From assembly GCA_964623635.1 (NCBI GenBank), contig CAZUUA010000002.1, positions 17,585 to 81,584 of the forward strand: a stretch of 64,000 nucleotides of DNA, read 5' to 3'. How positions within the stretch are numbered: position 1 is the first letter of the stretch; each line of letters begins with the position of its first letter. The notes beneath the pieces were generated by a model. That model made no database searches and was not told the DNA's origin. It saw only the letters and a list, made by a program, of their open reading frames with translations. This DNA is from an uncultured Ruminococcus sp. GTDB taxonomy: Bacteria > Bacillota > Clostridia > Oscillospirales > CAG-272. The translations under genes were made by a program, and so were the position numbers. This document shows, piece after piece, positions 1-64,000 of this stretch.

Positions 1-951
1 ATACGACTCCAAATCCGTTGGCATATTATAGTGTATCACGAAAGAAATGTTGGACTTGTCGATACCCATACCAAAGGCACTGGTGGCCACCATGATCGTC
101 TTCCGGTCGTACAGAAAATCGTTCTGGTTCTCCAAACGCTCCTCCTGCTCCAGACCGGCGTGGTATCGGGTAGCAGGATAGCCACGTTCCCGGAGAAAGT
201 CGCAGACGTCCTCCACCAGCCGCCGTGTGGTGCAATAGATGATACCGGCACCATCGGTCCTGCCCTGTGCATCGGCATAGTTGCGTAATAGCTCTATGAG
301 CTCCATCTTTTTATTCTTGGGTCGAAGGACGCCAAAATATAGATTGGGTCTATCAAAGCCGGTGACGCAACGATAAGGCTCCTGCAGCTGTAGCAGGGTC
401 TGGATATCGTCCCGGACTCTGTCGGAAGCCGTAGCGGTAAAGGCAGCGATGGTGGGTCTGTGGGACAATCGGGCAACGAACGCAGCGATCTTTAGGTAGC
501 TGGGACGAAAATCCTGCCCCCATTGGGAGACGCAATGTGCCTCGTCCACCGCCACACAGGCCAGCGGACAGGTGTTCCAGATGGCGCAGAACTCCTCAGA
601 CAGCAGACGCTCCGGTGCCACGTAGATGAGCTTGTAACGCCCCTCTGCGGCATTCCGGACGGCACGTAGGTATTGGGGATAGGTGAGGGAGCTGTTGATG
701 TACGCAGCAGGCACGCCGACCGCACGAAGGGAAGCCACCTGATCCTGCATGAGCGAGATCAGCGGCGAGATGACCAGCGTCACACCGTCTTGGGAAAGGG
801 CCGGTACTTGGTAGCAAATGGATTTCCCGGCGCCGGTGGGCATGACGCACAAAACGTCCCGACCGGACAGAATGGCATCCACCACCGGTTCCTGTCCTTC
901 CCGAAACGAATCGTACCCGAAATATTGCGAAAGTACCTCAAATTTGTCCAT
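1..951 (-). CDS. recQ: ATP-dependent DNA helicase RecQ, N-terminal 317 codons (ORF continues past the left edge)
   Basis: Not in the ORF track because there is no stop in the window. Manual reverse translation from ATG at 951-949 gives MDKFEVLSQYFGYDSFREGQEPVVDAILSGRDVLCVMPTGAGKS (Walker A). Further on it gives ACVAVDEAHCVSQWGQDFRP (DEAH box) and AGIIYCT, all in the same frame. Confidence 0.9.
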   Translation of the reverse strand, partial: MDKFEVLSQYFGYDSFREGQEPVVDAILSGRDVLCVMPTGAGKSICYQVPALSQDGVTLVISPLISLMQDQVASLRAVGVPAAYINSSLTYPQYLRAVRNAAEGRYKLIYVAPERLLSEEFCAIWNTCPLACVAVDEAHCVSQWGQDFRPSYLKIAAFVARLSHRPTIAAFTATASDRVRDDIQTLLQLQEPYRCVTGFDRPNLYFGVLRPKNKKMELIELLRNYADAQGRTDGAGIIYCTTRRLVEDVCDFLRERGYPATRYHAGLEQEERLENQNDFLYDRKTIMVATSAFGMGIDKSNISFVIHYNMPTDLESY

Positions 952-1004
952 GTGTCCCAAGCTCCTATCCTGTGATCTCTATATAGTATACCAGATTATG
1001 TGGC

Positions 1005-1048
1005 AAAAAACAAGAGGCAAAGTCCGGTCAAAACCGCTTTCCCTCTTG
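1005..1048 (-). terminator. Rho-independent terminator after the TIM-barrel gene
   Basis: On the minus strand, CAAGAGGGAAAG ... CTTTGCCTCTTG forms a 12-bp stem with 1 mismatch, followed by TTTTTTGCC. Confidence 0.6.
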
Positions 1049-1054
1049 CATATT

Positions 1055-1819
1055 TCATTTTCCTTCCAACCAGCTCCGCAGTACGGCACTGTCGATGGGC
1101 AGCTGCGCCGGACTATCGTTGTGCATGAATTCCAGTAGCAGATTGTGATCCCGACCGGAGCCGGATAGGATATCGATGTAGGTCTGCCACCGATCCGTAT
1201 GTGTTGCCAAAGGATAGTGAGCCGCCCCTTCCCAGGAGAACACGTGTACGTTGGATACATAGGGCAGTGTACGCCGCAGTGTGTCCACATTGTATTGGTG
1301 ATCCCGGTATTGGTTGGGCTGCCAGTACAGCCGCAGGGCATCCATAGCCACCTCGTCCACCAATCGCAGTGCACTGTCACAGGCATCGGTCAGCGTACCG
1401 CCATGGCACTCCAAGCTCACCGTCAGTCCACTGTTGGCAGCCACACGGCACGCATCCTGCAGCGTAGCCACCACCGCTTGCCGCTCGTCAGCCGAACAGT
1501 CGCCGCTGCCCTTTGTCCCAGCCCAGACCCGGATGGTCTTCGCACCCAGTGCACGGGCACAGCCAAGCTCCCTGCAGAATTTCTCGTGAGAAGCCGCCGA
1601 AAGCTCTCCTGCTCGCCAGTACGAACCATAGGCCACGGTGCGGATTCCATGGGCAGCGGAAAGGGAACAGGCATCTGCTATGTCTTGGGGAGAATCGGAC
1701 GGCACATGGACATCCCCACCCCATTCGATCACGGTCAGACCGCAGGCTTCCATTCGTTCACAGATATCCTCTTTGGAAAGCGGACGAAATGTGACCGAAA
1801 CCAGTCCCGGTGTCAGCAT
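1055..1819 (-). CDS. Sugar phosphate isomerase/epimerase (xylose-isomerase-like TIM barrel)
   Basis: Track ORF 1055..1942. I start it at the internal ATG 1819 (MLTPGLVSVTF...), which removes the overlap with dapB. The pattern ...IRVWAG...ECHGGTL...LYWQPN... is typical of AP-endonuclease-2/xylose-isomerase-like TIM barrels. Confidence 0.7.
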   Translation of the reverse strand: MLTPGLVSVTFRPLSKEDICERMEACGLTVIEWGGDVHVPSDSPQDIADACSLSAAHGIRTVAYGSYWRAGELSAASHEKFCRELGCARALGAKTIRVWAGTKGSGDCSADERQAVVATLQDACRVAANSGLTVSLECHGGTLTDACDSALRLVDEVAMDALRLYWQPNQYRDHQYNVDTLRRTLPYVSNVHVFSWEGAAHYPLATHTDRWQTYIDILSGSGRDHNLLLEFMHNDSPAQLPIDSAVLRSWLEGK

Positions 1820-1829
1820 AGCGCACACC

Positions 1830-2591
1830 TCACAGCATATCCCGGCACACGTCGGACATGGTGTAGAACCCCGGCTCCTGCTTGACCAGATACAATGCCG
1901 CCTTGATGGCACCGACCGCAAACAGGTCCCGGCTACCGGCACTGTGGGACAGCTTGATCACCTCGTCCGTTCCGGCAAAGATCACCTCGTGCTCGCCCAC
2001 GATGGTACCGCCACGGATGCTGGCAATGCCGATCTCCTTCTTGTCCCGTGCCTGCCGAACGCTGTGCCGGTCATAGACAAAGGTAGAGTCTCCGTCTCGA
2101 CCCTCGGCTGCGGCTTCTGCCAACATCAGCGCCGTACCACTGGGAGCGTCCAGCTTCTTGTTGTGGTGCATTTCCAGCACTTCGATGTCGTATTCCTCGC
2201 CCAGCACCGCAGCGGTCTTCTTGACCAGTTCGGAAAGCAAATTGATGCCAAGAGACATATTTCGAGAGTGGAGCACCGGAATGACCTTGGCGGCTTCGTG
2301 GATCAGCGCCGTTTCTTCGTCGGTGTGGCCGGTGGTGCAGATGACCGCAGGAATGTGGTGTGCGGTAGCATAGTCCAGCAGCGCCGTCGCCACGGTGTGA
2401 TAGGAGCAGTCGATGAGGATGTCGGGCACCACTGTGACCTCGTCAAAGCTTGTCCAGATGGGGTAGGCAGCGTCGGCCACAGGATGCACGTCCACGCCAC
2501 CCACGATGGTCATGTCGTCCCGGTCGTCCACCAGCCGAGCAATGGTCGAACAAAGCCGCCCCGACGCACCGGATAATAAAATATGGTACAT
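1830..2591 (-). CDS. dapB: 4-hydroxy-tetrahydrodipicolinate reductase
   Basis: 253 aa. N-terminal GASGRL Rossmann motif, plus EMHHNKKLDAPSGTA and IASIRGGTIVGEH, which are signature DapB blocks. Confidence 0.95.
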   Translation of the reverse strand: MYHILLSGASGRLCSTIARLVDDRDDMTIVGGVDVHPVADAAYPIWTSFDEVTVVPDILIDCSYHTVATALLDYATAHHIPAVICTTGHTDEETALIHEAAKVIPVLHSRNMSLGINLLSELVKKTAAVLGEEYDIEVLEMHHNKKLDAPSGTALMLAEAAAEGRDGDSTFVYDRHSVRQARDKKEIGIASIRGGTIVGEHEVIFAGTDEVIKLSHSAGSRDLFAVGAIKAALYLVKQEPGFYTMSDVCRDML

Positions 2592-2621
2592 TTTTGAATC
2601 TCCTGTTTTTTGATTAAGTCA

Positions 2622-2649
2622 GAAGTTGGATGTTGGAAGTTGGAAGTGG
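2622..2649. repeat. Four tandem heptamers (GAAGTTG GATGTTG GAAGTTG GAAGTGG) in the dapA-dapB spacer
   Basis: Read directly from the sequence. The last unit plus GA (2643-2651) is complementary to TCCCACTTC at 2715-2723. Confidence 0.6.
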
Positions 2650-2730
2650 GATACCACACAATTGTGGGGGTACAAGCCTAACGGGAATTCTACACCTACC
2701 TCTGACCTCTCACTTCCCACTTCGCACTAC

Positions 2731-3636
2731 TTACTTCCCCAAAAGTCCCACTTCACGCAGAGCTTCTGCCAAGACGGCCTTGTTTTTGTCGTCCATTTCG
2801 CACAGGGGCAGCCGCATGGAGTCGCTGCACAGTCCCAGCATACCGCAGGCCGTCTTCACCGGAATGGGGTTGACCTCGATGAACAGGGCGTTGATGAGCT
2901 TCAACAGCTGCAGCTGCATATCCCGGGAACCGATAACGTCCCCTTCGAAATATTTGGCACAGATATCATGAGTCTCCTTCGGCAGCACGTTGGACAGGAC
3001 GGAGATGACGCCACGGCCACCCAGAGACAGGATGGGTACGATCTGGTCGTCGTTACCGCTGTAGATGGTGAGGGAATCGGAAAGCTCGGCGGCGATCTCG
3101 GCGATCTGGCTCATGTTCCCGGAGGCTTCCTTGGTAGCAACGATGCGCTCGTGCTTGGCCAGCTCCCGATAGACGGACAGCGGAATATTGACGCCGGTGC
3201 GAGAGGGAACGTTATAGAGGATGATGGGCTTGTTCGTGCGCTCTGCAGTGTCCAAGAAGGATTTGATGAGTCCCTTGGGCGTTGCCTTGTTGTAGTAGGG
3301 CGTCACCAGCAGCAGGGCATCGGCACCCACTTCGCAGGCATATTGGGACAGGGAATTGGCGTATTCGGTGTCGTTGGAACCGGTACCGGCGATCATGGGA
3401 ACACGACCGGCGATCTTTTCTGCCGCATACCGGATGCACTGCCGGTGTTCTTCGTCGGTCAAGGTGGAGCCTTCACCGGTGGTGCCACAAATGACCAGCG
3501 CATCTATGCCGCTGTCGATCTGCCAATCGATGAGTCTGCCGAATGCCTCATAATCTACGCCGCCGTCCTTGCCAAAGGGTGTGATCAGCGCCGACGCTGC
3601 CCCTGTGAAAACGATATCCTTCTGAAAAGTACCCAT
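2731..3636 (-). CDS. dapA: 4-hydroxy-tetrahydrodipicolinate synthase
   Basis: 301 aa. ALITPF, GTTGEGSTLT, YNVPSRTG and the KEASGN active-site Lys block. RBS AAAGGAGAA lies upstream. Confidence 0.95.
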   Translation of the reverse strand: MGTFQKDIVFTGAASALITPFGKDGGVDYEAFGRLIDWQIDSGIDALVICGTTGEGSTLTDEEHRQCIRYAAEKIAGRVPMIAGTGSNDTEYANSLSQYACEVGADALLLVTPYYNKATPKGLIKSFLDTAERTNKPIILYNVPSRTGVNIPLSVYRELAKHERIVATKEASGNMSQIAEIAAELSDSLTIYSGNDDQIVPILSLGGRGVISVLSNVLPKETHDICAKYFEGDVIGSRDMQLQLLKLINALFIEVNPIPVKTACGMLGLCSDSMRLPLCEMDDKNKAVLAEALREVGLLGK

Positions 3637-3704
3637 TGTATATATTCTCCTTTTTGTGGTTTTTGGTGAAGCTGGGAAGAAATTTGTCTTTTTCCAAGAA
3701 ATAT

Positions 3705-3726
3705 AAAAAACCGGCTTGCAAACCGG
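3705..3726 (-). terminator. Short hairpin + U-tract, putative expression-platform terminator of the L-box
   Basis: On the minus strand, CCGGTTTGCAAGCCGG (6 bp including a G-U pair, 4-nt loop) is followed by TTTTTTATATTT, between the riboswitch core and the dapA RBS. The stem is weak. Confidence 0.4.
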
Positions 3727-3772
3727 CTAACTGTGTACTATAATATAGGTATGCCCAAAATGACAACCAATA

Positions 3773-3968
3773 CACAGATAGCGCCCCACTCCGCAAAGAG
3801 TGACAGTACGTCGCCTATTCGGCAAGCGTCCCAGAGCCATCGGCAGTCTCACCGACAGAACTTCGGCATCTCTCGCCTTTTCCCGTTTTCCTATTCCCGG
3901 GGTATTTCCGGAACGGGCAGACTGACCCATCCGAAAACGGCTACTGATCGGAGATGCTCCTCTATCCT
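3773..3968 (-). promoter_or_regulatory. Lysine riboswitch (L-box) leader of dapA
   Basis: The minus strand reads GATAGAGGAGCATCTCCGATCAGTAGCC ... GGCGAGAGATGCCGAAGTTCTGTCGG ... CTGCCGATGGCTCTGGGACG ... ACTGTCACTC ... GGGGCGCTATCTG. It contains the L-box hallmarks AGAGG.GC, AGTA, GCCGAAG, CTGTCA and a P1 closing strand complementary to the 5' end. It sits in front of a lysine-pathway gene. Confidence 0.75.
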
Positions 3969-4145
3969 ATTTTATGTACGAACGAACCGGTGTGTTCCAT
4001 AGGTGCCCACCAACGTCCTTTCTGTACATCCATATCATATCACGATTTCTCCCATTTGTCAATTCCCTTCGACAAAATTTTTCAAGAAAAGTGGGCAGAC
4101 CCTGTGGAGAAATATGTGCGTCCCTGTGATGCATATCTGTGGAAA

Positions 4146-4317
4146 GGCACCACCGCACAATTCACGGCTAACGCCTTGATGGCACATCTGCTTGCATCTT
4201 TCCCGTCATACTTCACAAATCCACCTTGCCTTACGAGTGTAAGCCTGCGGTGAATTTGTTTTGTCTGACGAAAAATCTGCCGACGCATCTGCATCATCAG
4301 AATTGTGCGGTGGCGCC
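4146..4317. repeat. Palindromic repeat element, long copy (172 bp) with 18-nt terminal inverted repeats
   Basis: GGCACCACCGCACAATTC ... GAATTGTGCGGTGGCGCC. Both arms match the reverse complement of the 71-bp copy at 8750-8820. It carries an extra 94 bp bracketed by a direct repeat CATCTGC, and is flanked by GAAA on both sides. Confidence 0.8.
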
Positions 4318-4372
4318 GAAACAAAAATTCTCTTGCGAATCACTTCAAAAATCCAATTGAAAGGTTAATCCT

Positions 4373-5473
4373 ATGATCAAAAATACATTGCCCAAAACAG
4401 ATTTGACCCTGTCCGCATTCCATTATGATTTGCCCCAGTCCTATATCGCACAGACGCCGGTGGAGCCACGAGATTCGTCCCGGCTCATGATCGTCGATCG
4501 GCAGAAGGATGGTGTGGAGCATAGAATATTTCGGGATATCGTGGAGTATTTGCGCCCGGAGGACACCTTGGTCATCAACGACACCCGTGTCATTCCGGCA
4601 CGCATCATCGGCAGACGGATCCGCAAAATGACCCCGGACGGAGAAGTGGACGCCGAAGGAACCGGTGCCGTAGAGCTGCTGCTTCTGAAGCAACTGGAAA
4701 ACGATACCTGGGAAGCACTGGCCGGTCCCGGAAAACGTGCCAAACCCGGCGATACATTGGCTTTTGGGGAAGGGGAAATGCTCCTTGGCCACGTGGAGGC
4801 GGTGGGTGAAGGTGGCTGCAGACGGGTGCGCCTGGAAGCAAAGGGCGACTTCCAGACCGTCTACGAAGCCCTGCACACCTTAGGTACCATGCCACTGCCG
4901 CCGTACATCACCGAACAGCTCCACGATCAGGAACGCTACCAGACCGTCTACGCCCGGGAAGAAGGCTCCGCTGCAGCCCCCACCGCCGGTCTCCACTTCA
5001 CACCGGAGCTGCTCCAAAGGGTGCGGGACAAGGGCTGTGCCGTGGTGCCGGTGCTCCTGCACGTGGGACTTGGAACCTTTCGACCTGTGAAGGAAGACAA
5101 GATCGAGGACCACGAAATGCACGCCGAATATATCCACGTCACCGAAGAAGCTGCCAATACGATCAATCAACGCAAGAAGAACGGCGGCAGAGTCATCGCA
5201 GTGGGCACCACGTCCTGCCGAGTCTTGGAAAGCGCCACCGACGAAGACGGCATCCTGCACCCGGTCTCCACCGACACCGGCATCTTCATCTACCCCGGCT
5301 ACCGGTTCAAAATGGTGGACGCCCTGATCACCAACTTCCATCTGCCGGAAAGCACCCTGCTCATGCTGGTCTCCGCTTTGGCCGGTCGGGAAAAAATATT
5401 GGACGCATACAATATCGCCGTGGCAGAAAAGTATCGGTTCTTCTCCTTTGGCGATGCCATGTTCATCCAGTGA
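4373..5473 (+). CDS. queA: S-adenosylmethionine:tRNA ribosyltransferase-isomerase
   Basis: 366 aa. FHYDLPQSYIAQTPVEPRDSSRLM, LVINDTRVIPAR, PLPPYI, AAPTAGLHFT and GTTSCRVLES are canonical QueA blocks. Confidence 0.95.
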   Translation: MIKNTLPKTDLTLSAFHYDLPQSYIAQTPVEPRDSSRLMIVDRQKDGVEHRIFRDIVEYLRPEDTLVINDTRVIPARIIGRRIRKMTPDGEVDAEGTGAVELLLLKQLENDTWEALAGPGKRAKPGDTLAFGEGEMLLGHVEAVGEGGCRRVRLEAKGDFQTVYEALHTLGTMPLPPYITEQLHDQERYQTVYAREEGSAAAPTAGLHFTPELLQRVRDKGCAVVPVLLHVGLGTFRPVKEDKIEDHEMHAEYIHVTEEAANTINQRKKNGGRVIAVGTTSCRVLESATDEDGILHPVSTDTGIFIYPGYRFKMVDALITNFHLPESTLLMLVSALAGREKILDAYNIAVAEKYRFFSFGDAMFIQ

Positions 5474-5483
5474 CAAAATCCAG

Positions 5484-5514
5484 AAGCGTTCCGTCCCCCG
5501 TGGAGCGCTTTTTT
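5484..5514 (+). terminator. Rho-independent terminator after queA
   Basis: AAGCGTTCC gtcccccgt GGAGCGCTT followed by TTTTT. Confidence 0.6.
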
Positions 5515-5607
5515 ACGCCTGCCGGTGCTTTCCCAAAAACAGAAACAAATCTTTAACATCTCTGTGCTATATTATGATCACACCGAGCCTATAAAGGAGT
5601 CAATACT

Positions 5608-6279
5608 ATGTTCAAATTATTGGTCGTTGAGGACGATCGGGAACTCAACCAAACACTGTGTGCCTTTTTGCGCCGCAACGGATACGACGCCATCGGCTGC
5701 CTGAATGCCAACGAAGCCTACGACGCTTTGTACGAGCATACCATCGACTTGATCATCTCCGATATCATGATGCCCGGCACCGACGGCTTTGCCTTCGCCG
5801 AAGCGGTTCGAGAGACCAACAAAACCATTCCCATGCTGTTCCTGACCGCCAGAGACGACTTGGACGCCAAAAAGCGTGGCTTCGCATTGGGCGTGGACGA
5901 TTATATGACCAAGCCGGTGGTGCTGGAAGAGCTGCTACTCCACATCGGTGCGCTGCTGAGACGAGCCGGAATCATGGCAAGCCGACGCCTCACCATCGGT
6001 TCCTTCACCATGGACGCCGACGAACATACCGCCACGCTGGGAGAACGTGAGATCCCATTGACCAGCCGGGAGTTCTCCATCCTCTATAAGCTCCTGAGCT
6101 ACCCCAAACGCACCTTCACCCGCACCCAGCTCATGGAAGAATTCTGGGAAGCCGACACCGAGACCGCACCCCGTGCCGTGGATGTGTACATGACCAAGCT
6201 CCGGGCTAAGCTTGTTGACTGCGAAGAATTTGAGATTAAAACCGTACACGGTCTGGGCTATAAGGCGGTGTGCAAATGA
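5608..6279 (+). CDS. OmpR/PhoB-family response regulator
   Basis: 223 aa. Receiver domain (LLVVEDD ... DLIISDIMMPGTDG ... LTA ... K) plus a winged-helix C-terminus (LTSREFSILYKLL ... VDVYMTKLRAKL ... TVHGLGY). Confidence 0.9.
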   Translation: MFKLLVVEDDRELNQTLCAFLRRNGYDAIGCLNANEAYDALYEHTIDLIISDIMMPGTDGFAFAEAVRETNKTIPMLFLTARDDLDAKKRGFALGVDDYMTKPVVLEELLLHIGALLRRAGIMASRRLTIGSFTMDADEHTATLGEREIPLTSREFSILYKLLSYPKRTFTRTQLMEEFWEADTETAPRAVDVYMTKLRAKLVDCEEFEIKTVHGLGYKAVCK

Positions 6280-7355
6280 ACGCCAAAAAACCGGGCTTCC
6301 GGCGCCGCTTTGCCATCAGTGTCTATCGCTGCCTGCTGTTCTTCTGCTTGGTCGCTTTCGTCACATCCTGCTGTATGCTTCTGTTTCTGAATATTTTAAT
6401 GGACGGCATCGACCTGACCCTAACCCCGGAAAACCTCAATATGGCCGCCAAGCTGACCTTTGGCAACGTGGTGCTGCTGGGCATCCTGTTCACCCTCATC
6501 GATAGCCTCCGCCGCCGACTGACCGTGGAGCGTCCCGTGAAGCGCATCGTGGCCGGTGCCGAAAAGATCATGCAGGGGGACTTCTCCGTGCGCATCGATA
6601 GGAACCTGCAGGACGACACCTTTGGGGAGATCATCGACTGCTTCAACCGTATGGCAGAGGAGCTGTCCGGCGTGGAGACCCTGCGCACCGACTTTATCGC
6701 CAACGTGTCCCACGAAATGAAGACCCCGCTGGCCCTGCTCCAAAACTACGGCACCCTGCTGCAGGACCCGTCTCTCACCGAGGCAGAACGCATGACCTAT
6801 GCCCAAGGCGTCCGAGACGGTGCCAGACGGCTGTCCGATATGATGACGAATATTCTCAAACTCAATCGATTGGAGAACCAGCAAATCTATCCCAAAACGG
6901 AACGGTTCGAGCTGGGCGAACAGCTTTGCGAATGCCTGCTGGTCTACGAATCCACTTGGGAAAACGCCAACATCGAGCCCGTCACCGACATGGAGGAGGA
7001 CGTGTTTGTGGAAGCCGACCGGTCGCTTTTGTCTCTGGTTTGGAACAATTTGTTCTCCAATGCATTCAAGTTCACGCCGCCGGAGGGCACAGTCACCGTA
7101 CGCCTCACGACCGAGGGCGAATACGCCGTGGTGCAGGTGCAGGATACCGGCTGTGGGATGTCCGCCGAGGTGGGTGCGCACATCTTTGAGAAATTCTACC
7201 AAGGGGACTCGTCTCGTGCCACACAGGGCAACGGTCTGGGTCTGGCGTTGGTAAAACGTGTGGTGGACATTCTCCATGGAGAAATATCCGTAGAAAGTAC
7301 CGTTGGCGTAGGCTCCACCTTTACCGTGCGCATTCGGAGGAAAAATGATGGGTAA
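6276..7355 (+). CDS. Sensor histidine kinase (2 TM, HAMP, HisKA, HATPase_c)
   Basis: H-box FIANVSHEMKTPL, N-box WNNLFSNAFKF, G-boxes DTGCGM and GNGLGLAL. ATG 6276 overlaps the regulator stop (ATGA); the track start is GTG 6270. Confidence 0.9.
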   Translation: MNAKKPGFRRRFAISVYRCLLFFCLVAFVTSCCMLLFLNILMDGIDLTLTPENLNMAAKLTFGNVVLLGILFTLIDSLRRRLTVERPVKRIVAGAEKIMQGDFSVRIDRNLQDDTFGEIIDCFNRMAEELSGVETLRTDFIANVSHEMKTPLALLQNYGTLLQDPSLTEAERMTYAQGVRDGARRLSDMMTNILKLNRLENQQIYPKTERFELGEQLCECLLVYESTWENANIEPVTDMEEDVFVEADRSLLSLVWNNLFSNAFKFTPPEGTVTVRLTTEGEYAVVQVQDTGCGMSAEVGAHIFEKFYQGDSSRATQGNGLGLALVKRVVDILHGEISVESTVGVGSTFTVRIRRKNDG

Positions 7356-8214
7356 AAAATGGCTGCATCTGCTTTTTCCGCCGCTGTGGCTGCTTCTGCT
7401 GCTCACACCCATCGCCGCCGCTTCTCTGGTGTACAGCCTGCTATGCCTGCCGGAGACAGACTGGAGACGCATCGGTGCCTACGTGCTGTCGTTCTATACC
7501 TTGACTGTTTGGTGCGTCCGGGTACCAAGGCTGGTTCGAGGGTACCAAAGACTGCGGCAGGACAACCGACTGCTTCGGCGCTGGCGAGAGGATCTCCATC
7601 TGCGCACCCGGATCACGCTCTTTGGCAACGTGCTCTGGAACACCGGTTATGCCACCTTACAATTGGGGCTTGGTATCGTTCACCATTCTGCATGGTTTTT
7701 CACCTTAGCGGTGTACTACGGTTCTCTGGCGCTGATGCGGTTTTGTCTGGTGCGATACACCCTGTCCCACAGTCCCGGCGAAGACCTGCGGCGTGAGTGG
7801 CACCTGTACCGCATCTGTGGCTGGGTCTTCCTGCTACTGAATCTGGCGCTGTCCGGGATGCTGATGCTTCTGCTGACAGAGAACCGCATGGTGGAGCATC
7901 ACCCGATCACCACCATTGCCCAAGCCGCCTACACCTTCACCACCCTGACCATGGCCATCGTGCAGCGGATACGCACCCGGCGCTGGGGCAGTCCCGTGCT
8001 GTCTGCCGCCAAAGCTGTGTCCCTGACCGCCGCCTCTGTGTCCATGCTGAACTTGGAAGCCACCATGCTTGCGACCTTTGGCGGTGCCGAAATGACCGTT
8101 CACACCATGCGACTGTTTCTGTCCCTGAGCGGTGGTGCGGTGTGCATCGGTGTGGTGGTCATGGCGGTGCTTATGCTCGTGAAATCGAAGCATCAACTGC
8201 ATAAATATAGATGA
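7345..8214 (+). CDS. Polytopic membrane protein of unknown function, translationally coupled to the kinase
   Basis: 289 aa with about 6 hydrophobic segments. The start overlaps the kinase stop region. I recognise no family. Confidence 0.6.
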   Translation: MMGKKWLHLLFPPLWLLLLLTPIAAASLVYSLLCLPETDWRRIGAYVLSFYTLTVWCVRVPRLVRGYQRLRQDNRLLRRWREDLHLRTRITLFGNVLWNTGYATLQLGLGIVHHSAWFFTLAVYYGSLALMRFCLVRYTLSHSPGEDLRREWHLYRICGWVFLLLNLALSGMLMLLLTENRMVEHHPITTIAQAAYTFTTLTMAIVQRIRTRRWGSPVLSAAKAVSLTAASVSMLNLEATMLATFGGAEMTVHTMRLFLSLSGGAVCIGVVVMAVLMLVKSKHQLHKYR

Positions 8215-8225
8215 GGATAAAAAAC

Positions 8226-8633
8226 ATGAAAAACGAAAAAACAGACAAAGATACCTTTCGCATGACCTACTCTGCCCGGCAGCAGGAAGAGATCAAGGCG
8301 ATCCGGCAAAAATATATGCCCGAAGAACAACCGGCGCAGACCAATATCGAACGGGTGCGAGCACTGGACGCCGGGGTAGACAAAAAGGCCACCACCTGGG
8401 CACTGACCATCGGCATCCTTGGCACCCTGCTTATGGGACTGGGAATGAGTATGCTCATGTCCGAGTTTGGCACGCTCTTTGGCACACTGGCCACTCCGTT
8501 TGGCATCGGCATCGGTGTGGTGGGCATCGTAGCGCTGACCTGTGCCTATCCGGTGTACCTGCACATCGGCAAACGGGAACGGGAAAAGATCGCACCGGAG
8601 ATCCTGCGCCTGACCGATACGATCTTGAAATAA
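8226..8633 (+). CDS. Small membrane protein (2 TM) of unknown function
   Basis: Track ORF 8211..8633. ATG 8226 has GAGGA 8 nt upstream; 8211 (ATGA overlap with the preceding stop) is an alternative. Soluble charged N-terminal half, then two Gly-rich TM helices. Confidence 0.55.
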   Translation: MKNEKTDKDTFRMTYSARQQEEIKAIRQKYMPEEQPAQTNIERVRALDAGVDKKATTWALTIGILGTLLMGLGMSMLMSEFGTLFGTLATPFGIGIGVVGIVALTCAYPVYLHIGKREREKIAPEILRLTDTILK

Positions 8634-8749
8634 ACACAGAAACCAAAAAAGGACCGCATCCAATCGATACGATCCTTTTTCTTTGGCTCCATTTATGTAG
8701 ATTTTTGGAATATCTTTACGATAGTTTGTTTGTGAAAGACGAAACTTAG

Positions 8750-8820
8750 GGTGCCACCGCACAATTCTGATGATGCAGATGTGCCATCAAGGCGTTAGCC
8801 GTGAATTGTGCGGTGGTGCC
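8750..8820. repeat. Palindromic repeat element, short copy (71 bp)
   Basis: GGTGCCACCGCACAATTC tgatgatgcagatgtgccatcaaggcgttagccgt GAATTGTGCGGTGGTGCC. The arms pair over 18 positions if two G-T/G-U pairs are allowed. It is the reverse complement of the arms of the element at 4146-4317, is flanked by TTAG on both sides, and lies between two convergent gene ends. Confidence 0.8.
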
Positions 8821-8825
8821 TTAGC

Positions 8826-9701
8826 TTAGCGAACGGCAAACTTCTTAACGCCCAGAGCGCACAGAGCCATAGCAGCAAACAGAGCAGCTACAGTGTAGTC
8901 GCCGGTAGCAGGAGCGGTAGCCTGTTCAGCAGTTGCAGCAGCGGCGGCTTCGGCGGCAGCAGCTTCGGCAGCAGCAGCTTCAGCGGCAGCCTGTTCAGCA
9001 GCGATCAGCTCAGCCACAGTGGTGTCGGACAGCTCGCACTGACCATATACGGAGGAGTCACCGGAAGCCTTATCGGCAAAGTCAGACCAACCCAGACATA
9101 CGTTACGGTCGCCCTTGCCTTCAGCGTCGTCGTTGTACTGGAAGTCGATACCGATGTAGTTGCCGCCGGAAACAGCGGAGATATCAAATTCCACTTCGTA
9201 GATCAGGGTGTCGCCATTCCGGGAGAAGCCGGCTTCGTTGTCGTGACCGTTGGTAGCACCGTCAGCGAACCATCTCTGCTGGGTTCTGGGAGCGGATGCA
9301 TCTACGGCCTCGTTGTCCATCTGGATGAACAGCTCAACGGAGTCACGCAGCCAGTCGCTGTCGCCAACCATGCTGACAGTCTTGTCTTCTACAACGTACA
9401 GCACATACAGGGTGGAGTCGCCGTCCCACAGAACCTTACAGGTCAGGGTAGCGTAGTCTTCACCGGCAACCTTGCTGGCATCGCCGAACCAGCTGGATGC
9501 GTTTTCTTTCACAACGTCAACGGGGATCTCGGGAGCATATGCCCAAGCGTCGTCGATCTGACCGTCTACGTTGATGTCGGCCACATATGCGGTGCAGGTC
9601 TTTTTGCCGTCTACAGCAGGAGCAGCGGAAATGGCAGTGGCCATAGCTGTTACCGTCATCAGAGCAGCCATGCCCAGAGCAAGGATCTTTGTCTTTTTCA
9701 T
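8826..9701 (-). CDS. Secreted CBM9-like/DOMON-like carbohydrate-binding protein with Ala/Glu linker and C-terminal sorting-like anchor
   Basis: Track ORF 8826..9734. ATG 9701 has AAGGAGAA upstream and gives a signal peptide MKKTKILALGMAALMTVTAMATAISA. VDGQIDDAWAYAP is the CBM9-type opening motif (from memory). The C-terminus reads ...AAEAAAAEAAAAEAAAAATAEQATAPATGD + 17 hydrophobic residues + KKFAVR. Confidence 0.7.
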   Translation of the reverse strand: MKKTKILALGMAALMTVTAMATAISAAPAVDGKKTCTAYVADINVDGQIDDAWAYAPEIPVDVVKENASSWFGDASKVAGEDYATLTCKVLWDGDSTLYVLYVVEDKTVSMVGDSDWLRDSVELFIQMDNEAVDASAPRTQQRWFADGATNGHDNEAGFSRNGDTLIYEVEFDISAVSGGNYIGIDFQYNDDAEGKGDRNVCLGWSDFADKASGDSSVYGQCELSDTTVAELIAAEQAAAEAAAAEAAAAEAAAAATAEQATAPATGDYTVAALFAAMALCALGVKKFAVR

Positions 9702-9867
9702 GGTAATTCTCCTTGTGAAAAAATAAAAAATCATACATGGAGTCGATCCTTATTGTAGCAGATTGCCGCCTTTCGAATGTTAACAAAAAGTATACAGAAA
9801 GTAAAATTTTATGCATCCTGTCGCTTTGGAGAACAGAAAAATCGATTTGGAATTTCGGCACGGCGTC

Positions 9868-9896
9868 TTGTAATTCGGCGTAGGATATGGTATACT
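9868..9896 (+). promoter_or_regulatory. Putative sigma-A promoter of rimM-trmD
   Basis: TTGTAA - 17 nt - TATACT. Confidence 0.45.
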
Positions 9897-9960
9897 ATAT
9901 CCAATGTAGTCATGTGCGATACGTGCAGGATATTTGTAGAAGAAACAGGAGCAAAGCAAT

Positions 9961-10485
9961 ATGCCAAAGGAACAATATTTAGAGTGTGGTAAGATCGTGG
10001 GGACCCATGGTGTACGGGGTATGGTGCGGCTGGAATGCTATGCCGATTCGCCAAGGACCCTGGCCGGACTGCGGCGGCTGTATTATAAGGACAAGACCGG
10101 TGCCTATGTGGAATGGAAGGTCACCCGTGCGTCGGTGCAGAAGACCATGGTGCTGGCGGCGCTGGAAGGCATCGACGATCTGGACAAGGCCATTCCCCTG
10201 AAGGGTACCACCGTGTACGCCGACCGAGCCGATTTTCGCCTGCGCAAGGGAGACGTGTTCATTGCAGACATTTTGGGTCTGCCTGTGCTGGATGCAGAGA
10301 CCGGCGAGACCTACGGTACCTTGGACGAGGTGATCACCTCCGGTGTACAGGATCTGTACGTGGTCAAGGAAGCGGACGGCAAGACCTTCATGATCCCCTG
10401 CGTGCCGGCGTTCATTCGACGGATCGAGACCGAGGGTGACGAAGCCGCCGTATATGTGAAGCTGATCGAGGGGATGCGGGAATGA
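9961..10485 (+). CDS. rimM: 16S rRNA processing protein RimM
   Basis: 174 aa. GKIVGTHGVRGMVRL opening block, and a PRC-barrel C-terminus (FIADILGLPVLD ... DLYVVK ... MIPCVPAFI). Confidence 0.9.
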   Translation: MPKEQYLECGKIVGTHGVRGMVRLECYADSPRTLAGLRRLYYKDKTGAYVEWKVTRASVQKTMVLAALEGIDDLDKAIPLKGTTVYADRADFRLRKGDVFIADILGLPVLDAETGETYGTLDEVITSGVQDLYVVKEADGKTFMIPCVPAFIRRIETEGDEAAVYVKLIEGMRE

Positions 10486-11252
10486 TGCGATTCGATATTA
10501 TGACGCTGTTCCCGGAATTTGTGGACGGCATTTTGTCCGAGAGCATCATCGGCCGTGCCCGTGCCAAAGGAATATTGGACATTCGAACCTGGCAGATTCG
10601 AGACTATTCCAGAGACAAGCACCGGCGTGTGGACGATACACCCTACGGCGGCGGTCGTGGTATGCTCATGGCGGCACCCCCCATCTATCGTTGCTACGAA
10701 GCCGTGCTGGCCGACCAAGGGACACCGGCGGAACGTGTAGCCCCCGACCCGGCGCTGGATCTGGTGCCCGATACCGAGATCGACGAACGACCGGCACCGG
10801 CAAAACCGGATGGCACCTATGTGGTGTATATGTCCCCACGAGGCACGGTGCTGAACGAGAACGTAGCCAAGCGGCTGGCACAGTACGACCGGCTCATCAT
10901 CCTCTGCGGCCATTACGAAGGCGTGGACGAGCGGATCCTGGAAGAGATCGTGGACGAGGAGATCTCCATCGGCGACTATGTGCTGACCGGTGGGGAAGTG
11001 CCGGCCTGCATTTTGACCGACTGCGTGGGACGACTGGTGGACGGTGTGCTTGCCATGCCGGAATGCTACGAAAACGAAAGTTTCTCCGATGATCTGTTGG
11101 AATATCCCCAATATACCAGACCGGTATCCTTCCGTGGAAGAAAGGTTCCGGACGTGCTCCAATCCGGGCACCACGCCAACATCGAAGCCTGGCGTCACGA
11201 AAAGTCTCTGGAGCTGACCAAAGCAAGACGACCGGATCTACTGGAGAAGTGA
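10482..11252 (+). CDS. trmD: tRNA (guanine37-N1)-methyltransferase
   Basis: 256 aa. FDIMTLFPEF, VDDTPYGGGRGML, ILCGHYEGVDERI, ISIGDYVLTGGE, YPQYTRP. Overlaps the rimM stop. Confidence 0.95.
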   Translation: MMRFDIMTLFPEFVDGILSESIIGRARAKGILDIRTWQIRDYSRDKHRRVDDTPYGGGRGMLMAAPPIYRCYEAVLADQGTPAERVAPDPALDLVPDTEIDERPAPAKPDGTYVVYMSPRGTVLNENVAKRLAQYDRLIILCGHYEGVDERILEEIVDEEISIGDYVLTGGEVPACILTDCVGRLVDGVLAMPECYENESFSDDLLEYPQYTRPVSFRGRKVPDVLQSGHHANIEAWRHEKSLELTKARRPDLLEK

Positions 11253-11816
11253 CTACAGCAGCCCCAAATAGGCAAGCAGTCCGTTGGCGATCCCATAGGC
11301 GAACAGTTCCGGCTCCGCTGCCATCCGCTCTGCCTCATAAGGATTGGTGATGAACCCCAGCTCCAATAGCACCGCCGGCATTTGGGTGCGCCGCAGTACA
11401 TACAGCGTAGGCCGTGCCAATACCCCACGATCGGGCAGACCGGTGACCCCCTGCAGTGCGGTGAGAATGTTCTCTGCCAGGTCCGCCGCCGTGGTGTCCA
11501 ACCGAAAGACATACGCCTCCGAACCGGCCGCCGTGGGAGAAGCCGATGCATTGGTGTGCAGACTGATATAATAATCGGCACCCCAACTGTTGGCATCGTT
11601 CACTCTTGCGGCCAAAGACGTGGCGGTGGAGCTGCCCAGCTGGGTATCCGGATAGGGTCGGGACAGCCGCACCGAAAAGCCGTCCCCACGCAAAAGCTCT
11701 GCCAGCCGCTGGCCGATCTCGTAGACGATGTCCTGCTCCCGGTAGCCGTTGCCCTCAGCCCCTGCATTGGGATTGACGGGATTGTGCCCTTGGTCGATGT
11801 AGATCTTTTCCGGCAT
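11253..11816 (-). CDS. N-acetylmuramoyl-L-alanine amidase (Amidase_3 domain only)
   Basis: 187 aa. IYIDQGHNP ... ISLHTNA ... ELGFITN are the Zn-ligand/signature blocks of Amidase_3. No signal peptide is visible. Confidence 0.85.
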   Translation of the reverse strand: MPEKIYIDQGHNPVNPNAGAEGNGYREQDIVYEIGQRLAELLRGDGFSVRLSRPYPDTQLGSSTATSLAARVNDANSWGADYYISLHTNASASPTAAGSEAYVFRLDTTAADLAENILTALQGVTGLPDRGVLARPTLYVLRRTQMPAVLLELGFITNPYEAERMAAEPELFAYGIANGLLAYLGLL

Positions 11817-11913
11817 ACATACCTCCGCTATATAGTTTTGTGTGTGGTTTATTACGAATCATAAAAACCCAAAGAACAGTGCCTGTACAGCATATGCAGG
11901 ACGAGAGAAAAAG

Positions 11914-12642
11914 ATGAAAGAAATGCAAAAGGTCCTCAGCAGACTCCGGCAGGCTGTGGATCACTACGAAATGATACGAGCCGGAGACAAGGTGGCGGTG
12001 GGTCTGTCCGGCGGCAAGGACTCCGTGGCACTGCTGGTCTCTCTGGCGAACCTGGCAAAGTTTTACCCGATCCCCTTTACCGTGTGCGCCGTTTCTGTCA
12101 TGCCCGGCTTTCCGGCGCAGAAAAGGGAAGACTACGACCCCTTCCGCCGACTGTGCGATTCTATGAATGTAGAATACAAACTGGTGGAGACCCAGATCGC
12201 CCAGATCGTGTTCACGGAGCGAAAGGAAAGCGCACCCTGCTCTCTGTGTGCCAAAATGCGCCGGGGAGCCTTGGTGGGAGCCTGTGGTGAGCTGGGAGCC
12301 ACATCGCTGGCGCTGGGACATCACCGGGACGACGTGGTGGAGACCTTCATGATGAATCTGATGCAGACCGGGAAGATCGCCTGCTTCATGCCTGTGACCA
12401 CCTACGAAGACACCGACCTGCGTGTGATCCGACCGCTGATCTACACCGAAGAAAACGACCTGCGTCGCCTGACAGCCGCCATGGAGCTGCCTATCTACAA
12501 GAATCCATGTCCCGTGGACGGTGGGACCGAACGAGCCGCCATGGGGGAATATCTGCGCAGCTACGGGCACGAAAGACGGGATCTGTACCGCCGGATATTG
12601 GGTGCGCTGGAACGAAACGGAAACGACGGCTGGCACCTGTAG
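11914..12642 (+). CDS. TtcA-family PP-loop ATPase (tRNA 2-thiocytidine biosynthesis-like)
   Basis: Track ORF 11842..12642, started here at ATG 11914 (MKEMQK). PP-loop VGLSGGKDS, CSLCAKMRRG, LALGHHRDDVVETFMMN, RPLIY. Confidence 0.8.
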   Translation: MKEMQKVLSRLRQAVDHYEMIRAGDKVAVGLSGGKDSVALLVSLANLAKFYPIPFTVCAVSVMPGFPAQKREDYDPFRRLCDSMNVEYKLVETQIAQIVFTERKESAPCSLCAKMRRGALVGACGELGATSLALGHHRDDVVETFMMNLMQTGKIACFMPVTTYEDTDLRVIRPLIYTEENDLRRLTAAMELPIYKNPCPVDGGTERAAMGEYLRSYGHERRDLYRRILGALERNGNDGWHL

Positions 12643-12668
12643 CCTCACATAAAATAGGAAGAAAAAGA

Positions 12669-12708
12669 TTTCGAAAACTTTCGGGAATGTTTCGAAAACT
12701 TTCGGGAA
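12669..12708. repeat. Two tandem 19-nt direct repeats with 21-bp period (TTTCGAAAACTTTCGGGAA) upstream of the transport locus
   Basis: Exact copies at 12669-12687 and 12690-12708. Each contains the imperfect dyad GAAA-AC-TTTC. Confidence 0.85.
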
Positions 12709-12766
12709 CTTTCCCCGTGTTCCTGTCGTCATAAGGCGCAAAACCAAACGATTGCGAAGTTGTAAC

Positions 12767-13720
12767 ATGAAACAAAAAAAGAACATATCTTCTGCGGAGC
12801 AGGACGCTCCAAGCACCGTCCCAACAAGCCCCAAACGAAAACGCCGCCGGTTCTGGAACCGAGAACGGCAGGAGCGTGTCTTCACCATGCCCTTCATGCT
12901 GCTGAGCATCCTTGGCGTGCTGACCTTCTACATACTCCCGTTTGTGGTGGTGATCTATTATTCTCTTATCAACAACAATACCGAAGCAAGCTTTGCCGGA
13001 CTGCAGAACTTCATCGATCTGTTCCAGAACAACGCCTTCAAGCTGGCGCTGAAAAACACCGGCATCTTTTCCTTGACCGCCGTGCCCTTTGCGGTGCTGC
13101 TGTCCCTGGGACTGGCGGTGCTGCTGGAGCAAAAGCTGCCGGGCAAAAGCGTGTTCCGTACCATATTTCTCTCACCCATGATCGTGCCGGCCGCTTCCAT
13201 CATCCTGATCTGGCAGGTACTGTTCGACTACAACGGCGTGCTCAACGACATCACGGCCCTGTTCGGCATCGCTCCCATCGAATGGATGAAGTCGGAGCAG
13301 GGGTACATCGTGGTGGTGCTGCTGTTTCTGTGGAAGAACATCGGTTACAATATGATCATGTTCATGTCCGCTCTGGCCGCCGTACCCAGAGATATCCAAG
13401 AGGTCGCCATGCTGGACGGCTGTGGACCGGTCAAGCGGTTTTTCCTGATCAAGCTGCGGTACCTGGCATCCACCATTTCCTACGTGACCATCATGTCCCT
13501 GATCAATTCCTTCAAGGTGTTCCGAGAGGTGTACCTGCTCACCGGGGATTATCCGTACGACTCCATGTATATGCTACAGCATTTCATGAACAATACATTC
13601 CGTGGATTTAATTATCAAAAGCTGTCCAGTGCCGCCGTGGTGCTGTCGCTGATCATGGTCGTCATCATAGCGATCCTGCTGTGGGCTGACGACAGGCTTG
13701 GGAGGGATATCGAAGAATGA
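12767..13720 (+). CDS. ABC importer permease, MalF/CUT1-like (BPD_transp_1)
   Basis: Track ORF 12752 (TTG); ATG 12767 is preferred. 6 TM. EAA loop IQEVAMLDGCGPVKRFFLIKL. Confidence 0.85.
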   Translation: MKQKKNISSAEQDAPSTVPTSPKRKRRRFWNRERQERVFTMPFMLLSILGVLTFYILPFVVVIYYSLINNNTEASFAGLQNFIDLFQNNAFKLALKNTGIFSLTAVPFAVLLSLGLAVLLEQKLPGKSVFRTIFLSPMIVPAASIILIWQVLFDYNGVLNDITALFGIAPIEWMKSEQGYIVVVLLFLWKNIGYNMIMFMSALAAVPRDIQEVAMLDGCGPVKRFFLIKLRYLASTISYVTIMSLINSFKVFREVYLLTGDYPYDSMYMLQHFMNNTFRGFNYQKLSSAAVVLSLIMVVIIAILLWADDRLGRDIEE

Positions 13721-14673
13721 CAGACGCAAAACTGAATATCCCCACGCAGGCAATATCGAAGCCGAAAAGGAAAAAGCGGATCACCTTCCGCCGGGTGCTG
13801 TTTCTCATCTGCGCCATGGCGGTGCTGCTGTTGTTCGCCTACCTGTTCCTGTTTCCCACCGTGTTCACCGTGACCAATTCCTTTATGTCCACCACGGAGA
13901 TCAGCGCCAACTACGGCAAGATCTTTTCCGGACTGGGTGCGGCCGGAGACGGTGGTCGAGTGTACATCGGCGAACGGGTGAACCTGCAGCTGATCCCGGA
14001 CAAAGTCAGCTTCAGCCAGTACAGCACGGTGCTACTGAAAAGCCCGGAATACCTGCTGAAATTCTGGAACTCCGTGTTCTACGTGCTGCCCATCGTGATC
14101 TTCCAGCTGGTGGTGGCATCCGGCGTGTCCTATGCCTTTGCCAGAGTGGAGACGAAATTTCGTTCCATCGTATTTTTTGTATATATTATATTGATGCTCA
14201 TGCCCTATCAGGTGACGCTGGTGCCCAACTACATTGTGGACAGCACGCTGGGCATCCTGAACACCCGCTGGGCCATCATCCTACCGGGGATCTTCTCACC
14301 GTTTTCCGTGTTCATCCTGACCAAATATATGCGCCGGATCCCCAAAGCCATGGTGGAAGCGGCACAGCTGGACGGCTGCGGTGAGTGGCAGATCTTCACG
14401 AAAATATTTATGCCCCTGTGCCGAGCGACGCTGTATTCGGTGGCGATTTTGGTGTTCATCGACTACTGGAACATGGTGGAGCAGCCGCTGATCCTCTTGA
14501 ACGATGCGGAGATGTATCCCCTGTCCGTGTTCCTGTCCAAGATCAACCAAGGGGACACCGGCATAGCCCTTGCCATAGCGGTGATCTATATGGTGCCGCC
14601 GGTGCTGCTGTTTTTGTACAGCGAAGACTACCTGATCGACGGGATCTCCTATTCCGCATCGGTCAAAGGATAA
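13717..14673 (+). CDS. ABC importer permease, MalG/CUT1-like (BPD_transp_1)
   Basis: 318 aa. The start overlaps the previous stop (ATGA), with RBS GGGAGGGA. EAA loop MVEAAQLDGCGEWQIFTKIFMP. Confidence 0.85.
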   Translation: MTDAKLNIPTQAISKPKRKKRITFRRVLFLICAMAVLLLFAYLFLFPTVFTVTNSFMSTTEISANYGKIFSGLGAAGDGGRVYIGERVNLQLIPDKVSFSQYSTVLLKSPEYLLKFWNSVFYVLPIVIFQLVVASGVSYAFARVETKFRSIVFFVYIILMLMPYQVTLVPNYIVDSTLGILNTRWAIILPGIFSPFSVFILTKYMRRIPKAMVEAAQLDGCGEWQIFTKIFMPLCRATLYSVAILVFIDYWNMVEQPLILLNDAEMYPLSVFLSKINQGDTGIALAIAVIYMVPPVLLFLYSEDYLIDGISYSASVKG

Positions 14674-14722
14674 AGCATAACAAAACGATAGAATAGCCAA
14701 ATAACGGAGGTCAATACATAGC

Positions 14723-17035
14723 ATGGAAGCCAAGAACCGCAGAGCATGGATCAAGAATGTTGCCATCATTTTTCTCACCGTCCTGCTGCTGCTCACCTTT
14801 TTCTCCAACACGATTCTGAACTATTCACTGCCGGAGGTATCGGCACAATATGCCCGGTACGATTCCATCAGCGGTGCGATCAAGGCAAACGGCACCGTCA
14901 AGGCAAACGAGAGCTATGTGGTGACCTACGACGAAGCCGAAGAAGGCAGCGAGGTGACCACACCCGGTCAGACCCGCAAGGTGGTATCGGTGTACGTGAA
15001 GCAGGGCAGTGAGGTGGCCATCGGCGACCCCATTTTGGCTCTGGAAGGTGGTTCCAGCGAGGAACTGAAAACGGCTGAAGAAAACCTGAAGAACGCCGAA
15101 AAGGAGCTCCGTGAGCTGGAAAAGGAATATGCACTGGCACAGCTGACGGACACCATCAACGATCTGGAGTCCGACAAATCCAAGAGTGAAAACCAAAGCA
15201 AGCTTGCCAAATCCAAGGCAGAGCTGGCAGAACTGCAGGAGCTGTATGCGGCACTGCTGGCCGGTACCGATCCGACCGAAACCTTGAAGGCCCAGAAGAA
15301 GGTAGCCCAAAAGGAAGCCGACAATATCCAGAAGCAGATCGATGCCATCAACGAAAAGATTACGGAAACAAAGAACAAGATCAGCGCAGCGAAAGGGAAT
15401 ATCGAGGAGGACTACACCTCGGGCAAGACCCTGACCGAACGGCAGAATGAAGCCAAGCAGAGGTACGATACATTGAAAGCGGAATACGATACCTTGACGA
15501 CACAAGTGGATACGTTGGAGGAACAGTATGAAAATGCATCCAGTTTGTCGGGCGATGTATCGAAGGCATATGAGATCAGTAAGGAGATTCATACGCTGAC
15601 GGAGACATTGAATGATAAGCAAAAGGAACTGAGCAGACTGCTGGAAGATAATATTATTTCTGAATACAACGAAAAACAATCTGCTTACGATGCTGCTGAA
15701 GCTGCGAAAAGTGCCTATGAGAAGCAGAATGGTTCCTCTGGAGAAGAATGGGCATACTATGACGCACAGGTAAAAGTCGCTCAAAGAGAATTGGAAGAAG
15801 CACAAAAAAAGTATGATGAATTGATTGCGAATGGGAAATATGCATTTTTAGACGACTATAGAACGGAAGAAGACCTGCGCGAAGAAATTGCCAATCTGCA
15901 ATATCAAATTGCTGAAAATTATGCCAAACTGGAGATCCTCGGCATATCCTACATCGATAACCTGACCGACTACACTGTGGATACCAACACCACCAAGCTG
16001 AAGGAAGAACTGGACAAAGCCCAGAAGAAGCTGACCGAACTGACCACCGAATACGAAGAAGCCCAAAAGACCTACGAATCCCTGACCAAACAGGTGAACA
16101 GCACCGGCGTGATCACGGAAAACGAAGCACTACTGACCGTCTTTGAGGCCGATCTGGAAACCTACAAGGAAAAGCTGGAAGAAGCCAACGAAAAGATCGA
16201 CGATCTGGAAAAACAGATCACCGACAGCGCATCCACCAAAAAGCCGGAGGAAGTCAAAGAACAGATCGATACCCTGACCTCCTCCATCCAGACGCTGGAA
16301 CTGCAAATGCAGATCGACGCCGCCACCGAAAAGAAATCCGATGCAGAAGCGGTCTATTCCAGAGAAGACGACGAAAAAGCCATTGCCGATAAAAAAGCCG
16401 ATATCGAAGAACTCAAAACCAAAATCAAAGCCATGCAGGACTCCCCCACCGAAACCATCGTCACCGCTCCCATCGCCGGTAAGATCGTGGAAGTGCATTT
16501 TGTCCCCGGCAATCCGGTCACCAGCGGCAACGAAGTGGCACGGATCGAAGTGGCAGACAAGGGCTACATCTGCGAAATCTCCATGTCCACCGAGGAAGCC
16601 CGGAAGATCCAGGTGGGCGCAGAGTGCTCCGTCACCAATTCCTGGTGGTACTCCGACCTGACCGCCACCGTTTCCCAGATTCGCAGCGATCCCCAGAGCC
16701 AAGGCAAAAACCGCATCGTGGTCATCGAGGTCAAAGGAGACGTGTACGAGGGACAAAGCCTGTCCTTCTCCATCGGTGACAAGAGCCAGTCCTACGACAG
16801 CGTCCTGCCCAACAGCGCCATCCGGGAAGACAGCGAAGGCAAATTCGTGTTGGTGGTGGAATCCAAGAATACACCTCTGTCCGTGCGCTATACCGCCAGA
16901 AGAATGAACATCGAGGTCATTGCCTCCGACGACACCAAGTCCGCTGTGTCCGGTCTGTACGGCAGCGAATTCGTCATCACCAGCGCCACCTCTCCCATCA
17001 GCGACGGTCAGCAGGTGCGACTGGCAGAGAATTGA
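14723..17035 (+). CDS. HlyD-family membrane-fusion/periplasmic adaptor protein with a ~470-aa coiled-coil insert
   Basis: 770 aa. N-terminal TM (VAIIFLTVLLLLTFF). Lipoyl half-motifs TRKVVSVYVKQGSEVAIGDPILALEGG and IVTAPIAGKIVEVHFVPGNPVTSGNEVARIE, then a beta-barrel C-terminus. The region between the half-motifs is E/K/L/A/Q-rich and heptad-like. Confidence 0.75.
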   Translation: MEAKNRRAWIKNVAIIFLTVLLLLTFFSNTILNYSLPEVSAQYARYDSISGAIKANGTVKANESYVVTYDEAEEGSEVTTPGQTRKVVSVYVKQGSEVAIGDPILALEGGSSEELKTAEENLKNAEKELRELEKEYALAQLTDTINDLESDKSKSENQSKLAKSKAELAELQELYAALLAGTDPTETLKAQKKVAQKEADNIQKQIDAINEKITETKNKISAAKGNIEEDYTSGKTLTERQNEAKQRYDTLKAEYDTLTTQVDTLEEQYENASSLSGDVSKAYEISKEIHTLTETLNDKQKELSRLLEDNIISEYNEKQSAYDAAEAAKSAYEKQNGSSGEEWAYYDAQVKVAQRELEEAQKKYDELIANGKYAFLDDYRTEEDLREEIANLQYQIAENYAKLEILGISYIDNLTDYTVDTNTTKLKEELDKAQKKLTELTTEYEEAQKTYESLTKQVNSTGVITENEALLTVFEADLETYKEKLEEANEKIDDLEKQITDSASTKKPEEVKEQIDTLTSSIQTLELQMQIDAATEKKSDAEAVYSREDDEKAIADKKADIEELKTKIKAMQDSPTETIVTAPIAGKIVEVHFVPGNPVTSGNEVARIEVADKGYICEISMSTEEARKIQVGAECSVTNSWWYSDLTATVSQIRSDPQSQGKNRIVVIEVKGDVYEGQSLSFSIGDKSQSYDSVLPNSAIREDSEGKFVLVVESKNTPLSVRYTARRMNIEVIASDDTKSAVSGLYGSEFVITSATSPISDGQQVRLAEN

Positions 17036-17047
17036 GGTTGACCGATC

Positions 17048-18154
17048 ATGAAGCTCCATACAAAAGGACTGCGCTTCTCCGGCATCAGTGGGATCCTGTG
17101 CGTCCTGTTTGCCCTGCTGTTCCTGCTGGGTGAAGGGATCGCCGCTATCCTGACCGGGGACATCGACGCCCTGGACGCCGGAAAACGTTGGTCGGCAGCC
17201 GGGGAACCCTATGCCACCCTGACCCTGCACACCGATACGGAAAGCGCATTGTCTCGCAACCAGATCGAAAGCTATGCCCATTCCATCGATACGGCGCTGC
17301 TGAACGAGTCCATCGATTCTCCCGAAAACGGCAACGCCTGGGCCTACTGCTACTTCACCGAGGATGTGATCTCCGTCACCGGTCCCAAAGCCACCGCCTC
17401 TCTCACGACCATGGCAACCGGCGGCAGCTTCTACACCTTCCATCCCCTGGAATTCCGCTACGGCGCACCCTACGTGTTCGATAAATCCTTGCCCGATGGG
17501 GTGGTGCTGGACGAGAACGCAGCTTGGCGTATCTTTGGCGCCGTGGACGTGGTGGGTATGACCGTGGAGATCGGCGGCAGAGAAATGACCGTCACCGGCA
17601 TCGTGAAAAAGGAACGGGACAGCGCCGGCTACGAAAAGGCATACGGCGAAATCCCACGGGTGTACATGAGCTACTACGGCTACGAAAACATTTATGGGGA
17701 AGAGAATAACATCACCACCTTTGAGGTGACCCTGCCCAATCCGGTGAAAGCCTTTGCGAAAAACATCTTTGAGACCGCCGTGTCCGTGAACGAAGACCAT
17801 ATGATGCTCCGGGAAAATTCCAACCGGTATTCCATCGTCAACCGCTTCAACCGCATGAAGGAACTGCCCTACATGGGTATGCGCAGCGACCGCATCGTCT
17901 ATCCCTATTTCGAGAACGAACTACAGGTCATCGACTATACCACGTCCGTATGGATGATCGCACAAACCATCGCCGGTGCCTGTGCCGTTTTGACCCTGCT
18001 TGCCGCCATCATTGCCCTGTTCGCCAGCGGCTTCTCCTTCTCCGGGGTAGCAAAGCTGTGGTGGAAAAAGGCTGAGGCAGCTTGGGAAAAACGACACGCC
18101 GAAAAACGCCGGAAAAAGCGTGCCAAAAGAAAAAAGAATACGGCAGAATCGTAG
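17048..18154 (+). CDS. MacB/FtsX periplasmic-core-domain protein with only 2 TM helices and a polybasic tail (no FtsX domain)
   Basis: 368 aa. TM1 ISGILCVLFALLFLLG. The extracytoplasmic domain contains VVLDENAAWRIFGAVDVVGMTVEIGGREMTVTGIVKKE (MacB_PCD-like). One further TM (VWMIAQTIAGACAVLTLLAAIIALFASGF), then KLWWKKAEAAWEKRHAEKRRKKRAKRKKN. Confidence 0.6.
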   Translation: MKLHTKGLRFSGISGILCVLFALLFLLGEGIAAILTGDIDALDAGKRWSAAGEPYATLTLHTDTESALSRNQIESYAHSIDTALLNESIDSPENGNAWAYCYFTEDVISVTGPKATASLTTMATGGSFYTFHPLEFRYGAPYVFDKSLPDGVVLDENAAWRIFGAVDVVGMTVEIGGREMTVTGIVKKERDSAGYEKAYGEIPRVYMSYYGYENIYGEENNITTFEVTLPNPVKAFAKNIFETAVSVNEDHMMLRENSNRYSIVNRFNRMKELPYMGMRSDRIVYPYFENELQVIDYTTSVWMIAQTIAGACAVLTLLAAIIALFASGFSFSGVAKLWWKKAEAAWEKRHAEKRRKKRAKRKKNTAES

Positions 18155-18213
18155 GCAAAAACCACCATATTCGCATAATGAGAATATCTACATCAAAAAC
18201 GGGAGGAAACCAC

Positions 18214-20739
18214 ATGAAGAAAAAACGGATCATGACCCTGCTGCTCACGGCGGCGATGCTGCTGTCCGCAGGTGCTGCAACAAGCTGCGGCAAAAAGAAC
18301 ACAGGCCCGGTGAAGTCCAAACGTACCAACGTGTACAGCAGCACACCCCTGGAGCTACCGGAGGACATCACGTACATCCGAAATATGACCTGTACAAATG
18401 ATACGATCTACATAATGTACACCAAGCAGGTCGAAGTCAAGCACTACAACGATGGCACCGAGGAAGAAGCGAATGCCGGGCAAGAGCCGGGTTTGGCACC
18501 AGCGATAGCCGAAGCGGCAGGGGTAGAGGTACCAGAAACGGAAGTCGAAGTGGTCGAGGAAATCATGGAAGTCACGGAAAACGATATGGATATTGCCATA
18601 GAAGAATCCGTGTATGAAGAAACCGAGGACTACTACATCGAATACGTTTCGCAGACATGGCTGTACAGCACGGATCTGACTGGGGAGAACAAAACGCTCA
18701 TTCAGTTCCAGAAGCCGTTCGAGGGCGACAGAGGCTATATGCGCCAGATCCTCAGCGGAGATGGACAGCTCTATGCCATGTACGATACCTGGGGTGAGAC
18801 GGATGGCTATTGGCTGTATCGGATCGATCCGGTGGATGGCAGCGTAACGAAGCAGTACGACCTGTCCACCGCAAAGGAAGCACTGGGTCTGACGGAAGAC
18901 GACTATTTCTACGTCAACAGTCTGGCATTGTCCGGCAACACCGCATACATCAACTATGACGCCAAGATCGTCCCCTATGACCTGCAAAGCGAGACCTTCG
19001 GCAAAGCCATCGATCTGTCGGATAAAATCAGTTGGACCAGTGCCCTGTACGCCATGGACGACAGCCTCTACTATGCAGGCTATATCGATGGTAAGGGTCA
19101 GACCTTCTTTTCCGTTGATCTGGCAACGGGAGAATCCACCGAAGTGGAGATCGAAGGGATCACCTATTACTCTCCCATCGGCGACCACGACGGCAAGATA
19201 TACTTTACGAAAAACGATGGTATCCTTGCCTACGATACCGTAACCGGCACCAGCAGCGAAGTCATCAACTACATCAACTGCGACATCAACCCCACCGAAG
19301 TCAATACCGTAGTTCTGACGGACGATGGCAGAATGGCATATTATTCCAGCTCCTGGGACAACAAAACGGAGAAAAACACCAATACCCTACAGGTGCTCGA
19401 TCGGATCCCCGATGAACAAATGCAGGAGGAAGTGCTGCTGACCATCGCCAGTGCCTACTACAACTACGAACTGCAGAATGTGGTGATCGGCTTTAATCGG
19501 CAGAACACCGGTGTGCGCCTGAATATCAAGGATTACAACGAATACAGCACCGCCGAAAACAATTATGAAGGTGCCATCACCCAGCTCAATGCAGACATCA
19601 CCATGGGCAACGTGCCCGATCTTCTGGTACTGGACAGCGAGCTGCCGGTGGAGAGCTACTTCAGCAAGGGTGTGTTTGTGGATCTGTATCCCTACATGGA
19701 CAGCGAGGAAAACGGCATCGATCGTTCCCAGTATCTGGAAAACGTCTTCAAGGCCTGTGAACAGAACGGCAAGCTGTATTCCCTGATCACTTCTTTCAAC
19801 CTTGCCACGCTGTCTGCCAAGCCCGAATACGTGGGTGACACGTCCGGCTGGACCATGACGCAGATGTTGGATGCCATCGAAGCCATGCCGGATGGTATGC
19901 GTGCCTTCAGCGATTTCGGACGAGACGACCTGCTGGATCGGCTGTTCTTCTATTGCGGCGACATCTTCATCGACTGGGAGACCGGCACCACCAATTTTGA
20001 ATCCGAGGATTTTATTCGCCTGATCGAATTTTTGAAGACCTGCCCGGAAAAATCCGTCATGGATGCCTACTATGACACCATAGATTACGACAACTACGAT
20101 TACAAGGAAGAGGAAGCATTCTACAACAACTACGAAATGCGGTACTATAAGGATACGGCACTGTTTGGATGCAGCAATATCTATCGCCTGAATGGGTACA
20201 CCGATATCCATAACACCTTCGCAGGAGATGCGACCATGATCGGCTATCCCACAAACGATGGCGGCAACGGTGCGGTGATCCTGCCCAACCTGGAGATCGG
20301 CATTTGTGCTTCCTCCGTGAACAGGGACAGCGCATGGGTCTTCCTGAAGTATCTGCTGACGAGCGAGGACTATTTTGAATCCACATACTCCTTCACCGTT
20401 GCCAAGAAGTGGCTGGACAAGAGCCTGGCAGAATCCGAGGAATACTACCAGGATTGGTACGGCGGCTACACGGAAGAAGACTTAAACTATATGCGTGAGC
20501 AGTTCAGCGAAGAATACGTAGAGTATATGCAGAAAGCCAATGAGAAGTATACCATAGAGCAAGGACAGAAGACCTACGATCTGGTCACCGGTGCTACTAA
20601 GGTCGTTCGGACAAACAGCGATCTCATGACCATCATCAAGGAAGAGCTCAGCTCCTTCTTTGGCGGTGGCAAATCGGCCGAGGAAGCTGCCCGGATCATC
20701 AACAGCCGTGCCAGAGTGTACGTAGCAGAGAATAGCTGA
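18214..20739 (+). CDS. Lipoprotein: N-terminal repeated-blade (beta-propeller-like) domain fused to a family-1 extracellular solute-binding domain
   Basis: Track ORF 18082..20739. ATG 18214 has GGGAGGAAA upstream. Signal peptide + lipobox LLSAGAATSC. Recurrent (L/I)Y(Y/F/A)... D..tG blades, then an SBP-like C-terminal half (VLLTIASAYYNY ... VPDLLVLDS ... KLYSLITSFN). Confidence 0.7.
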   Translation: MKKKRIMTLLLTAAMLLSAGAATSCGKKNTGPVKSKRTNVYSSTPLELPEDITYIRNMTCTNDTIYIMYTKQVEVKHYNDGTEEEANAGQEPGLAPAIAEAAGVEVPETEVEVVEEIMEVTENDMDIAIEESVYEETEDYYIEYVSQTWLYSTDLTGENKTLIQFQKPFEGDRGYMRQILSGDGQLYAMYDTWGETDGYWLYRIDPVDGSVTKQYDLSTAKEALGLTEDDYFYVNSLALSGNTAYINYDAKIVPYDLQSETFGKAIDLSDKISWTSALYAMDDSLYYAGYIDGKGQTFFSVDLATGESTEVEIEGITYYSPIGDHDGKIYFTKNDGILAYDTVTGTSSEVINYINCDINPTEVNTVVLTDDGRMAYYSSSWDNKTEKNTNTLQVLDRIPDEQMQEEVLLTIASAYYNYELQNVVIGFNRQNTGVRLNIKDYNEYSTAENNYEGAITQLNADITMGNVPDLLVLDSELPVESYFSKGVFVDLYPYMDSEENGIDRSQYLENVFKACEQNGKLYSLITSFNLATLSAKPEYVGDTSGWTMTQMLDAIEAMPDGMRAFSDFGRDDLLDRLFFYCGDIFIDWETGTTNFESEDFIRLIEFLKTCPEKSVMDAYYDTIDYDNYDYKEEEAFYNNYEMRYYKDTALFGCSNIYRLNGYTDIHNTFAGDATMIGYPTNDGGNGAVILPNLEIGICASSVNRDSAWVFLKYLLTSEDYFESTYSFTVAKKWLDKSLAESEEYYQDWYGGYTEEDLNYMREQFSEEYVEYMQKANEKYTIEQGQKTYDLVTGATKVVRTNSDLMTIIKEELSSFFGGGKSAEEAARIINSRARVYVAENS

Positions 20740-20819
20740 TCATTGAAACCCAAGTAAGATCCTGACCAGCCATACTTATGAGCGACCCATATTTTACAGA
20801 AAGCGGAGGGATACTACAA

Positions 20820-23264
20820 ATGAAGAAACGACAGATCCTATCTATGCTTTTGGCATCGACCATGCTGCTTGCCACCGGCTGTGACGAAGAGGCGATCACA
20901 ACGGCAGTGTTGGAGAACCTGGAATCGGCATTGGTGAGTGGTCCTGGCACAGACGGTGAAGAAACAGACCAGTCGGCGAACGATGGCTCTACAGATGTGG
21001 CAAAGGCCGACCCGGTTACAACCGATCCGGTTACAACCGATCCGGTTACAACCGAGCCGGTGAAGTCCAAGCGTACCAATGTATACCAAAGCATACCCAT
21101 TGCGCTGCCGGACGAGATCGGCGAAGGCACCGGCTATGTCCAGGATATGGTCAGCATTGGCGATAGGATCTATATGGAGTACGTGCAGCAGAACGATGAT
21201 GCATCGGAAACATGGCTGTACAGCACCGACGTGACCGGGGAGAACCAAACCTTCGTGCCGTTCCAAGATCCGTTGGAGGGCAGCGGTTACATGACCAAGC
21301 TGTACACCACAGATGAGAAGCTCTATGCCCTGTACGAGACCTGGTATGACAACAATGTCTACTGGCTCATGGAACTGGATCCCACAGACGGCAGCGTGAC
21401 AAAGCAGTACGATCTGAACGTGGCAAAGGACGCACTGGGTCTGACCGATGAAGACAGCTTCTATGTCGTCGATGTGGCACTGTCCGGACACACGGTCTAC
21501 CTCAACAGATACACCGAGCTGATCCCCTATGACCTGCAAACGGAGACCTGTGGGGATGTCATCGAGTTGCCGGAGAACATTATGGGGTTTGCCAGCACCT
21601 ATGGCACAGACGAGGGCATATACTTCACGGCCTATAACGAACAATATGAACAGAACTTCTATATTCTCGATCCGGCAACCGGAACAGCCACGCCGACCTG
21701 GATCGGTGACCCCGGTTATTTCGCTCCCATCGGGATGTGTGACGGGCTACTCTACTTCAACACCTACGATGCCGTTTTGACCTACGATTTCGAACATGGT
21801 CATGTGGGCGAGGTCCTGGATTTCCGCAACTGCGACATTCATCCGAACGAGGTCACGTATATGGTGATCACCGCTGACGGCACATTGGTATATTTTACCA
21901 GTTTGGACGATGGCAGAATATCCAGGATCGGCGGTAAGCTACAGACACTGGAACGCATCCCCGATGATCAATTGCCGGAGGAAGTGCTGTTGACCATCGC
22001 CACGACCTACTACGATTATAGCTTAGAGGATGCTGTGCTGCGCTACAACCGGCAGACTGACGGCGTACACATTGCCATCCAGGATTACAGCTATATGGCA
22101 GACGGCGAGCACGATGCTGCGTATTGGATCTGCAAAAACATCATCGATGGCGAAGCACCGGATCTGGTGCTGCTGGATCGGTATACGCCCGTGGAGAGAT
22201 ACTACAAAAATGGTCTGCTGGTGGATCTGTATCCGTACATGGACGGTGCAGAAAACGGCATCGATCGTTCTCAATATTTCGAAAACATCTTCAAGGCCTG
22301 TGAACGGGACGGCAAGCTGTACGCACTGATCACCAACTACAGCTTGGAGACCATGGCAGCCAAGTCCGCTTATGTGGGTTCTGATGCCGGTTGGTCTTTG
22401 TCGGAAATGTTAGACACCATCGAAGCCATGCCGGATGGTATGCGTGCCTTCAGTGGTTACGGACGAGACGATCTTTTGGCGCAGCTCATGCAGTATTGCG
22501 GCGAGCTCTTTATCGATTGGGAACGCAGTACCACCAACTTTGCCTCCGAGGACTTCCTGCGGCTGCTCACATTCCTGAAGACCTATCCGGAAAAGTCCGT
22601 CCTGAATGCCTACTATGAGGACGCCGCCCCGGATACCGGAACAAACTTCATGCGTGAATACGATATGCGGTTCTACAAGGATACGGCACTGCTGGAAACC
22701 GCATACATCTATGAAGTGCGTGGATATTGGGATCTCTTTAGAACCTTTGCGGAGAACCCCACCGTGATCGGCTATCCGACAAACGAAAGCAGTGGTACGA
22801 TCGTCCGTCCGACATTGGAGCTGGGTATCGGTGCTACCTCCGTGAACAAGGACAGCGCATGGGATTTCCTGCGGTATCTGCTGACATCGGAGGACGATCT
22901 GGAGATATACGAGAGCTTTCTTCCCATCTCCAAAGCACGGTTCGAAAAGCTGGTGGACGGCTCTGAAGCGTACTATGCTGGTTGGTACACCTATTCGGAA
23001 GACGAGTATGACTATATGCGCCAAGAGTACGGCGAGGAATACGTCACCTACCACCGTCAGGCCAATCAGCCCTATACCAAAGAGATGGGGCAAAAGGTCT
23101 ACGATCTGGCTGCCGGTGCCACCAAGGTCACACGGATGACCGACGGTATCATTGCCATCATCCAGGAAGAGGCAAGTGCCTACTTCTCCGACAGTCAAAC
23201 GGTCGAAGAAGCTGTAAAGTGCATAGACGACCGTGTATGCGCTTACATGGATGATCACAAATAA
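20820..23264 (+). CDS. Paralogous lipoprotein: linker with DPVTT repeats + repeated-blade domain + solute-binding domain
   Basis: Track ORF 20778..23264. ATG 20820 has GGAGGGA upstream. Lipobox MLLATGC. Collinear with the preceding gene throughout (for example PVKSKRTNVYQSIPIALPDEI versus PVKSKRTNVYSSTPLELPEDI; DLYPYMDGAENGIDRSQYFENIFKACE versus DLYPYMDSEENGIDRSQYLENVFKACE). Confidence 0.7.
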   Translation: MKKRQILSMLLASTMLLATGCDEEAITTAVLENLESALVSGPGTDGEETDQSANDGSTDVAKADPVTTDPVTTDPVTTEPVKSKRTNVYQSIPIALPDEIGEGTGYVQDMVSIGDRIYMEYVQQNDDASETWLYSTDVTGENQTFVPFQDPLEGSGYMTKLYTTDEKLYALYETWYDNNVYWLMELDPTDGSVTKQYDLNVAKDALGLTDEDSFYVVDVALSGHTVYLNRYTELIPYDLQTETCGDVIELPENIMGFASTYGTDEGIYFTAYNEQYEQNFYILDPATGTATPTWIGDPGYFAPIGMCDGLLYFNTYDAVLTYDFEHGHVGEVLDFRNCDIHPNEVTYMVITADGTLVYFTSLDDGRISRIGGKLQTLERIPDDQLPEEVLLTIATTYYDYSLEDAVLRYNRQTDGVHIAIQDYSYMADGEHDAAYWICKNIIDGEAPDLVLLDRYTPVERYYKNGLLVDLYPYMDGAENGIDRSQYFENIFKACERDGKLYALITNYSLETMAAKSAYVGSDAGWSLSEMLDTIEAMPDGMRAFSGYGRDDLLAQLMQYCGELFIDWERSTTNFASEDFLRLLTFLKTYPEKSVLNAYYEDAAPDTGTNFMREYDMRFYKDTALLETAYIYEVRGYWDLFRTFAENPTVIGYPTNESSGTIVRPTLELGIGATSVNKDSAWDFLRYLLTSEDDLEIYESFLPISKARFEKLVDGSEAYYAGWYTYSEDEYDYMRQEYGEEYVTYHRQANQPYTKEMGQKVYDLAAGATKVTRMTDGIIAIIQEEASAYFSDSQTVEEAVKCIDDRVCAYMDDHK
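21009..21068 (+). repeat. In-frame 15-bp tandem repeat (3 good units plus 1 degenerate) encoding DPVTT-DPVTT-DPVTT-EPV
   Basis: GACCCGGTTACAACC GATCCGGTTACAACC GATCCGGTTACAACC GAGCCGGTGAAGTCC, inside the second lipoprotein gene. Confidence 0.9.
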
Positions 23265-23351
23265 TACAAGCAAAAAATGAGTCGAGAACGACAGTATCGC
23301 TTTCGGCTCATTTGCTGATTAAAAAAACTACAAACAAGAGAGGTTGACCCT

Positions 23352-23951
23352 ATGAAAAAAGCACTCCTCAACGGCATTGCCGCCGGTTTCATGATCGGGA
23401 TCGGTGCCGCCGTATTCCTGTCCTGCGAGAACAAGATCGTAGGTGCGGTACTATTTGCCGTAGCCCTGACGGTGATCTGTCAACTGGACATGATGCTGTT
23501 CACCGGCAAGATCGGCTACATCGTGAACGCCCACACCAAAAACGACATCCTTGCTACCGTGTTCTGTCTCCTTGGCAACGCCATTGGTACGCTTATCTCC
23601 GGCTTGGCCATCGGCTATTGTCGTCCCGCACTGCCGGAGGTAGCCGTGACCATGACCAACAATAAGCTGTCCCAACCGCTGCCCATGGTGCTGGTGTCTG
23701 CCATTTTCTGCGGCATTCTTATGTACAGCGCCGTGGCCATCTTCAAAGAGAAGGGTTCCATGGCCGGTATCATCTACTGCGTACCGGTGTTCATTCTGTC
23801 CGGCTTCGAGCACTCCATTGCCGATATGGCGTATTTCTGGGTGGCAACGAACGGCGGACTGCAGGCGGTGTTGTTCATCCTGGTGGTGATCCTTGGCAAC
23901 TCCATCGGTGGCTGTCTGATCCCGGCATTGAAAAAGTTAGCAGGGAACTGA
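23352..23951 (+). CDS. Formate/nitrite transporter (FNT) family protein, compact form
   Basis: 199 aa, about 6 TM. LFTGK (the L-F-T-G loop) and SGFEHSIADMAYF (FNT signature F-E-H-S-I-A-N-M). RBS AGAGAGGT. Confidence 0.75.
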   Translation: MKKALLNGIAAGFMIGIGAAVFLSCENKIVGAVLFAVALTVICQLDMMLFTGKIGYIVNAHTKNDILATVFCLLGNAIGTLISGLAIGYCRPALPEVAVTMTNNKLSQPLPMVLVSAIFCGILMYSAVAIFKEKGSMAGIIYCVPVFILSGFEHSIADMAYFWVATNGGLQAVLFILVVILGNSIGGCLIPALKKLAGN

Positions 23952-23964
23952 TCCCATGAAACAG

Positions 23965-23996
23965 AAAAAACGGTAGGTCAATAGCCTACCGTTTTT
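23965..23996. terminator. Bidirectional rho-independent terminator
   Basis: AAAAAA CGGTAGG tcaatag CCTACCG TTTTT, between convergent genes. Confidence 0.7.
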
Positions 23997-24015
23997 AATA
24001 TGCAATTGTTTGCGA

Positions 24016-24249
24016 TCACTGGAACAACAGACAGCCTTGCTTGCGGAAATGGTCGATCCGTTCCCGCATGGCATCCTCGGTGGTGCTGTAATATGCCGCC
24101 AGACAGGTGATGCAAAGGTACTGCGTGGCGCCCCGGTTGATCATTTTTTTGTGCAGCCCGATCTCGTCGTGGGTCAACTCTCTGCCGCATTCCATACAGT
24201 GTTCGCCGTCGCCGGGCTCCATGGAACGGGCAAGAACATTCTCGAACAT
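24016..24249 (-). CDS. Small CxxC...CxxC zinc-ribbon protein of unknown function
   Basis: 77 aa. CMEC and CITC pairs. Sits 6 nt downstream of the GH27 gene on the same strand. Confidence 0.5.
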   Translation of the reverse strand: MFENVLARSMEPGDGEHCMECGRELTHDEIGLHKKMINRGATQYLCITCLAAYYSTTEDAMRERIDHFRKQGCLLFQ

Positions 24250-24255
24250 ACAGGC

Positions 24256-25389
24256 TTATCTCTTTTCCAGTCTGCCTCTGAAGATCTTGCAGTCGTGAGA
24301 GGGAACATATACGTTCATGTACTCAGCCTTCAGACCCAGGTCTTCGCCGGTGAAGATGTCACGCAGGTGCAGACCGTAGCCGGAGGTAGCGGTCAGACCG
24401 AAGTCATAGAATTCGCAGGTACCACCCCACTGACCGTCGGAATCGTGGTCGGAGAAGTTGAAGATGGCCAGGATGTATTCGCCGTTTGCGCAGTGCTTGA
24501 AGAAGATGGGACGTTCTCTGTCGCTGTTGACGATCATGGGCGGACGAGCTTCGGGATCCTGGTCGATGGCGATCAGTTCCTTATTCTTCATCAGCGCCAG
24601 GTTCACGTCGTCGATCTTGGTCAGGTCGGAACCGATCATCAGCGGAGACTGGAACAGGCACCACAGAGCGAAGTGTACCTTGTATTCGGTATCGGTGCAG
24701 CCGCCGTTGGCTACGTTGCCCTTGCCGTGCATACCGCAGATCAGCATATCGATATCGTTGTAGCAGCCGGGAGCAGAGTAGCCCAGCTTGTCTACCTGGC
24801 TCATAGCGATTTCCTTGAAGGAACGGAAGCTGTCGTTTACGTCGCCGGTGGAGCGATATATATGAGCACCGGTGGAACGGATCCACTTTTCCACTTCGTC
24901 AGAACCCCAGTTGCAGGCGGAGAACAGGATCTCACGGCCGCTTTCCTTCAGAGCCATACCCATACGGTTGTACAGGATGGGACCGTTGGCCAGCTTGGGC
25001 TTGTAGCAGAAGTCGTACTTCAGGTAGTCCACGCCCCAGTCGGCGAAGGTCTTGGCATCGATGAATTCGTAGTCAAAGCTGCCGGGATAACCAGCACAGG
25101 TACGGGTACCGGCGCAGGAATACATACCGAACTTCAGACCCTTGGAATGCACATAGTCAGCCAGTGCCTTCATGCCGGAAGGGAACTTGACAGGGTCAGC
25201 CACGATCTTACCATCGGCATCTCTTTCCCGGAGAGACCAGCAGTCGTCGATGACCACATATTCGTAACCGGCGTCCTTCAGACCCAGCGCCACGATAGCG
25301 TCAGCGGTGTCCCGAACCACCTGTTCGTTGATGTCGGCACCAAAGGTGTTCCAAGAGTTCCAACCCATCGGAGGAAGTGTAGATAACAT
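24256..25389 (-). CDS. Alpha-galactosidase, GH27
   Basis: 377 aa. PPMGWNSWNTF, YEYVVIDDCW, GLKFGMY, VDYLKYDFC. RBS AAAGGAGA. Confidence 0.9.
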   Translation of the reverse strand: MLSTLPPMGWNSWNTFGADINEQVVRDTADAIVALGLKDAGYEYVVIDDCWSLRERDADGKIVADPVKFPSGMKALADYVHSKGLKFGMYSCAGTRTCAGYPGSFDYEFIDAKTFADWGVDYLKYDFCYKPKLANGPILYNRMGMALKESGREILFSACNWGSDEVEKWIRSTGAHIYRSTGDVNDSFRSFKEIAMSQVDKLGYSAPGCYNDIDMLICGMHGKGNVANGGCTDTEYKVHFALWCLFQSPLMIGSDLTKIDDVNLALMKNKELIAIDQDPEARPPMIVNSDRERPIFFKHCANGEYILAIFNFSDHDSDGQWGGTCEFYDFGLTATSGYGLHLRDIFTGEDLGLKAEYMNVYVPSHDCKIFRGRLEKR

Positions 25390-25459
25390 AATTGTATCTC
25401 CTTTATATAAGTATTAGAATTTGCAAAAATGCAATTGACAACCAGTTTGGCTTGCTTCG

Positions 25460-26311
25460 TTAGTCCAGCGGATACGGCATAGGGATCACCAGGGTGCCAT
25501 CCTTGTTGGCAAAGTGGTGACGTACACCCATTTCTTCCATCCAGCCACGGACGATCACGGTCTGCCAGTTGTGGGTGTTGTATCCTTTCCCGGCATTGTT
25601 GTCCCACAGCCACTGGGGTGTGGCCCACAGACAGGCTTTCGGTGCGCAGGCTTCATAGAAGGACCGTTCCACGCCGTTCTGCCCATGGTGCGCCATCTGC
25701 ACGAAATCGACCTTTAGCTTTTCCGGCACCACCGTTTCCAGTACCTGCCGGCCGCCTTCGATCCCCAAGTCGCCTACAAACAGCACGCTTTGTCCGTCCG
25801 CATCCATCCGGAAGACCATGGACGCATTGTTGTCCGCATTGTGGGTGAAGGCCGTGTCGTAGGTGCGCAGGATCTCGAAATCCACGCCGTCCAGCGAGAA
25901 GCGGTCGCCTTTTTCTGCCACACAGATCTCCGTACCCTTTTCACGCAGCAGCGGCAAAAGCTCGTCCAGCTCCGAAATGGTGTGGGCGCAGTGCTGTTCG
26001 TACTGTTCCAAAAAATCAAACGGCGGGAAATTGTAGATCAGCTTGCCTACGGTGAAGTCGTCCGGGAAACGCCGCAGCATCTCGTACAGCACATCCGTGT
26101 GGTCGTCGTGGGGATGGGTCAGGAACCACAGATCGATGTGCGGCTTCCGACCGAGAAGTGCTTCGATATATCCATGGAAATATTCAGTATCTTGTTTGTT
26201 TCCACCGTCGATGGCAATGACCTTTCCATGCTCGGTGAGGATGAGAAAGGACATCATTTGTGTCCGGGGACGGCTGTCGCTTTTTTGTGCCAGAAAATGC
26301 ATCGTAGTCAT
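25460..26311 (-). CDS. MBL-fold metallo-hydrolase
   Basis: 283 aa. LTHPHDDHTD metal motif, and a later VQMAHHG. Confidence 0.8.
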   Translation of the reverse strand: MTTMHFLAQKSDSRPRTQMMSFLILTEHGKVIAIDGGNKQDTEYFHGYIEALLGRKPHIDLWFLTHPHDDHTDVLYEMLRRFPDDFTVGKLIYNFPPFDFLEQYEQHCAHTISELDELLPLLREKGTEICVAEKGDRFSLDGVDFEILRTYDTAFTHNADNNASMVFRMDADGQSVLFVGDLGIEGGRQVLETVVPEKLKVDFVQMAHHGQNGVERSFYEACAPKACLWATPQWLWDNNAGKGYNTHNWQTVIVRGWMEEMGVRHHFANKDGTLVIPMPYPLD

Positions 26312-26419
26312 AGTTTATCCTCGCATTCTGCCCATGTACGTATCTATTGTTGGCGTACAGATATGATACCACATTTCACTGCATTTGTCAAGAATTCTGA
26401 AAAGAATCGCCAAAAAACC

Positions 26420-26448
26420 TTGCAAATTGTGGCTGCATGTGGTATAAT
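26420..26448 (+). promoter_or_regulatory. Putative sigma-A promoter of the alpha/beta-hydrolase gene
   Basis: TTGCAA - 17 nt - TATAAT. Confidence 0.5.
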
Positions 26449-26490
26449 CGAGCCAAGTAAGATCCAATTCCATGGAAACAAAGGAGAGTC

Positions 26491-27510
26491 ATGATGAAAA
26501 ACTATCTGCCGCTGGAACAGCATAAGCTGCTTGCCGCCACACTGCAGCCTTCACTCCGTTGGGACGGAAACGCTTCCTTGGATGCCCTGCGGGAAAAGAG
26601 TTATGCCAAGCTGTGGGAGCTGTTGGGTATGGACAAGATGCAGTCCTGCGAACCGGTTTTGGAGATCACCGCAGAGGACGAGGTACACGGGCACCGGCAC
26701 ATCCACTTTACCGTGCAGACGGAGCCGGACTACTACACCCACTGTGACCTGCTGCTGCCCAAGGAAATGCCGGAAGGGAAGCTGCCTCTGTGCGCTTGTC
26801 TGCAAGGACATTCCAAGGGTGCCCACATTTCGCTTGGTATGCCGAAATATCCGGGTGACGAGGAGACCATTTCCGGCGGTGACCGGGACTTCTGCCTTCG
26901 TGCCATCGAAGAAGGGTATGCCGCACTGGCCATCGAACAGCGTGCCTTTGGTCTGAACGGCGGTACCGAGAACGGCCCCGACTGTACTCGTCCGGTGCTG
27001 ACGGCGTTGCTGCTGGGTCGCACGATCATTGGCGAACGGGTCTGGGACATTATGCGTGTGCTGGACGCCATCGAAGCCAACTTTGCCGATACCATTACCC
27101 TGGAGAACTCGATCCTCATGGGCAACTCCGGCGGCGGTACCACCACCTATTACACCGCCTGCTTAGAGCATCGTTTTGCCGGATTCATGCCGTCCTGCGC
27201 CGTGTGTACCTACCGGGATTCCATCGTAGCCGTACACCACTGTCCCTGCAACTATGTTCCTCGTATCGCAGAATATTTCGATATGGGTGACCTGGCACTG
27301 CTCATTGCCCCGAAGAAGCTGGTGATCGTCTGCGGCAAGGACGACTCGATCTTCCCGCTCCATGGCGTAAACGAGACCTTTGAGATCGTCAAGAAGCTGT
27401 ACGCCGGTATGGGCGTGGCGGACAACTGCGCACTGGTGGTAGGCTATGCCGGTCACCGGTTCTACGCCAACGAAGCCTGGCCGGTCATGAAGGCGCTGCT
27501 GGCTAAATGA
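26491..27510 (+). CDS. Alpha/beta hydrolase (acetyl-esterase / dienelactone-hydrolase-like)
   Basis: 339 aa. Nucleophile elbow GNSGGG, and a C-terminal ...GKDDSIFP...GHRF pattern consistent with Asp/His triad residues. RBS AAAGGAGAG. Confidence 0.7.
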   Translation: MMKNYLPLEQHKLLAATLQPSLRWDGNASLDALREKSYAKLWELLGMDKMQSCEPVLEITAEDEVHGHRHIHFTVQTEPDYYTHCDLLLPKEMPEGKLPLCACLQGHSKGAHISLGMPKYPGDEETISGGDRDFCLRAIEEGYAALAIEQRAFGLNGGTENGPDCTRPVLTALLLGRTIIGERVWDIMRVLDAIEANFADTITLENSILMGNSGGGTTTYYTACLEHRFAGFMPSCAVCTYRDSIVAVHHCPCNYVPRIAEYFDMGDLALLIAPKKLVIVCGKDDSIFPLHGVNETFEIVKKLYAGMGVADNCALVVGYAGHRFYANEAWPVMKALLAK

Positions 27511-27530
27511 ACCGCACAAATATAGGCATT

Positions 27531-27560
27531 AAAAAAGAGAGGCATGGCACCTCTCTTTTT
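27531..27560. terminator. Bidirectional rho-independent terminator
   Basis: AAAAAA GAGAGG catggca CCTCTC TTTTT, between convergent genes. Confidence 0.7.
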
Positions 27561-27568
27561 GTATGAAA

Positions 27569-28291
27569 TTATTCCAGAATATTGGATGTGATCTGGTCCA
27601 CGCCCCAGCCGATCAGTCGAGCCGCATCTTCCGGATTGTCCACCGTCCAGCAGTTGACAACGATACCGGCCGCATGGCAAGCCTGGATCTTTTCTTCAGT
27701 CAGACCGGGGAAGTAGATGTCCAGATCCATACCGGCCTTGGCAAGCTTCTCGATCAGTGCATCGTCCACCTTGTCGGTTAGGAACTGTACCTTCTGCTCC
27801 GGCCGCACCTCCTTCACCAGCTCCAGATTGTGATAGTTGAAGGAAATGAAGCAAACGTTGTCCAGATAGCCATCGAAGATCGCTAAGATCTCCTTGATCT
27901 CGTCCAGAGAGAATGCGCTCTTCAGCTCCGGTACGCAGACCTTGCCGTAGTGCTCACAGATCTTCCGGTATTCGGAAGGCAGACACAGCTTCAGCTCAGC
28001 CCGGTCGGTCTTGCCGTCCACGTCCTTCAGGGTCAGCGCACGCAGATCGGCCAGCGTAGATTTTTCCATTTCCAGATCCACTTCGCAGATCCGACCGGAA
28101 CGACCGTCGTGGTTGCAGATGTACTGCCCGTCGATGGTGTGGTAAATGTCGGTCTCCACGCCCCAGTGGGAACGGTTACCGGCAGCGATAAAGGCAGCGG
28201 CGGTGTTTTCGGTCTCCAGTCCGCTGACGCCGCGATGGGCTACCATTTTGGTGTTGCCATGGTCTGCGATCTTGATCGTATCTTTTCTCAT
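27569..28291 (-). CDS. Glycerophosphodiester phosphodiesterase (GDPD)
   Basis: 240 aa. MVAHRGVSGLETENT and GVETDIYHTIDG are GDPD catalytic blocks. RBS AAGGAGGA. Confidence 0.85.
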   Translation of the reverse strand: MRKDTIKIADHGNTKMVAHRGVSGLETENTAAAFIAAGNRSHWGVETDIYHTIDGQYICNHDGRSGRICEVDLEMEKSTLADLRALTLKDVDGKTDRAELKLCLPSEYRKICEHYGKVCVPELKSAFSLDEIKEILAIFDGYLDNVCFISFNYHNLELVKEVRPEQKVQFLTDKVDDALIEKLAKAGMDLDIYFPGLTEEKIQACHAAGIVVNCWTVDNPEDAARLIGWGVDQITSNILE

Positions 28292-28447
28292 AAGTGATCC
28301 TCCTTACGGCAGTCACGCCATATACAGATCGTACGTGTAGGTGTGTACGCGCACACAGGTACACAGGTACGGTATTTGTATTGTACCACATTTTTCGCCA
28401 TTTTCCAATAGTATTTTGAAAATTTACAGGAAAAGTACAAAAAATGC

Positions 28448-28476
28448 TTGCATCTCGGACGAAGATGTGTTATACT
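28448..28476 (+). promoter_or_regulatory. Putative sigma-A promoter of the glycyl-radical enzyme gene
   Basis: TTGCAT - 17 nt - TATACT, 65 nt upstream of the ATG. The 5' UTR contains the hairpin CCCC gacaaaa GGGG. Confidence 0.5.
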
Positions 28477-28540
28477 ACCCAAAAAGAGAATTTGCTAAGC
28501 CCCGACAAAAGGGGATCCGAAAAAGCGAAAGGAGCAACCT

Positions 28541-30652
28541 ATGGAATTTTGCTGTGGTACAGGTCTGCATCGACCGGTACGTCTGTCGGAGGAGACCAGA
28601 GCCTTTGCCTGGCGTTCCCTCCATGGAACCTATGGGGACGATGCCATGACCCATCTGGACATTCCCATGGACAACATACACGGCTTCCGGGAGCTGGACG
28701 CCGACGAACAATATTCCCTCTGCATCGACGCCATCGCCAGACAGGCGCCACTGCGGCTCATCGACGGAGAAAAGCTGTGCGGTGCTGCCACCTTGGGTAG
28801 AGCCATCGCACACCAGATCCCCGTCACCTACGGAGGAGAGATGGTCATGCCTTCGGTGAGTCACCTGACCCTGGATTTTGCTACGGTGCTGCGGATCGGA
28901 CTGAACGGCATTCAAAAGCAGGTGGAGCAAAACTGCCCCTATCCGCTGCGGAAATACCTGCTGCGTACCCTGCACGCCTTCCGCATCTGGCACAACCGGT
29001 ATCGCATCGCCGAACAGGAGCACGACCCGGCGCTTGCCAATATGCTGTCGCACGTACCCTTTGGCGTGCCCACGTCCTTCCACGAAGCGGTACTGAGCCT
29101 GTGGTTCACCTTTGCCTTTGTACGGCTGTGCGGCAACTGGCCCGGTATCGGACGGATCGACCAGATGCTGGAACCGTTCCTGCAGGCAGACCTGGCAAGC
29201 GGCAAGATCACGCTGGACGAAGCACGGGAGATTTTGGCGCACTTTTTCATCAAGGGCTGCGAATGGATCCGGAAAGATCCCCCCATCACCACCGGTGACG
29301 CACAGCATTACCAGAATCTGGTTTTAGCCGGTACCAATGAAAACGGCATAGACGTGACGGGGAACGTGACCCATCTGATCCTGGACGTGATCGAGGAGCT
29401 GCCTATCGGCGACTTTCCCATTACGGTGCGGCTGCACGAGAAAAGCGACCCCAAGCTGATCCGGCGTGTGGCAGAGGTGATCCGGTATGGCGGCGGCGTG
29501 CTGGCTGTCTACAACGAACCGCTGATCCTGCGTGCCCTGACCTCGGTGGGCTACGATCCAAAGGAAGCCCGCAACTTTGCCAACGACGGCTGCTGGGAGG
29601 TGCAGATCCCCGGCAAAACCGATTTCATCTACCTCCCCTTCGACAGCTATACCATGCTCATGCGGGACGTGCTGGGCGTTGGCGGCGAACACCGGGACTT
29701 CGATAGCTGGGATGCCATTCTAGATGCGTTTCTGGAAAGACTCCGCCAGCACGTGGACGGTACCTTTGCAGCGCTGTGTGACGGGTTGCTGACTAAGGAC
29801 GAAAACGGCACCTGGCAGTGGAAACGGTACGGCGGCCCGGCACACGTAATCTCCCTGCTGGAAGGTGGCTGTATCGATAGCGGCAGAGAATATTACCATG
29901 GTGGTACAAAATATGTGGTGCGTTCCCCCCATATCGGCGGCGCACCCGATACAGGCAATAGCCTGTACGCCATTCGCAAGCTGGTGTACGAAGACCATTT
30001 GGTGACCCTGCCGGAGCTGCTGGACATTCTGGAAAACGACTGGGAAGGTCACGAACCCCTGCGGCAGATCGCCATGAATCGATACACCTATTACGGAAAT
30101 GACAACGCCGAAGCCGATGCCGTGACCGCCATGATCTTAGACAGCTTTGCCGATATGGTGCTGACCCACGCCACCGAAACGCCGCTATTGTATATCCCCG
30201 GCGTATCCACCTTTGGCAGACAGATCGATTGGCTGGAACAGCGCACCGCAGCTCCCTTTGGCGCCAAGAAAAACACGATTTTGGCAGGGAACTGCTCCCC
30301 CACACCGGGCACCGATCTGGAAGGCGCCACCGCCATCATCCGCTCCTATTGCAGTGCCGATATGGAAAAGCAGGTCAACGGCGCCGCACTGGATGTGAAG
30401 CTGCATCCTACCGCTGTGCAAGGCGAAAACGGTCTGACAGCATTGGAAGCACTGCTGACCAGCTTTGTGGAATTGGGCGGCTACTTCCTGCAGGTGGACG
30501 TGATCGACGCCGCAGTGCTCCGGGAAGCACAAAAGAATCCGGAGGCCTACAAAACCCTGTCCGTGCGTGTATCCGGCTGGAATGCCCGGTTCATCACCCT
30601 GCAGCCCAATTGGCAGGAAATGATCATCCAGCGCACCGCCACCGGGATATAA
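28541..30652 (+). CDS. Glycyl-radical enzyme, PFL2/dehydratase-lyase-like, short form (703 aa)
   Basis: Glycyl-radical fingerprint SVRVSGWNA (Gly679) near the C-terminus. Cys loop FANDGCWEV (Cys351, Cys-x-Glu). Other GRE blocks: FHEAVLSLWF, GRIDQ, YQNLVLAG, GGGVLAVYNEP, NCSPTPGTDLEGATA, LDVKLHP. RBS AAAGGAG. Confidence 0.85.
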   Translation: MEFCCGTGLHRPVRLSEETRAFAWRSLHGTYGDDAMTHLDIPMDNIHGFRELDADEQYSLCIDAIARQAPLRLIDGEKLCGAATLGRAIAHQIPVTYGGEMVMPSVSHLTLDFATVLRIGLNGIQKQVEQNCPYPLRKYLLRTLHAFRIWHNRYRIAEQEHDPALANMLSHVPFGVPTSFHEAVLSLWFTFAFVRLCGNWPGIGRIDQMLEPFLQADLASGKITLDEAREILAHFFIKGCEWIRKDPPITTGDAQHYQNLVLAGTNENGIDVTGNVTHLILDVIEELPIGDFPITVRLHEKSDPKLIRRVAEVIRYGGGVLAVYNEPLILRALTSVGYDPKEARNFANDGCWEVQIPGKTDFIYLPFDSYTMLMRDVLGVGGEHRDFDSWDAILDAFLERLRQHVDGTFAALCDGLLTKDENGTWQWKRYGGPAHVISLLEGGCIDSGREYYHGGTKYVVRSPHIGGAPDTGNSLYAIRKLVYEDHLVTLPELLDILENDWEGHEPLRQIAMNRYTYYGNDNAEADAVTAMILDSFADMVLTHATETPLLYIPGVSTFGRQIDWLEQRTAAPFGAKKNTILAGNCSPTPGTDLEGATAIIRSYCSADMEKQVNGAALDVKLHPTAVQGENGLTALEALLTSFVELGGYFLQVDVIDAAVLREAQKNPEAYKTLSVRVSGWNARFITLQPNWQEMIIQRTATGI

Positions 30653-30721
30653 GCCAGCGTTGCCTTAAACTCGTTCATAAAAAATTTCCGAAATTTCCCA
30701 GGGACATTTGTTCCTAACCCC

Positions 30722-30750
30722 TTGCAATTTTTGGGAAAATGGTGTATACT
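30722..30750 (+). promoter_or_regulatory. Putative sigma-A promoter of smpB
   Basis: TTGCAA - 17 nt - TATACT. Confidence 0.5.
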
Positions 30751-30794
30751 ATATACGTTCCCGATCTGTAGGACAGTCTCATAGGAGGTATGCT

Positions 30795-31274
30795 ATGGCA
30801 CAAGAGAAAAAAGGTCATAAAGTGATCGCCGTGAACCGCAAGGCCCGACACGACTATTTTGTGGACGAGACCTACGAAGCCGGCATCGAACTCTATGGGA
30901 CGGAAGTCAAAAGCATCCGAGTTGGGCAGGTGAACCTGAAGGATTCCTACTGTAAGGTGGAAAACGGTGAGCTGCTTGCCATCGGTGTGCGGATCAGTCC
31001 CTACGAAAAGGGAAATATCTTCAACCGAGATCCCATGCGGGAAAAACGGTTGTTGATGCACAAAAAAGAGATCCTGAAGCTGCAGCAGTATACCCAGCGG
31101 GACAGCTACACTTTGGTGCCGCTATCCTTGTATTTCTCCGGCGCACACGTGAAAATGGAAGTGGGCCTGTGCAAGGGTAAAAAGCTGTGGGATAAGCGTG
31201 AGTCCGATGCCAAGGCTGAAGCCGGACGAGAGATCGCTCGATATGCCAAAATGGAAAGACGCCGTGAGGACTAA
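30795..31274 (+). CDS. smpB: SsrA-binding protein
   Basis: Track ORF 30708..31274. ATG 30795 has TAGGAGGT upstream. KVIAVNRKARHDYF, GIELYGTEVKS, ISPYEKGN and LLMHKKEI are canonical SmpB blocks. Confidence 0.95.
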   Translation: MAQEKKGHKVIAVNRKARHDYFVDETYEAGIELYGTEVKSIRVGQVNLKDSYCKVENGELLAIGVRISPYEKGNIFNRDPMREKRLLMHKKEILKLQQYTQRDSYTLVPLSLYFSGAHVKMEVGLCKGKKLWDKRESDAKAEAGREIARYAKMERRRED

Positions 31275-31277
31275 GAT

Positions 31278-32192
31278 ATGGAACTACGTACCTTACTGAA
31301 CGAACGTCGCAGCAACCGTGCTTTCAACGGTAAGCCTGTCACAAGCGCGCAGGTGCAGGAGCTGCTGTACGCCGCCACCAAAGCACCCAATGCCTGCAAT
31401 CTGCAATCCTGGCATTTTTATGCACTGGATCAACAGAAAATTGCCGACATGGTGCCCACCGTGTACAAAGGCGAATGGATCAAAACCGCCGGTGTGGCTT
31501 TCGTGGTGTGTACCGAAGATGGTGCGTTGACCAGCCGATTTGGCGAAAGAGGAAAGCTCTTTGCCGTCCAGGATACGGCAGCTGCCATGACCATGCTGCT
31601 CCTTCGTGCGACAGACCTGGGACTGACAGGCTGTTGGATCGGTGCCTTTGATCCGGACGAGTGCCGCAGGTTCTTATCGATCCCGGACACACGCACGCCG
31701 GTCGCTATCGCTATGGTGGGATACGCCGACGAACTGCCACCACTACGGGAGCGCAAGCCGTTGGAAAAGGTATCCACGCTCTGTGGTGAATTTCCCGTCA
31801 CCGATGGGGAAGAGCTGTACATGCCGTACACGTTGTCTGCCGGAAGCTACAGTGGTGCAAGGTTTGAAGACTTGAACCTGCCCGGTGCGGATTTCTCCAC
31901 TGTGGTTATGCAAAACGCAAAGTTTGACAATATCGATCTGGCGAATGCCGCTTTTACCGACATCAATCTGTCCGGCTCCACCTACGCCGGGGTCTACATG
32001 GCGGGTGTACATTTTGGTGCAGCGGATGCCAAGGATACCTGCGTGGAAATGGATGGCGCAGTGCTGACCGAGGTGAGCCTAACGGATGCGCTGCTGCGTC
32101 GGTGTCATCTGCAAAACGCAAAGCTGGAAGGCTGTGATCTCGAAGGTCTGACCATCGATGGAATGCCAGCCAAAGAATATTTCACAAAATAA
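31278..32192 (+). CDS. Nitroreductase-domain :: pentapeptide-repeat fusion protein
   Basis: 304 aa. N-terminal ~175 aa: RRSNRAF ... APNACNLQSWHF ... TGCWIGAF (nitroreductase fold). C-terminal ~110 aa: A(D/N)LxX-type pentapeptide repeats (ARFEDLNLPGADFSTVVMQNAKFDNIDLANAAFTDINLSGS...). Confidence 0.75.
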   Translation: MELRTLLNERRSNRAFNGKPVTSAQVQELLYAATKAPNACNLQSWHFYALDQQKIADMVPTVYKGEWIKTAGVAFVVCTEDGALTSRFGERGKLFAVQDTAAAMTMLLLRATDLGLTGCWIGAFDPDECRRFLSIPDTRTPVAIAMVGYADELPPLRERKPLEKVSTLCGEFPVTDGEELYMPYTLSAGSYSGARFEDLNLPGADFSTVVMQNAKFDNIDLANAAFTDINLSGSTYAGVYMAGVHFGAADAKDTCVEMDGAVLTEVSLTDALLRRCHLQNAKLEGCDLEGLTIDGMPAKEYFTK

Positions 32193-32227
32193 ACTGCATG
32201 AACCGGTGCCAGTCATCGGTTCTCCAT

Positions 32228-32601
32228 GGGGACGTAAAGGTTTCGACGGGGATCTTGCAGTACGATAAGCGGGTAGAGTAGGAGCACTCTTCAAAACTCC
32301 AACTTTAAAATTAAACGCTAACGATAACGTAGCACTGGCTGCCTAAGTGCGGCCTGTCCGTCGGGGGAACGCTGCGGCCCTCGAATGTCCCAAACGGGAA
32401 GTCACGCCCATTGCGTACTGGCATCATGTAGCAGCGTCCGTGAACGGTGAGTTTGCTTTTGCAGCCGTCATGCATCAAAAAGATACTGTGGGAAGAGCCT
32501 GACGACCGGCGCTTCGTACAGGAAATTTCATAGATCGTCTGCACCCGGAGAAAGTTGTATGAATGGGTTTTCGGACAGGGGTTCGACTCCCCTCGTCTCC
32601 A
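32228..32601 (+). ncRNA. ssrA: tmRNA (ssrA); predicted tag ANDNVALAA
   Basis: The 5' end GGGGACGTAAAGGTTTCGACGGGG pairs with the 3' end GGACAGGGGTTCGACTCCCCTCGTCTCCA (T-arm plus acceptor; CCA is not encoded). Tag reading frame GCT AAC GAT AAC GTA GCA CTG GCT GCC TAA at 32317-32346. It follows smpB. Confidence 0.9.
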
Positions 32602-32606
32602 GCCAC

Positions 32607-32660
32607 ACCGGACATCGATTTTGATACCATGCGTATCGAAGTTGTTGTCCGGTTTTCTTT
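32607..32660 (+). terminator. Putative terminator after ssrA
   Basis: ACCGGACA ... TGTCCGGT followed by TTTTCTTT. The loop is long (31 nt). Confidence 0.45.
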
Positions 32661-32729
32661 GTACTGCAGGTGCATTCGGACATATTGCACAAAAATTTCC
32701 CAAAAAACGGGATTTTTTTCTTTTTCCCC

Positions 32730-32758
32730 TTTACAGAAGCGAATGGGTATGATACAAT
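32730..32758 (+). promoter_or_regulatory. Putative sigma-A promoter of the SBP/GH116 operon, abutting a 14-bp perfect palindrome
   Basis: TTTACA - 17 nt - TACAAT. ATACATATATGTAT (32757-32770) overlaps the -10 end and the expected start site. Confidence 0.5.
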
Positions 32759-32855
32759 ACATATATGTATCACACACGACAGGATTGTAGCCAATATCAC
32801 GATTCAGGTGGCGATCGGAAAGACCACCAAAACATAGCAAGTAGGAGGAAGCAAT

Positions 32856-34367
32856 ATGAAACATGGCAACAAACAAGACTGGATACGGCGTCTGTTCTGT
32901 GCACTCTTAGCCGGGCTCTTAGCCGGTGGGATGCTGATGGGAATGATCGGCTGTGGCCGTGAGGAGACGGAGACTACCGGTGGCGATACGACGGCCAACG
33001 AGACCACCGTCACCACCGAGGAAACGGAGCTTATGCCCGATGTGCCGATCACCGATATGGAAGGGAAGGATATGCACCTGTTCATCCAAGGCTGGTGCAA
33101 CTATGATCCTCTACAGATCAAGGATATTCTGGTGGAAGAAATAAACGGCGAAGGGATCAACGATGCTGCCTACAACCGGAATCTGGAAATGGAGCAGCTC
33201 TTCAACTGCACACTGTCAGCTGAAGTGGAGCCGAACAGCTACGACGATGGTATCAACCATGTGATCAATACCGTCACCGCCGGGGATGCTGCCTATGATT
33301 TCGTACTCATGCGTGCCATCCAGTACAACCGGCTCTGCCTGTCCGGTGGCTTCTATATGCTCTCCGACGTACCCCACATCGATCTCACCAAGCCCTGGTG
33401 GGACAGCGGTTTCTACGATGCCGTTTCCATTTTGGGCAAGACCTATGGCGCCATCTCGGATATCACCATCAACTCCTATCTCCTGGCGGCAGACGTGTAT
33501 TTCAATAAGGATATGATCCAGGATTACGGCCTGGACGATCCGTATACGCTGGTGAACGAAGGCAAGTGGACGTGGGACAAAATGTTCGAAATGGCCGATG
33601 TGGTGGATCAAGACCTGAACGGAGACGGCAATTATACCAACGAAGACCTATTCGGTATCACCTATATCGATGACAGCCCGGAGGCGCTTCTTACCGCAGC
33701 CAACGTGACCTTTGCCGAGCTGGATAAAGACGGCATTCCGCAGGTCACTTTGTACAGCGAAAACAACATGACCAAGATCATGCACCTGTCCGACCTGCTG
33801 CAGGATCAGGCCATCTCCTTCAACTGCCACGCCAGAAGCCCGCAGGCCAATGCCGATGAAGCCGGTATGCTGGTACGAGGAGCAACGCTGTTCTGCTTGG
33901 GCGGTCTGTACTATGCGCCGGAAATGCGGATGATGGACCAGGAATTCGGCATCGTGCCCTATCCGAAGTATGACGACGAACAGAACGAGTATCGCATTCC
34001 CATGGTCACGGTGGCGCTGACCTATGCCAGTGTGCCGTTGACCAACACCGATCTGGACAACACCGGCATCTTCATGGAATACTATGCATACCTGGGTAGA
34101 CGGGATATCGTTCCGGCGCTGTACGAAAAGCTGTTGCTGGGCAAGGTATCCAGAGACAACGAATCCCAGGCCATGCTGGACATTATTTTCAACAATCGAT
34201 TCTTTGATACCGGCATGATCTTCGACTTTGGTGGACTGCGTACCGATCTGCGGACACAGTACCATAACCTGAAGGAAGACTTTTCCTCTCTGTTTGCCAC
34301 CAACAAAACCAAGGTAGCAGAGAACATCGAGGATGTGGTCGAACAGTTCCGTGCCTTGGAAGACTGA
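32856..34367 (+). CDS. Large extracellular solute-binding lipoprotein (family 1, ~500-aa LplA-like type)
   Basis: 503 aa. Lipobox GMIGC followed by a T/E-rich linker. SBP-like body. RBS AGGAGGAAG. Confidence 0.8.
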   Translation: MKHGNKQDWIRRLFCALLAGLLAGGMLMGMIGCGREETETTGGDTTANETTVTTEETELMPDVPITDMEGKDMHLFIQGWCNYDPLQIKDILVEEINGEGINDAAYNRNLEMEQLFNCTLSAEVEPNSYDDGINHVINTVTAGDAAYDFVLMRAIQYNRLCLSGGFYMLSDVPHIDLTKPWWDSGFYDAVSILGKTYGAISDITINSYLLAADVYFNKDMIQDYGLDDPYTLVNEGKWTWDKMFEMADVVDQDLNGDGNYTNEDLFGITYIDDSPEALLTAANVTFAELDKDGIPQVTLYSENNMTKIMHLSDLLQDQAISFNCHARSPQANADEAGMLVRGATLFCLGGLYYAPEMRMMDQEFGIVPYPKYDDEQNEYRIPMVTVALTYASVPLTNTDLDNTGIFMEYYAYLGRRDIVPALYEKLLLGKVSRDNESQAMLDIIFNNRFFDTGMIFDFGGLRTDLRTQYHNLKEDFSSLFATNKTKVAENIEDVVEQFRALED

Positions 34368-34427
34368 GCGACACCGCTTTTCTGCGATACAATTTTGAGA
34401 AAATTCCTATGCCAAAGGAGTATATAC

Positions 34428-36959
34428 ATGAGATCCACTACTTTTCCGTCTACACAGCAGAGTGAAATATCCTTTCCCCTCGGTGGCATCGGTGCCGGCT
34501 GCATCGGTCTGGCTGGCAACGGTCGGCTCATCGACTGGGAAATTTTCAACCGACCCAGCAAGGGCAGCATGAACGGCAACTCCCACTTCGCCATCAAAGC
34601 CATGCAGGACGGCAAGCTCATCGACGCACGGGTGATCAACGGCGACGTGACCACCGGACTGACCGGCGGCGGTGCCGGACTGCCTGCAGCCACTATGGCC
34701 GGCTTCCCCCACTTCCGCCACTGCACCTTCACCGGTGAATTTCCCGTGGCGAAGATCGACTTTGCCGACGAGACCTTCCCCGGTGCCGTACAGCTCACTG
34801 CCTGGTCTCCGCTGATTCCCCTGAACGATAAGGATTCCAGCCTGCCTGCCGCCTTCTTCTCCTATGCGGTCACCAATACCACCGATCGTCCCATTGACTA
34901 CGCTGTCTCCACCACCATGCGCAACCCCTACGACAGCTCTGTCAACGACTACAAGGCAGACGGCAGCATCCATGCTCTGTTCCTGCGGCAGACCAAGTTT
35001 GCGCCGGACAGCACCGAATACGGTGACCTGACCATTGCCACCGATACCGAAGGCGAAGTGTCCTGCCAGCAGTATTGGTACCGTGGCGCCTGGAACGATG
35101 GTCTGGAACGGTATTGGCGCAACTTCACCGAGCAGGAGATCTACGAGCCCCGCACCTACGACGATCCCGGTAGAAACGATATGGCGAACTTGGCCGTCAA
35201 GCGCACCGCTCAGCCTGGGGAGACCATCACCTTCCGGTTCGTGTTGACCTGGAGCCGTCCCAACTGCTGCAACTACTGGAGTCGGTACACGAAGAAAAAC
35301 GAAGCCGGTGAAGACGTGGACGTGACCTGGAAGAACTATTATGCGACCCTGTTTGCGGATTCCTACGACACCGCACAGTATGCGCTGCATAGCTGGGACA
35401 AGCTGTGGTGCGGCACCAAGACCTACCACGATGCCCTGTTTGCTTCCACACTGCCGGAAGAGGTGATCGAAGCCATTTCCGCCACCACATCGGTGCTCAA
35501 GTCTCCTACGGTGCTGCGGCTGGAAAACGGTGCGTTCTACGGCTGGGAAGGCGTCTGGGGCGATACCGGCTCCTGCGAAGGCACCTGCACCCACGTATGG
35601 AACTACGCCTACGCCCTGTGCTTCCTGTTCCCCACTTTGGAAAGAAGCATCCGGGAGACCGACTTCACCTATAACCAGGACGAAAACGGTCGTATGTCCT
35701 TCCGTATGAACCTGCCGCTGGGCAGAGAACGGCATAGCTTCCGTGCCTGTGTCGATGGACAAATGGGTGGCGTGATCAAGACCTACCGGGAATGGAAGCT
35801 GTCCGGGGACGATAACTGGCTGAAGAAATGGTGGCCTGCTGTAAAGAAGTCCATTGAATATGCCTGGAGCGACAAGAACCCCGACAGATGGGACGCTGAC
35901 CACGATGGCGTGCTGGAAGGTCGTCAGCACCACACCCTGGACGTAGAGCTGTTTGGTCCCTCGTCCTGGCTGGAAGGCTTCTACCTGGCAGCACTGCTCT
36001 GTGGTGCAGAGATGGCAGAGCGTGTGGGAGAACCGGACACCGCCGCCGCATATAGAGAGCTGTATGAAAAAGGCAAGAAGTGGTGTGACGAAAACCTGTT
36101 CAACGGCAAATGGTATGCCCAGAAGGTCGAGCTTGGTGACAAATCCACTGTGGATGCCTTTGGCGCAGGTGAATATTGGAACAGCGAATCGAAGGAGATC
36201 AAGTACCAGATCGGCGAAGGCTGTATCATCGACCAGTGTTTGGCCCAGTGGCACGCCAATCTGTGCGGCATAAACGGCGATATCTACGACAAGGATCAGC
36301 TGCATACCGCTCTGCAGAGTCTGTACAAGTACAACTTCCTGCCGGATATGCGTTCCCACTACAACACGTTCCGGCTCTTTGCGGTCAACGACGAAGCCGG
36401 TGCCATCATCTGCTCCTGGCCGGAAGGTGCCCAGACCCCGGCGATCCCGATCCCCTATGCGCAGGAATCCATGCACGGCTTTGAATATTCACTTGCCGGA
36501 CTGATGATCTCCGAGGGCATGATCGACGAAGGTGTAGAGATCGTGAAGGCCATCCGGGCTCGGTACAGAGGGAACAACCGGAATCCGTGGAACGAGATCG
36601 AATGCGGCAACAACTATGCCCGTAGCATGGCAAGCTTTGCGCTGCTGCCCATCTTCACCGGCTACCGATTCGATATGCCCGACCAGACTCTGGGCTTTGA
36701 CCCGATCCTGCCCGGTGACTTCCGCAGCCTGTGGTTCACCGGCGACGCATGGGGCACCTACGAAAAGACTGCAGACAAGACCAAGCTGACGGTGCTCTCT
36801 GGTACGCTGCATCTGCACACCCTGCATCTGCCGTATATGACGGAAGTGGAGACGGTGCTGGTGGACGGACAGCCTGCGAAATTTGCCTTTGGCGCAGGGG
36901 AGCTGGATATGCATATTACCGCCAGTGAGACCGTCGAGGTCGTTGGCACGGTGCGCTAA
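34428..36959 (+). CDS. GH116 beta-glucosidase (GBA2/glucosylceramidase-type)
   Basis: Track ORF 34395..36959. ATG 34428 has AAAGGAG upstream. FPLGGIGAGCIGLAGNGRLIDWEIFNRP is the characteristic GH116 N-domain opening. C-terminal (alpha/alpha)6-like region with GQMGG and NPWNEIECGNNYARSMA. Confidence 0.85.
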   Translation: MRSTTFPSTQQSEISFPLGGIGAGCIGLAGNGRLIDWEIFNRPSKGSMNGNSHFAIKAMQDGKLIDARVINGDVTTGLTGGGAGLPAATMAGFPHFRHCTFTGEFPVAKIDFADETFPGAVQLTAWSPLIPLNDKDSSLPAAFFSYAVTNTTDRPIDYAVSTTMRNPYDSSVNDYKADGSIHALFLRQTKFAPDSTEYGDLTIATDTEGEVSCQQYWYRGAWNDGLERYWRNFTEQEIYEPRTYDDPGRNDMANLAVKRTAQPGETITFRFVLTWSRPNCCNYWSRYTKKNEAGEDVDVTWKNYYATLFADSYDTAQYALHSWDKLWCGTKTYHDALFASTLPEEVIEAISATTSVLKSPTVLRLENGAFYGWEGVWGDTGSCEGTCTHVWNYAYALCFLFPTLERSIRETDFTYNQDENGRMSFRMNLPLGRERHSFRACVDGQMGGVIKTYREWKLSGDDNWLKKWWPAVKKSIEYAWSDKNPDRWDADHDGVLEGRQHHTLDVELFGPSSWLEGFYLAALLCGAEMAERVGEPDTAAAYRELYEKGKKWCDENLFNGKWYAQKVELGDKSTVDAFGAGEYWNSESKEIKYQIGEGCIIDQCLAQWHANLCGINGDIYDKDQLHTALQSLYKYNFLPDMRSHYNTFRLFAVNDEAGAIICSWPEGAQTPAIPIPYAQESMHGFEYSLAGLMISEGMIDEGVEIVKAIRARYRGNNRNPWNEIECGNNYARSMASFALLPIFTGYRFDMPDQTLGFDPILPGDFRSLWFTGDAWGTYEKTADKTKLTVLSGTLHLHTLHLPYMTEVETVLVDGQPAKFAFGAGELDMHITASETVEVVGTVR

Positions 36960-36983
36960 GTTCGGAAAAATCAAAAAATAAAA

Positions 36984-37028
36984 AATACTGACTACCGTGG
37001 AATGTATATTCTACGGATAGTCAGTATT
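36984..37028. terminator. Bidirectional terminator hairpin between GH116 and GH5 genes
   Basis: AATACTGACTACCGTGGAA ... TTCTACGGATAGTCAGTATT (long imperfect stem), flanked by an A-run and a T-run. Confidence 0.65.
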
Positions 37029-37031
37029 GTT

Positions 37032-38162
37032 TTATTCTGCTGTATAGGGTTCTGCGACCGTCAGCTTGTCCAGTTCGCCACGGATCAAATGCACATAATC
37101 CGGCGACAGGATCTGCCGGTTGTCGTCGTCCACGATGCTGAATCGGTTGCCATCGTAGGGTGTGCTGAGGTAATTCCAAATGCTGTAGGGGATCTCATGC
37201 TTCTGGCAGAAGGCGATCACATCCCGGCACCAGGCAATGCGATAGGGCAGGGGACAATGGCGGATCGTGCCGAATTCTCCGTTGTACAGGATCTTGTCCG
37301 GGTGCGCCTGTACCCAATTGGCCGCCGGCTGCAGCTGCTTCCAAAGCCATTCTCTGTCCATGCGCTCGTACTTGCCGTAGTCCCCCACATCCCAGCCACA
37401 GAATCGGCGGAAATCCCGATACCGCTCCATACTGCCCGGATATGGCATTTCCCGGTTGTAGATGTGTTGGATACCCTGCAAAAGTCCCCGCTGGTGTGTG
37501 AATTCGTTGGGGGTATAGAAATGGAAGGTGTACACCACATTCTCGTCCTCCCAGGTGTGCAGCCTGTGCAGTGCGCCGACAGAATTGTATTCCGCACCTC
37601 CCATGACAATGATCCGATCCCGATTCTTAGCACGAATGGCAGACAGGGTCTCGTCCGCAAGGGAATTCCATTCGTCATAATCGTTGGTGGGCAGCTCGTT
37701 CAGCAGCTCAAATGCGATATGCTTCCGCTCGTGAAATCGTTCCTCCATCATAAGCCACATGGCCTTGAACCGTTCCCGTCTTTGCGGATTGACGCAAAGA
37801 TCCCGCTCGTCCCCACAGTCACAATAGGCACCAATGGCATGGTGACAGTTGAGCAGCACCTGTAGTCCGGCCGCTTCACACCAATCGAAGAATTCCTCCA
37901 TTTTCTGAAGGATCTCTTCCCGATACCGGAAGGGCTTGTCAAATTCCTCCACCACGATCTGGTCAAAGGGGAATCGAATGTGGTCTGCGCCAAAGGAAGC
38001 GATGTTCTCCACATCCCTCTTGGTGATATACGATGCGAAATGCTCCATGTCCCCTGGAGAGATCACCATCCGCTTCGATTTTTCGATGATCGCCAACCGC
38101 TTATAGTTGGTCAGCCAGCCGCCGATCCCCACACCATGGGTAAAGCCTGTAAATGTTTTCAT
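37032..38162 (-). CDS. GH5 glycoside hydrolase (cellulase/beta-glycanase-like)
   Basis: 376 aa. GWLTNY, DHIRFPF, FELLNELP (acid/base NE), HFYTPNEFTHQ, YNGEFG (nucleophile E). Confidence 0.8.
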   Translation of the reverse strand: MKTFTGFTHGVGIGGWLTNYKRLAIIEKSKRMVISPGDMEHFASYITKRDVENIASFGADHIRFPFDQIVVEEFDKPFRYREEILQKMEEFFDWCEAAGLQVLLNCHHAIGAYCDCGDERDLCVNPQRRERFKAMWLMMEERFHERKHIAFELLNELPTNDYDEWNSLADETLSAIRAKNRDRIIVMGGAEYNSVGALHRLHTWEDENVVYTFHFYTPNEFTHQRGLLQGIQHIYNREMPYPGSMERYRDFRRFCGWDVGDYGKYERMDREWLWKQLQPAANWVQAHPDKILYNGEFGTIRHCPLPYRIAWCRDVIAFCQKHEIPYSIWNYLSTPYDGNRFSIVDDDNRQILSPDYVHLIRGELDKLTVAEPYTAE

Positions 38163-38340
38163 ACTAAATCCTTTCTTTACAGTAGAACTGTGCAGCGATG
38201 TCCGATACGATCACGGAATATCTGCTTTTATAAATTCCATTTTCATTATAGACAAATCTCGGCAAATATGCTATAATAAATCTACAGAAAAATAGGACAA
38301 ATCTACACACTACAGCGGAAAAGGCAGAAAGGAGGACACG

Positions 38341-39219
38341 ATGGATGCAGCATATCGCCAACAACACCCGGACGGTTTCAGCAAGGATCGATATTCGTGT
38401 ATGCGGCAAAAAGGAGAATCTGCAACGGCACCCCATTACCACGACTGCGTAGAGCTGATCTATATGGAAAAGGGAAGTATGCGTGTGTTCTACAGTGGCA
38501 ACTGGTTTGACGTGACCGCCGGGGAAATGATCCTGTTTCCACCCGGTCGGATCCATTGCACCAACTGTCAGGACAGAGCAGCCGAAAAGTTGGTCGTTGG
38601 CTTTGAGAATTCCGTCATCACCCCATCAGATGGTTCCGTCAATGTGCAGCAATACCAGATCCCATTCTACAGTAGTACACTGGATGACTACATCCATTTT
38701 GATGCCAAAGAAACCGAAAAAACCGGCTGTCCGGCATTGCTTACGGCATTTGAAGATTGTCTGGTACAAAGAGAGACGGCCTATGAGCTGTATGCCCACG
38801 GACTGCTGCTGCTTTTGTATACCCGGCTGTATCGCAGCTGGCAGGAGCGAGGACTGGCGGTATTGTCAGAGGAACGGCATCCTTTGCTGTGGGAGATCCT
38901 GCAGCGGATACAAACCTGGTACGCCACGCCCCTGTCTCCGTATGCGATCGCCGATCAAATGCACGTCAGCTACTCCTGGCTCAATACGATTCTGCATCGT
39001 TCCCTGCACATGAGCTTTCACACCTACCTGAATGAGGTGCGGCTGCGAGAGGCAGAAAGACTACTGCTCACCACCACCCATACCATCACCGAGATCGCCC
39101 AGCAGACCGGCTTTGGTGACAGCAGCTACTTCATTCGCCAATTTCGCAAAACCTATGGCTGTACGCCTCTGCAATACCGCCGCCGTTCCTGCAGAGCCTC
39201 CGAACCGTATCGCCTATAG
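38341..39219 (+). CDS. AraC-family transcriptional regulator (cupin sensor + HTH)
   Basis: 292 aa. N-terminal cupin (HYHDCVELIYMEKG). C-terminal ITEIAQQTGFGDSSYFIRQFRKTYGCTPLQYR. RBS AAAGGAGGA. Confidence 0.9.
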   Translation: MDAAYRQQHPDGFSKDRYSCMRQKGESATAPHYHDCVELIYMEKGSMRVFYSGNWFDVTAGEMILFPPGRIHCTNCQDRAAEKLVVGFENSVITPSDGSVNVQQYQIPFYSSTLDDYIHFDAKETEKTGCPALLTAFEDCLVQRETAYELYAHGLLLLLYTRLYRSWQERGLAVLSEERHPLLWEILQRIQTWYATPLSPYAIADQMHVSYSWLNTILHRSLHMSFHTYLNEVRLREAERLLLTTTHTITEIAQQTGFGDSSYFIRQFRKTYGCTPLQYRRRSCRASEPYRL

Positions 39220-39250
39220 CATTTCCGGCAAAAAGACTGTACGTTATCAC

Positions 39251-39279
39251 TTGATTTTGACACATCTTTATGGTATACT
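39251..39279 (+). promoter_or_regulatory. Putative promoter of uxaA-uxaB (extended -10)
   Basis: TTGATT - 17 nt (ending TGG) - TATACT. Confidence 0.45.
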
Positions 39280-39328
39280 GTAGAAAAATAAGGTAACCCT
39301 GCGGTGGTGCCTTAACTTAAGAATCGAG

Positions 39329-40822
39329 GTGTGGGACGTGCCAAAGCTATTCCAGATCCATCCAAGCGATACCGTGGCGGTGGCGATCGATGCCATCGAA
39401 AAAGGCGAACGAGTACCCATAGATGATCGATGGATCACTGTCATGGAGTCGATCCCGGCAGGTCACAAGGTCGCACTGCAGACGATCGGCACCGGTGAGA
39501 CCATCCGCAAATACGGCGCACCCATCGGACACGCCACAGTGGAGATCCCCGTGGGTCATCATGTACACAGCCACAACACGGCCTCCGACCTGACCGGTAC
39601 GCTGTCGTACACCTATACGCCGGTCGCCTGTGAGCTGCTACCGGAGACACCGAAGACCTTTCTGGGATATCGCCGGGACGACGGTCGTGTGGCTATCCGA
39701 AACGAGGTGTGGATCCTACCCACGGTCGGCTGCGTCAACAACATCGTCCGGGAAATGGAAGACCGTGCCCAGTCCCTGCGAACGGAACACATCGACGCCA
39801 TTGCCGCTTTTTGCCATCCGTACGGCTGTTCTCAGCTGGGCGGTGACCAGGCAAAGACGCTGTCGTACCTGGCCGGTATGATCCGACATCCCCATGCGGC
39901 CGCTGTATTGGTGGTGGGACTGGGCTGTGAAAACGGCAACATTGCAGAGTTGCAAAAGGTTCTTGGCACATGGGATCCGGAGCGTGTGCGGTTTTTGGTG
40001 ACCCAGGACGTGGAAGACGAAATAGAGGCAGGCCTGTCGATCCTGACGGAACTTTGTGCCAAGGCCGAAGGTGCCCGGCGTACCGAATGTTCTGCGGCAG
40101 AGCTGGTGATCGGACTGAAATGCGGCGGCTCCGACGGCTTCTCCGGCATCACAGCCAATCCGCTGCTGGGGCGTGTCACCGATCGACTGATCGCCGGTGG
40201 TGGCAGTGCGATCCTGACCGAGGTGCCGGAAATGTTTGGGGCAGAGACACTGTTGATGGAACGGTGCCGCAGCGAAAAACAGTTTGCAGGCACCGTAGCG
40301 CTCATCAACGATTTCAAAGCGTATTTCCAGCGGTACGGCGAACCCATCGATGAAAATCCATCACCGGGCAACAAAGCAGGCGGTATCACCACCTTGGCAG
40401 AAAAATCCTTAGGCTGTACCCAAAAAGGTGGGTCGGCGCCGGTGGAGGACGTACTGCGATACGGGGAACCCATCCGGAAAAAAGGACTGTCTCTGCTGGA
40501 AGCACCGGGGAACGACCTGGTGGCATCCGGTGCATTGGTGGCGTCCGGGGCCCATATGGTGCTGTTTACCACCGGTCGAGGCACACCCTTTGGCTGCCCG
40601 GTGCCCACGATGAAGATCTCGTCCAACACGGCACTGGCCGAGCGGAAAAAAGCCTGGATCGATTTTGACGCCGGACGATTGCTTGCAGGTGTGCCCATGG
40701 ATACCTTATGCGATGACCTGTTGGAGCGGATCCTATCCATCGCATCCGGAGAAACACATACCCACGCAGAAGCCTTGGATCGTCACGACTTGGCGATCTT
40801 CAAGGACGGCGTGACCCTATGA
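39329..40822 (+). CDS. uxaA: Altronate dehydratase
   Basis: 497 aa. SAF N-domain (IHPSDTVAVAIDAI...AGHKVAL) and UxaA/GarD C-domain (GCVN, GGSDGFSG, PFGCP). GTG start 39329, or GTG 39338 (GAGGTG upstream). Confidence 0.9.
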   Translation: MWDVPKLFQIHPSDTVAVAIDAIEKGERVPIDDRWITVMESIPAGHKVALQTIGTGETIRKYGAPIGHATVEIPVGHHVHSHNTASDLTGTLSYTYTPVACELLPETPKTFLGYRRDDGRVAIRNEVWILPTVGCVNNIVREMEDRAQSLRTEHIDAIAAFCHPYGCSQLGGDQAKTLSYLAGMIRHPHAAAVLVVGLGCENGNIAELQKVLGTWDPERVRFLVTQDVEDEIEAGLSILTELCAKAEGARRTECSAAELVIGLKCGGSDGFSGITANPLLGRVTDRLIAGGGSAILTEVPEMFGAETLLMERCRSEKQFAGTVALINDFKAYFQRYGEPIDENPSPGNKAGGITTLAEKSLGCTQKGGSAPVEDVLRYGEPIRKKGLSLLEAPGNDLVASGALVASGAHMVLFTTGRGTPFGCPVPTMKISSNTALAERKKAWIDFDAGRLLAGVPMDTLCDDLLERILSIASGETHTHAEALDRHDLAIFKDGVTL

Positions 40823-40837
40823 CCGAAAGGAGAACCT

Positions 40838-42343
40838 ATGACCGAACCATTGCCACGACTCTGTAACGGCACCGTGCCCGGTGTGACGACTACCACATCT
40901 CCTATCCGTATCGTCCAATTCGGCGAAGGCAACTTTCTGCGTGCATTCATAGAGCCCATGGTGGAAAGACTGAACGAGACCACCAACTTTGACGGCAGCA
41001 TCGCCATTGTCAAGCCGAGAATGCAGGGTACGCTGCCGGACTTTCGAGAGCAGGACAATTTGTATACCGTGGTGCTGCGAGGAAGAGCGCAGGGAAGTGT
41101 GGTAAACGATCACCAGATCATTACGACTGTAAAACAAGTTTTTGACAGCGACAACACCTGGGAGAATCTGGCTGCTTTGGCCCAATGTCCCACGGTGCGC
41201 TATATCATCTCCAACACCACCGAAGCCGGGATTACGCTGGTGCCGACGGATCCTATGGAGGGGATCCCATCCTCGTTTCCCGGCAAGATCACCAAGTTTC
41301 TCTACGCCCGGTATCAAGCCTTTGACGGTTCTCCGGACAGCGGTGTGGTGCTGTTGCCCTGTGAGCTGATCGAGAACAATGGCACAAGGCTCCGGGAATG
41401 TGTGCTGGAAATGGCGCAGATCTGGCAGCTGCCGAGCGCATTTTGCACCTGGGTGAAGGACCACTGCCATTTCCTTGACACATTGGTGGATCGCATCGTC
41501 ACCGGTTTTCCCACCAAGGAAGCCGAAACTTTGTGGGAACAGCTGGGCTACCGGGATACACTGCTGGTCACCGGGGAACCCTATGGTCTGTGGGTCATCG
41601 AAGCACCCGGCGATGTGGCAAAAACACTGCCCTTTGCCCATGAAGACCTGCCCGTGATCGTCACCGAAAACCTGCGTGCCTACAGAGAACAAAAGGTTCG
41701 AATCCTAAACGGTGCCCATACGGCTACGGTGCTCATCGGTTGGCTGTGCGGCAAGACCATCGTCCGGGATCTGCTGACCGATCCGATCACAAACGCATTT
41801 TTGCGCCGCACCGTGGAGAACGAGATCGCGCCCTATGTTCCCCTTTGCAAAGACGATGTTCTGTCCTTTGCGCAGGCTGTATACGAGCGATTCGCCAATC
41901 CTTTTATCGACCACAGGCTGCTGGACATTTCCCTGAACTCTGTGTCCAAGTGGAAGACCCGTGTGCTGCCTACGCTGCTGGATCGGGTCCACAAAACCGG
42001 CACACTGCCCCAAAACCTGACCTTCTCCTTTGCGGCCCTGCTGGCGTTCTACACCGGTCATGCTCTGCCGCAGATGGATCTGCAACAGGATGGTCTGCAC
42101 GCCACACGCACCGATGGCACACCGTATACCATTCGAGACAGTGCAGAGGTGCTGACCTTCTTTGCCGAATACAGCCATAGACCCGTAGAGCAGTATGTGG
42201 AAGCCACGTGCGCACGAAGCGATTTTTGGGGTGAAGACCTGAGGCAGCTCCCCGGCTTTACCACTGCCGTTACCCAAGCGCTGACAGCCATTCGGGAAGA
42301 TCCCATGGATGCGCTGCAAGTATATATCCATAATGAAAAGTGA
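40838..42343 (+). CDS. uxaB: Tagaturonate reductase (altronate oxidoreductase)
   Basis: 501 aa. IVQFGEGNFLRAF dinucleotide-binding opening of the long-chain mannitol-dehydrogenase family. It follows uxaA. Confidence 0.85.
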   Translation: MTEPLPRLCNGTVPGVTTTTSPIRIVQFGEGNFLRAFIEPMVERLNETTNFDGSIAIVKPRMQGTLPDFREQDNLYTVVLRGRAQGSVVNDHQIITTVKQVFDSDNTWENLAALAQCPTVRYIISNTTEAGITLVPTDPMEGIPSSFPGKITKFLYARYQAFDGSPDSGVVLLPCELIENNGTRLRECVLEMAQIWQLPSAFCTWVKDHCHFLDTLVDRIVTGFPTKEAETLWEQLGYRDTLLVTGEPYGLWVIEAPGDVAKTLPFAHEDLPVIVTENLRAYREQKVRILNGAHTATVLIGWLCGKTIVRDLLTDPITNAFLRRTVENEIAPYVPLCKDDVLSFAQAVYERFANPFIDHRLLDISLNSVSKWKTRVLPTLLDRVHKTGTLPQNLTFSFAALLAFYTGHALPQMDLQQDGLHATRTDGTPYTIRDSAEVLTFFAEYSHRPVEQYVEATCARSDFWGEDLRQLPGFTTAVTQALTAIREDPMDALQVYIHNEK

Positions 42344-42353
42344 GGAAATAACC

Positions 42354-42659
42354 ATGTCTATTTTGCATCTGACTGCCGATACCTTTGCCGAAGCTACCAA
42401 GACCGATAAGACTGTTCTGGTGGATTTCTGGGCGCCCTGGTGCGGACCTTGCCGTATGCTGGGTCCCATTTTGGAGGAAGTGGCCGAAGAGAATCCGGAG
42501 CTGATCGTTGCCAAGGTCAACGTGGATGAGGAAGCCGACCTGGCCAATGCCTTTGGGGTCACCAGCATTCCCCTGCTTGTGGTGCTGAAGGACGGCAAGC
42601 CCGTGAACCAGTCCGTAGGTCTGATCCCCAAGGAACAAGTGCTGGCGCTGGTCAAATAA
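42354..42659 (+). CDS. trxA: Thioredoxin
   Basis: Track ORF 42309..42659. ATG 42354 has GTGAGGAAA upstream. VDFWAPWCGPCRM active site. Confidence 0.95.
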   Translation: MSILHLTADTFAEATKTDKTVLVDFWAPWCGPCRMLGPILEEVAEENPELIVAKVNVDEEADLANAFGVTSIPLLVVLKDGKPVNQSVGLIPKEQVLALVK

Positions 42660-42670
42660 GCCGATCTGTC

Positions 42671-42736
42671 AAAAATATCCCTCACAGCCGGTAGACGATT
42701 TTTCAGGAAATAGTCCAGACTGCGAGGGATATTTTT
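42671..42736. terminator. Possible bidirectional terminator (long-loop hairpin)
   Basis: AAAAATATCCCTCACAG ... CTGCGAGGGATATTTTT, with a 32-nt loop, which is larger than typical. Confidence 0.4.
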
Positions 42737-42751
42737 ATTTATAAAAATCGA

Positions 42752-45142
42752 TCAAACCAATTCCTGCGGCGGCAGCTTGTCCGGTGGGAAGGGCATGGAG
42801 AAGGTCACACGGCCGGTCACATGGCGCACTTCATACCAGGTCAGATCCCCATCGGTCACATATTCGCCTTCGAAGGGCTGCGTGACAAAGTAGAAATCCC
42901 GGTGGGAATTGCGCAGTACCTGCAGATCGGTCTTGCAATAGTTTTCACCAAAGAAGCGCACCGTGGCATCCTGTAATCCATCCACCTCGATCCGGCGGCG
43001 ATATTGAGCGCTGACCGGTGGGATCTCACTGCAGCTGACAACGCCATCCTGTTGCTCTACGAACACTCTGCATTCCCGATGCTCGGCTTTTGGAAAATGA
43101 TAGGTAGCAAAGCCATCCTCCAGAATCGTCTCGTAGCCATCCAAAATCGGCGCACCCAAGGGGAAGTGCAGGCTTGTCTTTACAGTGGTGGAAGGCGAAT
43201 ACACAGAGAACACAAAGGCACCATCGTGACGGTGGGTCATGAGTACCGGCGGCTTGACACCATCTCGTTTGTCCAGCCGGATCCGGATCCCCAGCTTGTC
43301 CAGAGCCAACCGCAGGAAGCTTTCCCCGATGGGAGAGCCCACGTTGTACGCCTTGGACACAATGCCCCGGAGCCAGATCGCATTTTGCACCTGCGCCGCT
43401 ATGCACCGATCGCCTGCTGTAGCCCAGCCATTGTCGTCCGCTGCTGCAGCTACCGTGGACACACCGCCGCCGGAGAGAATGGCATCCACCTGGATCGTAC
43501 CGGCAGGCTGTCCATCGATGCACAGGGGAAGCGCACCGTCCAGCGGCTCTGCATGGGACAAATGGAAATAGGTCAGAAAGTCCGCTGTGGCCCGACTGGT
43601 ATTGCCATAGAAGATCACACGCCCACCTTCGCCGGCATACCGCAGGATCCGCTTCGCAAAGGCCGAATCGGTGGTCGGCACCGGCGTGATCAAAATGCTG
43701 TTTTCATACAGAGAAATGTCGTGTCGGCAGAAATTGTCCGTGGAGACCACTGTGGTGATGGGACAGGCATCGTTGATGGCGCCCCGGATGAACCAGTCTC
43801 CGGCGTACATTTCGGACAGTTCCACGCCGGTTGTGGCATGGTTGTATTCGTCAAAGGGATATACCCAAACCACCGGCGAGACGGCGTCCGGTGCATCCTT
43901 GATCGCCTTACGCAAATGGGGGATCGGCTCGTTGATGCAGTCCTTCGGCATATCTCCAAAAACATTGTCAATGGAGAGCAGATTCAGGTGGGTCGGCGGT
44001 TCGATGTTCCCCTGGCCATCCAGACGTGCCACGCTGAGCGGCAGATAGATATCGTGGGGCTGGCTGTTGTACCGGTCGTACCACGGCGAGTTGGCCCACC
44101 AGATATCGTGGATGTAAAACCGGAATAAGTACGGGTGTCGGATATTTTCCGTGTCGTGGGGCAGTCCGGCGATCCGGGACATATAGCCCATCAGCTCCAG
44201 TCCAAAATCCCCATTGATGGCAGCCCACGGAGAATTCGGCGGCGGCAGCAGATCGTATTCCCCGTCGTAAATGGTACGCAGCGGCACGCCGTCGGTGGCA
44301 AAGTCGATGCCCATGGACATATTGGTGCCACGGGTCTCGATGGGATAGTCCGGACACTCCCGGCGAAAATCCTGCCAGAACTGCACCACATCCTGTCGAA
44401 CCCCGGCAAGCTCCTCTTCGTGGAACCGCTTTCCATCGAAGATCGCACCCAGTGCCGACCAGGTCTCTCGTCCAAAGCCCAGCCCATTGGAGAACCAGAT
44501 GTAGTCAAAGCCCATGTCCTGCAGGAACACACGGCTCTGGGCCCCAAAGAAGGTACCAAAGGGAAGACCTTCCGGGATCCCATTGGGGAAGGCAGCATAG
44601 TGGGTGTCGTCGCCGTGCAGCCGGGCATAGGAGCAGACCATGGTGGCTTTCCCCATGTCGTTGCCCAGACAGATCTCGTTGTGCCGTTCGTACTTGAAGG
44701 AAGAACGGGCAAACTCCGGACCGGGATCAAAGGTGGTGCCCACACGAATGAGCGTATCACTGCCCAGCACTTCTTTACCGATCTGCTTCAGCGTTGCCAC
44801 AATGTCGTGCAGGATCCGGTAGGTCATGACTGGTGGATCGTCGCACATCCGATAGCACCGGGTGTGGAGCCCCAGTCCATCCGGGTCGATGGCGGAATGG
44901 CTGGCTTCCCGATTGTTGGCACCACCGATGTACATGGCCCAGGAGAAGGACTCGTCCAGCTCTCCCCGGTAATCCAACAGCTCACTGCCATCCGCAGACC
45001 AAAGCAGCACCGACACACAAGGCACGTCGTGTACCAGCGGCCGCCAATCGGTGAATACCTGTCGGCATACCGCTTCGATATAGGCCGGATCCGTCTGGTG
45101 AAAGGGCTTCAGGCTCATTTCCAATGTGATATTCTGTAGCAT
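42752..45142 (-). CDS. Large cytoplasmic protein of unknown function, glycoside-hydrolase-like (no family recognised)
   Basis: Track ORF 42752..45268. ATG 45142 (MLQNITLEMSLKPF) has AGTGAGGAA upstream. 796 aa, no signal peptide. Aromatic/acidic-rich TIM-barrel-like N-terminal half (FDYIWFSNGLGFGRETW). The middle segment (RVIFYGN...) looks like the GATase-like domain of GH42/GH112 enzymes, which is a weak inference. Confidence 0.5.
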   Translation of the reverse strand: MLQNITLEMSLKPFHQTDPAYIEAVCRQVFTDWRPLVHDVPCVSVLLWSADGSELLDYRGELDESFSWAMYIGGANNREASHSAIDPDGLGLHTRCYRMCDDPPVMTYRILHDIVATLKQIGKEVLGSDTLIRVGTTFDPGPEFARSSFKYERHNEICLGNDMGKATMVCSYARLHGDDTHYAAFPNGIPEGLPFGTFFGAQSRVFLQDMGFDYIWFSNGLGFGRETWSALGAIFDGKRFHEEELAGVRQDVVQFWQDFRRECPDYPIETRGTNMSMGIDFATDGVPLRTIYDGEYDLLPPPNSPWAAINGDFGLELMGYMSRIAGLPHDTENIRHPYLFRFYIHDIWWANSPWYDRYNSQPHDIYLPLSVARLDGQGNIEPPTHLNLLSIDNVFGDMPKDCINEPIPHLRKAIKDAPDAVSPVVWVYPFDEYNHATTGVELSEMYAGDWFIRGAINDACPITTVVSTDNFCRHDISLYENSILITPVPTTDSAFAKRILRYAGEGGRVIFYGNTSRATADFLTYFHLSHAEPLDGALPLCIDGQPAGTIQVDAILSGGGVSTVAAAADDNGWATAGDRCIAAQVQNAIWLRGIVSKAYNVGSPIGESFLRLALDKLGIRIRLDKRDGVKPPVLMTHRHDGAFVFSVYSPSTTVKTSLHFPLGAPILDGYETILEDGFATYHFPKAEHRECRVFVEQQDGVVSCSEIPPVSAQYRRRIEVDGLQDATVRFFGENYCKTDLQVLRNSHRDFYFVTQPFEGEYVTDGDLTWYEVRHVTGRVTFSMPFPPDKLPPQELV

Positions 45143-45185
45143 GAAAAATTCCTCACTTTGTGGGTTTACCAGAATGCATAGCTGT

Positions 45186-45214
45186 ATTGTAGCATACAGT
45201 GGTGCGCTTGTCAA
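45186..45214 (-). promoter_or_regulatory. Putative sigma-A promoter of the 796-aa gene
   Basis: Minus strand TTGACA - 17 nt - TACAAT. Confidence 0.5.
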
Positions 45215-45235
45215 TACAAAATGGGAAATCTGCAT

Positions 45236-45287
45236 AAAAAATTGGCTTTGCTCGCCATGGAAAACCATGTGACGAAAGCAAAGCCAA
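45236..45287 (-). terminator. Rho-independent terminator after the ABC exporter operon
   Basis: Minus strand TTGGCTTTGCT ... AGCAAAGCCAA followed by TTTTTT. Confidence 0.65.
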
Positions 45288-45298
45288 TTCCATTTTTA

Positions 45299-47239
45299 TT
45301 ATTCCAATTCGAAAGCACCGGTGTAGAGCTGGTAGTAGGTGCCCCGTTCTTCGATCAGCTTGTCGTGGTTGCCCCGTTCGATGATCCGGCCATGGTCCAA
45401 AACCATGATCACATCGGAGTCCATAACGGTAGACAACCGGTGTGCAATCACGAATACGGTACGGCCTTCCATCAGCTTGTCCATACCACGCTGCACGATG
45501 GCCTCGGTTCTGGTGTCGATGGAGGAGGTAGCCTCGTCCATGATCATGACCGGCGGATCGGCTACGGCGGCACGGGCAATGGCAATGAGCTGCCGCTGTC
45601 CCTGAGACAGGTTGGCGCCGTTGTTGTTCAGCTGGGTCTGGTAACCGGCCGGCAGACGGGTGATGAAGTCATCGGCACCGGCCAGCTTGGCAGCAGCGAT
45701 ACATTCGTCATCCGTAGCATCCAGCCGACCATAGCGGATGTTGTCCATGACCGTGCCGGTGAACAGGTTGGTTTCCTGCAATACGATACCCAAAGAGCGG
45801 CGCAGGTCGGACTTTTTGATCTTGTTGATGTTGATCCCATCGTACCGGATCTTGCCGTCTGCAATGTCGTAGAACCGGTTGATCAGGTTGGTGATGGTGG
45901 TCTTCCCGGCGCCGGTAGCTCCCACAAATGCCACCTTCTGCCCCGGCTCCGCATACACCGATACATCGTGCAGAACGGTCTTGCCTTCCTCGTACCCGAA
46001 GTCCACCTCGGTCAGCCGTACGTCACCCTTCAGCTCGGTGTAGGTGATGGTACCGTCGTCGTGGTGCGGATGCTTCCATGCCCACTTGCCGGTACGTTCG
46101 GTGGTCTCGGTGATATTGCCGTTTGCATCGATCTTGGCATTCACCAGCGTCACATACCCATCGTCGGCTTCCGGCTCTGCATCCATCAGAGAGAATACAC
46201 GCTCTGCACCGGCACAACCCATGACAATGGCGTTGATCTGCTGGGAAAGCTGGTTGACGTTACCGGTGAACTGTCTTGCCATGTTCAGGAAGGGGACCAC
46301 GATACTGATGCCCAATGCCTTGCCGGACAGGGACAGGTTCGGGACCTCCAGCAGCAGCAATACACCGCCAAACAGTGCCAGAGAAACGTACACAATGTTA
46401 CCGATGTTGGAGATGATGGGCGCCAGCATATTGGCATAGGCGTGTGCCTTGTAGGCATCTTCGTACAGCGCATTGTTGATCTTTTCAAATTCTGCAATGC
46501 TCTTGTCCTCATGGTTGAAGACCTTGACCACACGCTGGCCGTTCATCATTTCCTGGATGTAGCCTTCGGTCAGACCCAGCGCCTTCTGGTTGCGGATGAA
46601 ATACTTGGCAGAACCGCCACCAAGCTTTTTGGAAACAAATATCATTGCGACCACACCTAGACATAGCAGCAGCGTCATCCATACGCTGAAATACAGCATA
46701 CAGCAGAATACCGTGATGACCACGCAGCCGGCCTGCAGCAGGGAAGGAAGCGCCTGAGAAATCAGCTGTCGCAGGGTGTCGATGTCGTTGGTGTAGTAGG
46801 ACATGATGTCCCCGTGCTTGTGGGTGTCAAAGAACTTGATGGGCAGATCCTGCATCTTGTCGAACATTTCACAGCGGAGCTTGTCCAAAAAGCCCTGTGT
46901 CAGATACGCCATGAGCTGGGTCTGGGTGGTCGTAGCTGCCAGCGATACCACATACAGGCACGCCAGCACGATGATATAGGGAACGATATCCTTCTGTGCC
47001 GAAGCCCAGTCGCCGGAGACATACCACTTTTCGATCCCGGCAATGACGTTCTGCTGGAACAGAGAGGGGATCGACGAAACAACAGCGGCAAAGAGAATGC
47101 AGAAAATGGTGGTGGGCACAAGGACAGGGTAGAAGGTAAAGAGCTTCTTCAGAACTCTGCCAAGTGTGGAAAAATTGATCTTCCGGGTACCGGGCTTGGT
47201 GACCGGCTTTTCCTGCTTAGTCACGATCATCACCTCCAT
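45299..47239 (-). CDS. ABC exporter, fused TMD-NBD half transporter (second subunit)
   Basis: 6 TM plus an NBD with GATGAGKTT (Walker A), LSQGQRQLIAIARA (signature) and VMIMDEATS (Walker B). The start is ambiguous: ATG 47239 or 47230, or GTG 47224, which has GGAGG 8 nt upstream. It overlaps the end of the first subunit. Confidence 0.9.
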   Translation of the reverse strand: MEVMIVTKQEKPVTKPGTRKINFSTLGRVLKKLFTFYPVLVPTTIFCILFAAVVSSIPSLFQQNVIAGIEKWYVSGDWASAQKDIVPYIIVLACLYVVSLAATTTQTQLMAYLTQGFLDKLRCEMFDKMQDLPIKFFDTHKHGDIMSYYTNDIDTLRQLISQALPSLLQAGCVVITVFCCMLYFSVWMTLLLCLGVVAMIFVSKKLGGGSAKYFIRNQKALGLTEGYIQEMMNGQRVVKVFNHEDKSIAEFEKINNALYEDAYKAHAYANMLAPIISNIGNIVYVSLALFGGVLLLLEVPNLSLSGKALGISIVVPFLNMARQFTGNVNQLSQQINAIVMGCAGAERVFSLMDAEPEADDGYVTLVNAKIDANGNITETTERTGKWAWKHPHHDDGTITYTELKGDVRLTEVDFGYEEGKTVLHDVSVYAEPGQKVAFVGATGAGKTTITNLINRFYDIADGKIRYDGININKIKKSDLRRSLGIVLQETNLFTGTVMDNIRYGRLDATDDECIAAAKLAGADDFITRLPAGYQTQLNNNGANLSQGQRQLIAIARAAVADPPVMIMDEATSSIDTRTEAIVQRGMDKLMEGRTVFVIAHRLSTVMDSDVIMVLDHGRIIERGNHDKLIEERGTYYQLYTGAFELE

Positions 47240-48959
47240 TGGTTTGTTGTTCATATACTTCACGATAAATATCACTGGTCCGGAGCAGCTGGTCGTGGTT
47301 GCCTTTTGCCACGATCTTACCGTTGTCCATGACCAGGATCATGTCGGCATCCTGCACCGAAGCCACACGCTGGGCAATGATGATCTTGGTGGTCTCCGGG
47401 ATAAAGGATTTGAACCCGGCCCGGATGAACGCATCGGTCTTCATGTCTACAGCAGAGGTGGAGTCGTCCAAAATCAGGATCTTCGGCCTCTTCAGCAGAG
47501 CACGGGCAATACAGATACGCTGCTTCTGCCCACCGGATACGTTGGTACCACCCTGCTCGATCCAGGTGTCGTAGCCGTCCGGGAAGGAGCGAATGAACTC
47601 ATCGGCCTGGGCCAGCTTGCAGGCTTCTACCAATTCCTCGTCGGTGGCGTTTTCGTTGCCCCAACGGAGGTTTTCCTTGATGGTGCCGGAGAACAGCAGG
47701 TTCTTCTGCAGCACCACGGCCACAGCGTCCCGGAGCACCGTCAGGTCATATTCCCGTACATCTCTGCCGCCGACCTTCACAGACCCGTCGGTCACATCGT
47801 ACAGACGGGAGATCAGCTGAATCAGCGTGGACTTGGAGGAACCGGTACCACCTAAGATCCCCACGGTCATGCCGGAGCGGATCTGCAGGTCGATATCGGA
47901 CAGGGCATATTTTTTGGCTTCCTTAGAATACTTAAAGCTTACATTCTGGAATTCCACAGAGCCGTCCTGCACTTCGGTCAAAGCGTTTTCCGGAGAGGTT
48001 AGCGCCGTTTCTTCTACCAGCACCTCGTAGATACGCTTCATGGATTCGGAGGACATGGTCAGGATCACGTAGATCATGGACAGCATATTCAGGGACATCA
48101 GGATCTGCATACCGTAGGTCAGCATGGCGGAGATCTGTCCCACGTCAATGGTGGTGCCCTGGTTGGTGATGATCAGCTTGGAGCCGATAAACAGGATGAA
48201 CACCATGTTGATGTTCATGCAGATCTGCATCAAGGGAGAGTTCAGCGCCACGATCCGTTCGGCCTTGGTGAAGTCCTGGCAGATGTCATGGGCTGCGGTA
48301 TTGAACTTTTTCTTTTCGTAGTCTTCTCTGGAAAAGCCCTTGACCACACGCATACCCCGCACGTTCTCTTCAATGGATTCGTTCAGGTTGTCGTATTTGT
48401 GGAACACGGCCCGGAAGGCAGGCATCGCCTTTTTGGAGACCGTGAATAGCCCAAAGACCAGAAGCGGGATCACGATGACAAAGGAGGTCGCCAGCGCACC
48501 GCCCATGATGTACGCCATAATGATGGAGAAAATGAACATCATCGGAGACCGGACAGCGGTACGAATGATCATCATATACGACATCTGTACGTTGGAAACG
48601 TCAGTTGTCATACGTGTGACCAGGGAAGAAGAGGAGAACTTATCGATGTTCTCAAAGGAGAAGCTCTGGATCCGCTTGAAGATATCGCTGCGCAGATTTT
48701 TGGCAAACCCGGCAGAAGCCTTGGCACAGGTCCGGGCAGCGATACCACCGCAGCATAAGGAGAGACAGGCCAGCAGGACCAGCAGCAGTCCGGACTTGAT
48801 CAGCGCATCCATGGCAACGCCGTTTTTGATGCTATTGACGAGTTCAGCCGTGATAAACGGTATGAACACTTCAATGATGGTTTCACACATAATAAAGATC
48901 AGCGTGAGGATCGTTGGCTTTTTGAACTCTCTCACGCATGATGCAAGCCGTTTTAACAT
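47217..48959 (-). CDS. ABC exporter, fused TMD-NBD half transporter (first subunit)
   Basis: 580 aa. GGTGSSKST (Walker A), VSGGQKQRICIARA and ILILDDSTS. The pair looks like a heterodimeric type-IV exporter. Confidence 0.9.
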   Translation of the reverse strand: MLKRLASCVREFKKPTILTLIFIMCETIIEVFIPFITAELVNSIKNGVAMDALIKSGLLLVLLACLSLCCGGIAARTCAKASAGFAKNLRSDIFKRIQSFSFENIDKFSSSSLVTRMTTDVSNVQMSYMMIIRTAVRSPMMFIFSIIMAYIMGGALATSFVIVIPLLVFGLFTVSKKAMPAFRAVFHKYDNLNESIEENVRGMRVVKGFSREDYEKKKFNTAAHDICQDFTKAERIVALNSPLMQICMNINMVFILFIGSKLIITNQGTTIDVGQISAMLTYGMQILMSLNMLSMIYVILTMSSESMKRIYEVLVEETALTSPENALTEVQDGSVEFQNVSFKYSKEAKKYALSDIDLQIRSGMTVGILGGTGSSKSTLIQLISRLYDVTDGSVKVGGRDVREYDLTVLRDAVAVVLQKNLLFSGTIKENLRWGNENATDEELVEACKLAQADEFIRSFPDGYDTWIEQGGTNVSGGQKQRICIARALLKRPKILILDDSTSAVDMKTDAFIRAGFKSFIPETTKIIIAQRVASVQDADMILVMDNGKIVAKGNHDQLLRTSDIYREVYEQQTNGGDDRD

Positions 48960-49025
48960 GGTGTTTTCCTTTCATTTGTAATAATGGATTGCGTGATGGT
49001 GCAAATACCACACCACCAATATACC

Positions 49026-49054
49026 ATTATACTACAAAACGATAGAAAAATCAA
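49026..49054 (-). promoter_or_regulatory. Putative promoter of the ABC exporter operon
   Basis: Minus strand TTGATT - 17 nt - TATAAT, about 65 nt upstream of the ATG. Confidence 0.45.
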
Positions 49055-49240
49055 TTCACAAAGCGTGAAGAATACGGCGGATAACCGGGAACATTCCTTG
49101 ATAAATTTGACAAATTGTGATTTGCTCCTGCAACCGACGATCCGGTGCCAGATGAACAAATTGCACCGCACGAATATCGGTCAAAAAGAAGATCGAGAAA
49201 TCCAATGAAAAAACCACATAGGGGAAATTCGGTAAAAGAC

Positions 49241-49269
49241 TTGCATAAGCAGAGATGATATGGTATAAT
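49241..49269 (+). promoter_or_regulatory. Putative sigma-A promoter of the nusB operon
   Basis: TTGCAT - 17 nt - TATAAT. Confidence 0.5.
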
Positions 49270-49348
49270 TATACGGAATAGACTATGACATATAGAAATG
49301 ACACAGGTACGCCCTGTATATCGGATAGAGGAAGGCTGGATTTGGATC

Positions 49349-49852
49349 ATGGCAGAAAAAACACAAATGAATCGACACAACAGCAGAAAGACCGTATTTA
49401 CCCTGCTGTATACCAAGGAATTTTACCCGGAGCTGGATGGCAGAGAATTTTTGCAGGCCAGTGCAGAAGCCGCTGAGAGCACCTACAACGTCTATATCGT
49501 AGACACGTTCTTAGGTGTGCAGCAGCATATGCCGGAGATCGACCGGGAAATCGAGACTTATGCCGTCAAGTGGAAGGTTTCCCGTATGGCAAAGGTGACC
49601 CGTTCGATCCTGCGGCTGGCCGTCTACGAAATGCTGTTCGCCCAGATGCCGGTGCCGCCGAAGGTGCTGATCAACGAAGCCGTAGAGTTGGCAAAGGAAT
49701 ATGACGACGATGCCGCACCGACCTTCATCAACGGGATCCTGCACCGTGTGGCCCATGAGCATGGTCTCTTGGGAGAACAGGTTCCGGCAGAACGGTCTGA
49801 CACCGAAAGTACAGCCGATCCTGCACCGGCAGTAGAAGTAGAGAACGCATAA
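49349..49852 (+). CDS. nusB: Transcription antitermination factor NusB (with acidic C-terminal tail)
   Basis: Track ORF 49298..49852, started at ATG 49349 (MAEKTQMNRHNSRK). RSILRLAVYEM, INEAVELAK and FINGILH blocks. Confidence 0.9.
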   Translation: MAEKTQMNRHNSRKTVFTLLYTKEFYPELDGREFLQASAEAAESTYNVYIVDTFLGVQQHMPEIDREIETYAVKWKVSRMAKVTRSILRLAVYEMLFAQMPVPPKVLINEAVELAKEYDDDAAPTFINGILHRVAHEHGLLGEQVPAERSDTESTADPAPAVEVENA

Positions 49853-49855
49853 TAT

Positions 49856-50851
49856 ATGAAAGAACTCTATCTGGGACTGGACACCAGCAATTACACCACC
49901 TCTGCCGCACTGTGTGACAAGGAGGGACATATTCTGTGGAACCAAAAGAAGCTGTTGCCGGTCAAGGAAGGTGAACGAGGACTGCGGCAGAGCGATGCTG
50001 TGTTTCTCCACGTGAAGGCTTTGTCGGAGACGGCCAAGGGATTGGCAGACACCTTGTCCGAAGCAGAAGGAGTCCTGCAGGCCATCGGTACCTCCGTCTC
50101 TCCCAGAGACAGCGAAGGCTCCTATATGCCTTGCTTCCTGGTGGGCAGTGGTGTCGGTGAGATGCTCTCCGCCGCCATGCAGATCCCACGCTTTACCTTT
50201 TCTCACCAGGCAGGACATCTGATGGCAGCCGCCTATTCTGCCTGCGCCGGCAAGATGGACGAGCTGGATGCACTGCTGCAAAAGCCGTTTCTGGCATTCC
50301 ACGTGTCCGGCGGTACCACAGACATTCTGTACGCCAAACCGGACGCCGAAAGGATCCTGACCGTGGAACGGCTGGGTGGTACCATGGATATCAACGCCGG
50401 ACAGCTCATCGATCGCATGGGTGTAAAAATGGGTCTGTCCTTCCCCAGTGGCGCCGCTATGGACGAAATGGCACTGGCGTATACGGCGCAGACCCCAAAA
50501 CGGAAGATCCCCAAAGCACCGGTCACCGTCCGGGAGCTGACCTGCAATCTGTCGGGACTGGAGAATAAGGCCACCGCACTGTGGGACGAGACTGCCGAAC
50601 CGGCTCTGATCAGTACCTACGTGCTCCACGCCGTTGCCATGACGCTTTTGCGCCTGACTGAAAAGCTGGAGGAAGCTTATCCCGGTACCCCCATCCTGTA
50701 TGCCGGCGGCGTCATGAGTTCCCGGTATATCAAAACCTTCCTCATGCCCCACGGCCGTTTTGCCGAAGCGAAATTTTCCTCCGACAATGCGGCAGGTACA
50801 GCACTGCTGTGTAGAGCCAGAGCTGGTAGGAACGGAGGGAGTGACGCATAA
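49856..50851 (+). CDS. Kae1/TsaD-like ASKHA-fold protein (peptidase M22/glycoprotease family)
   Basis: 331 aa. LGLDTSNYTTSAAL, SHQAGH (HxxxH metal motif), FHVSGGTTD, GGVMSS. Confidence 0.7.
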   Translation: MKELYLGLDTSNYTTSAALCDKEGHILWNQKKLLPVKEGERGLRQSDAVFLHVKALSETAKGLADTLSEAEGVLQAIGTSVSPRDSEGSYMPCFLVGSGVGEMLSAAMQIPRFTFSHQAGHLMAAAYSACAGKMDELDALLQKPFLAFHVSGGTTDILYAKPDAERILTVERLGGTMDINAGQLIDRMGVKMGLSFPSGAAMDEMALAYTAQTPKRKIPKAPVTVRELTCNLSGLENKATALWDETAEPALISTYVLHAVAMTLLRLTEKLEEAYPGTPILYAGGVMSSRYIKTFLMPHGRFAEAKFSSDNAAGTALLCRARAGRNGGSDA

Positions 50852-52098
50852 TGGATGCTAACCAAAAATTTCCCGGTTCCCTGACCGTTACCCAACTGAA
50901 CGAATATATCAAGCAGCTCATCGATCAAGAACCACGCCTGACGGACGTGTACGTGAAAGGTGAAATCTCCAACTTCAAAAACCACTACAGCACCGGCCAC
51001 TACTACTTCACGCTCAAGGACGAAGGCGGCATGATCCGGGCTGTCATGTTTCGCTCGGCTGCCGGGAAGCTGCCTTTTATACCGGAGGACGGTATGAAGG
51101 TCATCGCCCACGGACGGGTGTCTGCCTTTGTGCGAGATGGGCAATACCAGCTGTACTGTGACAATATGGAGCCGGACGGTGTCGGTGCCTTGTACATCGC
51201 CTTTGAGCAGCTGAAACGAAAGCTGGAAGGCGAAGGACTGTTCGATCCGGCCAGAAAGCGTCCCTTGCCCAAGATCCCCACCAGAGTCGGCATCATCACG
51301 TCGGCCACCGGTGCGGCGATCCGGGATATGATCAACGTGTGCGGCAGACGTTTTCCCTATGCCAAGCTGATCTTATACCCATCGCTGGTACAGGGGCCGG
51401 ACGCACCGGGGCAGCTCATCGCCGGTCTGCGGTATTTCAACGAGACCCATTCCGTGGACGTGATCATCATCGGTCGCGGCGGTGGCTCCATCGAGGATCT
51501 GTGGGCCTTCAACAACGAGGAGCTGGCAAGGGAAGTGGCCGTCTCCGGTATTCCGGTGATCTCAGCAGTGGGACATGAGACCGACTTCACCATCTGCGAT
51601 TTTGTAGCCGACCGTCGTGCGCCTACCCCATCGGCGGCAGCAGAGCTTGCTGTACCGGACACGGCAGAGCTGCAGCGCAAGATCAACAACATTGTCACCA
51701 GAGAAGCCGGCGTCCTGCGGCAGATCACAGCCCGACACAGGGAAAAGCTGCTGCTTCTCTCCGGCAGTCGTGTGCTGCAGACCCCCACGGCTATGATCGA
51801 CGACAAACGAATGCAGATCGCCATGCTGACAGAACGTCTCACCCGTGCGGAGGAGCGGATCCTGCTGCAGGGTCGTGCGTCTTTGCAGACGGAGACTGGC
51901 AAGCTGTCGGCGCTGAATCCGCTGGCGGTGCTGTCCCGTGGCTATAGTGCCGTGTACAAAAAGGATGGCACACTGATAAGGAGCATCGACCATATGCAGC
52001 CGGGAGACGTGATCACCATCCAGACCGACGGTGGCGAGGCCGATGCCCGGATAGTGGAAACACGCCTTGCGGAAAGGAAAAAAACAGAGAATGTATAA
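50851..52098 (+). CDS. xseA: Exodeoxyribonuclease VII large subunit
   Basis: 415 aa. LTVTQLNEYIKQLI, GEISNFK OB-fold start, GIITSATGAAIRD, IIGRGGGSIEDLW, SAVGHETD. Confidence 0.9.
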   Translation: MDANQKFPGSLTVTQLNEYIKQLIDQEPRLTDVYVKGEISNFKNHYSTGHYYFTLKDEGGMIRAVMFRSAAGKLPFIPEDGMKVIAHGRVSAFVRDGQYQLYCDNMEPDGVGALYIAFEQLKRKLEGEGLFDPARKRPLPKIPTRVGIITSATGAAIRDMINVCGRRFPYAKLILYPSLVQGPDAPGQLIAGLRYFNETHSVDVIIIGRGGGSIEDLWAFNNEELAREVAVSGIPVISAVGHETDFTICDFVADRRAPTPSAAAELAVPDTAELQRKINNIVTREAGVLRQITARHREKLLLLSGSRVLQTPTAMIDDKRMQIAMLTERLTRAEERILLQGRASLQTETGKLSALNPLAVLSRGYSAVYKKDGTLIRSIDHMQPGDVITIQTDGGEADARIVETRLAERKKTENV

Positions 52099-52318
52099 TA
52101 CAGAAAATATGACCTTTGAAGCAGCTATGGCACGGCTGGAGGAGATCGTACGTGCCTTGGAAGGTGGCAATACACCCTTGGATGCTTCCCTGGCTTTGTT
52201 TGAAGAAGGCGTCGCTTTGGTGAAGCTGTGCAATAGCCGCCTGGACCACGCCGAACAGCAGGTGAAGATCCTGACCATGGGTGAGAACGGTACGATGGTA
52301 GAAAGCGATATGACCTGA
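52091..52318 (+). CDS. xseB: Exodeoxyribonuclease VII small subunit
   Basis: FEAAMARLEEIVRALEGGNTPLDASLALFEEGVALVKLC. ATG 52091 overlaps the xseA stop; ATG 52109 is an alternative. Confidence 0.85.
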   Translation: MYNTENMTFEAAMARLEEIVRALEGGNTPLDASLALFEEGVALVKLCNSRLDHAEQQVKILTMGENGTMVESDMT

Positions 52319-52330
52319 TGGAGAGATGAT

Positions 52331-53233
52331 ATGGAATATACCAATATTTCAAAAGATGCGATCGAAAGAAAATTAAAGGAAGCGGCGGAAAAGGTCGAGG
52401 TGGCACTGCAGCAGTATTTCAAGGACGGCTGGGCAGGGGATACGGTACTTTCCGAAGCCATGCAGTATTCGCTCCTGGGCGGCGGCAAACGGATCCGTGC
52501 CTTTCTGGTGTTGGAGTTTTGCCGTCTCTTTGGCGGTACCGAAAAGGCCGCTATGCCCTACGCCTGTGCGCTGGAAATGGTCCACGCCTATTCGCTGATC
52601 CACGACGACCTGCCCTGCATGGACGACGACGATCTGCGTCGGGGCAAGCCATCCTGCCATAAACAGTTCGATGAAGCGGTGGCACTGCTGGCCGGAGATA
52701 CGCTCCTGACAATGGCCTTTGAGGTAGCAGCGTCCAATCCACACGTATCGGCCAAGTCGGTGCAGCTGGCTGTGAAGACTCTGGCAAAGGAAGCCGGTGC
52801 TTTGGGTATGGCCGGTGGGCAGGTGCTGGATCTGGCAAACCGTGTGTCCGGCTACAAGGCACTGCGGCAGATCTATAGGATGAAGACCAGCGCACTGATC
52901 AAGGCGGCCTGCCTGCTGGGCTACTATGCGGCCTGCGACAAACCGGTACAGCGGGACATGGACAACCTGGCTCTATACGCCGAAGCCATCGGACTTGCCT
53001 TCCAGATCCACGATGACATTCTGGACGTCAAGAGCGATACGGCGACCTTGGGCAAACGGGTCGGCAGCGATGCCAAAAACCAGAAAAAGACAGTGCTGGC
53101 CTTTATGACCATGCCGGAGGCCGAGGACGAGGAAGCACTGCTGACCCTGCTTTCCGTAGAGGCCGTTTCCGATTACGTCGATAGCGATACCCTATGCAAG
53201 CTGGCCATCTGGCTCCTGTCCCGGAAAAAATGA
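52331..53233 (+). CDS. ispA: Farnesyl/geranylgeranyl diphosphate synthase
   Basis: 300 aa. First DDxxD (IHDDLPCMDDDDLRRG) and second DDxxD (FQIHDDILD). Confidence 0.9.
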   Translation: MEYTNISKDAIERKLKEAAEKVEVALQQYFKDGWAGDTVLSEAMQYSLLGGGKRIRAFLVLEFCRLFGGTEKAAMPYACALEMVHAYSLIHDDLPCMDDDDLRRGKPSCHKQFDEAVALLAGDTLLTMAFEVAASNPHVSAKSVQLAVKTLAKEAGALGMAGGQVLDLANRVSGYKALRQIYRMKTSALIKAACLLGYYAACDKPVQRDMDNLALYAEAIGLAFQIHDDILDVKSDTATLGKRVGSDAKNQKKTVLAFMTMPEAEDEEALLTLLSVEAVSDYVDSDTLCKLAIWLLSRKK

Positions 53234-54021
53234 GACTGGATACCTATTTGGCAGAAAAAGGGTACGCACGCAGCCGCACCCACGCTGTCAGCCTGATCAA
53301 AGACGGCTGCGTCACAGTCGGCGGCAAGGTGGCCACCAAACCGGCTATGGAGGTGACCGAGACCGATATCGTCGCCGTGACACAGCCCGAGGTCGCTTTC
53401 GTCAGCCGTGGTGGGCATAAGCTCAACGGGATCTTGGAAACGTTGCACCTGGACGTGACTGGCCTGTTTTGTGCGGACATCGGCGCATCCACCGGCGGCT
53501 TTACGGATTGCCTTCTCAAACGAGGTGCCGCACAGGTGGTAGCAGTGGACACAGGCAGTGGGCAGCTGGCAGAGAGCCTGCGTGCCGATCCCCGTGTGGT
53601 CAACATCGAGAACTGCAACGCCCGGTATATGACTGCGGAGACGGTCGGCGGCAAAAAGGATCTGGTGGTGGCAGATGTGTCCTTTATCTCCCAGACCCTT
53701 TTGATCCCTGCCGTCTCCGGTATCTTGAAGCCCGGCGGACAGTATATATGCCTTGTGAAGCCCCAGTTCGAGTGCGGCAGAGAAGCACTGAACAAAAACG
53801 GCATCGTCCGGGATAAAAAGTTCCACCTGTATGCGCTACGCCGGGTGTATGCCAGCCTGCTGGAAGCCGGACTGACACCGGTTGCCGTACTGCCATCCTC
53901 GATCCGAGGCGGCGATGGCAACACGGAATTTTTGATTTTGTCTCAGAATTGTTGCGATGGCAGACCATGCTCCGTCACCGACCGGGAACTGCAGGAGGTA
54001 GCTTATGGAAAGGATACATAA
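53230..54021 (+). CDS. tlyA: TlyA-family rRNA 2'-O-methyltransferase (S4 domain + FtsJ-like)
   Basis: Track ORF 53194..54021. ATG 53230 overlaps the ispA stop. MRLDTYLAEKGYARSRTHA (S4), VSRGGHKL, DIGASTGGFTDCLL. Confidence 0.85.
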   Translation: MRLDTYLAEKGYARSRTHAVSLIKDGCVTVGGKVATKPAMEVTETDIVAVTQPEVAFVSRGGHKLNGILETLHLDVTGLFCADIGASTGGFTDCLLKRGAAQVVAVDTGSGQLAESLRADPRVVNIENCNARYMTAETVGGKKDLVVADVSFISQTLLIPAVSGILKPGGQYICLVKPQFECGREALNKNGIVRDKKFHLYALRRVYASLLEAGLTPVAVLPSSIRGGDGNTEFLILSQNCCDGRPCSVTDRELQEVAYGKDT

Positions 54022-54862
54022 CGTCCTGCTGGTGCCTAACACCACAAAGACGATCCCCAAAGAAAAGATCGCACGGATCATCGACCGCTGGTCCGACAAC
54101 GGCTGTCGGCTGTATACGCTGCCGGAATGCGAGACCTATTTAGGCGGCAGAGTTCCTGTGATACCGCCGGAAACCCATGAAAGCTGGGACGCTGCCTGTG
54201 TACTGGGTGGAGACGGCTCTATCATCGATGCGGCTCACCGGCTCTACGGCATGGGCATTCCCCTGATCGGCATCAATTTCGGCCACTTAGGTTACCTGGC
54301 AGAGCTGGAAGAAAGTGAGCTTGGCTGGGTCGATCGGATCGTATTGGGCGAATATACGCTGGATCGCCGCATGATGCTGGACATCGAGATCATCGATCCA
54401 AGCGGACACACACGCCAGAGAAGCGTGGCACTCAACGATGTGGTGCTGACCAACGGACCGGTGGCAAGACTTTTGTCCTTCGATCTGTTTTGCAGCGATA
54501 TCTTCATGCAGACCTGTCGGGCAGACGGCATCATCGTCGCCACACCCACCGGTTCCACAGCCTATTCCATGTCGGCCGGCGGTCCCATTTTAGACCCGGC
54601 TCTGGACTGCATCTGCCTGACCCCCATTTGTCCCCACACCATGAGCAGCCGTCCCGTGATCGTACGGAGCAGTGCCAGGGTGCTGCTGACGGAGATCCAC
54701 GCCCGGAGCACCTCTGTGTACCTGACCAGCGATGGCAGAGAAGCGGTCGAACTGACACCAGGCGAATCGGTGCGCATCACCCGTTCCCCATATACCACCG
54801 ACCTGATCCGGGTACGGGACGATGGTTTTCTCATGGCGCTGCATCGGAAGCTGACCGATTGA
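54005..54862 (+). CDS. nadK: NAD kinase
   Basis: 285 aa. GGDGS, INFGHLGYL, NDVV, ADGIIVATPTGSTAYSMSAGGPI. Confidence 0.9.
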   Translation: MERIHNVLLVPNTTKTIPKEKIARIIDRWSDNGCRLYTLPECETYLGGRVPVIPPETHESWDAACVLGGDGSIIDAAHRLYGMGIPLIGINFGHLGYLAELEESELGWVDRIVLGEYTLDRRMMLDIEIIDPSGHTRQRSVALNDVVLTNGPVARLLSFDLFCSDIFMQTCRADGIIVATPTGSTAYSMSAGGPILDPALDCICLTPICPHTMSSRPVIVRSSARVLLTEIHARSTSVYLTSDGREAVELTPGESVRITRSPYTTDLIRVRDDGFLMALHRKLTD

Positions 54863-54945
54863 AGCCAAATACCAAGCCGGTATGGCTCGTTTGCCAAACG
54901 CATATCTCATGGGAAGAATAATTCCATCCACAGAAAGGGAAGGAA

Positions 54946-55398
54946 ATGAAGATCAAAAGACACAACAAGATCCTGGAGATCATTGAGAATTACAACATCG
55001 AGACCCAGGAGGAGCTGATCGAAAAGCTCAAGCTGGCAGGATTTGACGTGACCCAAGCTACGGTATCCAGAGACATTCGGGAGCTGAAGCTGCTCAAGCA
55101 GATGTCCGATATGGGGACCTACAAATATGTCCAGCCCAAGAGCACGACCAGCGAGAACCAGCACGTGTACAGCCGTGCGCTGGCGGTGAACATCAAATCG
55201 GTGGAAGCGTCCTTCAACAACATCGTGATCCGTACCTATTCCGGTATGGCGCAGGGCGTAGCTGCCGGGATCGATGCCCTGCACGAAGCGGACATTTTGG
55301 GCTGCGTGGCCGGGGACGACTGTATCATCATCGTGACCCGTGATCCGGAAGCCTCGGAGGACATCGCATCCCGTCTGCGGAAACTGATCGAATCCTGA
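54946..55398 (+). CDS. argR: Arginine repressor
   Basis: 150 aa. KRHNKILEIIENYNIETQEELIEKLKLAGFDVTQATVSRDIREL plus the C-terminal GCVAGDDCIIIV oligomerisation block. Confidence 0.9.
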   Translation: MKIKRHNKILEIIENYNIETQEELIEKLKLAGFDVTQATVSRDIRELKLLKQMSDMGTYKYVQPKSTTSENQHVYSRALAVNIKSVEASFNNIVIRTYSGMAQGVAAGIDALHEADILGCVAGDDCIIIVTRDPEASEDIASRLRKLIES

Positions 55399-55434
55399 AC
55401 GATCGCAAAAGGCACAGCCATGTAGGAGGACGCC

Positions 55435-57117
55435 ATGCTGAAGAATCTGTCTATCACCAATATCGCCGTGGCAAAGGCATTGGATATGGAGCTGGACGAA
55501 GGCTTTTCCGTGATCACGGGAGAAACAGGTGCCGGCAAATCCATCGTTATCGACTGTCTGGGACTGCTGTGCGGCGACAAGGCAGGCAGAGAAATGATCC
55601 GCACCGGTGAGACACGATCCATGGTCAGCGGCATTTTTGACGACCTGTCGCCGGAGGCTGTAGCGGCACTGGAAAACGAAGGCGTCACACCCGATGAAAA
55701 CGGCGAATTGGAGATCACCCGGATCCTGTCAGCCGATGGACGAGGCAGCGTCAGGATCAATCGCCGACCCTGTCCCCTGTCGGTGTTGAAGGCGATCGGT
55801 CCCTGGCTCATCCAGATCCAGACCCAGGACGAACGCACCCAGCTTGCCGACAAAAGCAGCTACACCGCCATGTTGGACAGCTATGCCGAAGCCGATGCAC
55901 TGCTTGCGACCTATCGGGAAGCCTACGCCAAGCTCACCGCCAAACGGCAGGAGATCCGGGAATTGACCGAGGCCATGCGGGAACGGAATATGCTGCTGGA
56001 CATTTACAAATACCAGCTGCAGGAGATCGATGGTGCCAAGCTGGGCGCAGACGACGAGGAAGAAAAGCTGCTGCGTTTGCGTACCAAATGCAAAAACGCC
56101 GAACGGGTCCGCCGTCACGCAGCGCTGATCTACAAAGCCTTGGAGCAAAACGACAAGGGTATGGCCGCCGCCGATCTGTTGGAAAAAGCGGAAGGGGCAC
56201 TGGAACAGCTGTCGGACGTGCTGGACGAAGCGGCGGACATGGCAAAGCAGTTGGAGGGCTATCGCTACGAGATTATCGATATCGCAGATCGGGTAAAACG
56301 ATTGTTGAACGACGACGAAATGAACAGTCCCGAAAACAAACTGACCTCCATCGAAAGCCGACTATACACCATCGACAAGCTAAAACGCAAATACGGCGCC
56401 ACCATTCCGGAGATCAAGGCCTTTCGAAAATCGGTGGCCGATAAGGTAAACGACATGGAGTCCGGAGACGTGCGTCTGCGTGAGCTGGAAAAAGAGGAAG
56501 CTGTTCTGGCAAACGAAGCCGCAGAAGCTGCCGGGGTGCTCCACGATCGTCGGGCAGAAGCGGCAGAACGACTGACCAAAGGGATCCTTGGTGATCTGCA
56601 GTTTCTGGAAATGCCCAAGGTGCGCTTCTCCATCCAGGTGGTAAAGCGGCCGGAGAAGGAGAACCTGTTTGGTGCAGACGGCTGGGATGACGTGGATTTT
56701 CTGTTGTCCGTGAATCCGGGAGAAGCCATGCAGTCTCTGGGGAAGGTGGCATCCGGCGGTGAGTTGTCCCGTGTGATGCTGGCGCTGAAAGCCTCCGTCA
56801 GCGACAAGACCGGTACGGTGGTCTTTGACGAGATCGACACCGGTGTATCCGGCAGTACCGCAGAACGGATCGGGATCCTGCTGCAAAAGCTGTCCACCCG
56901 GAACCAGGTGCTGGCGGTGACCCATTCCCCACAGGTAGCCGCAAGAGCCGACACCCATTATCGCATCTATAAGCAGGTGATCGAGGATCGTGCCGAAAGC
57001 AGCATCACCACATTGGATCCGACCGAACGGGTAGAAGAGCTGGCCCGGATCATCGGCGGTATCGATGTGACCGAGACCCAAAGACGGACAGCCCAAGAAA
57101 TGTTAAACATTTCTTGA
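55435..57117 (+). CDS. recN: DNA repair protein RecN
   Basis: 560 aa. LSITNIAV ... GETGAGKSI Walker A, central coiled coil, ASGGELSRVMLALK signature, VFDEIDTGVSG. Confidence 0.95.
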   Translation: MLKNLSITNIAVAKALDMELDEGFSVITGETGAGKSIVIDCLGLLCGDKAGREMIRTGETRSMVSGIFDDLSPEAVAALENEGVTPDENGELEITRILSADGRGSVRINRRPCPLSVLKAIGPWLIQIQTQDERTQLADKSSYTAMLDSYAEADALLATYREAYAKLTAKRQEIRELTEAMRERNMLLDIYKYQLQEIDGAKLGADDEEEKLLRLRTKCKNAERVRRHAALIYKALEQNDKGMAAADLLEKAEGALEQLSDVLDEAADMAKQLEGYRYEIIDIADRVKRLLNDDEMNSPENKLTSIESRLYTIDKLKRKYGATIPEIKAFRKSVADKVNDMESGDVRLRELEKEEAVLANEAAEAAGVLHDRRAEAAERLTKGILGDLQFLEMPKVRFSIQVVKRPEKENLFGADGWDDVDFLLSVNPGEAMQSLGKVASGGELSRVMLALKASVSDKTGTVVFDEIDTGVSGSTAERIGILLQKLSTRNQVLAVTHSPQVAARADTHYRIYKQVIEDRAESSITTLDPTERVEELARIIGGIDVTETQRRTAQEMLNIS

Positions 57118-57202
57118 TGAAATAGCTACGCATATCTTGAGCGTACTATGCATATCCTCACGTACCTGCGAAAATCTATCGTGTAAATTTTTTGTATGCC
57201 CC

Positions 57203-57231
57203 TTGACAAAATGCGTCCCCTGTGCTATACT
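57203..57231 (+). promoter_or_regulatory. Sigma-A promoter of the tyrS leader
   Basis: TTGACA - 17 nt - TATACT (a consensus-grade pair). Confidence 0.6.
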
Positions 57232-57237
57232 GTATGG

Positions 57238-57545
57238 TACAATGCAATGATCGGAAACAAGTATGTTTTTCGGGGTCATATCCCCATGTTCTCCTGCCAG
57301 AGAGCCGGCGGTCGGTGTGAGTCGGTGGAGACAAAAAACAGAATACCTTCCAGAAGCAGCGCACCGAACCGTGATGTGATTGGCGCACGAAGTAGGCTGC
57401 GACGGTCGTTCCCGTTACAGAACAGGGGCATACCTATGTGTCCCATGAGGTCTTCTCTCGTTTTGTGGAGAGAGGGTAAATTGAGGTGGTACCACGGTTT
57501 TGTCCGTCCTCTGTCGTCTGAGCAGAACGCAGGGGGCTTTTTTCT
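57238..57545 (+). promoter_or_regulatory. T-box leader (tRNA-Tyr-responsive) of tyrS
   Basis: Stem I element CCAGAGAGCCGGCGGTCGGTGTGAG. Candidate specifier TAC at 57344-57346. Conserved T-box AAATTGAGGTGGTACCACGG at 57478-57497, followed by a GC-rich hairpin ending CAGGGGGC and then TTTTTTC. Confidence 0.8.
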
Positions 57546-57632
57546 TTCCCATTTATCTGTACAACCAAAACCACGTCACAGGAAGCATGAAAACAAATCC
57601 AAATCCAATAGAGTAAAGGAGTCAAAGGACCC

Positions 57633-58853
57633 ATGACGATTTTTGACGAACTGAAAGCCAGAGGGCTCATTGCCCAGATGACCAACGAAGAAGAGATCAA
57701 GGAACTGATCAACAACGGGAAGGCAACCTTCTATATCGGTTTCGACTGCACCGCAGATAGCCTGACTGCCGGACACTTTATGGCGCTGACCCTGATGAAG
57801 CGTCTGCAGATGGCCGGGAACAAGCCCATTGCCCTGATCGGCGGCGGCACCACCATGATCGGTGACCCTTCCGGTCGTACCGATATGCGGAAGATGTTGA
57901 CCAAGGAAGACATCGACCACAATGCCGAATGTTTCAAGCGCCAGATGGAACGCTTCATTGATTTTGGCGAAGGCAAGGCGCAAATGATCAACAACGCCGA
58001 TTGGCTGCTGAAGCTGAACTATGTAGAGCTGCTCCGGGAAGTGGGTGCCTGCTTCTCCGTCAACAATATGCTCCGTGCCGAGTGCTACAAGCAGAGAATG
58101 GAAAAGGGTCTGTCCTTCCTGGAATTCAACTACATGATCATGCAGTCCTACGACTTCTACTACCTGTTCCAGAACTACGGCTGTAATCTCCAGTTCGGCG
58201 GCGACGACCAGTGGTCCAATATGCTGGGCGGTACCGAGCTGATCCGTCGGAAGCTGGGCAAAGACGCAGATGCCATGACCATCACGCTGTTGACCGACTC
58301 TCAGGGTAAGAAGATGGGCAAGACCGCCGGCAACGCTGTATGGCTGGATCCCAACAAGACCTCTCCTTTCGACTTCTACCAATACTGGCGGAACGTGGCA
58401 GACGAAGACGTGCTGAAGTGCATCCGTATGCTGACCTTCCTGCCTCTAGAACAGATCGACGAAATGGACAAGTGGGAAGGCAGCCAGCTCAACACCGCCA
58501 AGGAGATTTTGGCCTACGAGCTGACCAAGCTGGTACACGGCGAAGCAGAAGCAGAAAAGGCAAAGGCCTCTGCTAAGGATCTGTTCGGTGGCAAGGGTGT
58601 TGCAGAAAATATGCCCACCACGACCCTGACCGATATTCCGGCCGAAGGGATCAACGTGATCGATATGATGCTGAGCGCCAAGCTGGTGGGCTCCAAGGGT
58701 GACGCCAGAAGACTGATCCAGGGCGGCGGCGTATTCCTGGGCGACGAAAAGGTAGAAGACTTTGGCCGCATGGTCACCGCTGAGGAGCTGTCCGGCGATG
58801 GCGTGATCCTGCGGAAGGGCAAGAAGACCTATCATCGGTTCTTGAAAGCATAA
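57633..58853 (+). CDS. tyrS: Tyrosine--tRNA ligase
   Basis: 406 aa. HIGH-type TAGHF, GGGTTMIGDPSG, KMGKT (KMSKS) and a C-terminal S4-like domain. Confidence 0.95.
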   Translation: MTIFDELKARGLIAQMTNEEEIKELINNGKATFYIGFDCTADSLTAGHFMALTLMKRLQMAGNKPIALIGGGTTMIGDPSGRTDMRKMLTKEDIDHNAECFKRQMERFIDFGEGKAQMINNADWLLKLNYVELLREVGACFSVNNMLRAECYKQRMEKGLSFLEFNYMIMQSYDFYYLFQNYGCNLQFGGDDQWSNMLGGTELIRRKLGKDADAMTITLLTDSQGKKMGKTAGNAVWLDPNKTSPFDFYQYWRNVADEDVLKCIRMLTFLPLEQIDEMDKWEGSQLNTAKEILAYELTKLVHGEAEAEKAKASAKDLFGGKGVAENMPTTTLTDIPAEGINVIDMMLSAKLVGSKGDARRLIQGGGVFLGDEKVEDFGRMVTAEELSGDGVILRKGKKTYHRFLKA

Positions 58854-58863
58854 GGTTGTAGTG

Positions 58864-58898
58864 CAGTACAGTATACTGTATCGCAGTATACTGTACTG
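58864..58898. repeat. Perfect 15-bp inverted repeat with 5-nt spacer (contains CAGTATACTG twice)
   Basis: CAGTACAGTATACTG tatcg CAGTATACTGTACTG, 11 nt after the tyrS stop and 41 nt before the murB ATG. No U-tract follows. Confidence 0.85.
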
Positions 58899-58938
58899 TC
58901 ACATACTTCAGAAGAACCATGTCCCAAAGGAGAAACCT

Positions 58939-59904
58939 ATGACCAACCCTTTTTCCCGGATCGAGCCTAAGATCGGTTTTTATCTGGAAGAATTGGAACA
59001 AAAAAATAAAAAAGCCCCCACCGATCCAGCTTGTCAGATCCAGTGGGAGATCAATGAACCCATGAGCCGCCATACCACTTTCCGGATTGGCGGTTCTGCC
59101 GCATTGTACGCAAAATGTCAAACGGTGGAGGCTCTGGCGGCCTTAACCAAGCACTGTCGGGAAAACGAGATCCCCACCATCGTACTGGGCAACGGCAGCA
59201 ATGTGCTCTTTGCCGACGAAGGCTTTTGCGGCGTGGTGCTGTCCATGTCCGACTTGCATACGATCACCATTGACGAAAACACCATCGTAGCCGGTGCCGG
59301 TGCCAACCTCAGTGCGGTCGCCAAGGCTGCTCGTGACCATAGCCTGACCGGTATGGAATTTGCCTATGGGATCCCCGGTTCCTGTGGCGGTGCCGTGTTC
59401 ATGAACGCCGGTGCCTACGATGGGGAAATGCGGGATATCGTCCAAGAGAGCACCTACCTGGATACCACCGATGGTACCCTGCATACGCTGCACCGGGACG
59501 AACACGCCTTTGGCTACCGGGACAGCGCATACCGCCATCATCCGGGCTGGATCTTAGTCTCCGTCAAGCTTGCCCTGCAGCCGGGAGACAGGGAAGCCAT
59601 CGGTGCCAAAATGGAGGACTTCTGGTCCCGCCGCACCGCCAAGCAACCTCTGGATTACCCCAGCGCCGGCAGCGTGTTCAAACGGTATCCCGGCCGGTAC
59701 ACAGCGCAAATGATCGACGAAGCCGGTCTGAAGGGTGCCATGGTCGGTGGTGCCCAGGTGTCCGAAAAGCACGCCGGATTCATCATCAACAAAGGAAATG
59801 CCACCAGTGCCGATGTGGTCACGCTGATCGAGCAGATCCGCCAGACCCTCCACGACAAGTACGGCATCTGGATCGAATGCGAATTGATCCGATATCCAAA
59901 ATGA
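58939..59904 (+). CDS. murB: UDP-N-acetylenolpyruvoylglucosamine reductase
   Basis: Track ORF 58861..59904. ATG 58939 has AAAGGAGAA upstream. HTTFRIGG, LGNGSNVLF, PGSCGGAVFMNAGAY, AGSVFK. Confidence 0.9.
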   Translation: MTNPFSRIEPKIGFYLEELEQKNKKAPTDPACQIQWEINEPMSRHTTFRIGGSAALYAKCQTVEALAALTKHCRENEIPTIVLGNGSNVLFADEGFCGVVLSMSDLHTITIDENTIVAGAGANLSAVAKAARDHSLTGMEFAYGIPGSCGGAVFMNAGAYDGEMRDIVQESTYLDTTDGTLHTLHRDEHAFGYRDSAYRHHPGWILVSVKLALQPGDREAIGAKMEDFWSRRTAKQPLDYPSAGSVFKRYPGRYTAQMIDEAGLKGAMVGGAQVSEKHAGFIINKGNATSADVVTLIEQIRQTLHDKYGIWIECELIRYPK

Positions 59905-60734
59905 ACGAACTATTGCATCAAGAAAATACCGAGTCGGAAACAGCGACCGGCTGCCGATGCTCCGGCGAGGACAAAGAAAAGGGTTCCTTCTGCCAAAGAA
60001 CCAAGGATACCCTGTGTGCCATTCCCATCCGCAAAAAGTGCTGCCGGTTCCTGTGGGACGCCGTGACTGCTTTTCCCAAAGGGGAATCGGCGGCAGAAAA
60101 GATCCACGAATGGCAGGACGGCTGTCGGTGCGACAACTGTATGCCGGTGCTGCTGCGTGCCCTGTTCTGTCGCTACGGAGCCGTCACCGATCCTGCCAAA
60201 CGATACCACCTGGAGTTTGCCTTTCCCAGTGAGAACGAACGGGACGCCGCTGCCGCACTGCTGGAACAGGCCGGTTTTGTCCTGCACAGCTCCCTGCGGC
60301 ACAGCGCCAAGGGCAAGGACAAATGGATCTTGTACTACAAAAGTAGTGCGGATATGGAGGATCTGCTGGCGTATATCGGTGCCTCTGCTGCGACCTTTGC
60401 GCTGATGAACGCCAAGATCGTCAAGGAGTTCCGCAATTCGGTGAACCGCCAGGTCAACTGCGATACCGCCAACATCGAAAAGCAGCTGGAAGCTTCCAAG
60501 AAATACGTAGAAGCCATTCGGTATCTGACGGAGACCGGTGCCATCTCCAAGCTGCCTGAGGCCTTGCAGCAGACCGCAAAGCTGCGACTGGAATACGAAC
60601 AGGTGTCGTTGGCAGAGCTGGGCAACCTGTGTGAACCCAAGGTGTCCAAATCCGGCATGAAGCACCGGATGGAAAAGCTGCTGGAATATGCGCAGAGACT
60701 ACAAGCCGAAGAAGCAAAGGAGGAGACAACATGA
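59901..60734 (+). CDS. whiA: WhiA-like DNA-binding protein, short form with Cys-rich N-terminus
   Basis: Track ORF 59877..60734. ATG 59901 overlaps the murB stop. LRALFCRYGAVTDPAKRYHLEF (LAGLIDADG-like), FRNSVNRQVNCDTANIEKQ and the C-terminal HTH VSLAELGNLCEPKVSKSGMKHRMEKL. Confidence 0.8.
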   Translation: MNELLHQENTESETATGCRCSGEDKEKGSFCQRTKDTLCAIPIRKKCCRFLWDAVTAFPKGESAAEKIHEWQDGCRCDNCMPVLLRALFCRYGAVTDPAKRYHLEFAFPSENERDAAAALLEQAGFVLHSSLRHSAKGKDKWILYYKSSADMEDLLAYIGASAATFALMNAKIVKEFRNSVNRQVNCDTANIEKQLEASKKYVEAIRYLTETGAISKLPEALQQTAKLRLEYEQVSLAELGNLCEPKVSKSGMKHRMEKLLEYAQRLQAEEAKEETT

Positions 60735-60826
60735 TCCAAAAGCACGAGATCCCTATTTTGGAATTCGATACAGACGAGATTGCCGTAATGCATCTGTAAA
60801 ATCAAAACCGTGGAAGGGAGGAAGCC

Positions 60827-63800
60827 ATGTCCGATTTTGTACACCTACATTTGCATAGCGAATACAGCCTGCTGGACGGTGCCTGCCGCATCGCCGACAT
60901 TCCCAAAAAAGCCAAGGAGATGGGACATGATGCCGTGGCCATCACAGACCATGGTGTGCTGTACGGTGCTGTGTCGTTCTACAAGGCCTGCGTGGCAGAA
61001 GGTGTGCGACCCATCATCGGCTGTGAAGTCTATGTGGCACGCCGAGGTATGCAGGACAGAGACCGGGAGTACGATGGCAAAAGCTATCACCTTGTCCTGC
61101 TGGTGGAAAATGAGATCGGCTACAAAAACCTGATCTGGCTGGTCTCCAAAGCCTTCACCGACGGTTTTTACGCCAAACCCCGGATCGATCTGGATCTGCT
61201 GACCGGGCACACCGAAGGCCTCATCGCCCTGTCTGCCTGTATGGCCGGATTCATTCCCCAAAGCATCCTTGCCGGAGAAATGGACAAAGCCGATGCACAC
61301 GCACGCCAGATGGAAGCCATGTTCGGCAAGGAGCACTATTATTTAGAGATCCAGGATCACGGCATGGACAACGACCGGATCGTCAACGAAGGCATCCGAA
61401 AGCTGTCCCAAAAGACCGGGATCCCCATGGTGGCCACCAACGACGTACACTACATGAACCGCCAGGACGCCGATACCCAAGCGATACTGCTGTGTGTCCA
61501 GACGGGCAACGTGATCACAGACGGTCGTCCCATCGGTTTTGAGACCAATGAATACTACTACAAAAGCACAGCCGAGATGGAAGCGTTGTTCGGTGCCTAT
61601 CAAGGTGCCGTGGAAAACACCGTAAAAATCGCCGAACGGTGCCGGTTCGATTATACCTTCGGTCAGATCCAGCTGCCCCGGTACACACCGGAAAACGGCA
61701 TGGAACCGGGTGCCTACCTGCGCTTTTTGGCAGAGCAAGGCTTGCAGGATAAGCTGGCGGACGGCAAGATCGTCCCGGATGAAAAGGTTCCCCTGACGGC
61801 CTACCGGGAGCGGATCGACTATGAGCTGTCCGTGATCGGTCAGATGGGATATGCCGAATACTATTTGGTGGTGTGGGATTTTGTCCACCACGCCAAGGAA
61901 GCCGGCATTCCCGTAGGACCCGGACGTGGCTCCGGTGCCGGCAGCTTGGTGGCTTATCTCATCGGGATCACGGACATCGACTCCCTGCGGTTTGATCTGC
62001 TGTTCGAGCGATTTCTAAACCCCGAACGGGTCAGTATGCCCGACTTCGATATCGATTTCTGCTACGACCGCCGGGACGAAGCCATCGACTATGTCCGGGA
62101 AAAATACGGTGCAGACCACACGGCCCAGATCATCACCTTTGGTACTCTGGCCGCAAGAGCTGTGGTCAAGGACGTGGGACGAGCCATGGATATGTCCATA
62201 CCGGATGTAGACGCCGTTGCCAAGTATATCCCACGAGAGATGGGCATTACGCTGGACAAAGCCCTGGAAGCCAGCCGGGAGCTGCGGGATCTCTACGAAG
62301 ATGACCCCAAGGTGCGCCGCCTTCTGGATACTGCCAAAGCGCTGGAAGGTATGCCCCGGCACGCTTCGACCCATGCCGCCGGTGTGGTGATCACAGCCAA
62401 GCCGGTGACGGAATATGTGCCTGTGGCGGTCAACAGCGGCATTATCGTCACCCAGTTCGATATGGATACCATTGCCGAGCTGGGACTTTTGAAGTTCGAC
62501 TTTTTGGCACTGCGGTATTTGACCATCATGCGCAGCGCCGAAGACCTGATCCGGGAGAACGAGCCGGACTTTGATCTGACCCGTGTGGATATGACCGACG
62601 CCGCCACCTACGACACCATCTGTGCCGGGAAGACCGATGGCGTGTTCCAGCTGGAATCCGAGGGCATGCGGCAGATGCTGACCCAGCTGCGTCCCCGGTG
62701 CCTGGACGACATTATCGCCGCCATTGCCCTATATCGCCCCGGCCCCATGGATTCGATCCCCAAATACATCGAAGCCCGACACCACCCGGAGACCATCCAC
62801 TATGCCTCTCCCAAGCTGGCCCCGATTCTGGACGTGACCTACGGCTGTATCGTGTACCAGGAGCAGGTCATGCAGATCTTCCGAGAGATCGCCGGGTATA
62901 CCTTTGGCCATGCCGATGTGGTGCGCCGTGCCATCTCCAAAAAGAAGCAGGGTGTACTGGAAAAAGAACGAGAAGCCTTTCTCACCGGCGCTGCACAGAG
63001 TGGCATGACGGGGACCGATGCGGAAGCCCTGTTCGAGGACATCGTTAGCTTTGCCAACTATGCCTTCAACAAAAGCCACGCCGCAGCCTATGGGGTTCTG
63101 TCCTTCCGCACGGCCTTCCTGCGTACCCACTATCCCTTGGAATATAACTGCGCACTGCTCACCTCTGTCCTGTCCCAGACCGGCAAGCTGACCGAGTACA
63201 TCACCGAATGCAACCACCGTGGGATCCCGGTACTGCCACCGGACATCAACCGCAGCCGCACCTTCTTCCACGTGGAAAACGGTGCGATCCGCTTTGGTTT
63301 GGCTGCCCTGAAAAACGTGGGCGTATCCTTCATCGAAGCTGTGGTGGCCGAACGGGATGCCAACGGACTCTTTACGGATTTTGGCGATTTTGTGGAGCGT
63401 ATGCTGCCGGCCCAGCTCAACAAACGACAGGTGGAATACCTGATCAAGGCCGGTGCCATGGATTCTCTCGGAGCCTATCGCAGTCAGCTTTTGGCCGTGT
63501 ACGAGCACGTGCTGGATAGCTATTCCCGTGTGGGCAACCGCAGTGCAGCCGGGCAGATCGGTATGTTCGACGATGCCACGGAAAAAGCCCCGGAGACCCG
63601 CATGGCCATCGAATACCCCCAGATTCAGGAATATTCCACCAGAGAAAAGCTGTCCCTCGAAAAGGAAAGCTGCGGCTTCTATCTGTCCGGGCATATTTTG
63701 GACGACTATTCCAAGCAGCTTGCCACCCTGACGCTGGATCACACCGGCGACATTCGTAAAGCCTTTGCCGAAAGCGACGATGGCGACGGACAATACACCG

Positions 63801-64000
63801 ACAAAAAGCAAGTCACCATCGCCGGCTGCGTTACCAAGCGTACCAACAAGGCCACCAAAAACGGCGACCCCATGGCCTTTGTGACCCTGGACGACGGAAC
63901 CGGGGAAATGGAGCTGGTGTGCTTCCCCAAAAAGCTGGCAGAATGGGGACACCTTTTGGTGTACGACGCCGTGGTACTGGTCAAGGGAACCATCAGCGCC
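60827..64000 (+). CDS. dnaE: DNA polymerase III alpha subunit (DnaE-type), N-terminal 1058 codons (continues past the right edge)
   Basis: Not in the ORF track because there is no stop in the window. ATG 60827 has GGAAGGGAGGAAG upstream. FVHLHLHSEYSLLDGA (PHP domain), AITDHGVLYG, GPGRGSGAGSLVAYLIGIT, MPDFDIDF, and an OB-fold near the end. Confidence 0.95.
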   Translation, partial: MSDFVHLHLHSEYSLLDGACRIADIPKKAKEMGHDAVAITDHGVLYGAVSFYKACVAEGVRPIIGCEVYVARRGMQDRDREYDGKSYHLVLLVENEIGYKNLIWLVSKAFTDGFYAKPRIDLDLLTGHTEGLIALSACMAGFIPQSILAGEMDKADAHARQMEAMFGKEHYYLEIQDHGMDNDRIVNEGIRKLSQKTGIPMVATNDVHYMNRQDADTQAILLCVQTGNVITDGRPIGFETNEYYYKSTAEMEALFGAYQGAVENTVKIAERCRFDYTFGQIQLPRYTPENGMEPGAYLRFLAEQGLQDKLADGKIVPDEKVPLTAYRERIDYELSVIGQMGYAEYYLVVWDFVHHAKEAGIPVGPGRGSGAGSLVAYLIGITDIDSLRFDLLFERFLNPERVSMPDFDIDFCYDRRDEAIDYVREKYGADHTAQIITFGTLAARAVVKDVGRAMDMSIPDVDAVAKYIPREMGITLDKALEASRELRDLYEDDPKVRRLLDTAKALEGMPRHASTHAAGVVITAKPVTEYVPVAVNSGIIVTQFDMDTIAELGLLKFDFLALRYLTIMRSAEDLIRENEPDFDLTRVDMTDAATYDTICAGKTDGVFQLESEGMRQMLTQLRPRCLDDIIAAIALYRPGPMDSIPKYIEARHHPETIHYASPKLAPILDVTYGCIVYQEQVMQIFREIAGYTFGHADVVRRAISKKKQGVLEKEREAFLTGAAQSGMTGTDAEALFEDIVSFANYAFNKSHAAAYGVLSFRTAFLRTHYPLEYNCALLTSVLSQTGKLTEYITECNHRGIPVLPPDINRSRTFFHVENGAIRFGLAALKNVGVSFIEAVVAERDANGLFTDFGDFVERMLPAQLNKRQVEYLIKAGAMDSLGAYRSQLLAVYEHVLDSYSRVGNRSAAGQIGMFDDATEKAPETRMAIEYPQIQEYSTREKLSLEKESCGFYLSGHILDDYSKQLATLTLDHTGDIRKAFAESDDGDGQYTDKKQVTIAGCVTKRTNKATKNGDPMAFVTLDDGTGEMELVCFPKKLAEWGHLLVYDAVVLVKGTISA

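Follow-up and report, generated by a model that had tools for sequence, protein, structure and literature searches.

The six-gene operon described here, which lies within a 64-kb stretch of DNA (the window), represents a widespread and uncharacterised variant of the ABC importers. It joins two permeases of the binding-protein-dependent type and two giant lipoproteins, predicted to be their receptors, with a membrane-fusion protein (MFP) and a MacB-type periplasmic core domain (PCD) protein. Membrane-fusion proteins and periplasmic domains of the MacB type are standard components of efflux and secretion machines; what they do in Gram-positive bacteria remains under debate. The six genes form a single conserved unit, not a chance neighbourhood. 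The initial annotation of this DNA knew of no described system that places importer membrane domains beside exporter-type adaptor parts, and literature searches likewise found no published description of the combination. We consider it modestly probable that the operon encodes a dedicated envelope machine, namely, a CUT1-type (MalFGK2-like) importer equipped with two obligatory accessory subunits from tripartite-exporter architecture, whose predicted function would be carbohydrate uptake.

Operon architecture and promoter

All six open reading frames are present and intact on the plus strand between positions 12767 and 23264 (Table 1), and the operon-like packing reported initially was confirmed in full. 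Genes 1 and 2 share an ATGA overlap at 13717–13720, the later intergenic gaps measure 49, 12, 59, and 80 nt (exact given a gene 6 start at ATG 20820), and a GGAGG-like ribosome-binding site precedes each of genes 2–6. There is no small gene between genes 4 and 5, in the gap of 59 nt. The gene 1 reading frame opens at TTG 12752, and its most likely start is the conserved ATG 12767; position 12669, formerly taken as a gene start, is really where a 19-nt direct repeat of the promoter region begins. Tight spacing, the ribosome-binding sites, and a single conserved promoter of the extracytoplasmic function (ECF) type before gene 1 support the prediction of one transcription unit. The terminator-like hairpin 3′ of gene 6 indeed folds strongly (−21.3 kcal/mol, z = −5.9). 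The terminator call itself did not stand, as no U-tract follows the hairpin and the terminator scan did not call it; it may therefore be only a weak or partial terminator.

Table 1. Features of the operon and its flanks, in window coordinates
Feature	Position	Strand	Description
Direct repeat	12669..12708	+	Perfect 19-nt TTTCGAAAACTTTCGGGAA twice, at 12669-12687 and 12690-12708, spacing 21 nt
Putative ECF-sigma-type promoter	12705..12730	+	GGAAC-N17-CGTC, ~37 nt upstream of gene 1 ATG
Gene 1	12767..13720	+	MalF/SugA/UgpA-type ABC importer permease, 317 aa from ATG 12767
Gene 2	13717..14673	+	MalG/SugB/AlgM2-type ABC importer permease, 318 aa
Gene 3	14723..17035	+	Membrane-fusion protein (MFP), 770 aa
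Gene 4	17048..18154	+	Two-TM MacB-type periplasmic core domain (PCD) protein, 368 aa
Gene 5	18214..20739	+	Lipoprotein, 841 aa: predicted beta-propeller-like and MalE-like sugar-binding domains
Gene 6	20820..23264	+	Gene 5 paralogue, 814 aa from ATG 20820
RNA hairpin	23278..23313	+	3′ of gene 6

The promoter, which the initial annotation did not foresee, has invariant GGAAC and CGTCA elements and a divergent spacer in five aligned loci. In 22 loci the motif is found ahead of gene 1, and a search of 1.43 Mb of loci with a tighter pattern found 33 matches, where about 3 were expected by calculation; Lachnospiraceae-type loci do not carry it. In the clade of the window, expression of the operon seems to require an ECF sigma factor; the system would then respond to an extracytoplasmic signal. 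The 19-nt direct repeat, which is single-copy in relatives, is a possible operator and overlaps the −35 element. The same ECF-type motif is also found upstream of serpin genes.

A predicted importer with oversized receptors and a probably unlinked ATPase

The proposal that genes 1 and 2 encode CUT1-type importer membrane domains is one on which several lines of evidence agree. Both match BPD_transp_1 (50.4 and 50.8 bits, respectively; Pfam cut-off 26.4), both carry EAA loops (EVAMLDGCGPVKRFF in gene 1, EAAQLDGCGEWQIF in gene 2), and their nearest solved relatives are SugA/MalF/AlgM1 for gene 1 and AlgM2/SugB/MalG for gene 2 (E = 1e-19 to 1e-10); NCBIfam models concur on importer identity. These comparisons strongly support the assignment of the pair as a type-I importer channel, probably of the CUT1/MalFG type. 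Gene 2 is the most conserved protein of the module, with 61–98% identity across loci, and the permeases are its only highly conserved membrane proteins.

No importer ATPase had been seen at the locus, and neither a MalK/MsmX-type nor a MacB-type ATPase occurs anywhere in the 64-kb window, whose only ABC ATPases are ABC_membrane-fused exporters on the minus strand (45299–48959). The earlier explanation, an unlinked MalK/MsmX-type subunit, gains from four related loci (L041, L047, L070, and L071) in which a MalK-type ATPase (ABC_tran+OB_MalK+TOBE_2) lies directly 3′ of the PCD gene. These loci mark the module as an importer of the CUT1 type with, in most cases, an unlinked ATPase, and lend strong support to a channel that would be energised by a MalK/MsmX-type enzyme, usually encoded elsewhere in the genome.

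Genes 5 and 6 are paralogues with 50% identity. The gene 5 protein comprises a signal peptide, Cys25, an N-terminal beta-propeller-like domain (~35–400) with an acidic disordered insert at 90–133, and a MalE-like sugar-binding domain (~405–840); that of gene 6 has the lipobox LLATGC and a Thr/Pro-rich tether ahead of its propeller and binding domain. For the window proteins themselves, Pfam gives weak evidence of a binding-protein identity (SBP_bac_1 E = 0.028 for gene 6, no match for gene 5); this identity is clear from their homologues, as 18 of 30 family members match SBP_bac_1, and from a structure model of gene 5 (pLDDT 84.7), the C-terminal half of which matches CbpC (7x0o) and many MalE-like proteins with E down to 3.5e-16. 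The N-terminal domain, initially described as propeller- or DUF5050-like, gives weak SGL matches and profile matches to beta-propellers, so that the propeller part of the description is retained and the DUF5050 part is rejected. Modelling and homology strongly support the view that both proteins are tethered receptors, each probably with a beta-propeller fused to a sugar-binding domain of the MalE kind.

The closest parallels to this half of the module are MalFGK2-MalE, LpqY-SugABC, and AlgM1M2SS-AlgQ. They likewise use a pair of BPD_transp_1 permeases, each with an EAA loop, together with a binding protein of the MalE fold; their MalK-type ATPase, which carries OB/TOBE domains, has its counterpart in-cluster in the four related loci. 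Unlike the module, however, all three lack an MFP or a PCD protein; moreover, its binding proteins are about twice the normal size owing to the N-terminal beta-propeller, and its ATPase is usually unlinked.

Subunits of the exporter type

Gene 3 is laid out as an N-terminal transmembrane (TM) helix (residues 13–31), a split lipoyl domain, an alpha-hairpin (about 112–573), a beta-barrel, and a membrane-proximal domain. Of the Pfam matches expected for it, HlyD_3 lies above the cut-off (39.6 bits vs 22.2; residues 580–674), whereas Biotin_lipoyl_2 is sub-threshold (24.1 bits vs 29.8; residues 86–108); TIGR01730 (RND_mfp) aligns model positions 98–321 of 322 with residues 544–767 at E = 5e-16, below the family cut-off. 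Judged by sequence, the protein has the features of an MFP, both in a predicted split lipoyl domain flanking a helical hairpin with an N-terminal membrane anchor and in its apparently MFP-type beta-barrel and membrane-proximal domains. The giant hairpin claimed for it, a predicted coiled coil, is borne out by a Pro-poor region of ~460 residues, with a tip near 337–346 and a heptad periodicity of 0.80 vs 0.27 ± 0.06 in shuffles. Its arms of ~228 residues would reach up to ~34 nm if straight; because three paired Pro/Gly discontinuities, symmetrical about residues 342–346, interrupt it, the hairpin may be bent and shorter than this. Hairpin length varies from 151 to 663 residues across loci, which fits adaptation to envelope thickness and equally fits weak constraint. 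Conservation of the hairpin is only ~0.47. The segment RRxWVKNxAIIFLxxxLLLTFFSNTIxNYSLPEV is near-invariant among 67 distinct homologues, and this TM helix, not foreseen in the initial annotation, implies a conserved intramembrane partner. Comparison with the PADLOC anti-phage defence models yielded only weak, generic coiled-coil matches of the MFP to SMC-like models.

Gene 4 consists of TM1, a MacB-type PCD (Porter and Sabre), a stalk with TM2, and a basic cytoplasmic helix. Its description as a MacB PCD without an FtsX domain holds up on several grounds: the MacB_PCD match in Pfam (34.2 bits vs a cut-off of 27), a profile match to the MacB PCD in the PDB (E = 3e-8), and a structure model (pLDDT 88.5) whose best matches are MacB, Spr0695, and the YknZ extracellular domain (TM-score on target 0.65–0.72; Foldseek probability 1.00 for all; entries 5gko, 5nik, 5xu1, and 5f9q). 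Pfam finds no FtsX domain in the protein, which has two hydrophobic helices only and no TM3-TM4, and the model supports its reading as a probable stand-alone MacB PCD with just TM1 and TM2. No MacB/LolD/FtsE-type ATPase is fused or adjacent to it in the window, and the in-cluster ATPases elsewhere are MalK-type. The PCD family comprises 630 clusters (50% identity) at E <= 1e-30, nearly all of 340–400 aa, with invariant residues; none of 10 longer members checked had an FtsX domain. Fusions of the PCD to a binding protein, another unforeseen feature, occur in P0138 (1089 aa, three assemblies) and P0148 (1131 aa).

Both subunits resemble parts of MacAB-TolC and of two MacAB-like pumps from Gram-positive bacteria, Spr0693-0694-0695 and YknWXYZ: the MFP in its anchoring TM helix, its lipoyl domain and hairpin, and its beta-barrel and membrane-proximal domain, and gene 4 in its Porter+Sabre PCD between two TM helices. 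The ~460-residue hairpin region compares with a traced alpha-barrel 56 Å high in Spr0693, where the whole assembly rises ~154 Å above the membrane (PMC5768738). In contrast to these pumps, gene 4 ends after TM2, with no FtsX TM3-TM4, coupling helix, or MacB-type ATPase, and the partner membrane proteins are importer permeases. Outside this module, PCD and MFP are known solely from systems of the MacB type, which perform extracytoplasmic work (PMC5985334, PMC5768738). As a mechanotransmission device, the module might pass MalK-type ATP hydrolysis, triggered by ligand-loaded binding proteins, to these two subunits for work outside the membrane, such as the expulsion or extraction of a wall-zone compound, with the binding proteins serving as sensors and not as delivery proteins. 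ECF-type regulation, with the motif shared by the serpin genes, and the lack of linked catabolic genes would suit such an outward device. We nonetheless regard it as distinctly improbable, given that the mechanotransmission elements of MacB (TM3-TM4 with the coupling helix, and the MacB-type nucleotide-binding domain) are missing and that the fold of a type-I importer, receptors of the SBP_bac_1 type, and a TOBE-bearing MalK are each hallmarks of uptake. For the coupled import and export entertained initially, nothing was found in support; an exporter transmembrane domain or exporter ATPase is never part of the module.

Conservation of the module and a proposed assembly

The order gene 1-gene 2-MFP-PCD, on one strand, recurs across Clostridia, being kept in every sufficiently long locus among 80 genome loci and further metagenome loci; those examined come from Oscillospiraceae, Lachnospiraceae, and Christensenellales. 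It holds with different flanking genes (L005, L086, and L087) and down to 27–31% PCD identity, and is accompanied by one to three giant binding proteins per locus, placed before and/or after it. In none of the loci long enough to show it (80 examined) does a PCD/MFP pair occur without permeases. PCD relatives occur in at least 523 species genomes, and rumen and gut metagenomes are rich in the module. The loci examined show no consistent linkage to a glycoside hydrolase or a sugar regulator, which is unusual for a polysaccharide-uptake locus. An accidental juxtaposition, or the decaying remnant of a MacAB/YknXYZ-type exporter beside a sugar importer, could account for the absence of an FtsX domain and ATPase from the window; it is nevertheless hardly credible, contradicted as it is by synteny in every informative locus, by a PCD-only form that is the norm for hundreds of clusters of 340–400 aa with invariant residues, and by intact reading frames with confident models.

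An alternative that we consider unlikely grants co-transcription and denies a common function: genes 1, 2, 5, and 6 with an unlinked ATPase would form an ordinary sugar importer, and the MFP-PCD pair would perform an independent, merely co-regulated envelope job, such as membrane-surface protection, or wall remodelling or scaffolding of the FtsX-EnvC/PcsB kind. FtsEX with EnvC or PcsB does pair a MacB/FtsX-superfamily extracytoplasmic domain with a long coiled-coil envelope protein. FtsX differs, however, in having four TM helices, in working with a dedicated ATPase, FtsE, and in lacking a Sabre subdomain; EnvC and PcsB, with their hydrolase or LytM-type domains, do not belong to the MFPs; and neither binding proteins nor MalFG permeases take part. 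An Amidase_3 gene near the module in Oscillospiraceae loci would accord with a wall function, but this neighbour is lost in L005, L086, and L087. The envelope-stress type of regulation suggested by the promoter, the poor conservation of the gene 4 TM helices (0.37–0.41), and the want of any known mechanism to join a PCD to MalFG also speak for separate functions. Against them stand the strict linkage across families and contexts, the near-invariant MFP helix in a module whose only highly conserved membrane proteins are the permeases, the PCD-binding-protein fusions, and the position of the MalK-type ATPase gene right after the PCD gene and not after the permeases.

In the favoured reading of a dedicated importer machine, the near-invariant MFP helix and the PCD-binding-protein fusions point to five proteins that would form one physical complex. 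By analogy with MacA, YknX, and Spr0693, the MFP would oligomerise and, as MacA does on MacB, seat its beta-barrel and membrane-proximal domains on the gene 4 PCD, while its TM helix may pack against the highly conserved permease pair. Rising from the membrane and traversing the cell wall, the hairpin would form a stalk or tube whose role would be to capture, guide, or concentrate carbohydrate for the lipoprotein receptors and permease. Such a wall-spanning conduit or scaffold could deliver large glycans; as to the substrate, the best guess would be a larger oligo- or polysaccharide. A bolder version, tentative and on balance doubtful, sees in the module the first tripartite-like importer of single-membrane bacteria, in which an MFP tube or stalk tens of nanometres long, standing on the stand-alone PCD and locked to the MalFG-type channel by the invariant TM helix, would guide carbohydrate chains inward through the wall to the propeller receptors, possibly with ATPase-driven PCD motions. 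If this were true, a design familiar from efflux would be working in the direction of uptake.

At present no curated family covers the extended MFP, the stand-alone PCD protein, or the giant propeller-binding proteins; NCBIfam gave no match, or matches far below its cut-offs. Naming these three families would improve the annotation of thousands of genomes, in which gene 4 is now labelled 'ABC transporter permease.' A module that strictly pairs an MFP and a PCD with a binding-protein-dependent importer would broaden the presumed roles of these parts and would offer a testable model for nutrient passage across a thick cell wall. Gut and rumen Clostridia carry the operon, and it could define a new class of carbohydrate uptake in major fibre-degrading gut Clostridia.

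Operon architecture and energy source

The six genes form one closely packed block, as the initial annotation had proposed: ORF listing and translation place all of them on the forward strand, with the ATGA overlap and the 49-, 12-, 59- and 80-nt gaps exactly as given there. GGAGG-like ribosome-binding sites precede each of genes 2–6. A further ATG upstream of gene 6, at 20778, has no ribosome-binding site. The hairpin behind gene 6 folds strongly (-21.3 kcal/mol, z = -5.9) but lacks a U-tract and is not called by a terminator scan; it may act as a weak or partial terminator. The formate/nitrite-family (FNT) channel gene that follows ends at a good bidirectional terminator; among related loci in other genomes, L001 and L002 also have an FNT gene 3′ of the module, and L003 and L005 lack one there. 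The upstream flank is housekeeping in character (RimM, TrmD, Amidase_3 on the other strand, and a PP-loop ATPase). Other products encoded in the window include a protein with a CBM9 domain, a glycyl-radical enzyme, an enzyme resembling GH116 beta-glucosidases, and an OmpR-type response regulator paired with a histidine kinase. A reading of the locus as an anti-phage defence system was tried and rejected.

Coordinates of the operon, its promoter region and other features (window positions unless a related locus is named)
Feature	Position	Strand	Remarks
OmpR-type response regulator and its histidine kinase	5608-7355	+	
CBM9-domain protein	8826-9734	-	
Perfect 19-nt direct repeat TTTCGAAAACTTTCGGGAA, two copies	12669-12708		spacing 21 nt; overlaps -35 element
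ECF-sigma-type promoter GGAAC-N17-CGTC	12705-12730		~37 nt upstream of gene 1 ATG; motif and alignment
Gene 1 (permease)	12752/12767-13720	+	ORF listing and translation
Gene 2 (permease)	13717-14673	+	ORF listing and translation
Gene 3 (membrane-fusion protein, MFP)	14723-17035	+	770 aa; ORF listing and translation
Gene 4 (periplasmic core domain, PCD, protein)	17048-18154	+	368 aa; ORF listing and translation
Gene 5 (lipoprotein)	18214-20739	+	841 aa; ORF listing and translation
Gene 6 (lipoprotein)	20820-23264	+	814 aa; ORF listing and translation
Hairpin	23278-23313		
FNT channel gene	23352-23951		downstream of operon; 87-nt gap
Bidirectional terminator	23966-23996		end of FNT gene
Glycyl-radical (PFL-like) enzyme	28541-30652	+	
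GH116 beta-glucosidase-like enzyme	34395-36959	+	
Two ABC_membrane-fused exporters	45299-48959	-	motif scan and Pfam
GGAAC-N16/17-CGTC in relatives	L001:5671-5695, L003:5288-5312, L005:5912-5936, L007:5719-5744, others		upstream of gene 1
Same ECF-type motif	L003:2444-2469, L015:2435-2460, L011:2521-2546, L035:2908-2933	-	before divergent ~425-aa gene

Genes 1 and 2 encode importer permeases, as predicted: both match BPD_transp_1 in Pfam, and the EAA loops quoted for them are present in the translations. By NCBIfam, gene 1 is nearest UgpA/MalF and gene 2 nearest GlcU/UgpE/MalG; the closest solved structures are SugA/MalF/AlgM1 and AlgM2/SugB/MalG, respectively, permeases that all work with MalK-type ATPases. 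The reported lack of a nearby importer or MacB ATPase extends to the full 64 kb in six-frame Walker A and signature motif scans, the only two ABC ATPases of the window being ABC_membrane-fused exporters. In four related loci (L041, L047, L070 and L071), the PCD gene is followed directly by a gene with the Walker A motif GPSGCGKST and the Pfam domains ABC_tran, OB_MalK and TOBE_2, making its product an ATPase of the MalK/MsmX type. Because of these four loci and of the MalK-type ATPases that serve the permeases' relatives, the module appears to be an importer of the CUT1 type with an ATPase that is usually encoded elsewhere. Shared, unlinked MsmX/MsiK-type ATPases are a known situation in Gram-positive bacteria. 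The CUT1 importer features that can be read from sequence are present, with the MalK-type ATPase seen in relatives only.

Accessory pair and giant binding proteins

The assignment of gene 3 as an MFP is borne out by a HlyD_3 match above and a Biotin_lipoyl_2 match below the Pfam threshold, by its C-terminal 220 residues, which align to the RND_mfp adaptor model of NCBIfam, and by a single hydropathy-predicted TM helix; every MFP feature accessible at the sequence level is there. The whole protein has no match among PDB sequences at E <= 0.01. Residues 112-573 contain two prolines only and show a heptad-type periodicity of 0.80, compared with 0.27 +/- 0.06 in 200 shuffles. Because the Pro/Gly breaks pair symmetrically at i + j of about 684-692 (P184/P508, G225-234/G462, G277/G407), the tip of this predicted hairpin probably lies at NGSSGEE, residues 336-342. 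If straight, an arm of ~228 residues would be some 34 nm long at 1.5 Å per residue; in Spr0693, the traced alpha-barrel is 56 Å high and the whole pump rises ~154 Å above the membrane (PMC5768738). The hairpin region differs more than fourfold in length among the MFP genes of L006-L085, from 151 to 663 residues (median 330; window 461), and conservation is kept in the TM, beta-barrel and membrane-proximal parts. Near the N-terminus, the segment RRxWVKNxAIIFLxxxLLLTFFSNTIxNYSLPEV (residues about 9-42) hardly varies among 67 distinct homologues, at an overall identity of just 32-45% and a hairpin conservation of about 0.47. In Acetatifactor muris DSM 23669 (L049:8047-9955) the MFP gene occurs as two ORFs of 439 and 206 aa, which may reflect a frameshift or sequencing error and would bear on the use of this cultured strain as a model.

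Gene 4 had been described as a MacB-type PCD without an FtsX domain, and Pfam agrees, with MacB_PCD above threshold and no FtsX match; in NCBIfam it has two matches only, far below cut-off, and no family. Hydropathy predicts two TM helices. In the AF2 model (pLDDT 88.5), TM1 is followed by a beta-alpha-beta Porter half, the Sabre and the second Porter half, and the C-terminal part consists of a long stalk helix running into TM2 and then a basic cytoplasmic helix. The best Foldseek matches are MacB (5gko, 5nik, 5lil), pneumococcal Spr0695 (5xu1) and the YknZ extracellular domain (TM-score on target 0.72), followed lower down by HrtB, LolC/E and YbbP; the family profile matches the MacB PCD at E = 3e-8. 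A hidden FtsX half was found neither by Pfam or hydropathy nor in the AF2 model or the intergenic gaps. Gene 4 shares the PCD with MacB/FtsX but has neither the four-TM FtsX domain nor a cognate ATPase, and its classification as a MacB-family transporter, or under the database label 'ABC transporter permease', would be inappropriate. An outward or mechanotransmission function of the module is quite improbable, given that TM3-TM4, the coupling helix and a MacB-type ATPase are all missing.

The best-conserved stretch of the gene 4 family, YPYFENE, lies just outside TM2; the TM helices themselves are poorly conserved (0.37-0.41). Two PCD-family proteins are natural fusions of a PCD protein to a giant binding protein, namely, P0138 (1089-1090 aa, in three independent assemblies) and P0148 (1131 aa), and both are topologically consistent. 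Another variant, at L073:9890-11536 and in P0142, has a C-terminal (cytoplasmic) HAD-family hydrolase domain after TM2 of a PCD-only protein.

Genes 5 and 6, which are 50% identical to each other, both have lipoprotein signal peptides and no NCBIfam match. In the model of gene 5 (pLDDT 84.7), a beta-rich N-domain (residues 41-413) precedes a C-terminal domain similar to CbpC and to many sugar-binding proteins of the MalE kind. The N-domain profile matches designed and PQQ-type beta-propellers over multiple repeat stretches (E = 7.5e-7 to 1e-4), and the propeller of gene 5 holds an acidic disordered insert (residues 90-133, window 18481-18612, pLDDT below 50). Within the family, Pfam finds SBP_bac_1 in 18 of 30 members and a weak SGL match in 7 of 30. 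In gene 6, a Thr/Pro-rich repeat with three copies of DPVTT (residues about 40-95) forms a tether after the lipobox. At L090:13820-16317 a giant binding protein is spread over two ORFs, of 405 aa for the propeller part and 427 aa for the binding domain; the split is either genuine or the result of a frameshift.

Conservation and regulation of the module

A word-indexed search with gene 4 returned 46 homologue clusters, 45 of which are 344-408 aa long with MacB_PCD as the sole precomputed Pfam match; the exception is a 283-aa match covering 44% of gene 4. An exhaustive HMM search recovered 630 clusters (50% identity) at E <= 1e-30, and because nearly all of these are 340-400 aa long, the PCD-only form is the usual state of a sizeable family and does not represent a truncation. 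PCD relatives occur in at least 523 genomes in a scan of one genome per species, and the carriers comprise Oscillospiraceae and 'Ruminococcus' MAGs, Acetatifactor, including the cultured A. muris DSM 23669, other Lachnospiraceae and Christensenellales.

The contigs of the gene 4 homologues all show the order permease, permease, long MFP, PCD protein, giant binding protein, and the same order is found at 24-31% PCD identity with unrelated flanks (L005, L086, L087). When the six window proteins were blasted against the ORFs of the 80 best loci, genes 1 to 4 appeared in this order on one strand in every long-enough locus, with one to three binding-protein paralogues of 750-900 aa after gene 4 and/or before gene 1; identity across loci is 61-98% for gene 2 and 49-95% for gene 1. 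This synteny, kept in relatives with different flanks, upholds the initial annotation's view that the genes belong together and contradicts accidental juxtaposition or decay, which is extremely unlikely. Complete modules also surround two gene 2 homologues picked at random (84-86% identity); the best 120 gene 2 matches, all at least 79% identical, did not reach the module boundary. No consistently linked glycoside hydrolase or sugar regulator was found near the module. Neighbors vary, with a melibiase in L001 and L089, GH63-like and GH1 enzymes in L088, and housekeeping genes elsewhere.

ECF sigma factors generally recognize AAC at -35 and CGT at -10, and a promoter of this type precedes gene 1; transcription is predicted to start near 12737-12741, shortly past the -10 CGTC. 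Five aligned loci all keep GGAAC and CGTCA unchanged, with a divergent spacer between them. In 22 loci of the window's clade the strict motif lies no more than 300 nt 5′ of gene 1; among them are all of L001-L027 that contain this stretch, as well as L005, L065 and L069 with their different flanks. The Lachnospiraceae-type clusters show no such motif upstream. With a [TA]3 constraint, the motif matches 33 times in 1.43 Mb of loci, compared with a calculated expectation of ~3. The only other match in the window is inside a gene, at chance level, and Pfam finds no ECF sigma gene among ten small ORFs of the window. The same motif precedes a divergent ~425-aa gene, which is a serpin in L003, L004 and L015 (L089 and L090 also have serpins in this position), and its presence before both suggests that the transporter and serpin genes share a regulon. 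The 19-nt direct repeat, present as a single copy in close relatives, might serve as an operator or have arisen by recent duplication.

A candidate importer machine

Because the single TM helix of the MFP is almost invariant, its conservation implies that it would have a specific intramembrane partner, and apart from it only the permeases are highly conserved among the membrane components of the module. The natural fusions of a PCD protein to a giant binding protein likewise point to a single physical complex. In MacAB and the pneumococcal pump, the TM and cytoplasmic region of the adaptor are needed to stimulate the ATPase (PMC5985334). The likeliest reading of the module is an importer core of the MalFGK2 kind, served by propeller-binding-protein receptors on tethers. 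Through the invariant helix, an MFP oligomer would be fixed to the permeases, and it would rest on the gene 4 PCD, much as MacA sits on MacB, and its long coiled-coil would form a stalk or tube through the wall that captures or guides the putative substrate. That the genes are co-regulated and their products functionally separate is an alternative we consider unlikely.

A literature search, incomplete in coverage and leaving room for an earlier description, found no account of an MFP or PCD protein with a CUT1 or other binding-protein-dependent importer, or with propeller-binding proteins. We rate the module as an ABC importer with an unprecedented accessory pair, MFP plus PCD, and the MFP/PCD-bearing importer module as widespread and uncharacterised.

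Follow-up and report, generated by a model that had tools for sequence, protein, structure and literature searches.

A compact glycyl-radical enzyme gene and its divergent neighbor

The 64-kb window, meaning the whole stretch of DNA that was analyzed, contains a gene for a glycyl-radical enzyme (GRE) of 703 aa at 28541..30652 on the + strand (stop codon included), as delimited by its ORF and characterized by Pfam, AF2, Foldseek and dN/dS analyses. The Pfam search that an earlier reading of the sequence alone (the sequence-only reading) had proposed finds both expected domains in the 703-aa protein, PF02901 (PFL-like, 1.5e-72) and PF01228 (Gly_radical, 4e-21, residues 583-685). An exact-sequence look-up of the protein returned no record. 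The AF2 model (pLDDT 92.7, pTM 0.92) likewise has the GRE fold, a 10-stranded beta/alpha barrel that Foldseek aligns at TM 0.78-0.85 with 50 GRE chains, glycerol and propanediol dehydratases among them at 0.83-0.85. Identity to solved GREs is low, at 22-24% in structural alignments and 22-28% in sequence alignments.

Translation of the GRE starts from an ATG with a strong RBS, GAAAGGAG, 6 nt upstream (GGAG at 28531-28534). That the protein has a genuine, untruncated N-terminus is shown by the conservation of the motif RPVRLSEETRAFAWRSLHGTYG (residues 11-32; 28571..28636, + strand), in which R11, L15, A23 and G32 are invariant across 86 sequences and P12, R14, R20, S26 and Y31 nearly so. The sequence-only reading had raised the prospect of a missing N-terminal region encoded upstream in another frame. 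A frameshift or truncation artefact is ruled out by the length and N-terminal motif kept in 121 relatives, by the strong RBS, and by the upstream 249 bp, which are a conserved promoter region.

Divergent from the GRE lies a gene for a glycerophosphodiester phosphodiesterase (GDPD) of 240 aa at 27569..28291 on the - strand (PF03009, 6.5e-25). Its residues H19, R20, E46, D48, H61, E122 and K124 are invariant, its score with the UgpQ-like NCBIfam model is 75 bits, where the cut-off stands at 264, and no signal peptide is evident by eye. The two genes share a 249-bp control region (28292..28540) in which a scan and inspection of the sequence place back-to-back promoters. That of the GRE, on the + strand, consists of TTGCAT (28448-28453), a 17-nt spacer and TATACT (28471-28476) with an extended -10 TG; it is absent from a simple scan list because its -35 hexamer matches at just 3/6 positions. 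The GDPD promoter, on the - strand, consists of TTGGAA (28408-28403), 17 nt and TG-n-TACAAT (28385-28380). The description of the GRE gene as divergent from a GDPD gene and possessed of its own consensus-like promoter is therefore accurate. An A/T-rich near-palindrome separates the two promoters, and an Rfam search of the 249-bp spacer returned no riboswitch or other family. A look-up of RNA runs that might show expression listed none.

A discrete family in uncultured Clostridia

Among uncultured Clostridia, at least 572 species genomes encode relatives of 700-715 aa with FANDGCWE and RVSGWNARF invariant or nearly so, and the family is common in those of the gut and rumen. These sequences form a discrete cluster, as evidenced by a gap between scores of at least 480 bits and scores of at most 304 bits. 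No NCBIfam cut-off is passed by the window GRE, since every equivalog cut-off lies far above its score: it reaches 276 bits against 678 for TIGR01774 (PFL2/glycerol dehydratase), 199 against 1050 for TIGR04394 (choline TMA-lyase CutC), and 242 against 1100 for NF043068 (HypD). Literature searches returned no characterized GRE of the compact FANDGCWE / RVSGWNARF type, and a June 2026 review of GREs (PMC13450708) lists no such class. The TIGR01774 score, the 22-24% identity to solved GREs and the score gap all support the proposal that this is an uncharacterized GRE subfamily, and the protein does not cluster tightly with any characterized GRE. Two relatives carry additional sequence, an N-terminal extension without a Pfam match in one (P0123) and a Tat-like signal with a Laminin_G_3 insert in the other (P0125); neither provides a hint of substrate.

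A large share of the demanding anaerobic reactions in gut microbiomes falls to GREs, among them the formation of trimethylamine, H2S, p-cresol and skatole, as well as the use of hydroxyproline. Whole clades of GREs are still unassigned, according to the 2026 review (PMC13450708). A compact family represented in at least 572 species-level genomes, with a simple AraC-GRE-activase module (see below) that lends itself to direct expression, is a tractable target for function discovery.

At 703 aa, the window GRE is ~84 aa shorter than the 787-aa glycerol dehydratase (GD). It had been proposed that the segment N-terminal to the Cys loop is the shorter part. This is correct as to length, but the N-terminus is present and the main loss is internal. 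Mapping with HMMER profiles against PDB, and with hhalign against 22 canonical-length PFL2 representatives, puts the principal deletion site between APLRLIDGEKLCGAATLG (residues 69-86), the equivalent of the ELIVG helix, and SVSH (residues 105-108), a region spanning 28745..28864 on the + strand. SVSH, with S107 and H108 invariant, follows only ~20 residues further on, where canonical PFL2 enzymes have ~80, and the missing segment corresponds to GD 79-151. The shortness thus stems mainly from an internal deletion of ~60 aa in the N-terminal helical region, after the ELIVG-equivalent helix, together with smaller deletions, and the canonical helical region of the ~780-850 aa enzymes is incomplete. 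Lengths of ~690-760 aa are common among distant GREs without a characterized member, so shortness is not in itself distinctive. The N-terminal helical region forms the conserved dimer interface of GREs (PMC13450708). The deletion takes out part of this region, and the family may show whether dimerization is needed for GRE function.

Active site and substrate pocket

The sequence-only reading had picked out a Cys loop (NDGCWEV) and a glycyl-radical fingerprint (SVRVSGWNA), and both hold up: Cys351 aligns with Cys433, and Gly679 with Gly763, of C. butyricum GD. The Cys loop, FANDGCWEVQIPG (residues 346-358; 29576..29614, + strand), delimited by alignment to GD Cys433/Glu435, is invariant at most positions in 121 sequences, including Cys351, Trp352 and Glu353. 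The thiyl radical is predicted to form on Cys351 (codon at nt 29591-29593), and Glu353, which aligns with GD Glu435, is the predicted general base of the CXE motif. The motif C351-W-E353 is itself invariant, although a CXE motif cannot tell eliminases from isomerases. The Gly loop, VRVSGWNARF (residues 675-684; 30563..30592, + strand), was delimited by alignment to GD Gly763 and by the Pfam Gly_radical match, and it contains the RVxG[FYW] fingerprint, in which the glycyl radical is predicted to reside on Gly679 (codon at nt 30575-30577). Across the same 121 sequences Gly679 never varies, and neither does most of the loop.

Alignment to GD and HypD, also suggested beforehand, maps the substrate-contact positions, among them His108, Pro201-Gly202 and Ser556. 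His108 is invariant and aligns with the GD general acid His164, and Tyr257 aligns with GD Tyr339. The loop GNWPGIGRIDQ (residues 198-208; 29132..29164, + strand), located by HMMER alignments to 1r8w and 6vxc, has G198, G202, G204 and D207 invariant in 86 sequences. It places Pro201-Gly202 at the positions of GD His281-Ser282, and Pro201 at that of HypD Asp278; as judged from these alignments, Pro201-Gly202 is a family-specific difference in the putative substrate pocket. The Cys loop is followed by the barrel strand YLPFDSY (residues 364-370; 29630..29650, + strand; delimited by clade comparison), where Tyr364/Leu365 align with the position of GD Asp447, a residue with no counterpart in the window GRE. 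The strand equivalent to that of GD Tyr640 aligns with STFGRQ (residues 556-561; 30206..30223, + strand), where Ser556 replaces the tyrosine. On the same strand Arg560, invariant and family-specific, is a candidate anion-binding residue with a presumed orientation into the pocket. In sequence alignments at 22-28% identity, the GD substrate-binding residues His281/Ser282, Asp447 and Tyr640 are all absent from the window GRE.

These replacements bear directly on whether the enzyme is a divergent form of the B12-independent dehydratases of glycerol or 1,2-propanediol, a known function that we consider very improbable here. Glycerol dehydratase (DhaB1, 1R8W/1R9D) and propanediol dehydratase (5I2A/5I2G, 9RCO-9RCR) are indeed the best matches in both sequence and structure (1r8w profile E = 1e-97). 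The GRE barrel, the C-terminal glycyl radical domain, the CXE loop and the equivalents of the catalytic Cys and Glu, His164 and Tyr339 are common to both, and the radical 1,2-elimination that the dehydratases perform is of the type predicted for the window GRE. However, the 22-28% identity gives these dehydratases only a small margin over HypD, CutC, HpyG and PflD, the TIGR01774 cut-off is not reached, and GD His281-Ser282, Asp447 and Tyr640 are not conserved. GD also has Val between Cys and Glu, where the window GRE has Trp352. Genes for 1,3-propanediol dehydrogenase, aldehyde dehydrogenase and microcompartments are absent near every locus examined, and neither dhaT, microcompartment genes nor an adjacent activase stands beside the GRE in the window's own clade.

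The activase is linked in most relatives but not in the window's clade

The sequence-only reading had found no radical-SAM activase in the 64-kb window, and three further searches of the window agree. The motif CxxxCxxC occurs in only four stop-to-stop segments, which are Arg/Cys/Ser-rich and by eye look off-frame; tblastn with two family activases gave no match; and an HMM of 40 activases of the family reached a best E-value of 0.43 against the six-frame translation. For the window and its sub-clade the claim stands, but it does not extend to the family. An activase lies directly downstream of the GRE in 44 of 56 more distant relatives, as against 0 of 17 loci of the window's clade, and no clade member has one within 10 kb of the GRE. 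The downstream activase is of the TIGR02494 type and passes that model, and a divergent AraC-type regulator is often present beside the activase-linked relatives. In the tree, the window's activase-less clade forms a monophyletic group that branches from within lineages bearing the activase. The ancestral arrangement of the family was a GRE followed by its activase, with an AraC regulator gene divergent from them, and both the adjacent activase and the AraC gene have been lost in the window's sub-clade. Another 12 family loci without a linked activase are scattered over the tree, which indicates that unlinking of the activase is generally tolerated. The single clean separator of this clade from the activase-linked clades is residue 370, at the end of YLPFDSY, which is Tyr in 20/20 members of the activase-less clade and Leu in 58/58 activase-linked sequences.

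The GRE gene of this orphan (activase-less) clade is under strong purifying selection, with dN/dS of 0.06-0.10; three pairs from outside the clade gave 0.07-0.11. Identity in the glycyl radical domain is 0.67 between clades, as compared with 0.70 within the activase-linked set. Given this selection and the unchanged Gly loop and glycyl radical domain, we infer, as is reasonable, activation in trans by an unlinked activase. A contrasting interpretation is that the orphan GRE is no longer radical-active, being either a decaying relic or a protein that has taken on a function independent of radicals. Activases of GREs are generally regarded as specific and as encoded next to their enzymes (PMC13450708), and the absence of any within 64 kb here, or within 10 kb in the clade, would fit such a loss. 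Nevertheless, the clade keeps Gly679, Cys351, Glu353 and the entire Gly loop, its dN/dS values fall in the same range as those of pairs outside it, protein length is conserved with no frameshifts in ~20 lineages, and the glycyl radical domain diverges no faster. Loss of radical activity thus appears highly unlikely.

Precedents for a GRE or GRE module without an adjacent activase of its own are E. coli TdcE and GrcA/YfiD, both activated by PflA, a cross-activation permitted by their conserved Gly loop sequence (PMC13450708). These are PFL-type proteins that share the RVSGYAV loop with PflB, whereas the loop of the window GRE reads RVSGWNA. The window's sub-clade amounts to a natural experiment on activation, in which the linked activase has been lost while purifying selection remains strong and the Gly loop is unchanged.

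The GDPD-GRE pair

In 13 of 16 clade loci a GDPD gene is divergent from the GRE at a distance of at most 1.6 kb, as against none of the 50 comparison loci outside the clade. An M42 peptidase gene intervenes between the two genes in four loci. The pair is kept across differing chromosomal neighborhoods, and 13 clade members, with GREs down to ~57% identical to that of the window, retain the promoter arrangement and hexamers. In addition, loci L100-L102 contain a GDPD ortholog of 69% identity that neighbors an activase and two further short GREs. On the other hand, GDPD orthologs (at least 60% identity) lack this GRE as a neighbor in ~9 of 16 assessable loci. When all ORFs from 84 loci were clustered without bias and the Pfam contexts of seven loci were inspected as well, only activase, AraC and GDPD genes emerged as recurrent neighbors, and neither clade showed consistent linkage to catabolic or transport genes. 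Gfo/Idh/MocA oxidoreductases occur in ~8 loci, too few for interpretation.

The GDPD neighbor had earlier been taken, speculatively, as a hint to the substrate. Conservation of the pair and its promoters is stronger than chance would give, but the existence of GDPD orthologs without the GRE, and of the same conserved residues in relatives without the GDPD, counts against that suggestion, and on both grounds we regard a functional GDPD-GRE link as a weak possibility. Between the GDPD-linked and activase-linked clades only one or two conserved residues differ, so the GDPD may be uninformative on substrate.

If the link were functional, the pair could constitute a two-step pathway in which the GDPD would cleave an intracellular glycerophosphodiester and the GRE would act by radical elimination on one of the resulting compounds. 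The candidate reactions would be dehydration of, or phosphate elimination from, sn-glycerol 3-phosphate, or else elimination on the released alcohol. HpfG and HpsG, which act on dihydroxypropanesulfonate, provide the analogy for elimination from sn-glycerol 3-phosphate. Such a pathway seems to us unlikely, although the divergent adjacency in 13/16 clade loci is retained while flanking genes change, and the back-to-back promoters are retained down to ~57% GRE identity. It would also accord with the replacement of GD residues at the C3-OH end of glycerol, the invariant Arg560 on the pocket strand, the clade-specific Leu370Tyr near the Cys loop, and L100-L102 as a second GDPD-GRE association. Yet activase-linked relatives that lack the GDPD have nearly all of the conserved residues, Arg560 included, which implies that the family substrate was probably fixed before the GDPD linkage arose. 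Moreover, the GDPD-linked loci all fall within a single monophyletic clade, and their association therefore represents one evolutionary event, and the frequent occurrence of GDPD orthologs without any GRE neighbor and the four intervening M42 peptidase genes also weigh against the pathway.

Monophyly of the clade, the lack of reciprocity in the association and the near identity of conserved residues across clades are what would be expected if the adjacency were inherited synteny without function. The substrate would then be the same as in the activase-linked relatives and the activase would have been unlinked by rearrangement, as has recurred at the 12 other scattered loci. To this explanation we assign not quite an even chance. 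It has to contend with the persistence of the pair and its promoters at synonymous-site saturation (dS >2) and across different flanking genes, when neutral gene pairs rarely last that long. Literature on a GDPD-GRE link yielded only the indirect route glycerophosphocholine -> choline -> CutC.

Proposed function and relation to known GREs

The window GRE is probably a functional member of a compact (~700-715 aa) PFL2-type GRE subfamily, a CXE-type radical eliminase served by an unlinked activase. An activase encoded elsewhere in the genome, either the relocated cognate or that of a paralogous GRE, would install the radical on Gly679, from which it would move to Cys351. The Cys351 thiyl radical would then take a hydrogen from a substrate carbon that carries a hydroxyl, Glu353 would deprotonate this hydroxyl, and a leaving group would depart from the neighboring carbon, in 1,2-elimination or ring-opening chemistry. 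The leaving group would probably be a hydroxyl or other oxygen-linked group, since His108 occupies the site of the GD general acid His164; PMC13450708 is the source for the CXE mechanism and for the functions of Glu435 and His164. The replacement of glycerol-binding residues at the C3 end (Pro201-Gly202, Ser556) and the addition of Arg560 suggest a substrate other than glycerol or propanediol, one that may be larger or anionic. In the window's clade it could, speculatively, be a product of the GDPD, either sn-glycerol 3-phosphate or the released alcohol. The more specific proposal of a radical glycerophosphodiester route, in which the GRE would be, for example, an sn-glycerol-3-phosphate dehydratase/phosphate-lyase cross-activated by the activase of another GRE, we hold to be quite doubtful.

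The fold (TM 0.78-0.85) and the CXE motif are shared with the eliminases HypD, HpyG/HpzG, CutC, IslA/IseG and HpsG/HpfG, as well as with the isomerases HplG, YbiW and PflD. These other CXE-type PFL2 GREs also have in common the general ketyl-radical elimination logic and, with the sister clades of the window GRE, a TIGR02494-type activase. They are, however, 765-850 aa in length as against ~700 aa for the family, and equivalog scores fall short by a factor of 4-5. CutC has Asp216 at the position of GD His164, where the window GRE has His108. For the Arg/Gln/Arg triad that binds sulfonate in the sulfonate GREs, the window GRE has no Arg at the inferred positions, which were set without an IslA/HpsG alignment. 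The PFL2 of Archaeoglobus fulgidus (2F3O), a GRE of unassigned function, is archaeal and 776 aa long, has a canonical N-terminal region, and is ~21% identical to the window GRE, with a profile score (310 bits) no better than that of glycerol dehydratase. It nevertheless has in common with the window GRE a Gly loop containing Gly-Trp (RVAGWSAYF), a Cys loop of the form DGC-x-E and, ahead of the barrel, a Ser-His motif (GISH).

A discrete family of compact glycyl radical enzymes

The 703-residue open reading frame at 28541-30652 (+), hereafter the window GRE, is preceded by a strong ribosome-binding site (GAAAGGAG, ending 6 nt 5' of the ATG) and matches the Pfam models PFL-like (1.5e-72, residues 105-557) and Gly_radical (4e-21, residues 583-685). 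Its Cys loop, FANDGCWEVQIPG, contains Cys351 (nt 29591-29593, +) and Glu353, while the Gly loop, VRVSGWNARF, contains Gly679 (nt 30575-30577, +). When the protein is aligned, pairwise or by profile, to the Clostridium butyricum B12-independent glycerol dehydratase (GD; PDB 1R8W), Cys351, Glu353 and Gly679 coincide with GD Cys433, Glu435 and Gly763, which confirms the gene and the radical motifs as read from the sequence alone.

Querying a sequence database with the window GRE gave 120 relatives that share at least 51% identity with it, nearly all of 699-742 aa and most named 'hypothetical protein'. Across these 121 sequences Cys351, Trp352, Glu353 and Gly679 are invariant, with the remaining radical-motif positions invariant or nearly so. 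When GTDB species, each represented by one genome, were scanned for the peptides FANDGCWE and VSGWNARF, at least 572 loci proved to encode a relative. The 80 loci kept all belong to uncultured Clostridia, for the most part metagenome-assembled genomes (MAGs) of gut or rumen origin; the nearest relatives, 94-95% identical, are in MAGs labelled 'uncultured Ruminococcus sp.'. The DNA runs in which the locus occurs are metagenomes from gut and faeces. When 1.84 billion cluster representatives were searched exhaustively with phmmer, a clear gap separated full-length family members, at 480 bits or more (40-50% identity), from the nearest full-length GREs outside the family, at no more than 304. The window GRE also falls below every NCBIfam cut-off tested, scoring 276 bits against 678 for the PFL2 subfamily model and 142-242 bits against 1000-1150 for eliminase and decarboxylase equivalogs. 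Both results support the proposal that it represents an uncharacterised GRE subfamily. An artefactual origin was rejected, as the family is large and discrete, with conserved length and motifs. We regard it less as a surprise in itself than as a well-defined target for enzymologists.

An internal deletion accounts for the short length

The sequence-only reading described the enzyme as shorter than known GREs in the segment preceding the Cys loop. Shorter it is, but not by N-terminal truncation: the protein retains a conserved N-terminus, with R11, L15, A23 and G32 invariant, and the deletion is internal. It was mapped by searching the family profile against PDB sequences and by hhalign against 22 canonical-length PFL2 representatives (777-810 aa; probability 100%, 647 aligned columns). 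By both methods, family residues ~55-86 (…APLRLIDGEKLCGAATLG) correspond to the canonical 'ELIVG' helix (GD 48-78), and the ~60 canonical residues that follow (GD 79-151) are missing from the family. Alignment is regained immediately ahead of the invariant S-V-S-His108, after which smaller deletions of ~12 and ~4 residues occur. Because the helices preceding the barrel form the dimer interface conserved in GREs (PMC13450708), and the deletion falls in them, an altered oligomeric state of the compact enzymes is possible. Shortness alone is not distinctive, since many more distant GRE representatives in the phmmer search are also 690-760 aa and two GRE-like genes on contig L102 encode 715 and 719 aa.

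An AlphaFold2 model of the window GRE (86 sequences; pLDDT 92.7, pTM 0.92) matches glycerol and 1,2-propanediol dehydratases best (TM 0.83-0.85, 22-24% identity), with HypD, HpzG, CutC, PflD and YbiW slightly behind.

Two phmmer representatives are longer. P0125 (964 aa), a compact-family member with the motifs FANDGCWE and RIAGWSARF, has a twin-arginine-like signal at its N-terminus (MNRREFVKAVSGVTALGG), odd for a GRE, and a Laminin_G_3 domain (residues 215-350) inserted at the site of the family deletion. P0123 (875 aa) is extended at its N-terminus by 216 aa that match no Pfam model.

Predicted reaction

In every characterised GRE with a CXE loop, the thiyl radical of the Cys takes hydrogen from a hydroxyl-bearing carbon, the Glu deprotonates the same hydroxyl, and a leaving group on the adjacent carbon (OH, NR3, SO3, ring O or N are known) departs; in GD, His164 protonates the leaving hydroxyl (PMC13450708). 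The compact family shares with GD Cys351, Glu353, His108 (GD His164) and Tyr257 (GD Tyr339). In contrast, GD His281-Ser282 (Asp278 in HypD) is replaced by Pro201-Gly202, Tyr640 by Ser556, and the Val between Cys and Glu by Trp352; GD Asp447 has no counterpart, and an additional invariant Arg560 lies on a pocket-lining strand. These pocket assignments come from sequence alignment at low identity, and we infer the orientations of Arg560 and Tyr370. With the catalytic residues kept and the pocket residues replaced, we predict that the enzyme carries out a radical 1,2-elimination, most probably cleaving a C-O bond, and that its hydroxylated substrate is neither glycerol nor propanediol and may be larger or anionic.

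Loss of the linked activase

The earlier observation that the window encodes no activase holds. A CxxxCxxC pattern search of all its stop-to-stop ORFs gave only four matches, all Arg/Cys/Ser-rich segments that look like off-frame translation; tblastn of the window with two family activases gave no match, and an HMM built from 40 family activases reached a best E-value of 0.43 against its six-frame translation. A six-frame search with the family GRE profile found no second GRE in the window. The family, however, normally has its own activase, and only a sub-clade is orphaned. Of 56 loci with a GRE 50-56% identical to the window GRE and at least 1 kb of downstream sequence, 44 carry a radical-SAM gene of ~300 aa 0-60 bp 3' of the GRE, often overlapping its stop codon. 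This family activase scores 304 bits on TIGR02494, a generic model of GRE activases with a cut-off of 174, and passes none of the equivalog models. A divergent AraC-type regulator lies upstream of the GRE in ~22 of the 50-56%-identity loci.

The activase is absent from all 17 loci of a second group, made up of those with a GRE at least 57% identical to the window GRE and of L031. In a neighbour-joining tree these loci form one clade, hereafter the orphan clade, nested among activase-bearing lineages, and a single loss of linkage is the simplest history. A linked activase is also missing at twelve other loci in scattered parts of the tree, so unlinked activation seems to be tolerated repeatedly in the family. 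Upstream of the GRE at one locus lies an activase-like fragment of ~38 aa (L063:8721-8834; 74% identity to a family activase), perhaps left over from an activase gene that was rearranged; no intact one is present in the 3 kb of sequence available 3' of that GRE.

The orphan GREs are not decaying. Pairwise dN/dS is 0.06-0.10 within the orphan clade and 0.07-0.11 in three pairs outside it, one of which (L080/L082) itself has no adjacent activase. The glycyl radical domain must dock the activase; its conservation is similar between clades (0.67) and within the activase-linked set (0.70), and the Gly loop shows no substitutions specific to the orphan clade. The recorded cases of cross-activation, PflA activating TdcE for example, are confined to GREs whose Gly loops are conserved (PMC13450708). 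On that precedent, the most economical account is that the window GRE would be activated by an unlinked family-type activase or by the activase of a paralog.

The divergent GDPD gene

A GDPD-family gene (27569-28291, -; PF03009, 6.5e-25) is divergent from the window GRE, and had been taken as a speculative hint to its substrate. Such a gene lies within 1.6 kb upstream of the GRE in 13 of 16 assessable orphan-clade loci, compared with 0 of 50 elsewhere. The pair is kept though its flanks change, from smpB and a nitroreductase-pentapeptide gene in the window and close relatives to nusB, xseAB, trmO and secA in relatives P0022 and P0026; in four loci an M42 peptidase gene sits between the two. 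Spacer architecture is conserved in 13 clade members, with GREs down to ~57% identical to the window GRE: a GDPD promoter, TTGGAA-17-TG-n-TACAAT (28408-28380, -), a GRE promoter, TTGCA(T/A)-17-TATA(A/C)T (28448-28476, +), and, between the two, a near-palindrome rich in A/T. The spacer matches no Rfam family.

The association is not reciprocal. Among GDPD orthologs of at least 60% identity in metagenome contigs, 4 adjoin a compact GRE and ~9 for which 2.5 kb or more of upstream sequence is available do not, which weakens the case. Substrate specificity of the family was, moreover, probably set before the linkage arose, because what separates the orphan clade from the rest is essentially a single conserved residue close to the active site (Tyr370 versus Leu370), plus Ser139Tyr. 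The pairing stands within the clade, but we consider a true pathway link unlikely.

On contigs L100-L102, three other GDPD orthologs each lie between a pair of different short GRE-like genes, with an activase alongside. On L102 the ortholog, 69% identical to the window GDPD, is flanked by the 715-aa (6789-8936, -) and 719-aa (1757-3916, -) genes, beside which is a 276-aa activase (8987-9817, -); L100 and L101 carry the same GRE-like and activase genes. The GRE-like proteins are 24-26% identical to the window GRE; those of L102 have intact Gly loops (RVTGFTAYF, RVGGYSAHF) and Cys loops, GCNW and GCNQ, that lack the CXE glutamate, and both fall under the TIGR01774 cut-off. This arrangement may be a second GDPD-GRE association or a coincidence. 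An EamA transporter and an Amidohydro_2 protein are also encoded beside the L102 genes, and three Gfo/Idh/MocA oxidoreductases near those of L101.

Genomic surroundings

Directly 3' of the window GRE is smpB (30795-31274, +), with its own promoter-like site, TTGCAA-17-TATACT, at 30722-30750. The GRE-smpB order is retained in relatives down to 78% identity, with a gap of ~2.7 kb at 68%. The tmRNA gene (32228-32604, +; Rfam RF00023, 144 bits) lies 1 kb beyond smpB, the two separated by a gene (31278-32192) whose product joins a nitroreductase domain to pentapeptide repeats. Rfam scanning also found a lysine riboswitch (3771-3972, -; 87 bits) and a T-box leader (57238-57514, +; 99 bits). Carbohydrate catabolism genes surround the GRE: a GH27 alpha-galactosidase (24256-25389, -), a GH116 beta-glucosidase (34395-36959, +), and an altronate/galactarate dehydratase adjoining a mannitol-dehydrogenase-family (UxaB-like) enzyme (39329-42343, +). 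Large ORFs with no Pfam match encode 828 aa (20778-23264, +), 838 aa (42752-45268, -), 339 aa (26491-27510, +) and 503 aa (32856-34367, +) in the window, and 737 aa 3' of the GRE at another locus (L009:12256-14469, +). Of these, the 503-aa product resembles a lipoprotein solute-binding protein; a few loci have relatives of it close to the GRE.
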